From Candidatus Iainarchaeum sp. (GTDB taxonomy: Archaea > Iainarchaeota > Iainarchaeia > Iainarchaeales > JAXPJC01): a stretch of DNA of 29,556 nt. The stretch covers positions 1-29,556 of the forward strand of contig JACPJC010000001.1 of the NCBI GenBank assembly GCA_016187745.1, read 5' to 3'. Every line of letters begins with the position of its first letter. Within the stretch, counting starts at the first letter, position 1. Shown one piece after another: positions 1 through 29,556 of this stretch. A model generated the notes under the pieces. It did no database searches. It saw only the letters and a program-made list of their open reading frames with translations, and was not told where the DNA came from. Made by a program: the position numbers and the translations under genes.

Positions 1-523
1 CGAGCGTATCTGTGCCATGGCCTATTATTATCCCCCTGGTCCCCTGCTTTATTTCATTTGCAACAGCGCCAGCGATTTTTTTGTAATCAGAAAAGCGCAA
101 GTCCTCCGACATTATGTTGCCTATCAGCTCTGCTTTAAAATTTGCAATCTGCGCAAGCTCAGGGAACATCGTAAGCAAGTCCTCCGGAGAGAAGGCGGCA
201 TAAACCCCTCCGGTTGAATAATTAACGCGCGATGCCAATGTTCCCCCGGTATGGAGGATTGCAATTGTAGGGAGCTCAGGGTTCTTTTTAATTTCAACAG
301 CTTTCGGCTTTCCGACTATTTGCCCAGGGCTTATTTTCCTTATGCTCCTTATTTTTTCCGCTTCAATCCCGATATTGTAGCCGCTTGGAAGCTTCAGCGT
401 GAGCGCCCCGGAATCCGCGCTAGGGATTATGGTTCCAGAATACTGCGCCGAATCATCACTGTGCACTTCAACAACATCGCCTTCCCTGAGCGAGAATTTT
501 TTCAGCAGGTTTGAATAATTCAT
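1..523 (-). CDS. gatD: Glutamyl-tRNA(Gln) amidotransferase subunit D, N-terminal part (runs off the window edge)
   Basis: Not in the ORF track. Manual translation from ATG at 523: MNYSNLLKKFSLREGDVVEV...LKLPSGYNIGIE...IAILHTGGTLASRVNYSTGGV...GHGTDTL. This is the GatD N-terminal domain plus the asparaginase TGGT and HGTDT motifs. Confidence 0.95.
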   Translation of the reverse strand, partial: MNYSNLLKKFSLREGDVVEVHSDDSAQYSGTIIPSADSGALTLKLPSGYNIGIEAEKIRSIRKISPGQIVGKPKAVEIKKNPELPTIAILHTGGTLASRVNYSTGGVYAAFSPEDLLTMFPELAQIANFKAELIGNIMSEDLRFSDYKKIAGAVANEIKQGTRGIIIGHGTDTL

Positions 524-587
524 AAGCGCCAATTAAATTACACATAAACTCTTTTTATAGGTTTAGCATGCGCCATCAAGCGCTTTG

Positions 588-1547
588 TCATGAGAGCTCC
601 GTTACCATGCAAATGCCATCAAATGCTTCTCTTATTTCATACGCAAATCCAGGCTCCGCGGATTCGAATGTTTTTCCCGCGCTTTTTACCTTCCATGCAT
701 CCCTGCACTCAAACGCATATGTGCAGCTATTGCAGAAGCTTTTGCGCCTGCATTTATCTGATTCCGAATTGTATGTTGCATAGCCTTCCTGCGTTGTAGC
801 ATTGCACAAGTTAATTGCGCCAATTGCCTCGAATGTTTTCTCCGCAGAATCAAAGCCCGCATCCTCGGCGCTTGCAATGATTTCAACTGCATAATTCCCT
901 GATTCCCCAATCAGCAGCTCAATTTCAGCATTTAATCCAGCGCCAGCATCAATGTTCCCAAGGGTCTTCTCATTCTGCCTCACAAACTCCTTCTTCCATT
1001 CAAAATCAGCGAAATAGCGCCTGTATATCTTTGCAGTCGCCTTCACATTCCTCGCCTCAACATCCCCCGTGTTTTTCACAACAAATTTCGCAATATTCTC
1101 GCTTTTGCCCAAATCAATGCTCTCCTTTACCTGCGCTTCCCTTATTTCAAGCTGCGCAGGCTCCTTCCCGAAATAAATTTTGCATGTGAAAAGATCATGC
1201 GCGTATGCGCACCTTGCGCTTGCAGTTGTCAGGATATTGCGCTTCACTTTCATTTCTCTCTCATCATATGAGATGTAATCAAGGCACAGCTCCGCGGAAT
1301 TGCAGCTGAAGGCAACGCTCCTGTTGTCCGAATCAAAATTCTCAGCCCTGAGATTTGCACCGCTTGTTAGCTGTATGCTTGCGGACTTGTATTTTCCTGG
1401 GGAAAATTCAGCCTCGGTAAGAAGGACCCCGATTTCCCTCTCAACATCCTGCGTCTGCAAAAAATATGGCAGTATGTAATTCAGAAGTACCATTATCAGC
1501 GCAATTGCAGCAATTGCAGAAACCAGCATCTTGAATGCAGTATCCAT
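588..1547 (-). CDS. Membrane-anchored surface protein with CARDB/Ig-like domain and Cys-rich C-terminus
   Basis: N-terminal hydrophobic helix; FVVKNTGDVEARNV is a CARDB-like signature; several paired cysteines. Confidence 0.7.
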   Translation of the reverse strand: MDTAFKMLVSAIAAIALIMVLLNYILPYFLQTQDVEREIGVLLTEAEFSPGKYKSASIQLTSGANLRAENFDSDNRSVAFSCNSAELCLDYISYDEREMKVKRNILTTASARCAYAHDLFTCKIYFGKEPAQLEIREAQVKESIDLGKSENIAKFVVKNTGDVEARNVKATAKIYRRYFADFEWKKEFVRQNEKTLGNIDAGAGLNAEIELLIGESGNYAVEIIASAEDAGFDSAEKTFEAIGAINLCNATTQEGYATYNSESDKCRRKSFCNSCTYAFECRDAWKVKSAGKTFESAEPGFAYEIREAFDGICMVTELS

Positions 1548-1551
1548 ATTC

Positions 1552-1770
1552 TCATCTCACTGTCTTTCTCCATTGGAATATCAGCAGCTTCCTGAGCACA
1601 TAGCTGAAAACAAAAAGCAGCAGCGTAATATAAATATACATGGTCCAGTCCCCCGTGAACCAGAACCAGCGCTTGAATTCCGAGGCCCAGGCGCCTGTTG
1701 CAATCAGCATATATGCGACAATCCCGAACGCCAGCAAGAACAGGAATACGCGTTCAACTGTTAAGAGCAC
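1552..1770 (-). CDS. Small two-TM membrane protein
   Basis: Two hydrophobic segments. GTG start at 1770 preferred because the longer ORF overlaps the ligase 3' end. Ends 4 nt before the next gene's start. Confidence 0.65.
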   Translation of the reverse strand: MLLTVERVFLFLLAFGIVAYMLIATGAWASEFKRWFWFTGDWTMYIYITLLLFVFSYVLRKLLIFQWRKTVR

Positions 1771-1810
1771 GGCATGAGTGCGCCTCTGCGCGCTCGGAAT
1801 TCTGTTTCTT

Positions 1811-3682
1811 CTACGCCGCATCTGTTCCCACATCCTCTGTTTTGACGCGCTTCTGCAATTTGTACATGTCAATTATTTCCTTTACAGTTGTTGCCTCTTC
1901 CGCCTTCCTGTCAGTGCGCAATTTAATCATCCTCGGGAAGCGCAATGCATATCCGTCAGTGTCTTTTTCATTCCTGCCCGCAGTGTGCATGGGGCTTTTT
2001 GTGATTTCGTCAGCCCTTGCCTCAATGACATATTTCGGCTCAACCCACACATCCGGCTCCAAAAGCGAATCAACCCTCGCAGGCTTATTGCCCCTCTTTA
2101 TTTTGTCAAGCATTTTTTTCATTTCAACCATGCCCTCTTCCGTAAATCCGCTTCCAACCTTCGCAAGCGTCCTGAATTTGTCCTCCTTCTCATCATAAAC
2201 CCCGCTCAATAATGCGCCCAGTCCGAATTCAGTGCGCAATCCCTTCCCTTTATAGTAACCTAAAATCACAACATCAACGCTGTCCTCAAGCGCGCCCCTG
2301 TAGGAGCGCTTCAGCTTTATCCACGCGAATTTTCGCGCACCGGCAATGTATTTTGCATTCAGGTCCTTTGCAATTATCCCCTCAAGCCCCTTTGAAATGC
2401 TGTCCTCGAAGAATTTCTCCATTTCCTTCGGGCTGTCAGTTATAATGCTTTTTGTAAGCTCAATTGCATCCCCCTTCTTTATTATTTTATCAAGCTCCCT
2501 GCGCCTTTCGGAGAAAGGCAAATTCATCAGATTTTTTCCATCCCTGTACAACAAATCAAAAACAAAAAGTTTGAGGGGATATTCCTCAGCCTTCTCCGCA
2601 ATGTCATATTTTCTCTTGCGCTGCATCGTTATCTGGAAAGGGAAGTATTCCCCTGTTTGTTCGTTCACTGCAAGCGCCTCCCCCTCAAGGATTGCGTCCT
2701 TCGCATTTATCTGCCTGCGCGCAGCTTCTATTATTTCAGGAAACATGCTTGTCATGTTCTCCTGGCGCCTGCTGAAAAGCAGTATTTCATTACCTTTTTT
2801 GTGCACTGCAATCCTGAAGCCGTCGTATTTTGCCTCGCACGCGCACTTTCCGATCTTCCTTATTATTTCCTCTGAGCTCGGAAGCCTTTCCGCAAGGCTC
2901 GGCCTTATCGGAATTCCCGGCTCAATGTCAATTTCCCTGAGCCCATCCAAGCCCTTCTGCTTCAGCAGTTTTGCAACATTCCCCAGATCCGGGCGCACAT
3001 TGTACTTGTCCTCAATCATCTCGCGCAGCCTGAATTTCAGCCTCCTTTCAATTTCCTCATTGCGCTTCTCCTCTTTCGTTTCCTTCAGCTCTTTTTCAAT
3101 TTCCTGCATTATTTTTTTGTTTTTTCGCAGCTCGCCAATAAAATTGATTGCAAACGCGTCCATTATTGTGGGATCCCCGACCCCGAGGCGCAAATTCTGC
3201 AGGGGAATGCGCACAAGGTATTTCGCCTCAACCGGCTTTGCGCTGTTCAGAAGCTCCGCAAGCAGCTTTATTTTTGCCTCCTGGCTGCCTGTCCCAGAAG
3301 CCTTTGAAATTTTCATCAGATTCTCATAAACCTTCAGTACTGTGAGCTCCGCGCTGAACAATGCGGACTGCCTTTTTTTCCCTGAAACCTTCTCCGCAAC
3401 AAGGCCCAGGTCCCCAAGCTCCTTGAACAATTTCTCAATCTCCTCGCGCGTGTAGCCCGAAACCTTGCTCAAAGCTTCCATTACGAATTTCTCCCCCATC
3501 CCCACATCTATCTGCATATAAGCGGGCGCAAGCTGGCCCTGGCACAGGTAAATTATTTTTTCAATCTCATTCGCATTCGCCTCCTTGAACAGCCCTGACA
3601 GCAAATCAGTCATCTCCAGGCGCGAGGGCGTTGCCTCAAGCCTCTCAAAGTATTCGCTCAACTTCCTGAACTGCATGCTCAT
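1811..3682 (-). CDS. lig: ATP-dependent DNA ligase (archaeal type)
   Basis: EAKYDGFR adenylation motif, EGIIAK, WIKLKRSY, ALRFPR; N-terminal DNA-binding domain. Confidence 0.97.
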   Translation of the reverse strand: MSMQFRKLSEYFERLEATPSRLEMTDLLSGLFKEANANEIEKIIYLCQGQLAPAYMQIDVGMGEKFVMEALSKVSGYTREEIEKLFKELGDLGLVAEKVSGKKRQSALFSAELTVLKVYENLMKISKASGTGSQEAKIKLLAELLNSAKPVEAKYLVRIPLQNLRLGVGDPTIMDAFAINFIGELRKNKKIMQEIEKELKETKEEKRNEEIERRLKFRLREMIEDKYNVRPDLGNVAKLLKQKGLDGLREIDIEPGIPIRPSLAERLPSSEEIIRKIGKCACEAKYDGFRIAVHKKGNEILLFSRRQENMTSMFPEIIEAARRQINAKDAILEGEALAVNEQTGEYFPFQITMQRKRKYDIAEKAEEYPLKLFVFDLLYRDGKNLMNLPFSERRRELDKIIKKGDAIELTKSIITDSPKEMEKFFEDSISKGLEGIIAKDLNAKYIAGARKFAWIKLKRSYRGALEDSVDVVILGYYKGKGLRTEFGLGALLSGVYDEKEDKFRTLAKVGSGFTEEGMVEMKKMLDKIKRGNKPARVDSLLEPDVWVEPKYVIEARADEITKSPMHTAGRNEKDTDGYALRFPRMIKLRTDRKAEEATTVKEIIDMYKLQKRVKTEDVGTDAA

Positions 3683-3859
3683 ATTTAGCGCATTTTGGTT
3701 TAATTAAGTTTTGCTGGGCAACCAAAACCCATTTAAACAGCTTTGACAACAGGTTTTATTGATGAACATGAAAAGTGATTGCCTTCCAGCAGCTTGAAAT
3801 TGCTTCTGATTTTAATTACTTATTTAAACCATCTGCAATTCCATATTTATATACTGAAA

Positions 3860-4003
3860 GGGGCATTAGTCTAGCCTGGTCCAGGATTTGCGCTTTGGGA
3901 AAGCCTTTTTCTTTAGGAAAGAAAAAGCCTTGGGAAAAAGAAACTCGGGCTGAAAGGGCTTTCAAATCAGCGCACGACTCCGGTTCAAATCCGGAATGCC
4001 CCA
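3860..4003 (+). tRNA. tRNA-Pro(TGG) with 69-nt intron at 37/38 (3900..3968)
   Basis: Acceptor GGGGCAT/ATGCCCC-A; anticodon stem TGCGC/GCGCA; loop TT-TGG-G|intron|A; T arm TCCGG-TTCAAAT-CCGGA; TTTG/CAAA central helix of a BHB-like motif. Confidence 0.93.
3903..3943. repeat. REP/MITE-like hairpin element, copy 1 (inside the tRNA intron)
   Basis: CTTTTTCTTT-AGG-AAAGAAAAAG 10-bp hairpin followed by CCTTGGGAAAAAGAAA; similar to the copy at 4008..4059. Confidence 0.6.
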
Positions 4004-4007
4004 CACA

Positions 4008-4131
4008 GCCCCTTTTCTTTTTGGAAAAAAGAAAAGGCCCTGGGGTTCAAAAGAAAAAACGTTCAGGTTTTACCCCAAAAGAAAATACATTTGAGGTTAC
4101 CCAAAGAAAAAATAAGTTTCAGGAAAAGAAA
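4008..4131. repeat. REP/MITE-like hairpin element, copy 2, plus degenerate tail repeats in the inter-tRNA spacer
   Basis: CCTTTTCTTTTT-GGA-AAAAAGAAAAGG 12-bp hairpin, then CCCTGGGGTTCAAAAGAAAAA, then AGGTTTTACCCCAAAAGAAAATA and AGGTTACCCAAAGAAAAAATA. Confidence 0.6.
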
Positions 4132-4216
4132 GGGGCGTTAGTCTAGCCTGGTAGGACATGCGCTTGGGGTTCCAAACAACATGTGCATAACCGGGGTTCA
4201 AATCCTCGACGCCCCA
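4132..4216 (+). tRNA. tRNA-Pro(GGG) with 12-nt intron at 37/38 (4170..4181)
   Basis: Acceptor GGGGCGT/ACGCCCC-A; anticodon stem TGCGC/GTGCA; loop TT-GGG-G|TTCCAAACAACA|T; T arm CGGGG-TTCAAAT-CCTCG; 73 nt after intron removal. Confidence 0.9.
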
Positions 4217-4228
4217 CTAAGTGAGAAA

Positions 4229-5020
4229 ATGAATTTCAATAATGCAAAAAGGGTTGTCGTGAAAATAGGGACAAATGCGCTGATGCGCGGCAATGAGCCT
4301 GACACTGGAATCATGGCAGGGCTTGTGGATGATTTGTGCAAGCTGCGCAGGGGAAGAAAGGAAATAATCCTTGTTACCAGCGGGGCAGTGGGCTTCGGTA
4401 AAGGAAGATTAAACTATGAAGGAAATTCTGGTGGAGTGATAATGCAGCAGGTTTTTGCAGCCGTAGGGCAGAATCTGCTGATGCGGAGATACACGGCATT
4501 GTTTGATTTATATTCCCAGCCGATTGCGCAGGTGCTCCTGACGCAGAGGGATTTCGCCAATAAGAATTCCCTGGGCAACCTCAGGAATACGCTGAACAAG
4601 CTGCTTGATCTTGGGGCAATCCCCATCGTTAATGAGAATGATGTAACTGCAACAGAGGAGCTTGCATCAAAGAAGGCCTTTTCGGACAATGACATGCTTG
4701 CGGCATTGGTCGCAAAGACGATGAATGCGGAATTGCTTGTTGTGCTTACTGATGTTGATGGGATATACAGCACAAACCCCAAAACAGATAAAAAAGCCGC
4801 TTTGGTCAGGGAAATAAGTTCCCTAACCGCTCTTGAGCGGATTGCGGCAGGCGGCAAGTCAAAGCCCGGCAGGGGCGGAATGAAAACAAAAATAGATGCA
4901 GCAAAACTCGCATGCAAATCGGGCATAGCGACAGTGATAACAAGAGCAACACACACGGCGCTTTCGGAAATTTATTCCGATAAATTCTCAGGCACAACAA
5001 TTCTCCCAAAGAGTTTATAA
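4229..5020 (+). CDS. proB: Glutamate 5-kinase (no PUA domain)
   Basis: VVVKIGT, VTSGAVGFG, AAVGQNLL, PIVNENDV, FSDNDMLAA, GRGGMKTKI. Start moved to ATG 4229 because the ORF-track start lies inside the tRNA. Confidence 0.93.
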   Translation: MNFNNAKRVVVKIGTNALMRGNEPDTGIMAGLVDDLCKLRRGRKEIILVTSGAVGFGKGRLNYEGNSGGVIMQQVFAAVGQNLLMRRYTALFDLYSQPIAQVLLTQRDFANKNSLGNLRNTLNKLLDLGAIPIVNENDVTATEELASKKAFSDNDMLAALVAKTMNAELLVVLTDVDGIYSTNPKTDKKAALVREISSLTALERIAAGGKSKPGRGGMKTKIDAAKLACKSGIATVITRATHTALSEIYSDKFSGTTILPKSL

Positions 5021-5046
5021 ATAACTTCCAACTAAGTGATTAGCAT

Positions 5047-6519
5047 ATGGCGCAGGAAAACCAGAAGGAAGAGAAAATCACCTTCAATATTGACAAGGAC
5101 AGGAACTTCTCCGAATGGTTCACTGAAATAATCAAGGTGGCGGAGCTTGCGGATATGCGCTACAATGTGAAGGGCTTTGTCGTTTTCCAGCCCTGGAGCG
5201 TGCTTGCAATGGAAGCGATGTACGACTTGTATGAGAGGGCGCTGCAAAGAAAGGGCCACAATCCCATGTGGTTTCCGGCGGTAATTCCCGAAAAGAATTT
5301 TTTCCTTGAAAGGTCGCATGTTGAGGGCTTTGCGCCTGAGGTTTTCTGGATAACAGAGCACGGCGCAAGTGAGAAATTGGAAGAGAAACTGGCGCTGCGC
5401 CCGACTTCAGAAACCGCAATCTACCAGATGTATTCCCTCTGGATACGCTCCTACAAGGATCTGCCCTTCAAGGCATATCAGCGCGCGCAGGTCTGGAGGC
5501 ATGAAACAAAGGCAACAAGGCCTTTTTTGAGAAGCCGCGAATTTTACTGGATTGAGGCGCATGATGTTTTTGCAAATGAGGAAGGCGCAATGAGGCAGGT
5601 CCATGAGGATATGGAAATTGCTGAAGAAATTCTTCACAAAAAATTCGGGGTTCCATTCATTTTTTTCAAGCGCCCCCAGTGGGACAAGTTTGCAGGCGCT
5701 GTTAATACCTATGCTGCAGATGCGATAATGCCCAATGGAAAAATTGTCCAGCAGCCTTCCACGCACCTCCTTGAGCAGAATTTCTCAAAGGCATTTGATG
5801 TGAAATTCAGGGATTCTGACGGGAATGAGAAATATGCATACATTACCTGTTACGGCCCCTGCATTTCGCGCATGTTCGCAAGCGTAATAGCGATGCACGG
5901 CGATTCCAAAGGGCTGAAATTCCCTTTCGAAATTGCGCCGAAGCAGATTGTCATTGTGCCGATTGCCGCGGATAAAAATAATGCGGTCATGAAGAAGGCG
6001 CAGGAGCTTGCGGATTTACTTTCCGCAAATTACCGCGTTGAAATCGATGCAAGCGAAAAAAGCCCCGGGGAGAAATTCTATTACTGGGAGATGAAGGGAG
6101 TTCCCCTGAGGATAGAGCTTGGCCCGAAGGAAGTAAAGGAAAAGAAGCTGACAATTTACAGGCGCGACACGAACAAGAAGGAAGCGGTAAGCGAGAAGCA
6201 GTTGCTGAAGTTTGTTGAAAGCTCCGCAGGGGAAATTACAGAAAATCTCTGCGCCTCGGCGGACAAATATTTCAGCGGAATAATAAAGGATGCCAAAAGC
6301 CTTGATGAGATAAAATCTGCGGTTGACTCCGGGAAAATCGCACGCACGAATTTCTGCTCAACAGAACTTGGCGGAGCAAAATGCGCGGAAACGATTGAAA
6401 AGCAGCTGGGCGCGAGGGTGCGCGGAACGCGAGTTGACAAAAGTGAAAAACCCTCAGGAAAATGCGCAGTCTGCGGGAAAGAAGCGAAAGAAGTCGTTTA
6501 TATTGCGAATGAGTATTAG
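5047..6519 (+). CDS. proS: Proline--tRNA ligase, archaeal/eukaryotic type
   Basis: FSEWFTEII, LALRPTSET, RHETKATRPFLRSREF, EMKGVPLRIELGP; C-terminal Zn domain ending ...IANEY. Confidence 0.97.
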   Translation: MAQENQKEEKITFNIDKDRNFSEWFTEIIKVAELADMRYNVKGFVVFQPWSVLAMEAMYDLYERALQRKGHNPMWFPAVIPEKNFFLERSHVEGFAPEVFWITEHGASEKLEEKLALRPTSETAIYQMYSLWIRSYKDLPFKAYQRAQVWRHETKATRPFLRSREFYWIEAHDVFANEEGAMRQVHEDMEIAEEILHKKFGVPFIFFKRPQWDKFAGAVNTYAADAIMPNGKIVQQPSTHLLEQNFSKAFDVKFRDSDGNEKYAYITCYGPCISRMFASVIAMHGDSKGLKFPFEIAPKQIVIVPIAADKNNAVMKKAQELADLLSANYRVEIDASEKSPGEKFYYWEMKGVPLRIELGPKEVKEKKLTIYRRDTNKKEAVSEKQLLKFVESSAGEITENLCASADKYFSGIIKDAKSLDEIKSAVDSGKIARTNFCSTELGGAKCAETIEKQLGARVRGTRVDKSEKPSGKCAVCGKEAKEVVYIANEY

Positions 6520-6986
6520 CCCACATAGCGGAGCTCATTCTCATTGCCCAAATCCAGCTCCATTATCTCCACAAGCGAATTGTCCAGCCGCTTGCTGTAC
6601 ATTCCGACAAACTCAAACCCGAATTCCCTATAAAGCGCTTTAGCCTTTTCATTTTTTTCCTTCACAAGCAATTGTATGCGCCTGCAGCCAGCGCCCTGCA
6701 TGAATTCAACCGCAAATTTCAGCAGTTCTCTTCCAATTCCGCGCGCGCGGAATTTCTCCTTTACCTCCAATCCATTCAATTTTCCCAGTTCCCCTGAACT
6801 GCCAATCTCAAAATCCACAAACCCCGCAAGTTCCTTATTGGCAACGGCCTTGTATATGAAATAGTTCTTCCTTCCTGTCCTTTCCCTTAATTTTTCAGGA
6901 GTGGCATTCATGTAGGGAAACTCCCTCATGATGAGCCCTGAAATTTCCCTGAAGTCGGAATCCTGCGCCTTCACAATCTGCATCAT
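6516..6986 (-). CDS. GNAT family N-acetyltransferase (RimI-like)
   Basis: VKEKFRARGIGRELL (motif A) and NEKAKALYREFGF (motif B). Confidence 0.9.
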   Translation of the reverse strand: MMQIVKAQDSDFREISGLIMREFPYMNATPEKLRERTGRKNYFIYKAVANKELAGFVDFEIGSSGELGKLNGLEVKEKFRARGIGRELLKFAVEFMQGAGCRRIQLLVKEKNEKAKALYREFGFEFVGMYSKRLDNSLVEIMELDLGNENELRYVG

Positions 6987-7666
6987 TTCACGCTTTTAAT
7001 GAACTGCTGTATTTCCTCCAGGGAAACAGCGCAGCCCCCGTATTTTGCAGCATAGAGCGCTGCTTCAAGCGCGAGCCTGGTTTTTTTGAGCTCCGGCTCA
7101 AAATAGCCCTTCTCATACGCATATGCAATAAGCTCAACGCTTCTCACGATTTTCACATTGACAAACATCCCCTGCAGTTCAGCAAGCTTTTCCGCATCAA
7201 TATCAACCTTGCTTTCATACTTCTCCTCCATCCTGTCCCGCAACCTGTAAGCGTCTTCCACAAGCATGCGCATTGTCCTCTCATCCATAACTATCAGGTC
7301 CGCATTTATTGAATTTGCAAGCGCAAGGGTTTCAATTTCCCCTGCGTGCACCAAACTTATCTTCTCTCGGGAAATCTCAAACAAGTTGTTTGCAAGCCCT
7401 TCTATGATTTTTGCGGAATTTTTTGCAGCGGCATTCAGTTTCATGATTTTTATTGCGCCTGAATCAACAGCATCCTTTATGCGCAGCGCATTAAGCTCAA
7501 AGCGCCTTATCTGCAGGGGATGGGAAACACTTTCATAATAAACGCTCTCGGGAATTATCAATTCGGCATTCTTCTCGGAAGAAATTGCGGAAATTATCCT
7601 CATCAGGCAGTTCTCGGAAACCGAAATCAATGAGCTGGTGTCAAACACAAGTTTCGCCATTTTCAT
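6983..7666 (-). CDS. PIN-domain protein (DUF3368-like), putative toxin/RNase
   Basis: Acidic PIN residues in VFDTSSL, AGEIETLALA and IVMDERTMR; 4-nt overlaps with both neighbours. Confidence 0.75.
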   Translation of the reverse strand: MKMAKLVFDTSSLISVSENCLMRIISAISSEKNAELIIPESVYYESVSHPLQIRRFELNALRIKDAVDSGAIKIMKLNAAAKNSAKIIEGLANNLFEISREKISLVHAGEIETLALANSINADLIVMDERTMRMLVEDAYRLRDRMEEKYESKVDIDAEKLAELQGMFVNVKIVRSVELIAYAYEKGYFEPELKKTRLALEAALYAAKYGGCAVSLEEIQQFIKSVK

Positions 7667-8223
7667 TTCCCCAGCGCCCTTTTCAATTCCTTCAGCCTTT
7701 CCCCGATGCCGAATTTTATTGCTTCCTCGTCATGCATCTTCGTAGCGCCAATGTACTGCAATAATTCCTTTTTGTCTGCCCCCGTCAATTCAGCAGCCCT
7801 GCTCAATGATATTCCAAAGGAATATGCGCGCGAAGCCTGCTTTATGCGCGCCTTGTCATATGTTCCCTGGACATAATTTCCAAGTTCGGAATCAACAGCG
7901 GCAATTCCCCCAATCACCCCGTGCAGCGCCTTCTCAAATCCCTTCAAATCGTTTTTCCCAATCATCGCAAGCGCATTGCCCAAATCCTTCCCAATCTCGG
8001 CCCTGAGCGCATCCCATTTCCCGCTCTCAGCAATATGCACCTTTGTGAGCAGCTTGTGCAGGGAATATGCAATGAGAGAAACCTCGCTCAGCAGGTGGCT
8101 TGATTTCAGCGCCGCAAGCCGGATTGCGTCATTGCTGATGTCCTTCAGCTCTATTATGCTCTGCTTTCCAAAAGCGCCTTCCATGCGCCCTGCAAACTCA
8201 AGCAGCTTTGAATTCTGCTCCAT
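7663..8223 (-). CDS. Helical protein with C-terminal UPF0175-like HTH, putative antitoxin partner of the PIN gene
   Basis: GISLSRAAELTG motif; translationally coupled to the PIN gene. Confidence 0.65.
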   Translation of the reverse strand: MEQNSKLLEFAGRMEGAFGKQSIIELKDISNDAIRLAALKSSHLLSEVSLIAYSLHKLLTKVHIAESGKWDALRAEIGKDLGNALAMIGKNDLKGFEKALHGVIGGIAAVDSELGNYVQGTYDKARIKQASRAYSFGISLSRAAELTGADKKELLQYIGATKMHDEEAIKFGIGERLKELKRALGK

Positions 8224-8286
8224 AGCCTATAATTAGAGCAAGGGTTGTTTTTATAGTTTTGCAGTAATGGTATTGAACACTCCCAA

Positions 8287-8358
8287 TGGGCCTGGGCGGA
8301 ATCGGACCGCCGAGCTCCGCCGTGTGAAGGCGACGTCATGCCATTAGACCACAAGCCC
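8287..8358 (-). tRNA. tRNA-Val(CAC), no intron
   Basis: Reverse complement GGGCTTGTGGTCTAATGGCATGACGTCGCCTTCACACGGCGGAGCTCGGCGGTCCGATTCCGCCCAGGCCCA folds as a cloverleaf; T loop reads TCCGATT. Confidence 0.92.
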
Positions 8359-8376
8359 AAATGCGCAATAGAATAA

Positions 8377-8568
8377 TTATGAGTGAATTCTTATAAAATG
8401 CTCTATGCTCCGGTCGTAAGTTTTCTCAGCCCGCGCATCAAAGCAGCATGCGGGAAGTTCCTCATTGCGCAAGTGGTATGCAATGCACTCGCAGCACATC
8501 CCCTTGCGCGCGCACGGCTCATAAGTGCAGGGGCACTTGCCTGAATTGGTTGTTTTCTTGCATTCCAT
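8377..8568 (-). CDS. Small Cys-rich protein, DUF6485-like
   Basis: [21 protein letters not shown]...LPACCF...YDRS pattern. Confidence 0.8.
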
Positions 8569-8640
8569 CGCAATTGCCTAGGAATATTCATTTCGGAAAG
8601 ATTTAAAAGGATAAAAATCCAAATATATCCGGGTTTGCAA

Positions 8641-8874
8641 ATGGCCGTATTACTATTCAAGAAATTCAGAACTGCTGCGAGGAATCTCAGAATTAATTGG
8701 CAGTTTCGGCGCAAAAGCACAAAAGAGCTGCAAAAAGAATTGGAAAACCTTACAGCCAGGATGCAGGGCTATAAAGCCCGCAACAGGGCAGGAATGCAGT
8801 CAAAACTGCTAAAGCAGGAAGCTTTAATCATAGAAGCCCTGCACCAGCGTGGTGCAAAATTGGATAATCAATGA
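8641..8874 (+). CDS. Small basic hypothetical protein
   Basis: Fills the gap on the + strand; TATA-like TTTAAAA upstream; no family recognised. Confidence 0.5.
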   Translation: MAVLLFKKFRTAARNLRINWQFRRKSTKELQKELENLTARMQGYKARNRAGMQSKLLKQEALIIEALHQRGAKLDNQ

Positions 8875-8946
8875 TGCCCACGGAAGCAGGCAAACCTCGG
8901 CAAGGAAAATATTAAATTCGGGAAGCCCCAAAGTATATCTGATCTT

Positions 8947-10437
8947 ATGGTAAGAAGAATAAGGTTCGTGCGCACCCTTGGGCTTTTTGATGCTGTAATG
9001 CTCGGGGTGGGCTTCATAATTGGCAGCGGAATTTACATAATGCCGCTGCTTGCCGCTCAACAGGCAGGCCCGCTTTCAATATTCGCATGGATTATCGGGG
9101 GAATTTTCTCAATTCTAACAGGGCTCTGCTTTGCTGAATGCGCAATGCATCTCCCCAAAGCCGGGGGATTGTATACTTTCACGCACAAGGCTTTTGGCAA
9201 TTTCAAGGGCTTCATTGCGGGCTATAGCTTCTGGATCGGCTATATAATTACAATTGCAACAGAAATTTTCGCGCTTTCGTGGTATATGCAGTTTTTCGTT
9301 CCCTTCCCGGAATTATGGCGCCTGCTGATTGCAGGCGTTTTTTGCGCGCTGTTCACATACATAAATTACAGGGGCGTAAAACTTGGCGCGGAAATTGACG
9401 ACATATTCACAGTAGGGAAGATGGTTCCATTAATCCTGCTGATTCTTGTCGGGATTTTCTTTTTCAATCCCGGGAATTTCCTCCTGCCGGCAACAAATGC
9501 AGGCGCGCTGGCAAACCCCCTGCAGGGATTCATGCTTGCAATTCTGCTTGCGCTCTGGGCATATCTCGGGGCGGAAATAATTACGGTTCCCGAGGAGGAA
9601 ATAAAGAATGCGCGGAAAACAGTCCCAAAGGCTGTAATTGTTGCAGCGCTTACTGCAATGGCAATCTATGTGCTTGTCGCATTTGTCTCAATGGGCGCGG
9701 TGGACTGGCACAACTTCCAGAATTCCCAGGCTCCGCTCGCGGATATTGCAAACTCCCTTTTCAACGGCTTCGGGGCAATACTCGCACTCGGGGGGCTGAT
9801 TTCAATCCTGGGGGCATTAAATGCGGTAATTCTCGCTTCCGCGCGCATCTCATATGCGATGGCCTCGGACAACCTGTTCCCGAAAGCATTTATGCATCTG
9901 CACAAAGCGCATAAAACCCCCGACAGGGCGCTGATTCTGCATTTCATTATTGCGATTGCGCTTGTGTTTGCCGTGCAGAGCTTTACAGCGCTTGCAGGAT
10001 TGGCGGTTTTGTTCACGCTTATCCCCTATTTGTTCACGTGCGCATCAACACTGAAGCTCCAGCGCAAGCACGGAATTAAGCACATACTGCGCACTCCAAT
10101 AATACCCCTCATTGCAATAATTGCGTGCATAATCCTCATTGCATATTCCCTTGCGCAGAATTTGCTTGCCCCGCTTGCAATCATTGCAGCAGGCTTGCTG
10201 ATTTACTTTGCAATAACGCGCAGGCTGCTGAGGAATTCCGAGCTGCTCAAAATTGAGAATGATGTAAGGGGCATTGAGCATAAGGCGCTCCAGGAATTCT
10301 CGGGAATTGAGCGCATTGCTCTGGAAGTGGAGCGCAAGGCGGAGGAAGATGCAGTTAAAATTGAGAATAAACTGGGGATGCGCAGGCAGGTTGAAAGGGA
10401 GCTTGAGGAAACCTTCAGGAAGAAGAAAAAGAAATAA
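8947..10437 (+). CDS. APC family amino acid permease with charged C-terminal tail
   Basis: IIGSGIY (TM1), PKAGGLY, AYLGAE (TM6), about 12 hydrophobic helices. Confidence 0.92.
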   Translation: MVRRIRFVRTLGLFDAVMLGVGFIIGSGIYIMPLLAAQQAGPLSIFAWIIGGIFSILTGLCFAECAMHLPKAGGLYTFTHKAFGNFKGFIAGYSFWIGYIITIATEIFALSWYMQFFVPFPELWRLLIAGVFCALFTYINYRGVKLGAEIDDIFTVGKMVPLILLILVGIFFFNPGNFLLPATNAGALANPLQGFMLAILLALWAYLGAEIITVPEEEIKNARKTVPKAVIVAALTAMAIYVLVAFVSMGAVDWHNFQNSQAPLADIANSLFNGFGAILALGGLISILGALNAVILASARISYAMASDNLFPKAFMHLHKAHKTPDRALILHFIIAIALVFAVQSFTALAGLAVLFTLIPYLFTCASTLKLQRKHGIKHILRTPIIPLIAIIACIILIAYSLAQNLLAPLAIIAAGLLIYFAITRRLLRNSELLKIENDVRGIEHKALQEFSGIERIALEVERKAEEDAVKIENKLGMRRQVERELEETFRKKKKK

Positions 10438-10459
10438 TAAGGAAATCTGAATTTCTCTA

Positions 10460-10894
10460 TTAGACTATAATTCTTTTTATTTTCCCTATGGCCTTTTCTG
10501 TTCTGTCATATAATTCAGCAAGGTTGTGCTCAAACTTTACCCTTGTCACATTGTACTGCACTTCCTGCCTTATCCCGCGAAGCAGGTCAAAAAGCGACAA
10601 GTCATCAGAGTTGAGCAGCCCTTTCTTCTCATACTTCTCTTCAATATATTTCTGCAGGCAGTAATGGCTCTTTTCCTTTATGCCGTCAAAATAAAGCAGG
10701 GCTCTTGCCGCATGAAAAATCGCATTGTACATGGCAATTGAAGCCATTTCCTTCTTTTTGATATTTATCAAATCAAATGCTTCATTCAGGAAAAATTCCG
10801 CCTGGTTCATGTCCTGCAATGCCAGGCTCTTGCTTTTGGTTATTCTCTTAAGCAGGCCCTTCTCAAAACATTCGTCAACCTCACTCAATGCCAT
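10460..10894 (-). CDS. HEPN domain protein (toxin-like), module 1
   Basis: YNAIFHAARALL...KSH...RQEVQY, archaeal HEPN family; overlaps the MNT gene. Confidence 0.85.
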   Translation of the reverse strand: MALSEVDECFEKGLLKRITKSKSLALQDMNQAEFFLNEAFDLINIKKKEMASIAMYNAIFHAARALLYFDGIKEKSHYCLQKYIEEKYEKKGLLNSDDLSLFDLLRGIRQEVQYNVTRVKFEHNLAELYDRTEKAIGKIKRIIV

Positions 10895-11438
10895 CGCCCC
10901 ATAAAATAATTGATTTGTTCTTTATTTGGCTTAACAATTCAATATTCTCTTTTTCCATGCTTCTGACCTTCTGCCCTGTCAATATTATTAACTGTATTTC
11001 TTTTTTTAATTCATTGCTGAGCTCCCTTTTAATGCCGCTTAGTTTGAGCATATCCTGCTTGCTTTCAAGAAGGATAGCAAGATCAATGTCGCTATCGCCT
11101 GTAATTTTCCCGCTGGCTGCAGTGCCAAACAAATATATGCCTTTTGGATCCAGCTTAATCAGCTTTGCAAATGCTTTGCAGCACATTATCTTATTAATGA
11201 AAATTATGCTGACGCATTTTGCTGCCACCGGCGAGCTGTAATTCAATTCAAAAAGCACCTTGTTTTTCTGGCTTCCCGTTAAAACAATCCTTCGCTCAGC
11301 AAGTTTTTTCATTATTTTGTGCACACTGCTTGGCGCCAGGCCAGTTTTTTCGGCTAGCTCCCTCAGATAATATTTTCTTTCCAAAAGCGCCTCCAAAAGC
11401 AAAAAAGCGTTTTTATCCAGAAAATCCACGCCGCTCAT
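10881..11438 (-). CDS. HTH + minimal nucleotidyltransferase (MNT antitoxin), module 1
   Basis: YLRELAEKTGLAPSSVH HTH; LFGTAASG...SDIDL nucleotidyltransferase motif. Confidence 0.88.
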   Translation of the reverse strand: MSGVDFLDKNAFLLLEALLERKYYLRELAEKTGLAPSSVHKIMKKLAERRIVLTGSQKNKVLFELNYSSPVAAKCVSIIFINKIMCCKAFAKLIKLDPKGIYLFGTAASGKITGDSDIDLAILLESKQDMLKLSGIKRELSNELKKEIQLIILTGQKVRSMEKENIELLSQIKNKSIILWGDGIE

Positions 11439-11451
11439 AATAACATATCAA

Positions 11452-11491
11452 TCGTTCACATATAAAAACATTTCGTTCACACAAGAAAACA
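11452..11491. promoter_or_regulatory. Tandem 19-bp operator-like repeats over the module 1 promoter
   Basis: TCGTTCACATATAAAAACA (11452..11470) and TCGTTCACACAAGAAAACA (11473..11491), 21-bp period, overlapping a minus-strand TTTTTATA box. Confidence 0.65.
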
Positions 11492-11519
11492 ACTTATTCA
11501 CTCCGTATTGGAAGACAAG

Positions 11520-11624
11520 TGCACGGGGGCGGATTCGAACCGCCGAACGCACTAAGCGACTGGGTTTCCTAGTTGAAGATTAAACCCCTAGGCCCAGTGG
11601 ATTTGGCCGCTTTCCTACCCGTGC
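11520..11624 (-). tRNA. tRNA-Leu(TAG) with 21-nt intron at 37/38 (11566..11586)
   Basis: Acceptor GCACGGG/CCCGTGC-A; stem CTGGG/CCCAG; loop CC-TAG-G|GGTTTAATCTTCAACTAGGAA|A; canonical BHB (CCTA/TAGG helix, two 3-nt bulges, GTT/AAC); long variable arm; A73. Confidence 0.92.
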
Positions 11625-11684
11625 ATATAAAATAATTACAACAAGCAGCATTTAAATAAATGTCCGTATTTGTTCATATGCATT

Positions 11685-12512
11685 ATGGAAAGCCGGGAAA
11701 AAAAGCTCAAGCTGCTTGAAAAAAATCTGCGGGAAATGCGGAGCGTTTTAATCGCCTTTTCGGGGGGAGTGGACAGCACTTTCCTGCTAAAGGTCGCGCA
11801 TGATGTTCTGGGAAAAAACGCAGTTGCAGTTACCGCCGCTTCGGAAACCTACACAAAATCAGAATTAAGCGATGCAAAAAGCCTTGCAAAGCGGATTGGC
11901 GCAGGGCACATCGTAATTAAAACAAGCGAGCTCAGCATAAAAGGCTTCGCGGAAAACACTGCGGAAAGGTGCTATTTCTGCAAGAGGGAACTGTTCTCAA
12001 AGCTTGCTGAAATTGCAAAGGCAAACAAAATCAATTTTGTCCTTGACGCGTCAAACTATGATGATTTGGATGACTACAGGCCGGGAATGAAGGCTGCAAG
12101 GGAGCTTGGCATAAGAAGCCCCCTGGTTGAAGCAGGGCTGGCAAAGCAGGACATAAGGGGGCTTTCCAGGCGGCTTAAGCTTCCGACATGGGACAAGCCC
12201 TCAATGGCCTGCCTCTCATCAAGATTTCCATACGGCAGTGAAATTAATGCAAGAAAGCTCGGGATGGTTGAGAAGGCGGAGGAGATTTTAAGAAGGATCG
12301 GGCTGAAGCAAGTTAGGGTCAGGCACCATAATGAGATTGCAAGGATTGAAACAGGCAGGCAGGAAATGAAACTGCTTCTGAATCCCCAATCGCTTGAAAA
12401 AGTCGTAAAAGAATTCAAAAAGCTCGGCTTTGCATACGTTACGCTTGATTTGCAGGGCTACAGGAGCGGCAGCATGAACGAAGTCCTGGAGGCTGGGAAA
12501 AATGGGCCCTGA
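11685..12512 (+). CDS. larE: LarE, ATP-dependent sulfur insertase for the nickel-pincer nucleotide cofactor
   Basis: PP-loop AFSGGVDS, RCYFCK, DDYRPG, KPSMACLSSRFPYG, LDLQGYRSGSMN; first in-frame ATG at 11685. Confidence 0.93.
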   Translation: MESREKKLKLLEKNLREMRSVLIAFSGGVDSTFLLKVAHDVLGKNAVAVTAASETYTKSELSDAKSLAKRIGAGHIVIKTSELSIKGFAENTAERCYFCKRELFSKLAEIAKANKINFVLDASNYDDLDDYRPGMKAARELGIRSPLVEAGLAKQDIRGLSRRLKLPTWDKPSMACLSSRFPYGSEINARKLGMVEKAEEILRRIGLKQVRVRHHNEIARIETGRQEMKLLLNPQSLEKVVKEFKKLGFAYVTLDLQGYRSGSMNEVLEAGKNGP

Positions 12513-13236
12513 TGACATCAGAAAATTATTGAAGGATTTGAGGGGCAAAAAACTGGGCATTGAAGGCGCAATGCAGAAACTGAAAGTTCTGCCTTTCGAG
12601 GATCTGGGGTTTGCAAAGATTGATAACCATCGCGCCATCAGGAGGGGCTTTCCCGAAGTGATTTTATGCAGCGGGAAAACAGAGAAACAGATACTCGGGA
12701 TAATAAGGAAAAGCGGCTGCTTTGTTGCAACAAAGGCGAGCAGGAGAATATTTGAGGAAATCAGGCGCTTCAGGAAGGACGCGGAATTCAATGAAGCTGC
12801 CGGAATGGTATTTTCAAAACAACAAAAGAGGAAAATCACGAAGCGGGAAAAAATTCTTGTTGTGAGCGCAGGCACCTCAGATATACCAATAGCAGAGGAA
12901 GCCGCAGTGACCGCGGAGCTTATGGGAAACAGTGTTGAAAGGCTTTATGATGTGGGAGTGGCAGGAATACACAGGCTGTTCGGCAATAAGGAAAAATTCT
13001 TCAGGGCAAATGTGATTGTTGTTGTTGCGGGGATGGAGGGCGCATTGGCAAGCGTTGTTTCAGGCATTACAGACAGGCCGATCATTGCAGTGCCCACAAG
13101 CGTTGGATATGGCGCAAGCTTCAAAGGGATAGCGCCATTGCTTACAATGCTCAATTCCTGCTCCCCCGGGATTGCTGTTGTGAATATAGACAACGGCTTC
13201 GGCGCAGGCTACATGGCAAGCCTGATAAATAAGTGA
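12502..13236 (+). CDS. larB: LarB, NaAD carboxylase/hydrolase (AIR carboxylase-like)
   Basis: RRGFPEV, SAGTSDIPIAEEA, DVGVAGIHRL, AGMEGAL, PTSVGYG, MLNSCSPG, VVNIDNGFGA. Confidence 0.95.
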   Translation: MGPDDIRKLLKDLRGKKLGIEGAMQKLKVLPFEDLGFAKIDNHRAIRRGFPEVILCSGKTEKQILGIIRKSGCFVATKASRRIFEEIRRFRKDAEFNEAAGMVFSKQQKRKITKREKILVVSAGTSDIPIAEEAAVTAELMGNSVERLYDVGVAGIHRLFGNKEKFFRANVIVVVAGMEGALASVVSGITDRPIIAVPTSVGYGASFKGIAPLLTMLNSCSPGIAVVNIDNGFGAGYMASLINK

Positions 13237-13248
13237 GAAAGTGAGAGC

Positions 13249-14406
13249 ATGAAAATCGCATATCTTGACTGCTTTTCTGGGATTTCCGGGGACATGTTCC
13301 TGGGGGCGATGATTGATGCGGGCCTGGATCTGAATGAATTGAAGCGCGAGCTGAAGAAACTGAATCTTAAAAATTATGAAATAAAAACAAAAAAGGCAAA
13401 AAAGAACGGAATCCTTGCAACAAAATTCGATGTGATTGCAAAGGGCAGGCAGCACGGTGCAAGCCTCAGGAAAATAATGGCCCTTATAAATAAGAGCAGG
13501 CTTGGGGAGGATGTGAAGGAAAAGAGCAGGGAAATCTTCATGCGCATTGCAAAGGCCGAAGCGAAAGTCCACGGAACTGCCTTGAGCAAAATCCATTTTC
13601 ATGAGATTGCAGCAATTGATTCAATAATTGACATTGCCGGCGCGGCAATTGCAGTAAAACTGCTAGGGCTTGAGAGGATTTATGCATCTCCCCCTTCCAT
13701 TGGCTCAGGGTTTGTGAAATGCGCGCACGGGATTCTTCCAGTCCCGGGGCCTGCAACAGCCGAGCTGCTGAAAGGAATTCCTCTTGCTTCGGGCTCAGCG
13801 CGCGCAGAGCTTGTTACTCCGACAGGAGCTGCACTGCTTGCAGCGCTTGCAAGCAAATTCGGAGAAATGCCATTAATGAAAATTAAGAGCATTGGCTATG
13901 GGGCGGGCAGGGCTGAATTGGAGCATCCGAATGTGCTGAGGGTTTTTATTGGAGAAGCGGATTCCGAAGGTGAATATGAAAATATAAAACTGATTGAAAC
14001 AAACATAGATGACATGAATCCCGAGATTTATGATTATGCGATGGAGCGGCTTTTCAGTAAGGGCGCGCTTGATGTTTTTCTAACCCCAATATATATGAAA
14101 AAGAGCAGGCCTGCAGTTAAGTTGAGCGTTCTTGCAGATGCAAACAAACTTGATGATATTGTTGAAACGATATTCAATGAAACATCAACATTCGGCGTAA
14201 GGATAAGCGATGTCAAGCGGAGAAAACTTAACAGGGAAATTATAAGCGTTAAAACCAGATATGGCGCAATCAGGATAAAAGTTGGAAGCATGAATGGGAA
14301 AATAAAGGGCATTTCCCCGGAATATGAGGACTGCAAGCGCGCAGCAATCAAACACAACGTGCCTTTAAAGGCGGTATATGATGAAGCAAAGGGGAAATTA
14401 CTTTAA
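13249..14406 (+). CDS. larC: LarC, nickel insertase (single uninterrupted ORF)
   Basis: YLDCFSGISGDMFLGA, HFHEI, AHGILPVPGPAT, ELVTPTGAA, ETNIDDM, MKKSRPA, PEYEDC. Confidence 0.95.
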   Translation: MKIAYLDCFSGISGDMFLGAMIDAGLDLNELKRELKKLNLKNYEIKTKKAKKNGILATKFDVIAKGRQHGASLRKIMALINKSRLGEDVKEKSREIFMRIAKAEAKVHGTALSKIHFHEIAAIDSIIDIAGAAIAVKLLGLERIYASPPSIGSGFVKCAHGILPVPGPATAELLKGIPLASGSARAELVTPTGAALLAALASKFGEMPLMKIKSIGYGAGRAELEHPNVLRVFIGEADSEGEYENIKLIETNIDDMNPEIYDYAMERLFSKGALDVFLTPIYMKKSRPAVKLSVLADANKLDDIVETIFNETSTFGVRISDVKRRKLNREIISVKTRYGAIRIKVGSMNGKIKGISPEYEDCKRAAIKHNVPLKAVYDEAKGKLL

Positions 14407-14919
14407 GAATAGCTTTTTGTAGTTGAATTTCGCAAGTTCCTTTTCAATGCCCCCATAGTTCTTTCCGCAGAGCATGCCGCCCGCAATGAATTCCTCCTGA
14501 GTAACTTCAGCCAGGCAGAATTCAGGCATCCTGAATTTTTGCTTTTCTTCCGCGCTTTCAAATTCAAAATCCACAAGCACCAATCCCTCCAGCGCATCCT
14601 TGAAAACATCAATTTCCGCGGTCCTGCCGTTGCAATTGTAATAATAGCGGAGCTTTCTTATTCTTCTTCCATCAATTCCTGAAAACGCAGCAAATTCCTC
14701 TGCATCCAGTTGGATTGTGTGCTCGTGCAGCTCTGAGGAGTCGCCCTCCGCTACGGGGTATTTTTTCGTAATTTCAAATTTCTCCCCGAGTTTCCTTATC
14801 CTGAGCGTCGGATGCCTCTCCCCCTTTGGAATGTAAATGTCAATTATTTCCATGCTGCGCGCATTTTTCAGCCCCTCAGGAAGGGACTTTGCAAGATATG
14901 TTCTCTCAAGCTCAATCAT
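14398..14919 (-). CDS. CYTH domain protein (triphosphate tunnel metalloenzyme)
   Basis: MIELERTYL (ExExK/R), LRIRK, IRKLRY, EIDVF, LVDFEF; start set at ATG 14919. Confidence 0.88.
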   Translation of the reverse strand: MIELERTYLAKSLPEGLKNARSMEIIDIYIPKGERHPTLRIRKLGEKFEITKKYPVAEGDSSELHEHTIQLDAEEFAAFSGIDGRRIRKLRYYYNCNGRTAEIDVFKDALEGLVLVDFEFESAEEKQKFRMPEFCLAEVTQEEFIAGGMLCGKNYGGIEKELAKFNYKKLFLK

Positions 14920-14971
14920 AATCAGATTCCCTGCAAAACAGATTAAATAACTAACACCTATAAGTAGTATA

Positions 14972-15032
14972 GGCGATGATGAGGTTAACACCTGCTGAAT
15001 CCCAATATGTTGATTCAACTCAACCCTGAGCC
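14972..15032 (+). ncRNA. Box C/D guide sRNA (2'-O-methylation guide)
   Basis: GGC-G-[C: ATGATGA]-12 nt-[D': CTGA]-8 nt-[C': ATGTTGA]-12 nt-[D: CTGA]-GCC; GGC/GCC terminal stem; intergenic; TATA-like TTAAATA about 25 nt upstream. Confidence 0.85.
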
Positions 15033-15084
15033 GCTTCAAATAAATTTATTAAGCCGTTGATGTCCAAACTATTTGAGGGAAGAA

Positions 15085-16359
15085 ATGCTCCAGAAATGCA
15101 TTGATTGCGGAAAGGAATTTCCGGTAAATGAAGTGAGATATGAATGCGGATGCTCCGGGCTGCTTGAAATTGTGCAGGATCTGAAGGCCGCAAAAAAAGC
15201 TGTTTCTAAAAAATTGTTTGAGGGCAGGATGGGCTCAAGGGAATATCCCTACGGAAGCGGGGTATGGAGATACAAGGAACTGATACATCCGCTCATCCCT
15301 GATGAAAAGATTGTCAGCATATGGGAAGGGAATACTGGCATTCATTTCGGCGAGCCCTTAAGGGGATATGTTGGTTTAGGGAATTTTTTTGTAAAGGCGC
15401 AGGGGGAAAATCCCACAGGCAGCTTCAAGGACAACGGGATGACTGTTGCGATTTCGCAGGCGAATTTTTTGGGATTGAGGAAGGTTGCGTGCGCCTCCAC
15501 AGGAAACACCTCCGCCTCAATGGCTGCCTATTGCGCAATTGAAAAAATGAACGGGATTGTTTTCGTTCCCAAGGGGAATATTGCAATGGGAAAGCTCTCG
15601 CAGGCGCTTGCATACGGAGTGAAAACCCTGCAGGTGGAGGGCAATTTTGATGAGGCCTTGAAATTTGTTAGGGCAAATTCCCTGAAATTGGGGATGTATC
15701 TTGTGAATTCAATAAACCCCTTCAGGATAGAGGGCCAGAAATCAATCGCATTTGAAATGGCGCAGCAAATGGGCTGGAAGGCCCCGGATTGGGTCATCAT
15801 GCCCGGGGGCAATTTAGGGAACGCTTCAGCAATAGGAAAAGGCTTCAGGGAACTAAATGAAATAGGATTCGTTGAGAAAATCCCTAGAATTGCGGTTGTG
15901 CAGTCAAAGGGCGCAAATCCTTTCTGCAGGCTCTGGAAGGAGGGGCTTGATTCCCTCATTCCTGTTAATGAGCCTCATACGATTGCCTCTGCAGTAAAGA
16001 TAGGCAACCCTGTCTCCTGGAAAAAGGCGCTGAGGGAAGTGCAAGCATCAAAAGGTGTTGTTGAGGAGGTTTCAGACCAGGAGATAATGGATGCGAAGGC
16101 AATAGTTGATTCAACAGGAATAGGCTGCGAGCCTGCCTCCGCATGCTCCGTAGCAGGAGCAAAAAAGCTTGTTGAAAACGGAATAATAAAATCGCACGAA
16201 GTTGTTGTTGGCCTTCTCACAGGCAACATACTGAAAGACCCCGATGCTACAATAAACTATCACTTAAACAAGCTTGAAGGTATAACCCCGAAATTCCAGA
16301 ACAGGCCGGTTGAAGTCGGGCTTGATTTTGGGCAGATAAAAAAGGCGATTGAGGGCTGA
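15085..16359 (+). CDS. thrC: Threonine synthase
   Basis: NPTGSFKDNG (PLP lysine), CASTGNTSAS, NSINPFRIEGQKS, PGGNLGN, LTGNILKDP; N-terminal Zn-ribbon; GAGG upstream of ATG 15085. Confidence 0.94.
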   Translation: MLQKCIDCGKEFPVNEVRYECGCSGLLEIVQDLKAAKKAVSKKLFEGRMGSREYPYGSGVWRYKELIHPLIPDEKIVSIWEGNTGIHFGEPLRGYVGLGNFFVKAQGENPTGSFKDNGMTVAISQANFLGLRKVACASTGNTSASMAAYCAIEKMNGIVFVPKGNIAMGKLSQALAYGVKTLQVEGNFDEALKFVRANSLKLGMYLVNSINPFRIEGQKSIAFEMAQQMGWKAPDWVIMPGGNLGNASAIGKGFRELNEIGFVEKIPRIAVVQSKGANPFCRLWKEGLDSLIPVNEPHTIASAVKIGNPVSWKKALREVQASKGVVEEVSDQEIMDAKAIVDSTGIGCEPASACSVAGAKKLVENGIIKSHEVVVGLLTGNILKDPDATINYHLNKLEGITPKFQNRPVEVGLDFGQIKKAIEG

Positions 16360-16436
16360 GCGCAGCAGTGCATTAACAGAAGATATTTAAATTCGCACAG
16401 CGGGAATTATATTATACGCCTGCAGGAATTGAAAAA

Positions 16437-16751
16437 ATGCCATTAAAGCCTTTTTGGGAAAAAATAATAAGGTTCAGGAGAAAAGCCAGATATGTCGCGG
16501 ACTTGCAACAGAACCACGAGGTAGATCTTTTTACCGAGACCTTGAAAGAATGGACAAAAGCAGGAAAGAAAGGGCTTGACTGGCCAAAATTTAATGAGCT
16601 CAGGAAATTACAAAAACAAATAGCACCACTGCTTCCAAAAGCCGCACTGCTTGAAGTTGATAAACTTTACGAGAACTATAAAGAAAGCAAGCCTAGCATC
16701 GATTTTCAAACATATGTACAAAACCTTGTTACTCAGAAAAAGCGCATATAA
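16437..16751 (+). CDS. Small basic hypothetical protein
   Basis: Clean ORF in the gap with AGGA upstream; no family recognised. Confidence 0.6.
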   Translation: MPLKPFWEKIIRFRRKARYVADLQQNHEVDLFTETLKEWTKAGKKGLDWPKFNELRKLQKQIAPLLPKAALLEVDKLYENYKESKPSIDFQTYVQNLVTQKKRI

Positions 16752-16825
16752 CGACAAATAAATTTATTAATCCCGGCGCCTTTATCTTACTGGCATTTGA
16801 TTGATTAAATTGCGGGGTGATAATA

Positions 16826-17215
16826 GTGCCTTATATAGATTCGCAGATATTCAGGAAAAAAGGGGAGAAGAAAAATCTCACAATTACGCTTTCCGAGGGC
16901 GAGCCGATTCTCTCTTCAATAAAAACAGCAATGGCGCAGAACAAAATAGGGGAAGTGAAAGTTGAGGACATGTCGGGAGAGGTAAAGGAAGCGACAATAA
17001 GCTTCATGAGCGGCAGCAAATACGAGTGCAAGGAGCTGCGCAACCAGGGAATACTGCGCGCCTCCGGGAACTTCAAGCTGAATTTTGACGAGCTTTACGG
17101 GAACATGCACATCTCAACAGCGGGGAAAAGCCCGATTACGGGAACTTTTGTGAAGGGAAAGGCCGCTGACGGTCTTGAAATAAAAATGAGCTTTGTTGAA
17201 ATAAAGGACAAGTAA
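16826..17215 (+). CDS. PPC/DUF296-like domain protein
   Basis: ITLSEGEPILSSIK...GEVKEATI...GNF...NMHIS pattern; GGTGA ribosome-binding site supports GTG start at 16826. Confidence 0.65.
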   Translation: MPYIDSQIFRKKGEKKNLTITLSEGEPILSSIKTAMAQNKIGEVKVEDMSGEVKEATISFMSGSKYECKELRNQGILRASGNFKLNFDELYGNMHISTAGKSPITGTFVKGKAADGLEIKMSFVEIKDK

Positions 17216-17251
17216 TATTAATCAGAAGCGCGCTATTTAATTTTCGGTTCT

Positions 17252-17944
17252 ATGCAATCAATGCTCAATTTCGGAAAAAGCGAAAAAGGCAAAATCCTCG
17301 CGCTCCTGCGCGCTTTTCCGCGGATAGAAACAAAAACCGAATTTGAGGAATTCCGCTGCAAAATCGGAAATTCTGTTGCAACGCTCTATCGCACGGGAAA
17401 GCTAACAATACAGGGCACAGACCATGAGGATGTAAAGCAGAGGCTGCTTTCCGGGCTCGGCTTGTCCGAGGAGCTTACCCTCGGAATTGATGAGGTTGGG
17501 CGCGGAGAGCGCACAGGGCCCTTTGTAATGGCAGCGCTTTTGGGCGATGCAAACAAATTGCGCGAACTGCGCGACAGCAAGAAAACAAGCGACATAAAGG
17601 GCAAATTCGGGCTTGCGAGCGCAAACAGCCTTGCTACTATGGTTTTCATGGTTAATAGTAACTATATAGATAGATTGAGGGAAAAAGGTAAGACATTAGA
17701 CGAAATAGAGTGCGAATTTATTAAGGGCAGCAGGCTAATTCTTGATGGTTTGGGCGAAAAAGTGCAGATTAAGGTGGATGGCAATGCGTTAAAACCCTGC
17801 CCGGGAGGCATTACCTTCATCCCGAAGGGGGATGATTTGGAGCCGGCAATAGGCGCTGCGAGCGTTGTTGCAAAGCATTTGCGCGAGATTTCGGGGGATA
17901 AAAATGAAAGGAAAACCTGGAACAAAAAGGAGGGGTCAAAATAG
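17252..17944 (+). CDS. Type 2 ribonuclease H with N-terminal TBP-like domain (RNase HIII-like)
   Basis: GIDEVGRGE..GP, LRDSKK, VDG, KGD...IGAASVVAK; N-terminal ATLYRTGKLTIQG resembles the RNase HIII TBP-like (DUF3378) domain. Confidence 0.82.
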   Translation: MQSMLNFGKSEKGKILALLRAFPRIETKTEFEEFRCKIGNSVATLYRTGKLTIQGTDHEDVKQRLLSGLGLSEELTLGIDEVGRGERTGPFVMAALLGDANKLRELRDSKKTSDIKGKFGLASANSLATMVFMVNSNYIDRLREKGKTLDEIECEFIKGSRLILDGLGEKVQIKVDGNALKPCPGGITFIPKGDDLEPAIGAASVVAKHLREISGDKNERKTWNKKEGSK

Positions 17945-18102
17945 CGGATAAAAAGATTGTCGTGGAAAAGGCTCCGGACAGGAAAGAAAAAGAAAAGCTG
18001 ATGATTGAGGGATATAAAAAAATGGCAAAACTTGACGAGAAAATTGAGAAAGAAATGAAGCATGTAAGCAAAGAAGCGGATGCGATACCGGATGGATGTT
18101 AA
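17941..18102 (+). CDS. Small EndoAI/MazE-like antitoxin-like protein (53 aa, start uncertain)
   Basis: Below the ORF-track cutoff: IADKKIVVEKAPDRKEKEKLMIEGYKKMAKLDEKIEKEMKHVSKEADAIPDGC; GGAGG 7 nt before ATA at 17941; the EGYKKMA helix resembles MazF-binding antitoxin tails. Confidence 0.5.
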   Translation: MADKKIVVEKAPDRKEKEKLMIEGYKKMAKLDEKIEKEMKHVSKEADAIPDGC

Positions 18103-18119
18103 ATAGGCAAATCCATTAT

Positions 18120-18767
18120 TTATTCTTCAGCTTCAGCGCCTTCTGGCATCGGCGGCAGCTCAATGTCCTTTTCCTCTTCCTTTCCAGAATCAAGCCCCTC
18201 AAGCTGCGCCTGAAGCCTTTTGGTTTCCTCAGGGCCCAGTTTCATTTTCTTTGCCTTTGCGCCGAGCATTGCAGAATTCCCGAAAGGGTCCTCAATAATT
18301 ACAGTAAATGGAACTTCCCCGTTCCTTGCCTTTTTTATGCGCTCCAATTCCTTCCTTGCCAATTTGCTCTCATCAGCCTCATCAGTTCCCGGAGAGCTAA
18401 TAAGCGCCTTTGTGGCTGACTCAACGCGGTCCAAAATCCCTTCAATGTTTGTTATATACCCCTCGGCGGCAGGTCCCGGCTCAATTGAAATTCCTAATCT
18501 GTCAATCCTTATCGTGCCTGTCGAGCTCCTGATTACTTTTGCCTCAAGGTCCTTTTTCTCTGAAACTTCCGCCTTATAAAGTACAGGATCCTTTGCATTT
18601 GCAATCATCACATCATTCAGCTTGTAACTGCATTTTTCGCACGCAAGGGTCGTTATTATTGCCTTACCGAAATGCGGAATTTCCTGCAGGTGTTCCACAA
18701 GCCTTGCATTTTTACCGCAGTTAGGGCACTCAAGCGCATATCCAACATTATTTTTCCCAGCTTCCAT
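18120..18767 (-). CDS. ZPR1 zinc finger domain protein
   Basis: CPNCG, IPHFG, CEKCSYK, VIRSSTGTI, IEPGPAAEGYITNIEGIL, IIEDPFGNS; start set at ATG 18767. Confidence 0.93.
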   Translation of the reverse strand: MEAGKNNVGYALECPNCGKNARLVEHLQEIPHFGKAIITTLACEKCSYKLNDVMIANAKDPVLYKAEVSEKKDLEAKVIRSSTGTIRIDRLGISIEPGPAAEGYITNIEGILDRVESATKALISSPGTDEADESKLARKELERIKKARNGEVPFTVIIEDPFGNSAMLGAKAKKMKLGPEETKRLQAQLEGLDSGKEEEKDIELPPMPEGAEAEE

Positions 18768-18845
18768 GAAATAAAAGGCATAAAATAGGTTTATAAAAAT
18801 ATGCAGGGGAAAATCCCGCAAGCAGGTTTATAAAAGTATTTTTAC

Positions 18846-19337
18846 CTAAGCCGCCTTCTTGTTTGCGCTTCTGTAGATTATTTTGTGCATATCCTCGCGG
18901 CTCAAATCGGCTTCCTCCCCCTTTTTCCCTTTTTTATTTTTCCCTTCCCGCATTTCCCCGAGGATTTCCTTTATTGCCTTCAGTTCAACGGCGGTATTTG
19001 CCTTGAAGTTGTCTAAATTCTGAAGCCTGCTCTCAATGATTTTCCCTTCCTTCATTTCCTTTGCGTTTGCAACCTCCAGCAGAACCCTTTCCAAATCCCC
19101 CAGGCGCGAGTGCGCCATTTTTATCTTCTCATTGAGCGCCTTGTATCTTGCTGAGAGGTCGGCGGAAGTTGCAGCGGGGAATTTTTCATCCTGCGCATCA
19201 GCCGCAGGGGGCGCAATTTCACTCCCGCTCCCCGGGCTTTCAGCGCCTGGCCCCCTTAGCTTAGTGAGATAGAGCAGCGCATGCCCGAGCGCGAGCGCAA
19301 TAACCAGAACAAAAAGGAAGACTGTTGCAATTTCCAT
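18846..19337 (-). CDS. Single-TM coiled-coil hypothetical protein
   Basis: N-terminal TM helix, Pro/Ala/Ser linker, heptad-like helices; AGGAG upstream. Confidence 0.7.
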   Translation of the reverse strand: MEIATVFLFVLVIALALGHALLYLTKLRGPGAESPGSGSEIAPPAADAQDEKFPAATSADLSARYKALNEKIKMAHSRLGDLERVLLEVANAKEMKEGKIIESRLQNLDNFKANTAVELKAIKEILGEMREGKNKKGKKGEEADLSREDMHKIIYRSANKKAA

Positions 19338-19389
19338 AATTAATACTCCTATGCAATTGTTTATAAATATTTTTCAGGTCAATCTTAGC

Positions 19390-20538
19390 ATGGGAAATGG
19401 CGAAGTTGAGGGCGCAGGCGCACCTGAAGCCGGCGCGCAGGGCGCGGATGCCGCACCATTGAAAATGCACAAGAAATTCTCATTTAACGGCTCAATTCCG
19501 CTTTATCTTGGGATACTGCTCCTTGTCCTTGGGATTGTTGCGGGGATTACTGTGGGAAAAGTAACAATTTCGTGCACGAATGCGGATTCAAATGCAAATT
19601 GCCCGAATCCAACCCCCCCAAAGCCGCTCCTGCTCGCAAAAATCGTTTATGACGGCCAGTGCGATTTCTGCTCAAAGGAAATCTCATTCCTTTCGGTGAT
19701 TGAGGCGAACGACATAAACAAGAGCGTTGAGCCGGTCGATGCGTATTCCGAGGAAGGCAAGGCGCTTGTTAAGGAGCATAAATTCAATTTCCTGCCCGCA
19801 CTGCTGATTGATATTAACAGCCTCAGCGGCAGCATGCAGATAAAGACAAACCAAGGCGCGAGCATAAGCCTTAAGGAACTGATTGATGAGGTGCTTGATG
19901 GGATGCTTGGAAGGAAAGTTGTTATGCGCAGCGGCAATTATTTCATACTGCCTGAACTTCCAGAATTCGCGACCAAGGGCAATAATATTTCCTTCATTGA
20001 AACCCCTGAATCCTGCAAATTGGATGCGAACTTTGCGAGGCTTGATGAATTTGCGGATTATTTGTGCCCTTACTGCGCAAGCGCAGTTGCAACAGTTGAT
20101 GCGCTTAAAGAAAAATTCGGCTCAGGGCTTGATTATTACTTCAGGAACTTTGTAGTGCACGAGGAGGCGCTTAAAATCGCAAATGCCGCGGAATGCGCAA
20201 GGAAGCAGGGCGCAGAAGAGTTTGACAAGTTCATGAGATGCGCCTTCACAAAGAAATTCACCGAGAACATTGACACAACAGATTCAAATGCCCTTAAGGG
20301 ATGCGCAAATTCCTCGGGAATAGGCGACATGAACGCATTTGAAACATGCATGAATGAGTGGGGCGCATCGGACATTGTTGACCTTGAATCAGGCTCTGAC
20401 ATCCTTGCCGCGCGCGCCTATCAGCTCTCAGGAACCCCGAGCTTTGTGGTTGACTGCAGGTATGTTGTCGGATTGCCGCAGGTTGAGAGTGTAATATGCA
20501 ACTTGCATCCCGATTTGGACGGATGCGGCGCAGGGTGA
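19390..20538 (+). CDS. Membrane-anchored DsbA-like disulfide oxidoreductase with two thioredoxin folds
   Basis: TM helix, then CDFC...FLP (domain 1) and FADYLCPYC...GTPSFVVDC (domain 2); start set at ATG 19390. Confidence 0.85.
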   Translation: MGNGEVEGAGAPEAGAQGADAAPLKMHKKFSFNGSIPLYLGILLLVLGIVAGITVGKVTISCTNADSNANCPNPTPPKPLLLAKIVYDGQCDFCSKEISFLSVIEANDINKSVEPVDAYSEEGKALVKEHKFNFLPALLIDINSLSGSMQIKTNQGASISLKELIDEVLDGMLGRKVVMRSGNYFILPELPEFATKGNNISFIETPESCKLDANFARLDEFADYLCPYCASAVATVDALKEKFGSGLDYYFRNFVVHEEALKIANAAECARKQGAEEFDKFMRCAFTKKFTENIDTTDSNALKGCANSSGIGDMNAFETCMNEWGASDIVDLESGSDILAARAYQLSGTPSFVVDCRYVVGLPQVESVICNLHPDLDGCGAG

Positions 20539-20542
20539 AAAA

Positions 20543-20728
20543 ATGAAAAATAACAGAAACAGCAATAACAGAAAGGTTTATCCAAAAGGGTATACTCCAA
20601 CCTTGAGGGATTTCGTAAATAATGTATTGAAAGGAAGGGTTTTGAATGCAGACCCGCTCTTGAATTTGCCCATCAAAAAGCCCTGGAAGCAGAAGAGAAG
20701 AAGGCAACAGACAAGGGTAAGGCTTTAG
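20543..20728 (+). CDS. Very basic small hypothetical protein
   Basis: GGTGA ribosome-binding site overlapping the upstream stop; no family recognised. Confidence 0.45.
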   Translation: MKNNRNSNNRKVYPKGYTPTLRDFVNNVLKGRVLNADPLLNLPIKKPWKQKRRRQQTRVRL

Positions 20729-20788
20729 AACCAAATAAATGGTTTTGGCAGGCATTCCTTTTAATTTCTTTATTCCACTAGTTTTATC

Positions 20789-21871
20789 ATGCCGGTAAAT
20801 CCAGGGGTTGAATATGTTGTGGCTGAGGAGCGCTACCACAAGGCGCGCACGCCTTCCGAGAAGCTTTCCTGCCTGATTGAAATGCTGCGCACTGTTCCGA
20901 AGCACAAGGGAACTGAAAAAATAAGGGCCGAATTCACGCACAAGATTGCGCTCCTGCGCAGGGAAATAGAAAAGCAGAAGGAAGTGCAGTCAAAGCGCGG
21001 CTCAGGCGCCGCAATTGCTGTAAAGAAGGAAGGGATTGGGCAGGTTGTTTTGATAGGAATGCCAAACTCAGGAAAAAGCACTCTTTTGAATCTGCTCACT
21101 GATGCGCATGCTGAAGTTGCTCCATATCCATTCACAACAAAAAAGCCAGAAGTCGGAATGCTTGACTACAAGGGCGCGAAAATACAGCTGGTTGAAGTGC
21201 CGGCGCTGATTGAGGGAAGCTCCGGGGGAAAGGCAAACGGCATGCAGGCGCTTTCAATAATAAGGAACGCGGATGCAATAATATTTGTTTTAAGTTCTGC
21301 TGAAAATGCGGATGCCGAATTGAAAATCCTGCAGGCCGAACTGGAAAAGGCAAACATAAAGGCAAACAAGAGCAGGCCGAACATAAAAATCAGGCAGGCG
21401 GAATTCAAGGGCATTACTATTTCAGGGAAAAAATTCCTTAAGATCAAGGAGGGGGAGCTGTCGGATTTTTTAAAGGGAATAGGGATACACAATGCGAGCA
21501 TTGTTTTGAATGAGCCCACAACAATTGACAGGATTGCTGAAGTGCTTGATGAAAGGATTATCTACAAGCGCGCGCTGAATGTAATCCCTGAAAAGGACGC
21601 GGAAAACATTGATGAGCTGAAGCGCAGCATTTTCGCACTGCTGAACAAGATTCTTATTTACACTAAAAAGCCGGGAGTGCAGGCCGATTTGAACGAGCCG
21701 CTTGTTGTGAATAAGGGGAACAGCATTGAGGAGATCGCAAAAAACCTGCACAAGGGGCTGGCGCAGAAATTCAAGTACGCCAAAGTGTGGGGCTCAACCA
21801 AATTCCCCGGGCAGAGGGTCTCGCGCAATTACAAGCCGAAGGATTTTGACATAATTGAGATATACGGGTAA
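20789..21871 (+). CDS. DRG/OBG-family GTP-binding protein with TGS domain (degenerate G3/G4)
   Basis: PKHKGTEK N-terminal motif, GMPNSGKST, YPFTT, C-terminal YTKKPG...KYAKVWG..KFPGQRV TGS domain. Confidence 0.92.
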   Translation: MPVNPGVEYVVAEERYHKARTPSEKLSCLIEMLRTVPKHKGTEKIRAEFTHKIALLRREIEKQKEVQSKRGSGAAIAVKKEGIGQVVLIGMPNSGKSTLLNLLTDAHAEVAPYPFTTKKPEVGMLDYKGAKIQLVEVPALIEGSSGGKANGMQALSIIRNADAIIFVLSSAENADAELKILQAELEKANIKANKSRPNIKIRQAEFKGITISGKKFLKIKEGELSDFLKGIGIHNASIVLNEPTTIDRIAEVLDERIIYKRALNVIPEKDAENIDELKRSIFALLNKILIYTKKPGVQADLNEPLVVNKGNSIEEIAKNLHKGLAQKFKYAKVWGSTKFPGQRVSRNYKPKDFDIIEIYG

Positions 21872-21879
21872 AAATTTTA

Positions 21880-22668
21880 TTATTTGTAAAAAAGCCCGCC
21901 ATATGCTGGCTTTCCCAGTTCTATTTTCAGCCTGCCTTTGAGATTTTTCCTGAGATGTTCTACCATTGGCATCAATTCGGAAGGTTTGCATGCATTAATT
22001 CTGAATAGGAATATTCTTCCTTCTGCAAATATTTTCAGCTTGAAGTTTATATAACCAAGGGCATCGCCAGAAACTTCAGGCGGGAGCCAAAGGACAATTT
22101 TACCGATATTTTTTAGGGCAAAGCTCTTTCCTTTATGCCTAGGATTTAATCTGCTGATGAAATAATTCTTTACAGTCAGTTTCTTTTCCCCTCCATTCAA
22201 TTCCAATATTAGTGACCACCTTAAAGCTGCATAAACAACCCATAAGCCCAGTGCTGCAAAAAGAAACACCAAGGAGAATCCTACAATATCAAGAATATTC
22301 TCTATATTTACCGATCCAAAATTCATTACAATATATGAAAAAACTAAAAGCATGAAAATTCCAGTCCCTAAAATAATCTCAGGCATCCACCTCTCAGGCT
22401 TTAATACATACGTGGAAGAAGATTTAGGTTCTTCATGCTCTTTCTCTTTTGAGAATATTCTTCCGAATGCGGCATTTTCCTTTTCAACTTCCTTATTGAG
22501 GTAATTTCCATATATGTTCTTGTATCTGTAGGCAATGTAGAAGAGGTACAGGACGGGCAAAAGGTTAATCGCAGAGCCAAGCATCCCTTCGGTAAAAACT
22601 ATTGCCAGCGCAAGAAGAAAAAAGAAAATGACGGCATCCCTGATTATGGCTTTAGCAATAGGCTTCAT
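21880..22668 (-). CDS. Four-TM hypothetical membrane protein
   Basis: Four hydrophobic segments and a soluble beta-rich C-terminus; visibly more AT-rich than neighbours. Confidence 0.7.
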   Translation of the reverse strand: MKPIAKAIIRDAVIFFFLLALAIVFTEGMLGSAINLLPVLYLFYIAYRYKNIYGNYLNKEVEKENAAFGRIFSKEKEHEEPKSSSTYVLKPERWMPEIILGTGIFMLLVFSYIVMNFGSVNIENILDIVGFSLVFLFAALGLWVVYAALRWSLILELNGGEKKLTVKNYFISRLNPRHKGKSFALKNIGKIVLWLPPEVSGDALGYINFKLKIFAEGRIFLFRINACKPSELMPMVEHLRKNLKGRLKIELGKPAYGGLFYK

Positions 22669-22672
22669 TAAT

Positions 22673-23777
22673 TTACCACTTTATATTCTTCCATTCCTTC
22701 GCTTCCTCTTCCATTGACTGCGCCTCATCCTCTTTCGGCGCGAGCATGCCCTGAAGCTTCCTTCTGTTTGCAAACAAAAACAGCGCAATGAGCAGGGCCA
22801 CAAGCCCGACTACAATCTGCATTACAAGATTTGTGTCAAGAAGCACGGGGTTTTCCTGCGAAAATCCCCCGGAATAAATTGCGATTACGGCCTTCTTCGC
22901 CTTTTCCGCGTATTCAATTGCAAAATCATATTTCCCCTGCTCATAATAGGATTTTGCCTTTCCCCAGAACTCATTTAATTTCTCCACTTCGCTTTGCGCA
23001 ACCCATTTCCATCTTGTGTCCTGCGCAAGCATATAATCTGCCGCTTCACCCAGTTTGCTGTAATTGTTCCCTGTTTTTTCCCTTAATGAAGGGTCATCAG
23101 CATACAGCGCGTCCCTTGCGCTTGCCATCTGCATGCGCGTTTTAAGGTTGTCAACCAGCGCCCCTTTGGTGCTCGCCTCGCTGAATGCCTGCTCAAAATA
23201 GCGCTTTGCGGAATCCGAATCCCCGATGAATTCAACGATTGAGGAATACTTGTACGGGAGTTTTGCATAGCTCTGATAGAGCTGCGCCTTGTATTCCGAA
23301 ATGTCCAGCTCAGGGTTAAGGAGCAGATTATTCAGCTGCTCGCTTGCCTGCTGGTGCGCAAGCGCAGTTTCGCTGAGGGATGAAACCTCCTCAAACACGG
23401 CATCATACCCTGCCTTGAGATCTGTAAGAGCTTCAACGCTAGGGTTTTGCGCAAATGCGCCTTCCTTGCTGTACGCATCGCGCAGCTTTCCGGAAATTGC
23501 CGCTGTCAGTTCCATAAGTGCGGAGGTTTTCGCCTTAAGGCTGCTTGCCGAATTAATCACATTGCCCGGGAGATTTGCATCCCTCATTATGCGACAAAAT
23601 TGTTACAACCCAATAGGAATCCTTCCCGTAATCAACAAGCTTGATGGGCCTTATTTCAGTGCTTTCCTTTGCAATAAGATAGCGCTCCGCAACAGTCTGC
23701 GCCTCAAGGCTTGAGATTGCGTAAACCGCATTCATGAAAAGCAGGGCAATCAGCAGTGCAAACACAAACCGCGCCAT
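22673..23777 (-). pseudogene. Frameshifted secreted, C-terminally membrane-anchored helical protein (two ORFs joined near 23553..23600)
   Basis: ORF 23553..23777 carries a signal peptide; overlapping ORF 22673..23587 in another frame carries the ectodomain and C-terminal TM but no signal peptide. Confidence 0.65.
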
Positions 23778-23901
23778 GCTATAATAATAATTATTATATA
23801 TTAAAAGGTTTCGTGTGCGGAGCGGAGGAAGGTATCTGAAACGCAGTTTCTGATGGAAACCCTTAAAAATTGCGCATGCATATTAATATCGGGAGTTAGA
23901 G

Positions 23902-24582
23902 ATGCAGGAAGATTCGGCAAGAATAGGCAATGCCATAAAGCGCCTTGAGAAGGCGCTGAACAAGGCAAGCCTTGCGCTCGGGAAGAATGCTGAGCTTAAC
24001 GCAATGCTCAAGGAGATTTATGATCTGGCTTCGGAGATTGAGCAGATTTCAGAGACAAACCCCGCAGTTTCCAATTCCCTGCAAAAGGCGCTTGAGGAGC
24101 GCTGCATTGTGGACTTGTATGTCAAATTTGAGAATGCCCTTACAGAATTGAAGTCAACAGCAAAATCATTTGAAGAGCAGGCAATAAAGGCATCGCTCTT
24201 CCTTGAGAACTACAGGAACGCGCGCACTTACAATTTTGCGGATGAAAATGCCTCCAGGGAATTTGTTTCAAGCCTTTACGAGCTTTTCGGGATTGAAACC
24301 GCATATCTCAAGCCCGAGATGGTAGGGCTTTCGGACTTTACAGCAATAGCAAAGGAGCTGAAGCTGCAGGAGGAAGGCGCAAACACGATAAAGGTCCCCA
24401 TAACGCAGATTCCCGCGCTTATTGGCAAGCTGCAGAAAAGCGCGCTTGCAAAGAACTTCAGGCTTGAGAATGAGCTGGTTAAAATAGTGTTCAGGCAGCC
24501 GAATGTCCTGTTTGTGGAAGCGGACAGTTCCAAAATAAAGCGCCTGGACAGATTGTGCAAAACACTCGGCGGAAGCTACTGA
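23902..24582 (+). CDS. Hypothetical protein with N-terminal coiled coil
   Basis: Clean ORF with GGGAG ribosome-binding site and BRE/TATA-like GAAACCCTTAAAAA upstream. Confidence 0.75.
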   Translation: MQEDSARIGNAIKRLEKALNKASLALGKNAELNAMLKEIYDLASEIEQISETNPAVSNSLQKALEERCIVDLYVKFENALTELKSTAKSFEEQAIKASLFLENYRNARTYNFADENASREFVSSLYELFGIETAYLKPEMVGLSDFTAIAKELKLQEEGANTIKVPITQIPALIGKLQKSALAKNFRLENELVKIVFRQPNVLFVEADSSKIKRLDRLCKTLGGSY

Positions 24583-25010
24583 TTTAATTTGCACAATCCC
24601 CTTATTTTCCCTGTGAATTCCTTCGCTTTCCCGATTGAGGTTTTTGCTTCCCCCTCGCCGATTGATTTTATTTCCCCATAAACAACATCGTGCCTCCTTA
24701 CCCTGTATCTGTTGAATGCATAAATCAGCTGGCCTGATTCGGCAGGCAGCATTGCCGCGCAGAACTGCACAACAGCAACATGGTGCGATTCGCTGAGTGC
24801 GCGGTAGCCCTTTGCAGCCATAAGCGCCCTGCCTGCAGAGAGCATTGCATTGTAAGCAGCGACAAATGCCCAGTCGGCGTGCCCTGCATTTAAAATATCT
24901 GCTGCCGCAACAAGGTCCTTCTCTGCGGATTTTATGAGCTCTTTCGCAGAATTTGCATCAGCGTCAACTTTTTCTATCAAATGCTTCTGCAGCAGTTCTT
25001 TCAAATCCAT
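24576..25010 (-). CDS. HEPN domain protein (toxin-like), module 2
   Basis: AYNAMLSAGRALM..KGYR...HH...RRHDVVY. Confidence 0.87.
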   Translation of the reverse strand: MDLKELLQKHLIEKVDADANSAKELIKSAEKDLVAAADILNAGHADWAFVAAYNAMLSAGRALMAAKGYRALSESHHVAVVQFCAAMLPAESGQLIYAFNRYRVRRHDVVYGEIKSIGEGEAKTSIGKAKEFTGKIRGLCKLNQ

Positions 25011-25563
25011 TTTCTTCCCCCAAAAGCCATATTTTCCTGTTTTTTATCACCGCACTGACAAATGAACTTTTCTCATTAAGCTTTTTAATGAGCTCATTCC
25101 CGCTCCACAATATGAAATTTATCTCCCTGCCGCTCTGCTCCTGCGCTTTCATGCAGGCAGAGGCTATTTCATTCTCATTGGCAGAGCCTATGATCAGCAA
25201 ATCAATGTCGCTTTTTTCCCTGAAGGCGCCTTTTGCAAGGCTGCCATAGATGAATGCGTATTTTATCCCCCTGATATTGGAAAGCCCTGACTTCAGCTGC
25301 GCAAATATGCCCTCGGTTTTCATGTAAAGGGATTTCAAGTCATCAAGAAAAGGGCTTGCGCTGTTTGTGCTGAATACAGCAAGATTGCCGACCCTTTCGG
25401 ATTTCAGAATTCCCAGCTCAAGCAGATTATCAAGCTCCCTTTTTGCTTCTGAAACTGACACATCCGCCCTGCGTGCGATTTCCCTTAAATGCAGGCCGTT
25501 GTTGAGCAGCACAATCCCCAGCACCTTTACTTTTGCGCGGGAGTGCATAAGTTTCTCTAACAT
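24964..25563 (-). CDS. HTH + minimal nucleotidyltransferase (MNT antitoxin), module 2
   Basis: HLREIARRADVSVSEAKRELDNL HTH; IYGSLAKG...SDIDL. Confidence 0.9.
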   Translation of the reverse strand: MLEKLMHSRAKVKVLGIVLLNNGLHLREIARRADVSVSEAKRELDNLLELGILKSERVGNLAVFSTNSASPFLDDLKSLYMKTEGIFAQLKSGLSNIRGIKYAFIYGSLAKGAFREKSDIDLLIIGSANENEIASACMKAQEQSGREINFILWSGNELIKKLNEKSSFVSAVIKNRKIWLLGEENGFERTAAEAFDRKS

Positions 25564-25602
25564 GTTCTTAATTATAGAACAATTGTTCTTTTAAATAGAA
25601 CA
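25563..25602. promoter_or_regulatory. Two tandem palindromic operators over the module 2 promoter and start codon
   Basis: TGTTCT-taattat-AGAACA (25563..25581) and TGTTCT-tttaaat-AGAACA (25584..25602), 21-bp period; the second spacer contains the TATA-like TTTAAA. Confidence 0.8.
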
Positions 25603-25630
25603 CTAGCTTTCCAGAGAAATAAGAATTAGG

Positions 25631-25652
25631 GGCGCAGGCAATTTCCTGCGCC
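25631..25652. other. GC-rich intergenic hairpin
   Basis: GGCGCAGG-caattt-CCTGCGCC, perfect 8-bp stem; function unknown. Confidence 0.4.
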
Positions 25653-25695
25653 ATGGCAAAGGAGGGATTGTTTTCCAATCCTTGCTTTATTTTCT

Positions 25696-25738
25696 TTTTT
25701 TATGGGAGTTTTTTACTTTTTTATTTTTTATGGGAGTT
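25696..25738. repeat. Short direct repeat TTTTTTATGGGAGTT x2
   Basis: Copies at 25696..25710 and 25724..25738, plus partial GGAGTT at 25740. Confidence 0.55.
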
Positions 25739-25754
25739 AGGAGTTTTATTTCAG

Positions 25755-26252
25755 TTAAATCTTTGCCAAGTACAATACTTTTTTTCCGCTCTGCACCTTT
25801 CTCAGCATGCCTTCCTTGTATAACTTATTCAGCCTCTGTGAAGCCGCGTTCTTTCCCTTGTATCCAAGGACGCTCTGGACTGCAGAAGCGTCAATGCTGC
25901 CGCTCTTCTCCGCAAGGCCTATTATTACCTGGTCCTGCTCCGGAAGTACTGAAAACTTCTGCCCTGCCGGCTGCAAGTGCTCCTCGGCATTCCTTGTTTT
26001 AAGGGCGAACATTATGCTGTCAAATTTCTCATTTATCTTGTCCATTGCGGAATTGGTCTTTTCCCTTTCCTCTGCCAGTTTGAAGAGCAATACTGCGAGG
26101 AATACCGGGTCCTTGCTGAATTCCATTATCTGCTGTATGTCAAGGCTAAGCTCATTGAACTTCGGGGAGAGCTTTTTAAGCAGCTCCTCCTTGCCCTTCT
26201 CGAGCTCCTGCACTAAATTTTCCTTCAGGCCGCTATCGTCATGAGTATCCAT
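25755..26252 (-). CDS. Coiled-coil + C-terminal winged-HTH protein, putative regulator
   Basis: DASAVQSVLGYKGKNAASQRLNKLYKEGMLRKVQSGKKVLY winged-helix pattern. Confidence 0.75.
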   Translation of the reverse strand: MDTHDDSGLKENLVQELEKGKEELLKKLSPKFNELSLDIQQIMEFSKDPVFLAVLLFKLAEEREKTNSAMDKINEKFDSIMFALKTRNAEEHLQPAGQKFSVLPEQDQVIIGLAEKSGSIDASAVQSVLGYKGKNAASQRLNKLYKEGMLRKVQSGKKVLYLAKI

Positions 26253-26255
26253 AAC

Positions 26256-26278
26256 ATATCATGATATAGTCATGATAT
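26256..26278. promoter_or_regulatory. TCATGA-centred palindromes upstream of the wHTH gene
   Basis: ATATCATGATAT (26256..26267) and TCATGATAT (26270..26278), 11-bp period, between the TATA box and start codon. Confidence 0.55.
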
Positions 26279-26399
26279 ATATAAACCTTGCGCTTTATGG
26301 AAGTGAACTAGCGGTATAAGAAGAGTTTGGAAAGGCAAGTTATGTAGCATAACGTCGCAAGCCCCCAAAATGAAGAAAAAAGAAATAGGAACTGCAAAT

Positions 26400-26744
26400 T
26401 CACTTCCTGAGCAGTATCTCTATTGCAGAAACCTTCAGGGTATTTCCCTCATCGCTCTGCACCTCTTCGGTTGAAATGTCTATCTTCCCTATCTTCAGAT
26501 CGCTCATGAACTTGTTTCTCACGATTTCCGCAACATCTACCGCGCGGCTTATTGCCCTGCCCCTGGCCTTGATGAAAACTTCGGAAGTTCCCGAATTCAG
26601 TTGCGTTACCACGGCAAGGACATAGGCCATTGCCCCCTTTTTCCCTATGTATACTGTATTGTCGTCCATGCGCTTTGCCTCCTTTCCGCCTGTTGCCTGA
26701 ATTTCCCTGTGCTCTGTTCTATGCTCTTTTGTTTCATCAGTCAT
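26400..26744 (-). CDS. albA: DNA/RNA-binding chromatin protein Alba
   Basis: [41 protein letters not shown]; AGGTGG ribosome-binding site before ATG 26744; charged N-terminal extension. Confidence 0.95.
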
Positions 26745-26929
26745 GTTACCACCTTTATTGCCTTTTCCGGGCACGATGCCTCGCAGGCGTTGCACTGCAG
26801 GCAGTCATTGCTCTTTGAAGAAATGACGCTGCATTTTCCGCCCCTGAGCTCAAATATGCTCACAGGGCAGGTCTGCACGCAAATCCCATTTCCGCTGCAT
26901 TTCGCCCTGTCAATGGTTATTTTCGCCAT
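26741..26929 (-). CDS. Small dicluster-type ferredoxin
   Basis: [12 protein letters not shown] and [12 protein letters not shown]; start set at ATG 26929. Confidence 0.9.
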
Positions 26930-27002
26930 TTTCACAGCCCGGTTGCAGGATTTCTGCAGTAAGTAAATGGAATAAATAATTTTTAAGGGTTTGTTTTTGC
27001 GC

Positions 27003-27734
27003 TTACGGGCAATGCAAGCCCTTGATAAGGTTAATTTCCTTTTCAATTAGATGGGCCTTCTCAGGATAAAAATCAGTTTCAATAATCATAGGCACGCCGG
27101 CTGCAGAAACCTCCCTGATTTCCTCTATTTGCGCAGGATCCGCTTCGCACAAAAAGCCATGCTCTTTCAATTTTCCGTCCTTAATCCAGCGCGCGCTCAC
27201 ATGCATTGCTTTCAGCTTGTTTTTCATAATAAGGAAGTCAGAGGGCTTTAACTTATTCCCGATGACGTGCCCGGCATCCAGAACAAGATTCAGAAAGCCG
27301 TATTTCCTGAGCAAATTATTCATTTCTTCAGCAGTTTGGAAGCCCTCGCTCTCAGGCTTTTCATTCATGTTCTCAATGCATATGGGCATCTCAGCCCTTA
27401 TGGCATTAAAGTCCTTCACATTTGTGGGATGGAAAAGAAGGTATTTTGCATTTATCTGCCCTGCAAGTTTCACAGCCTTAGCCATAATATCCGCAGTTTC
27501 CTTGTTGCCTGTGTACTCTGCATTTTTGAAAGGCATGTGGATTGAAGTGGAACTAAGGCCTTTGAGAAATGCAACAGCCCTTTCATCAAATTCAAAATCC
27601 TGCACTTCTTCAGGATAGGCAAGCACAACCTCAACAGCATCAATCATGCCCCTGAATTTCTCAAGGTAATGGATGCCTTCAAGCCTGTCCAGGCCCAGAT
27701 CATGGCAGCAGCCTGTTGAAATCCCAACACACAT
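27003..27734 (-). CDS. Xylose isomerase-like TIM barrel protein (sugar phosphate isomerase/AP endonuclease 2 family)
   Basis: SIHMP, LFHP, ICIENM, VLDAGH, MHVS, MIIE metal-binding pattern. Confidence 0.8.
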   Translation of the reverse strand: MCVGISTGCCHDLGLDRLEGIHYLEKFRGMIDAVEVVLAYPEEVQDFEFDERAVAFLKGLSSTSIHMPFKNAEYTGNKETADIMAKAVKLAGQINAKYLLFHPTNVKDFNAIRAEMPICIENMNEKPESEGFQTAEEMNNLLRKYGFLNLVLDAGHVIGNKLKPSDFLIMKNKLKAMHVSARWIKDGKLKEHGFLCEADPAQIEEIREVSAAGVPMIIETDFYPEKAHLIEKEINLIKGLHCP

Positions 27735-27797
27735 AATAAACCCCCTGGCCTAGGATAACCCTGAAGATGTGCTGCAGCGAATTAAATAAATAACCAG

Positions 27798-28679
27798 TTA
27801 TGATCTTCCGGTAAGATAGCGGATTGTTGCCTCGAATATGCCCCTTGTCCTTCCCGGGTCGTAATTGAAGTAGATGCTCTTTCCTATGAGCAATGGCTTC
27901 TCAACAATCGCCGTGTAATACTGCGGAGTGCGCATGTCCTGCGCGTATGCAATTTCATTTCCGCTTATCGGGACATTAAGAACCTCAAGCATAATCAGTC
28001 CGAGCGAAGGGTCTGCAGGAACTTCCTCAATTCCCTTCATTATCCTGTGGTCAACATCCTGCCTGAATATTTTCCCGCGAACTGTCCTTCTGTCCAGGCA
28101 TGAGGGCTCTCCGCCGGCCTGCTTCTCGCATGTTACAGGGACAATATTCCCGAATGTCGCTTCCCATCCCAGAACATCAGCAGAATCCTTGCGCCTTATT
28201 CCTGAGTCCAGAACAGTGATGAATTTCCCGCCGCGCTTAACATAATCCTGTATCGCCTCTCCCAATTGCCTTGAAACTTCCTTGTTCGCCTGCAGGTGCT
28301 GGTCCAGCATTACAACATCGTACTGCGCGAGCTGCTCTTCCGCGCTCCTTTCAAGGTCCTGAACGTCCTTTATCCTGTATGTGACCAGGTCCTTGTCCTC
28401 ATCAAGGATTATGCGCAAATCTGTTGAGGGCTGGCCGATTATAAGCAGGCTAACAGGCTGCTCATTGCCCTTCACAAGCGCAACAACAGGCCCTATTACA
28501 GGGGTGTTTGAAGTTATGACTCCTGTCCAGACTGCTGCTACAAATGCGATAAGAATAATGAGTATTAATGGAATAAGGCCCTCAATGTTCGCGGCAAACC
28601 TTGACTTGACAGGGAAATAATCCGCGGCGGGCGCTGCTCCTGCGCCGGCATCTCCTTCAGGGTACATTTTGGACACCAA
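27798..28679 (-). CDS. Membrane-anchored protein with class I glutamine amidotransferase-like fold
   Basis: TM helix, then LAQYDVVML...AIQDYVKRGGKFI; TTG start with AGGAG upstream. Confidence 0.7.
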   Translation of the reverse strand: MVSKMYPEGDAGAGAAPAADYFPVKSRFAANIEGLIPLILIILIAFVAAVWTGVITSNTPVIGPVVALVKGNEQPVSLLIIGQPSTDLRIILDEDKDLVTYRIKDVQDLERSAEEQLAQYDVVMLDQHLQANKEVSRQLGEAIQDYVKRGGKFITVLDSGIRRKDSADVLGWEATFGNIVPVTCEKQAGGEPSCLDRRTVRGKIFRQDVDHRIMKGIEEVPADPSLGLIMLEVLNVPISGNEIAYAQDMRTPQYYTAIVEKPLLIGKSIYFNYDPGRTRGIFEATIRYLTGRS

Positions 28680-28824
28680 TTAACTCCTTTTAATTATTAA
28701 ATTAACTCCTATATATTTATTCTTTCTATTGTTTAAATACCTTTGCTTTTGCGCCTTATGCGCTTTTTCCTTCTGCTATTCTAATATTCTTTCTTATTTA
28801 AAAATCTTTCTTTTGAATTTCTGC

Positions 28825-29556
28825 CTACTTGAGCATCCCGTAATACATGTTCTCCAGTATGGAATAGAATTTCTCCTTGTTCTCGGGCCTTACGAGATTT
28901 TCCGGCGGAATTGCATAATAGGCAACCCTTTCCCCTATTCCTGTGGGCGCGCTTGCAATTATTATGGGGAAAGTCCTTCCGTAATCCTCGCCATCATTCC
29001 CGATCAGGTTGCTTTGGTAATTCACATTCAGCACGTTTGTTATTGTCGCATCGTCCAGCGCCTCAACAATTGAGAAGTCTCCATGAAGCGCAAGGCCGGG
29101 GGTTATTGCATTCACCAGCCTGTGGAAGCGGTCCGGAGCTTCCAGCTTCCCTATGTAAGTAAGCGGCTCATTTTCACATTTTTTCACTTCACAGTAATTT
29201 GTCCTGTACTTTACCCCCAGCACATAATCAAACCTTACCACCTCATTTCCTTTCTTGCGCGCCCATGGCCCAAAGGCGTCATGCGCAGCATTCAGATCCA
29301 AATCATCCTCGTAAAGGAAAACATCCTTGTTCTCGTCCCTTGCATAGGCTGTTCCCGCATCCCCTGTCCATACAAGCCTTCCGCCTGTAGTTACATAATC
29401 CGCAAACATCTTGAGCTTCTTTGTTGAAATTGTTTTTGCATGCGTAACTATCACAAGGTCATGCTTGCGCAGGTTCCCAATGCTAGTGTATGCAAGCTCC
29501 GCAATTTGCGCGCGAACACCCAAATGCGCGGGGTCCTGCATCGCCTGCTGCAGCAA
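28825..29556 (-). CDS. Paralogous GATase1-like surface protein, C-terminal part (5' end outside the window)
   Basis: LRKHDLVIV...MFADYVTTGGRLVWTGDAG parallels LAQYDVVML...DYVKRGGKFITVLDSG of the neighbour. Confidence 0.7.
   Translation of the reverse strand: MLQQAMQDPAHLGVRAQIAELAYTSIGNLRKHDLVIVTHAKTISTKKLKMFADYVTTGGRLVWTGDAGTAYARDENKDVFLYEDDLDLNAAHDAFGPWARKKGNEVVRFDYVLGVKYRTNYCEVKKCENEPLTYIGKLEAPDRFHRLVNAITPGLALHGDFSIVEALDDATITNVLNVNYQSNLIGNDGEDYGRTFPIIIASAPTGIGERVAYYAIPPENLVRPENKEKFYSILENMYYGMLK

Follow-up and report, generated by a model that had tools for sequence, protein, structure and literature searches.

A mirrored three-tract hairpin module in the intron and 3′ trailer of an archaeal tRNA-Pro gene, and its counterparts in and beside tRNA genes of other DPANN archaea

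A 29,556-nucleotide stretch of Candidatus Iainarchaeum sp. DNA (contig JACPJC010000001.1, forward strand), called the window below, carries the same kind of hairpin inside a tRNA intron and again just downstream of that tRNA. This raises the question of whether the two hairpins are copies of one element and, if so, what kind of element lives in tRNA introns and trailers. A preliminary description took them for a small non-autonomous palindromic element of the REP/MITE type, possibly moved by an HUH enzyme, which uses sites removed by RNA processing as safe harbours and could be a source of expanded archaeal tRNA introns.

The tRNA gene was detected at 3860–4004 by ARAGORN with introns allowed (-i), and was missed by default ARAGORN and by Rfam at the gathering score. 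ARAGORN itself assigns it as Pro(GGG) with a 67-nt intron, placing the splice sites 1–2 nt off the manual reading. By manual reading, the gene at 3860–4003 is taken to be tRNA-Pro(UGG) with a 69-nt intron. The 5′ exon (3860–3899) comprises tRNA positions 1–37 with the anticodon TGG at 3896–3898, the intron (3900–3968) lies at the canonical 37/38 site, and the 3′ exon (3969–4003) runs from position 38 to the discriminator A4003, with CCA unencoded. The acceptor, anticodon and T stems pair at 7/7, 5/5 and 5/5 positions, and the spliced length is 75 nt. On this reading, position 26 is occupied by a single nucleotide and the variable loop has 4 nt, which is also the case in the neighboring tRNA-Pro(GGG).

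The archaeal splice motif consists of a 4-bp helix between two 3-nt bulges bearing the splice sites, as set out in the consulted part of PMC4090602. At this locus, the central helix (3894–3897/3963–3966) pairs at 4/4 positions and is accompanied by the bulges GGA (3898–3900) and TCA (3967–3969). The outer intron helix of the preliminary description (3900–3905/3957–3962) is borne out at 6/6 pairs. In this best-paired register the 5′ bulge is just 2 nt, and the bulge-helix-bulge is therefore graded near-canonical. With its canonical site and cloverleaf-forming exons, the intron has the properties of an archaeal bulge-helix-bulge tRNA intron, and its cleavage is predicted. Folding of the pre-tRNA gives −54.8 kcal/mol (z −3.49).

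Downstream on the same strand are tRNA-Pro(GGG) (4132–4216; Rfam tRNA 48.1 bits, ARAGORN), whose anticodon and 12-nt intron (4170–4181) are likewise manual readings of the letters, an amino-acid kinase family gene that is glutamate-5-kinase-like (4229–5020; Pfam AA_kinase 1.3e-43), and the gene for prolyl-tRNA synthetase (ProRS; 5047–6519; Pfam tRNA-synt_2b, HGTP_anticodon, ProRS-C_1). The kinase gene probably starts at 4229, since an ORF beginning at 4181 would run into the tRNA. The window holds three intron-bearing tRNAs, with introns unlike one another, and the hairpin element is absent from its other tRNAs (Val, c11519–11624 and tRNA-Pro(GGG)). A permissive Rfam scan of 3700–4300 returned nothing beyond tRNA and chance-level miRNA-type matches. 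A C/D-box guide RNA in the intron, comparable to those of tRNA-Trp introns, was considered and rejected; CTGA is present at 3950–3953, and box C was not found by reading.

Both hairpins of the preliminary description are real, and each is part of a larger three-tract module on the + strand. In the intron, where the module is nested within the bulge-helix-bulge, a pyrimidine arm (3905–3914, C-5T-C-3T) pairs at 10/10 positions across an AGG loop (3915–3917) with a purine arm (3918–3927, 3A-G-5A-G). A linker, CCTTGG (3928–3933), then leads to a third tract (3934–3943, G-5A-G-3A), which is the purine arm read exactly backwards and forms a parallel complement to the pyrimidine arm at 10/10 positions. 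Some 39 of the 69 intron bases belong to this module, which thus accounts for an “expanded” intron, as had been proposed. In the 3′ trailer, the pyrimidine arm (4011–4022, CC-4T-C-5T) pairs at 12/12 positions across a GGA loop (4023–4025) with the purine arm (4026–4037, 5A-G-4A-GG). After an 11-nt linker (4038–4048) comes the third tract (4049–4058, 4A-G-5A, with a sixth A at 4059), a parallel complement of the pyrimidine arm at 10/12 positions, the two outermost failing. Each third tract mirrors the 3′ arm of its hairpin, 3A-G-5A becoming 5A-G-3A and 6A-G-4A becoming 4A-G-6A. The element had been placed five nucleotides past the tRNA, which holds for the outer pair G4008–C4040; the hairpin stem itself begins 8 nt past A4003.

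The rest of the trailer (4060–4131) is an A-rich spacer with further purine tracts at 4075–4085, 4100–4110 and 4120–4127, described earlier as two degenerate tails. The tracts exist, but the tail motif CCCAAAGAAAA is not over-represented (3 matches versus 2.33 expected; 45/100 shuffles have as many). A tandem-repeat origin of the spacer was rejected on this chance-level count and on TRF, which reported no array. The linkers CCTTGGG and CCCTGGGG resemble the Pro anticodon loop. Descent of the linker from that loop was also rejected, since modules of non-Pro tRNAs in three related loci (L014, L018 and L044) have the same linker type.

It could be argued that these two hairpins form no family, the trailer copy being a T-rich terminator with a chance A-rich complement, the intron copy an ordinary intron-stabilizing stem, and their likeness a low-complexity coincidence. 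Several observations agree with this. The intron–trailer local alignment (36 matches in 46 columns, two gaps) is modestly significant, its score of 32 comparing with 20.9 ± 3.5 for dinucleotide shuffles, of which 24/2000 reach 32. The folds are unexceptional for their composition, with z of −1.0 and −1.8 for the two + strand modules as single-stranded DNA (27/200 and 12/200 shuffles as good) and −0.36 for the whole trailer as RNA. The spacer has four A-rich tracts with the G placed differently, and A/T-rich triplex motifs are frequent by chance according to the portion of a bacterial survey used here (PMC4666352). Against this, exact shared patterns are confined to these two places of the window, where none is expected. 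The pattern TTTTCTTT-N3-9-AAAGAAAA matches exactly twice, at the two hairpins, versus 0 in 100 shuffles, and a 17-mer common to both copies has two exact matches in the window and six with up to three mismatches (0.93 expected). The two hairpins are the longest of the 25 found in the window and the sole two of this build in its 29.5 kb.

A census was made of 1.18 Mb, comprising the window, as the part of its source genome that was covered, and 80 related DPANN loci. The nearest ProRS in this collection is 70% identical to that of the window. The strict criterion demanded a stem of at least 8, a full-length mirror tract and at most one mismatch. Rather than just the two copies, this yielded 10 strict modules, or 13 including copies read by eye. 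Occupancy differs between the sister loci L003 and L020. A direct-repeat control under the same criterion found four elements, all sub-stems of the same strict elements. The modules form a family of A/T-rich fold-back elements of 35–50 nt with a fixed order: pyrimidine arm, 2–3-nt loop, complementary purine arm, 5–11-nt linker and mirror-image purine tract. Both window copies belong to a real family, one that extends beyond this pair.

The mirrored third tract covaries with the purine arm, a point that the preliminary description missed. In the 1.18 Mb there are 14 pyrimidine/purine hairpins that pair perfectly over at least 8 bp, and 14 hairpin sides have a downstream purine run. The run is identical to the mirrored arm at 0.86 in matched and 0.77 in mismatched pairs, and 0/20,000 permutations reach the observed sum. 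In the direct-repeat version of the test, the values are 0.75 and 0.75, and 11,564/20,000 permutations reach the sum. An attenuator-like model of alternative hairpins, in which the third tract competes with the second for the T-rich arm, was rejected because the direct repeat that it predicts gives no such matched-over-mismatched signal.

The run-length codes are exactly reversed between the two purine tracts in the window intron (3-G-5/5-G-3) and trailer (6-G-4/4-G-6), in L003 and the L020 leader (both 2-G-5/5-G-2), in two L014 modules (3-G-5/5-G-3 at 854; 2-G-3-G-4/4-G-3-G-2 at 1011) and in L050 (2-G-4-G-5/5-G-4-G-2). Moreover, between the homologous modules found in L003 and L020 all three tracts have changed in concert (5/5/5 versus 4/4/4), and the outer stem shows compensatory changes. 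At stems of 6–7 nt, mirror and direct matches are equally common (105 versus 116), which is the noise level that a coincidence would predict. The whole case therefore depends on some twelve long copies, several of which are kin (L003/L020). Looser censuses of purine mirror 7-mers, of relaxed gapped hairpins (152 candidates, 21 with a mirror tract and 21 with a direct tract) and of 6–7-nt stems were dropped, and stems of at least 8 nt alone were used, because the looser ones are dominated by noise from Lys/Glu-rich coding DNA.

The mirror permutation over the 14 hairpin sides with its signal-free direct control, the strict census and the enrichment beside tRNAs described next already disfavor a coincidence. 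The matching L001 intron and other lineages also show this three-part build, with a linker of similar kind. The absence of any family is thus improbable.

Introns, 3′ trailers and 5′ leaders of tRNAs account for almost all of the modules in Iainarchaeota, Micrarchaeota and other DPANN archaea, with one copy in a 23S rRNA gene. L001 and L002 have intron copies at the canonical site, L050 and L029 have them in the D-loop, and L014 has several; trailer copies are found in L003, L020 and L054, and leader copies in L020 and L014. The rRNA copy is at 5826–5857 of L071, within an LSU rRNA gene (4761–7881). L002 2829–2953 is scored as tRNA by Rfam (40.2 bits), which did not detect the tRNAs of L014, L029, L050, L018 and L044; these gene structures were read by eye. 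The module itself matches no Rfam family. All seven intron copies that were read (window, L001, L002, L050 and three in L014) have the same orientation.

Nine of the ten strict elements lie in or beside tRNA genes. Pyrimidine/purine hairpins of at least 8 bp occur within 45 nt after 3 of 67 ARAGORN tRNAs versus 6 of 20,000 random 45-mers, an enrichment of about 150-fold. T runs of at least 5 are only about twofold enriched after tRNAs (13/67 versus 9.7%). A role as a general tRNA terminator was rejected, because most tRNAs lack the module and only 5 of the 67 trailers have a hairpin of at least 7 bp. Every one of these locations is one from which processing would remove the module or which does not belong to the mature RNA.

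Between sister genomes modules are gained and lost, and those of one lineage look alike. The window, L001, L003, L020 and L011 fall in one clade of the ProRS tree with 97% support, the branching inside which is not settled by the tree. The tRNA-Pro(UGG) gene has its intron in the window and L001 but is intronless in L003, L020 and L011, a presence/absence difference among relatives. In L003, tRNA-Pro(GGG) is followed by a module-bearing insertion of about 70 nt, which its sister L020 lacks, and the two differ by insertions and empty sites at three places. Copies are 65–80% alike, with an identity of 0.72 within and 0.65 between lineages, a difference reached by 89/20,000 label shuffles; among the four copies of L014, identity reaches about 75% at most.

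The order of the three tracts is the sequence architecture of a class II, or purine-motif, intrastrand triplex, and a triplex fold is predicted from it. According to the consulted part of PMC4666352, class II motifs have 5′ pyrimidine, purine and reverse-Hoogsteen purine domains forming A.A-T and G.G-C triads, with stems of 6–15 nt and at most one mismatch. The intron copy has 10/10 consistent triads and loops of 3 and 6 nt, and the trailer copy has 10 consecutive good triads of 12 and loops of 3 and 11 nt. Loop limits given there are 1–6 nt (ITxF) and 0–10 nt (Hoyne et al., as quoted in PMC4666352); the intron copy is inside both, and the 11-nt loop of the trailer copy is beyond both. The other strand of the module reads as a class IV pyrimidine-motif triplex.

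The explanation that we prefer, and to which as a whole we give about an even chance, is that of a small family of three-tract modules that reside in processed parts of tRNA and rRNA, are selected for their fold and are copied locally. The intron copy would be cut out by the splicing endonuclease and would therefore be harmless there, while the T-rich arm of the trailer copy probably acts as a terminator. The module would have spread by some form of local copying, most likely recombination or duplication among similar tRNA-Pro genes and their flanks, or mobility at the level of the intron. The intron copy would be a paralogue of the trailer-type module that lengthened the intron. The three-tract fold would be the property under selection, probably as a triplex formed by the non-template DNA strand when displaced; it is placed on DNA because purine-motif triplexes are reported, in the available part of PMC4666352, not to form in RNA.

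Several points given above count against this explanation, namely the unexceptional folding of the + strand hairpins (z −1.0 and −1.8), the modest intron–trailer alignment (24/2000 shuffles as high), the equal frequency of mirror and direct matches at short stems, the tRNAs of the window and of the other loci that lack a module, the mere twofold enrichment of T runs after tRNAs, and the reliance on tRNA gene structures read by eye. The terminator reading faces a difficulty of its own, as the 5T-C-3T inside the intron should provoke some termination, for which it offers no explanation. Archaeal oligo-T terminators are runs of T on the non-template strand just past the gene. The 4T-C-5T of the trailer (4013–4022), 10 nt past A4003, fits this position, and termination there is predicted.

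An REP/MITE-like transposon, moved in trans by an HUH enzyme of the TnpA/RAYT type and surviving where splicing or end-processing removes it, is unlikely. It would account for the presence and absence of modules at matching sites of sister genomes, for the spread of copies over several tRNAs, several intron positions and a 23S rRNA gene, and for the greater likeness of copies within than between lineages. A perfect 8-nt direct repeat (3895–3902/3930–3937) flanks the 27-nt intron palindrome in the manner of a target duplication. However, this repeat is largely forced, because the Pro anticodon loop meets a linker of the type CC-Y-W-GGG, which is also found in the non-Pro L014, L018 and L044, and neither the L003 insertion nor the trailer copy has a flanking repeat. 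Among 35 ORFs of the window and 80 ORFs of six module-bearing loci (L001, L002, L003, L014, L020 and L050), no transposase was found, whether HUH, DDE or of another kind. Copies are few (two in 29.5 kb, 10 strict in 1.18 Mb) and diverged rather than near-identical, and a transposon does not explain the mirrored third tract. The observation made in the preliminary description is confirmed and its interpretation partly supported: a small and dynamic element that resides at sites cleared by RNA processing has partial support, and its identity as REP/MITE or HUH-mobilized is not supported.

A function at the RNA level, in which tRNA processing frees a structured RNA as a circularized intron or as a leader or trailer fragment, has a similarly low probability. 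MALAT1 and MEN-beta form a U.A-U triple helix at their 3′ ends. In the leader orientation (L020 9593–9626 and L014 1011–1053), two U-rich tracts and one A-rich tract end 3–4 nt before the RNase P site, with the order and spacing to the tRNA 5′ end that would be required, and could form such a helix at the new 3′ end. Long retention together with compensatory change also suggests a host-level function, and pyrimidine-motif intrastrand triplexes can form in RNA according to the part of PMC4666352 cited here. Both window copies and all seven intron copies, however, are oppositely oriented and would need the purine-motif triplex that the same source reports not to form in RNA, and no Rfam family matches.

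A relic of split or fused tRNA genes, with the T-rich arm as the old terminator of a 5′ half gene and the intron as a fused terminator and leader, is highly improbable: the pyrimidine arm does begin 4–7 nt past the 5′ exon in introns and 3–8 nt past the mature 3′ end in trailers, hence at the same spacing, and one DPANN archaeon is known to have split tRNAs (PMC4090602, in the part used), but a 69-nt intron is too short for a promoter, the tRNA-Pro(UGG) gene of relatives is uninterrupted, modules also occur in D-loop introns and a 23S rRNA gene, and the mirror tract is left out of account.

A bolder version is that the module is a mobile unit, defined by its structure, which seeds or enlarges introns of DPANN tRNA and rRNA genes and is copied into sites that can be spliced or trimmed, possibly guided there by triplex pairing of its hairpin with a matching purine tract that the target already has. 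Such a tract does lie beside the insertion point in the L020 empty site and in the inferred pre-insertion intron of the window. This version is speculative and, in our estimate, improbable; if true, it would offer a concrete arrival route for archaeal tRNA introns. The mechanism of archaeal tRNA intron transposition is described as unknown in the consulted part of PMC4090602. Likewise, the accessible part of a preprint on Asgard archaea (bioRxiv 10.64898/2026.10.13.758758) reports several tested arrival routes, none of them general, and calls the question open; it tests for transposed introns by an identity of at least 80% between introns of different tRNA species in one genome. A literature search on tRNA introns in DPANN archaea returned nothing on intron sequence families, and one on tRNA introns with triplexes, or mirror repeats with tRNA, in archaea returned nothing relevant. 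PMC3239211 makes no mention of hairpins or A-/U-rich introns.

The significance of the family depends on how it is read. A short, recognizable module common to introns of different tRNAs, to tRNA flanks and to 23S rRNA may inform the origin of archaeal introns, and because it is gained and lost between sister genomes, it offers a marker by which the growth or gain of DPANN introns can be traced. The compensatory pattern across three tracts would also be a rare case of natural evidence for selection on an A/T-rich intrastrand triplex architecture, which the bacterial survey, as far as the part cited here goes, could not show for A/T-rich triplex motifs (PMC4666352). If the likeness came down to a terminator-like hairpin and base composition, the finding would be ordinary.

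Among known systems, the modules share with REP/RAYT elements and MITEs that they are small, palindromic, non-coding, repeated and variable among relatives. REP/RAYT elements reach tens to hundreds of extragenic copies per genome and typically flank a Y1-HUH (RAYT) gene. The modules differ in their low copy number in the DNA surveyed, in having no HUH gene found and no consistent target duplication seen, in their location inside stable-RNA genes and in the mirrored third tract, which neither class has. Near-identity of copies, as in MITEs, is not seen (the window pair matches at 36 of 46 columns, and the L014 copies are at most about 75% alike), and the inverted repeat that a MITE has at its termini is here the module hairpin itself. 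Oligo-T terminators resemble the trailer copy, and L003 and L020 have 5T or 4T 3–5 nt past their tRNA-Pro genes. Unlike the module, however, archaeal oligo-T termination needs neither a hairpin nor downstream purine tracts, and the module is also intronic, where termination would harm.

In the transposed tRNA introns of Thermoproteales (Fujishima et al. 2010, as reported in the consulted part of PMC4090602), the whole intron is shared, whereas here it is a short structured module, which is also found in trailers and leaders, is less similar between copies (65–80%) and belongs to the DPANN lineage. The BoxC/PIT/TMECO elements of bacteria (Holder et al. 2015, PMC4666352) have the same domain order on one strand. 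The survey put A/T-rich motifs down largely to chance and took them no further. As described in the available part of that survey, these elements further resemble the modules in having stems of 9–13 nt with at most one bad triad, in being non-coding intergenic repeats tied to local rearrangement among close relatives, and in having a pyrimidine-motif form on the complementary strand. They differ in being G/C-rich and proteobacterial or cyanobacterial, whereas the modules are archaeal (DPANN), A/T-rich (A.A-T triads with one or two G.G-C), few in number, tied to tRNA and rRNA genes, present inside introns, and in some copies have a longer second loop (up to 11 nt).

The two hairpins that the preliminary description placed within a tRNA intron and just downstream of that tRNA are confirmed, and each is followed by a mirrored third tract that it overlooked. 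On the forward strand, the intron hairpin (copy 1; 3905–3914/3918–3927) has a perfect 10-bp stem and the loop AGG, and the trailer hairpin (copy 2; 4011–4022/4026–4037), which begins 8 nt beyond the discriminator of tRNA-Pro(UGG), has a perfect 12-bp stem and the loop GGA. They are the longest two among 25 hairpins in the window, and two patterns common to both match nowhere else in it (expected none or fewer than one). Local alignment of intron and trailer calls for some caution: it scores 32, compared to 20.9 ± 3.5 for dinucleotide shuffles, of which 24 of 2,000 reach 32. In both copies, the downstream A-rich tract is the reverse, not the reverse complement, of the hairpin's purine arm. The arm of copy 1, 3A-G-5A-G, is followed by G-5A-G-3A, which complements the pyrimidine arm in parallel orientation at 10 of 10 positions. 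The arm of copy 2, 6A-G-4A (loop A included), is followed by 4A-G-6A, with 10 of 12 positions fitting and both misfits at the outer end. Pyrimidine arm, loop, purine arm, linker and mirrored purine tract are together termed the module. The "degenerate tails" described downstream of copy 2 are not significant as a motif, and no tandem array was found in the window.

By the definition in PMC4666352, an intrastrand triplex motif of class II (purine motif) has three tracts on one strand: a pyrimidine tract, the purine tract that pairs with it by Watson-Crick rules, and another purine tract identical to the first in antiparallel direction. The module has this build, and the opposite strand bears the pyrimidine-motif form. 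As single strands, the forward-strand modules fold only slightly better than same-composition shuffles (z −1.0 and −1.8), which likewise calls for caution; their reverse-strand versions fold better (z −3.6 and −2.35).

The window is archaeal, has a G+C content of about 46%, and carries typical genes, among them those for Alba, an ATP-dependent DNA ligase and a prolyl-tRNA synthetase (ProRS) of archaeal type. In it, ARAGORN with default settings and Rfam at gathering score find just a tRNA at 4132–4216/7 and tRNA-Val at 8286–8359, while intron-permitting ARAGORN adds tRNAs at 3860–4004 (long intron) and c11519–11624 (27-nt intron). By our own reading, confirmed by a pair check (acceptor 7/7, anticodon stem 5/5, T stem 5/5), the tRNA at 3860–4004 is tRNA-Pro(UGG) with a 69-nt intron, 3900–3968, between positions 37 and 38; ARAGORN itself labels it Pro(GGG), with a 67-nt intron and a stem displaced by one pair. 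The forward strand forms a central helix (3894–3897/3963–3966; 4/4 pairs), with the bulges GGA and TCA on either side, and an outer intron helix (3900–3905/3957–3962; 6/6 pairs). By the definition in PMC4090602, this is a near-canonical bulge-helix-bulge, in which the 5′ bulge is 2 nt, not 3, when the outer helix takes its best-paired register. The intron copy is thereby predicted to sit in a splice-competent setting. Since archaeal tRNA introns span 11–129 nt with medians mostly of 12–25 nt (PMC4090602), this one counts as long.

The neighboring tRNA-Pro(GGG) (4132–4216, +) has a 12-nt intron (4170–4181) and is followed by an amino-acid-kinase gene and then ProRS. Together these form a "proline" cluster (3860–6519, all +), in which the glutamate-5-kinase-like kinase gene starts about 12 nt past the second tRNA. 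The third intron-bearing tRNA (c11519–11624, −) has a long variable arm and is missed by Rfam at gathering score; ARAGORN's label for it, Pro(AGG), is doubtful. Elsewhere in the window are two toxin-antitoxin-like pairs of a HEPN-domain gene and an MNT-type nucleotidyltransferase gene with an N-terminal HTH (10460–11438 and 24576–25563, both −). Three adjacent genes at 11670–14406 (+) encode a PP-loop ATPase, an AIR-carboxylase-like domain and a nickel-insertion (LarC-type) domain (Pfam), which we take to resemble the LarE/LarB/LarC set of the nickel-pincer cofactor.

A contig search with ProRS as query retrieved 80 related loci (1.15 Mb; best ProRS identity 70%). In the ProRS tree, the window clades with five loci (L001, L004, L011, L003 and L020; support 97%), several labelled Iainarchaeota, and the one grouping resolved within this clade is L003 and L020 as sisters. 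The order tRNA-Pro(UGG), tRNA-Pro(GGG), ProRS recurs in L001, L003 and L020, whose proline clusters do not contain the kinase gene. Empty sites, proposed earlier as a check, do occur among these relatives: the tRNA-Pro(UGG) intron is present in the window and, at the identical site, in L001 (77 nt), where it has the build of the window's intron copy (6T, loop, 6A, linker CCTGGG, 7A), and absent from L003, L020 and L011. The tRNA-Pro trailers of L003 and L020 carry the module, and L020 has an additional inverted copy immediately upstream of tRNA-Pro(UGG).

The module also occurs beyond proline tRNAs. In Micrarchaeota loci it lies within multi-intron tRNA genes: L014 has it in three tRNA genes plus one inverted leader copy, L050 and, in degenerate form, L029 have it in an intron in the D-loop of a gene resembling tRNA-Gln(UUG), and L018 and L044 carry it as well. 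Further copies sit in an intron of an L002 tRNA (40.2 bits in Rfam) and within the L071 LSU rRNA gene. The multi-intron structures in L014, L029, L050 and L018, which Rfam did not detect, were read by eye from acceptor, anticodon and T arms. The tRNA-Gln(UUG)-like genes (L029 11698–11893; L050 6421–6551), with non-canonical D-loop introns and in L029 also a T-loop intron, are likewise our own reading, undetected by ARAGORN or Rfam. In L014, a multi-intron CAU tRNA with a module as its leader closely follows RNase P RNA (1340–1549, −), and the 16S rRNA gene (14841–18606, −) measures 3.77 kb compared to a 1478-nt model, with LAGLIDADG ORFs inside it at 16306–16863 and 17080–17769.

The family statistics cover window and loci (1.18 Mb) and draw on roughly twelve informative copies, some of which share descent. 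In this set, 14 hairpins combine a pyrimidine 5′ arm with a perfect stem of 8 bp or more. On 14 hairpin sides a purine run follows within 32 nt; its identity to the mirrored arm is 0.86 in true pairs versus 0.77 when runs and arms are mismatched, a result equalled by 0 of 20,000 permutations. The direct-repeat control gives 0.75 versus 0.75 (11,564 of 20,000). Requiring a stem of at least 8 and a mirror over the full length with no more than one mismatch yields 10 elements, and the corresponding direct control 4, each a sub-stem of those elements; at stems of 6–7 nt, mirror and direct counts are equal noise (105 versus 116). Nine of the ten lie in or beside tRNA genes, and the tenth (L078), in apparent coding DNA, is probably a chance match. 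Of 67 ARAGORN tRNAs, 3 have a pyrimidine/purine hairpin of at least 8 bp in the 45 nt that follow, versus 6 of 20,000 random 45-mers. All seven intron copies read share one orientation, pyrimidine arm first, with onset 4–7 nt past the 5′ exon, and trailer copies begin 3–8 nt past the mature 3′ end. The module is almost wholly confined to discardable parts of stable-RNA genes.

Gain and loss between genomes is seen in the alignment of the sisters L003 and L020, which holds three differences. After tRNA-Pro(GGG), L003 has an insertion of about 70 nt, consisting of a module and a G+C-rich hairpin, where L020 has an empty site. After tRNA-Pro(UGG), L020 has the homologous module and G+C hairpin, where L003 has just a hairpin. 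The leader copy of L020 is missing from L003. In the homologous modules, all three tracts have changed jointly (5T/5A/5A versus 4T/4A/4A), a three-way covariation, and the outer stem shows compensatory changes. The G+C-rich hairpin (7-bp stem, 4-nt loop, compensatory differences; L003 865–885, L020 9741–9760) lies immediately 3′ of the module in both sisters and moves with it. Across 13 copies, identity is 0.72 within lineages versus 0.65 between (89 of 20,000 label shuffles reach this). This likeness and the maintained fold are the pattern of a small repeat family copied within lineages.

Of the earlier reading, a small palindromic passenger that persists where RNA processing removes it is compatible with these data, while its REP/MITE/HUH identity is not retained. 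The tandem tRNA-Pro genes are very similar, and recombination between them would relocate trailers with no transposase involved; it would not account for the copies in unrelated tRNAs and 23S rRNA. An 8-nt direct repeat flanking the intron palindrome (3895–3902/3930–3937) could be an insertion trace; it is largely forced, since the proline anticodon loop here meets a linker type also found in non-proline modules, and the other copies lack a flanking repeat of this kind. The data do not support REP/RAYT or MITE membership: this repeat is largely forced and unmatched elsewhere, the copies are few and diverged, and no HUH or other transposase is found among 35 window ORFs or 80 ORFs of six module-bearing loci, whose only mobility genes are the two LAGLIDADG ORFs in the L014 16S rRNA insertions.

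In both window copies, linker and third-tract start resemble an anticodon loop and intron start: 4041–4055 (copy 2) matches tRNA-Pro(GGG) 4165–4179 at 13 of 15 positions, and 3928–3937 (copy 1) shares an exact 8-nt repeat with 3893–3902 of tRNA-Pro(UGG) itself. This may be coincidence, because non-proline modules have similar linkers. Two spacer units upstream of the kinase and ProRS genes, 4073–4082 (CCCCAA...) and 4098–4105 (CCCAAAG), complement the anticodon loops of tRNA-Pro(GGG) and tRNA-Pro(UGG); the spacers of L003 and L020 do not conserve this motif, which is not significant. L001 encodes a CfrBI-family restriction endonuclease and DNA methylase (564–2914, −). The CfrBI site is CCWWGG, and the copy 1 linker, CCTTGG, fits it, probably by coincidence.

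The intron copy may be a paralogue of the trailer-type module, whose T-rich arm could act as an oligo-T terminator; in these loci, runs of five or more T in the first 25 nt downstream of tRNAs are only twofold enriched (13 of 67 versus 9.7%). The triplex itself is a putative selected property. Since PMC4666352 reports that triplexes of the purine motif do not form in RNA, the orientation of the window copies points to single-stranded non-template DNA and not to the transcript. In L020 and L014, the leader copies have the pyrimidine-motif order, two U-rich tracts and then an A-rich tract, ending 3–4 nt before the RNase P site, an arrangement that could work at the RNA level.

In the open-access literature searched, no paper was found that connects archaeal tRNA introns with modules of triplex or mirror-repeat type. 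The module is of interest mainly because it can be used to trace how introns grow or are gained, and because an A/T-rich triplex fold may here be under selection. Two described systems come nearest. One is the transposition of tRNA introns in Thermoproteales, whose mechanism is given as unknown in PMC4090602 and section 2.5 of bioRxiv 10.64898/2026.10.13.758758. The other is the bacterial potential intrastrand triplex elements (BoxC/PIT/TMECO), which, according to PMC4666352, form triplexes in vitro, are associated with local instability of the genome and are not known to serve a function. These elements share the domain order of the module, but are G/C-rich, unlike the A/T-rich module.

Follow-up and report, generated by a model that had tools for sequence, protein, structure and literature searches.

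A 29,556-nt stretch of DNA (the window) carries, at 3860-6519 on the + strand, genes for tRNA-Pro(UGG), tRNA-Pro(GGG), glutamate 5-kinase (proB) and prolyl-tRNA synthetase (proS), all four co-oriented and arranged head to tail, and we find that one transcript probably serves the two proline tRNAs together with the enzymes for the first step of proline synthesis and for charging of the tRNAs. The initial annotation, made from the sequence alone, had reported this adjacency together with the anticodons TGG and GGG and a distance of 12 nt between the tRNA-Pro(GGG) discriminator and proB, and on each point the identities and coordinates obtained by profile searches and in-silico splicing agree with it. 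The discriminator A of the second tRNA lies at 4216 and the proB ATG at 4229, which leaves the 12-nt gap, and a further 26 nt separate proB from proS; genes abut or overlap throughout the window. The features of the unit are as follows.

3821-3830, + strand: TATA-type box TATTTAAACC, the predicted archaeal promoter for this unit (matrix score 12.5, the window maximum)
3860-4003, + strand: tRNA-Pro(UGG), here tRNA #1 (ARAGORN with introns and in-silico splicing; CCA not encoded)
4006-4042, + strand: T-rich hairpin directly 3' of tRNA #1 (inverted repeat and fold; arms of 17 nt, 88% complementary)
4132-4216, + strand: tRNA-Pro(GGG), here tRNA #2 (Rfam tRNA model, 48.1 bits, and in-silico splicing; CCA not encoded)
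4217-4228, + strand: 12-nt spacer CTAAGTGAGAAA, the 3' trailer of tRNA #2 and, in the model proposed below, the entire 5' leader of the proB mRNA
4229-5020, + strand: proB, glutamate 5-kinase, 263 aa (TIGR01027, 250.4 bits, cut-off 186)
5014-5023, + strand: TATA-like box TTTATAAATA over the proB stop codon (matrix score 8.2, above the 95th percentile of 6.9)
5032-5039, + strand: second copy of the Shine-Dalgarno-like 8-mer CTAAGTGA, 7 nt ahead of the proS start
5047-6519, + strand: proS, archaeal/eukaryote-type prolyl-tRNA synthetase, 490 aa (TIGR00408, 474.6 bits, cut-off 437)

Results

Two intron-containing proline tRNA genes

Both tRNA genes are interrupted by an intron. That of tRNA #1 is 69 nt long and lies at the canonical position 37/38 (3900-3968); its scripted removal yields a 75-nt tRNA-Pro(TGG), and its splice sites form a regular, canonical bulge-helix-bulge in which a 4-bp helix (UUUG/CAAA) is placed between the 3-nt bulges GGA and UCA. 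Removal of the 12-nt intron of tRNA #2 (4170-4181) gives a 73-nt tRNA-Pro(GGG), the bulge-helix-bulge in this case being relaxed, with three of the four pairs in the central helix. ARAGORN calls the spliced sequences tRNA-Pro(tgg) and tRNA-Pro(ggg), and both show a cloverleaf with an NGG anticodon, G37 and A73, among them identity elements of tRNA-Pro. The two spliced tRNAs have 58 of 75 aligned positions in common and, by wobble rules, could presumably read all four proline codons between them.

The Rfam score of tRNA #2 compares with a gathering score of 29, whereas tRNA #1 was missed by default ARAGORN and by Rfam, at the gathering score as well as at E<=1. Default ARAGORN also assigned a 4-base anticodon to tRNA #2, and ARAGORN with introns read tRNA #1 as 'ggg' and tRNA #2 as 'Val(aac)' from misplaced introns; all of these calls were dropped in favour of the canonical 37/38 intron placement. 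A C/D-box guide RNA within the 69-nt intron was rejected, as by eye a CUGA is present and a C box is not. Two open reading frames that run across the tRNA genes (3775-4146 on the + strand, 3816-4004 on the - strand) are spurious and absent from the protein collection searched. In the A-rich spacer TRF reported no tandem repeats, and the sequence, whose aligned units of ~27 nt are only 68% alike, was treated as low complexity.

The T-rich hairpin that follows tRNA #1 contains TTTTCTTTTT at 4013-4022, 9-19 nt past the tRNA, and may act between the two tRNA genes as an attenuator or a leaky terminator. A near-identical hairpin with a T5 run is found inside the tRNA #1 intron (3901-3931), and since this copy must be transcribed through in order to make tRNA #1, such tracts are not absolute stops here. 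Runs of at least four T do follow tRNA #1 and the tRNA at 11520-11624, and there are none in the 70 nt past tRNA #2. T5 runs also occur within proB and proS, however, so that neither the presence nor the absence of a T-run is a good guide in this sequence.

proB and proS encode recognisable members of their families

ProB outscores its sister kinases, with the next model outside the glutamate 5-kinases, that for isopentenyl phosphate kinase, reaching 60.9 bits. Its only domain is PF00696 (residues 7-238), and the match covers model positions 1-254 of 363 in TIGR01027, the C-terminal PUA domain being absent; this domain is present in E. coli-type enzymes and is optional for the family rather than a defining feature, and forms without it have been solved (2ako, 251 aa; 2w21, 259 aa). 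The best solved relatives are the E. coli glutamate 5-kinase entries 2w21 and 2j5t (residues 5-242, E ~1e-41). The motifs KxGT, TSGA, NEND, DND and GGMxTK, ascribed to the nucleotide and glutamate sites of glutamate 5-kinase, match the E. coli enzyme and vary little or not at all among the 11 sequences of the clade. A quick tree places ProB within a clade of 10 PUA-less proteins (labelled 'archaeon' wherever named) that adjoins the ProB of Bathyarchaeia, and a bacterial origin of proB, which the initial annotation had raised, is without support in this tree, at least as a recent event.

The domains of ProRS (PF00587, PF03129 and PF09180) comprise the class II core, the anticodon-binding domain and the ProRS C-terminal domain. 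Neither a proA-like (aldehyde-dehydrogenase) nor a proC-like (P5C-reductase) domain was found among the 34 window ORFs scanned, as had been stated earlier for proA and proC, and for this reason ProB can be given only a putative role in proline synthesis in this genome.

Promoter motifs point to a start ahead of tRNA #1

The matrix used for promoter prediction was trained on 23 upstream regions of the 29.6-kb window that we picked ourselves, and the promoter and terminator calls given here are motif predictions. When each training region was left out in turn, 21 of the 23 scored at least 4.6 and two scored below 3, which means that the matrix does miss some promoters; coding windows of 57 nt, used as the null, had a median score of 0.6 and a 95th percentile of 6.9. 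Scans for bacterial sigma-70 promoters and hairpin terminators are inapplicable to an archaeon, and their results were no better than those obtained with shuffles.

The centre of the highest-scoring box, TATTTAAACC, lies ~34 nt ahead of the 5' end of tRNA #1, so that the leader would measure roughly 9 nt. The 14-mer that spans this box (3818-3831) is 93% complementary to 3696-3709, where a box lies ~25 nt ahead of the start of the divergent DNA ligase gene. Downstream, no recognisable promoter precedes tRNA #2 (best score 0.1), the 57 nt upstream of proB give a best score of -1.4, and no score above 4 is found on the + strand between 3916 and 4504. The earlier claim that proB lacks its own promoter is borne out by the matrix, in which 21 of the 23 promoter regions score so much higher. 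Since tRNA #2 and proB share a strand with neither promoter nor terminator motifs separating them, neither has a predicted promoter and no T-run follows tRNA #2, a co-transcript from which the proB mRNA would be freed by the tRNA cut is the simplest reading. The proposal that the proB mRNA arises from a pre-tRNA stands to that extent, but the likely start of the unit is the tRNA #1 promoter rather than tRNA #2, and proS has a TATA-like box of its own. This box, TTTATAAATA, is centred 28 nt ahead of the proS ATG, and it is a candidate internal promoter that may give rise to a near-leaderless proS mRNA.

Ribosome-binding motifs and folds around the gene starts

The spacer between tRNA #2 and proB contains a Shine-Dalgarno-like GTGA core at 4222-4225 (-8 relative to proB). 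The window has just two exact copies of the 8-mer CTAAGTGA, one ahead of proB and the other ahead of proS. GTGA-like elements without a TATA box are found at proB and also at larC (13249) and the gene at 588-1547. A fold tying the 3' end of tRNA #2 to the proB start (4195-4260) was not significant (z = -0.16). A tRNA-like processing signal ahead of proS was likewise discarded, the fold of 4985-5049 not being significant (z = 0.90). No T-box or other cis-regulatory leader was detected: the only Rfam gathering-score matches in the whole window are two tRNAs, and at E<=1 the interval 3700-4300 yields tRNA #2 only.

Gene neighbourhoods in other genomes

For comparison, genome contigs were searched with a profile of 11 aligned PUA-less ProB proteins, and 80 loci were taken from the matches listed, the best of them only 45% identical and with our own genome and its near relatives not among them. 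Among these listed matches ProRS was found within about 10 kb of proB at none of the 80 other loci, and a tRNA within 1.5 kb at none either, apart from an overlapping antisense ARAGORN call in one (L067). In 9 of the 10 other archaeal loci among the matches listed, proB adjoins a proA-like gene of the aldehyde-dehydrogenase family.

The closest relative has a ProB (P0002) that is 85% identical to that of the window; a ProRS, P0248, falls into the same cluster at 90% identity as P0125, which is itself 93% identical to the window ProRS, and the data suggest that P0002 and P0248 lie on one contig of 15,997 bp. In three further relatives the PUA-less ProB apparently shares a contig with the DNA ligase, of 34,954, 28,275 and 135,422 bp respectively, to none of which a ProRS was matched among the 120 listed. 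Judged by titles, and in part by abstracts, none of the papers listed in literature searches describes a tRNA-Pro/proB/proS unit.

Discussion

A model for the unit and its alternatives

We hold, with slightly more confidence than doubt, that the locus gives a single transcript from the tRNA #1 promoter, with the proB 5' end made by tRNA 3' processing and an additional internal promoter at proS. It would then be a tRNA-led operon with proline as its theme, in a DPANN archaeon that stands close to Iainarchaeota/Diapherotrites. From its sequence we infer the following transcript structure, processing steps and hairpin leakiness. RNA polymerase would start at the strong TATA box at 3821-3830 and proceed through tRNA-Pro(UGG), past the leaky T-rich hairpin, and on through tRNA-Pro(GGG) and proB into proS. 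The tRNAs would be released by RNase P at their 5' ends, by the splicing endonuclease at both introns and by tRNase Z behind the discriminator, with CCA added afterwards. Once tRNase Z had cut behind A4216, the proB mRNA would begin with a 12-nt leader in which its ribosome-binding site lies. proS would be translated from the common transcript and probably also from an mRNA begun at the box at 5014-5023. The expected outcome is co-expression of two tRNAs, the first proline-synthesis enzyme and the charging enzyme, and proline sensing is not implied.

The genes might instead be transcribed independently, with tRNA #1 ending at the T-rich hairpin, tRNA #2 and/or proB starting from a promoter that is weak or departs from the consensus, either within the A-rich spacer (e.g. 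~4082-4092 or 4107-4116) or inside the tRNA gene, and the tight spacing reflecting the compaction of a small DPANN genome. Abutting and overlapping genes across the window are in keeping with this, as are the two of 23 known-context upstream regions that lack a scoring box when left out and the position of TTTTCTTTTT so soon after tRNA #1; that tract could stop transcription efficiently, in which case a promoter unseen by the matrix would have to serve tRNA #2 and proB. We nevertheless regard independent transcription as unlikely, since the scores ahead of tRNA #2 and proB are at or under the coding median, the 12-nt stretch between them has a ribosome-binding motif and no TATA box, and a box at 4107-4116 would, given the spacing of 25-27 nt found at leaderless genes, put the start inside the tRNA. 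It is also improbable that the arrangement has no pathway meaning, in the sense that proB was rearranged away from proA, either is a remnant of a lost pathway or has a non-proline role, and came to lie between tRNA-Pro and proS by accident. The absence of proA and proC from the window, as against the proA-like neighbour in most of the other archaeal loci listed, would fit such a history, as would the annotation of a complete ProABC pathway in only 24.1% of Diapherotrites genomes, a figure given in PMC8407392. Against it, ProB is intact, scores well above the family cut-off and keeps E. coli-type motifs across its clade; neither the tRNA nor proS neighbours proB at any of the 80 other loci listed, and in the closest relative the two genes apparently still share a contig, of 16 kb. 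Four consecutive proline-related genes are, moreover, very unlikely to have been brought together by accident.

A different possibility is regulatory coupling, in which the folded tRNA-Pro(GGG), 6 nt ahead of the ribosome-binding site, would have to be cut off before proB can be translated, or in which free ProRS or another tRNA-binding protein on the unprocessed transcript would block the ribosome, so that proline supply is tuned without a T-box. The geometry agrees with this, with a 12-nt leader carrying GTGA and the cognate synthetase downstream, and a precedent exists in E. coli ThrRS, which represses its own mRNA via a tRNA-like leader. On the other hand, tRNA end-processing is generally constitutive, the fold between the tRNA 3' end and the proB start is not significant, proS has its own TATA-like box, and nothing that would sense proline or tRNA charging turned up; we give this reading little credence. 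The suggestion in the initial annotation that tRNA-Pro maturation could gate proline biosynthesis is unsupported for the same lack of a sensing element, co-transcription implying co-expression and not feedback. More improbable still is an elaborate form in which tRNA-Pro(GGG) would act as a cis operator, the uncut or ProRS-bound tRNA blocking the ribosome-binding site that lies 6 nt past its acceptor stem. How much ProB and read-through ProRS is made would then depend on the rate at which tRNA-Pro is matured and charged, and the T-rich hairpin would be a second, transcriptional valve; if true, archaea would have an equivalent of T-box or ThrRS-type feedback that works with a genuine tRNA in place of a mimic.

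Relation to known systems

In Bacillus, proBA, proI and proS are under the control of a T-box, whose leader RNA recognises uncharged tRNA in trans. T-boxes are not known from archaea. In both settings tRNA-Pro is linked to the expression of genes for proline synthesis and charging, but in the unit described here the tRNA is physically within the transcript and there is no Rfam cis-regulatory match at the gathering score.

As the relevant section of PMC6134099 describes it, the enterobacterial tufB operon (thrU-tyrU-glyT-thrT-tufB) has tRNAs ahead of tufB, one promoter and an mRNA freed by processing. The likeness lies in tRNA genes placed directly 5' of a translation-related protein gene whose mRNA must be separated by processing. 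That operon differs in being bacterial and in using RNase E and RNase P, where the model here has tRNase Z and the splicing endonuclease; its tRNAs are cognate to no amino-acid theme of the protein, and neither a biosynthetic gene nor a synthetase is among its members. For the archaeon Thermococcus kodakarensis, the part of PMC4247193 that concerns these loci gives a tRNA-Lys within the 159-nt 5' UTR of TK0306 as 'apparently co-transcribed', and a tRNA-Arg/snoRNA co-transcript as thought to be released by RNase Z. Both share with our unit an archaeal tRNA and a downstream RNA in one primary transcript, with release by RNase Z proposed; TK0306, however, is preceded by a single tRNA that is functionally unlinked to the helicase gene, and its transcript is based on RNA-seq, that of our unit on prediction.

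The pylTSBCD pyrrolysine cassette, according to the passages of PMC3941956 that treat it, unites the tRNA, its cognate synthetase and the genes that make the amino acid in an uninterrupted cluster, and the unit here likewise combines tRNA genes with the cognate aminoacyl-tRNA synthetase and biosynthesis. The pyrrolysine cassette serves the 22nd amino acid and holds the whole pathway, whereas the present unit concerns a canonical amino acid, includes just one of three pathway enzymes, the first, follows the order tRNA-biosynthesis-synthetase and has two isoacceptor tRNAs. With proA and proC absent from the window, the unit resembles a partial cassette of this type and is not a member of it.

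In our reading the unit is a variant of known tRNA-led operons, a tidy rather than a revolutionary layout for co-expression; it opens no long-standing question, and nothing so far indicates a new regulatory principle. Were the transcript model correct, it would be a compact archaeal operon in which tRNA processing enzymes set the 5' end of a metabolic mRNA, and in which tRNAs, synthetase and a pathway gene of a canonical amino acid form one package, a layout best known from the pyrrolysine cassette. It would also offer a test case for the translation and decay of tRNase Z products (5'-monophosphate, 12-nt leader) in archaea. The unit further bears on how retained pathways are organised in DPANN archaea with patchy biosynthesis.

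N-terminal extensions of related ProRS proteins

One relative of the window ProRS, P0152, has an extension ('MSGVWFKSR...') that resembles a translated tRNA T-arm ~10 nt ahead of proS; the acceptor stem that this would imply misfits tRNA-Pro, and the case was left unused. Most of the N-terminal extensions among the ProRS relatives are natural and rich in Lys and Glu.

Two tRNA-Pro genes precede proB and proS on one strand

Four genes, two for tRNA-Pro followed by proB and proS, lie on the + strand between 3860 and 6519:

3860-4003, +, tRNA #1: tRNA-Pro(tgg), 75 nt after splicing, 69-nt intron at 3900-3968
4132-4216, +, tRNA #2: tRNA-Pro(ggg), 73 nt once 4170-4181 is removed; Rfam tRNA 48.1 bits, gathering score 29
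4229-5020, +, proB: 263 aa; NCBIfam glutamate 5-kinase equivalog 250.4 bits, cut-off 186
5047-6519, +, proS: 490 aa; archaeal-type prolyl-tRNA synthetase (ProRS) model 474.6 bits versus 437

Because of its 69-nt intron, tRNA #1 was missed by a default ARAGORN run on the window and by Rfam, which gave no match either across the whole window at gathering score or within 3700-4300 at E<=1. ARAGORN detected it when introns were permitted, with the intron wrongly positioned; setting it at 3900-3968, the canonical 37/38 site, yields a regular bulge-helix-bulge, comprising the anticodon stem UGCGC/GCGCA, a 4-bp helix (UUUG/CAAA) and 3-nt bulges (GGA and UCA), then the intron helix, with a fold energy of -49.5 kcal/mol when constrained versus -54.8 for the unconstrained minimum. 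The bulge-helix-bulge of tRNA #2 is of the relaxed type (central pairs 3/4), and inspection of the gene sequences showed CCA to be encoded by neither tRNA. After splicing, the two are identical at 58 of 75 aligned positions and, since their 5' 25 nt share 96% identity, they look like diverged duplicates. Similar T/A-rich hairpins of the CCTTTTTCTTT...AAAGAAAAAGG type occur within the tRNA #1 intron (3901-3931) and just after the gene (4006-4042), and the spacer at 4041-4055 resembles the anticodon-loop/intron region of tRNA #2 (4165-4179, 87%); judged by this likeness, the paired hairpins and the spacer may be debris of a tRNA gene duplication.

The initial annotation had placed proB 12 nt after tRNA #2, and this spacing holds: the discriminator A is 4216 and the proB ATG is at 4229, which matches the start of the closest ProB homologue in the database, P0002, while the other possible ATG, 4181, falls within tRNA #2. 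The match of the proB product to the glutamate 5-kinase model covers positions 1-254 of 363, ending there, so that the protein is without a PUA domain; among solved structures it is closest to the E. coli enzyme (entries 2w21 and 2j5t, E about 1e-41). The 12-nt spacer contains GTGA at -8, proS is preceded by GTGAT at -11, and the exact 8-mer CTAAGTGA has only two copies in the window, before proB (4217-4224) and before proS (5032-5039). A copy with one mismatch, ATAAGTGA, stands before larC at 13229-13236, with GAAA next, like before proB. This type of 8-mer is probably a local ribosome-binding context.

Comparison with proB loci and ProB proteins elsewhere

A scan of species-representative genomes returned at least 80 proB loci (best 45% identical), the window's own lineage not being among the matches listed. 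Across the 80 listed loci, no ProRS match was found in the flanks (tblastn, E<=1e-5), tRNA-Pro occurred somewhere in the flanks of four and adjoined proB in none, and no tRNA lay within 1.5 kb of proB, bar one antisense, overlapping ARAGORN call in locus L067, which we took as spurious. For the 10 archaeal loci among the matches listed, 41 neighbouring ORFs were scanned: an aldehyde-dehydrogenase-family gene (proA) directly adjoins proB in nine, and the tenth, L008, has a 434-aa neighbour without a Pfam match at E<=1e-12. Given this proA-type neighbour in 9/10 listed archaeal loci, the usual archaeal context is proB-proA, and the arrangement in the window is atypical.

Among the best 120 ProB matches listed, one, P0002, is a close relative (85% identity); next come some ten PUA-less proteins around 260 aa long (44-48% identity, 'archaeon' where named), and the remainder are bacterial and PUA-bearing (42-46%). 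A quick IQ-TREE of 91 rows, comprising the window ProB, 10 short proteins and all 80 listed loci with none dropped, placed the window ProB and P0002 inside the clade of the 10 short proteins (SH-aLRT 99). This clade joins the homologue P0009 and two sequences from Bathyarchaeia (SH-aLRT 90, not starred), and the resulting group clusters, with weak support, with Methanosarcinaceae, Methanomassiliicoccales, Methanophagales and a few bacteria. A bacterial origin of ProB, which the initial annotation had raised, thus finds no sign in this quick tree, at least as a recent event.

Host lineage and linkage in relatives

The window contents are of an archaeal kind (ATP-dependent DNA ligase, a GatD fragment, Alba and ZPR1; GC about 46%). 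Named relatives of ProRS (61-71% identity) and of the DNA ligase (58-69%) are from Candidatus Diapherotrites / Iainarchaeum, and on the strength of these sequence matches we take the host to be a DPANN archaeon; the ProRS matches also include some Micrarchaeota, Pacearchaeota and Altiarchaeales. No proA-type (aldehyde-dehydrogenase) or proC-type (P5C-reductase) ORF was found among the 34 window ORFs scanned. Since a complete ProABC pathway is annotated in 24.1% of Diapherotrites genomes in one published survey (PMC8407392), it is plausible that proA and proC lie elsewhere in the host genome.

As a proxy for linkage, we used an identical odd bp value for the longest contig of two protein clusters, which suggests a shared contig, is silent on gene order and distance, and makes a missing match weak evidence. 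By this proxy, DNA ligase and ProRS match in nine relatives (130,351; 17,722; 39,156; 25,831; 27,715; 133,704; 29,093; 20,330; and 307,472 bp), DNA ligase and PUA-less ProB in three (34,954; 135,422; and 28,275 bp), and all three proteins only on the window's own contig (119,976 bp). The homologues P0002 (ProB) and P0248 (ProRS) also agree in this value, 15,997 bp, both from NCBI. From these shared values, the ligase-proS neighbourhood looks old in this lineage, with proB often nearby; the complete tRNA-proB-proS order was seen only in the window.

The annotated N-terminus of one ProRS relative, P0152 (66% identical, 20,330 bp contig), MSGVWFKSRFGIFYS, precedes the usual start and reads as a tRNA T-arm in translation (TGGTTCAAATC...), with its end about 10 nt upstream of proS, which would mirror the tRNA-ORF spacing of the window; the implied acceptor stem misfits tRNA-Pro, and we do not count it as evidence. 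Three DNA ligase relatives of about 955 aa (P0295, P0308 and P0361) carry intein/homing-endonuclease domains (PF14528, PF14890), which the window ligase is without.

Promoter and terminator signals

After inspection of the 70 nt upstream of each window gene, a 10-nt promoter matrix was derived by expectation-maximisation. The training set comprised 23 upstream regions, each having 45 nt or more of non-coding sequence, and excluded those of tRNA #2, proB and proS. The matrix consensus is TATTTAAATC, centred 25-27 nt ahead of the ATG in apparently leaderless genes. The highest score in the whole window, 12.5, belongs to a predicted box, TATTTAAACC, at 3821-3830, about 34 nt upstream of tRNA #1, and a predicted proS box, TTTATAAATA (5014-5023, score 8.2), is centred 28 nt ahead of the ATG. 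The 14-mer context of the 3821-3830 box closely resembles the reverse complement of the box of the divergent DNA ligase gene, the predicted ligase (3696-3709) and tRNA #1 (3818-3831) boxes being near-perfect inverted copies of one 14-mer, ACTTAWTTAAACCA (93% complementary). The spacing of the ligase box suggests that the ligase mRNA is leaderless and that the protein starts at the second ATG (3676) rather than at 3682. Another strong TATA-like box, CATTTAAACA (3730-3739, +, score 9.8), lies about 125 nt upstream of tRNA #1, with no obvious gene served, and could drive a small RNA or an extended precursor.

After tRNA #1 comes TTTTCTTTTT, in the hairpin at 4006-4042 with 17-bp arms; tRNA #2 has no T-run of at least 4 within the next 70 nt. 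The tRNA #1 intron hairpin (3901-3931), through which transcription must pass, contains a T5 run and is a near copy of the one at 4006-4042. Such T5 runs are rarer on the gene sense strand (36 in 25,354 nt, versus 149 in the 33,758 remaining strand-bases, antisense of genes included), and nonetheless present within proB and proS.

A model for transcription of the unit

We lean modestly towards a single transcription unit, in which transcription would be driven from the predicted box at 3821-3830, cross both tRNA genes and enter proB and proS, with partial termination at the T-rich hairpin after tRNA #1 and a second, internal promoter additionally serving proS. The tRNAs would be freed by RNase P, splicing endonuclease, tRNase Z and CCA-adding enzyme, all part of established archaeal tRNA biology, and a tRNase Z cut after A4216 would give the proB mRNA a leader of 12 nt that includes the ribosome-binding site. 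Genes for decoding and charging would as a result be co-expressed with that for the committed biosynthetic step.

That tRNA #2 or proB is instead served by an unseen promoter seems unlikely to us. The best matrix score is 0.1 upstream of tRNA #2 and -1.4 upstream of proB, and the + strand from 3916 to 4504 has no match scoring above 4; in leave-one-out scoring, 21 of the 23 training regions reached at least 4.6 and 19 at least 6.3, and 57-nt coding windows, used as a null, gave a median of 0.6 and a 95th percentile of 6.9. We give still less credence to true regulatory coupling through the tRNA in cis, the 'gating' of the initial annotation, by which tRNA-Pro maturation would control proline biosynthesis; no Rfam cis-regulatory family was found in the window at gathering score. 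A juxtaposition without pathway meaning strikes us as equally improbable.

The single unit that we favour has parallels. In the bacterial tufB operon, a promoter and four tRNA genes precede tufB (PMC6134099), so that tRNA genes are co-transcribed with a downstream protein gene, as proposed here. Archaeal precedents for tRNA co-transcription, in Thermococcus kodakarensis, are a tRNA-Lys within the TK0306 5' UTR and a transcript shared by tRNA-Arg and a snoRNA, for which release by RNase Z is proposed (PMC4247193). The pylTSBCD cluster unites a tRNA gene with genes for its synthetase and for making the amino acid (PMC3941956); clustering in the window is similar, but for a canonical amino acid and with the first pathway gene only. 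The window unit merges these two known ideas, tRNA-led co-transcription and a tRNA/synthetase/biosynthesis cluster, for a canonical amino acid; no description of a tRNA-Pro/proB/proS unit was found among the papers listed in literature searches, judged by title and abstract.

Other features of the window

Another tRNA gene with an intron, the third in the window, lies at 11520-11624 (-); it is of class II, having a long variable arm, and is by eye Leu(UAG)-like; default ARAGORN and whole-window Rfam missed it, Rfam gave 41.4 bits when 11440-11700 alone was searched, and the Pro(agg) label from intron-permitting ARAGORN was rejected as wrong. The 63-nt trailer of the tRNA-Val(CAC) gene (8287-8358, -) is free of T-runs. 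Three overlapping genes come next on that strand (6516-8223, -), one for a GNAT acetyltransferase and two whose family is unknown, and together with the tRNA gene they may make up a second tRNA-led unit; a TATA-like box (score 8.3) 27 nt ahead of the first ATG after the tRNA counts against this. Three consecutive genes at 11670-14406 (+), encoding a PP-loop ATPase, an AIR-carboxylase-like protein and LarC, resemble a set of LarE, LarB and LarC for the nickel-pincer cofactor, with no LarA-type user enzyme recognised in the window. At two places, 10460-11438 (-) and 24576-25563 (-), a HEPN-domain protein is paired with a winged-helix/nucleotidyltransferase protein; both pairs are toxin-antitoxin-like modules.
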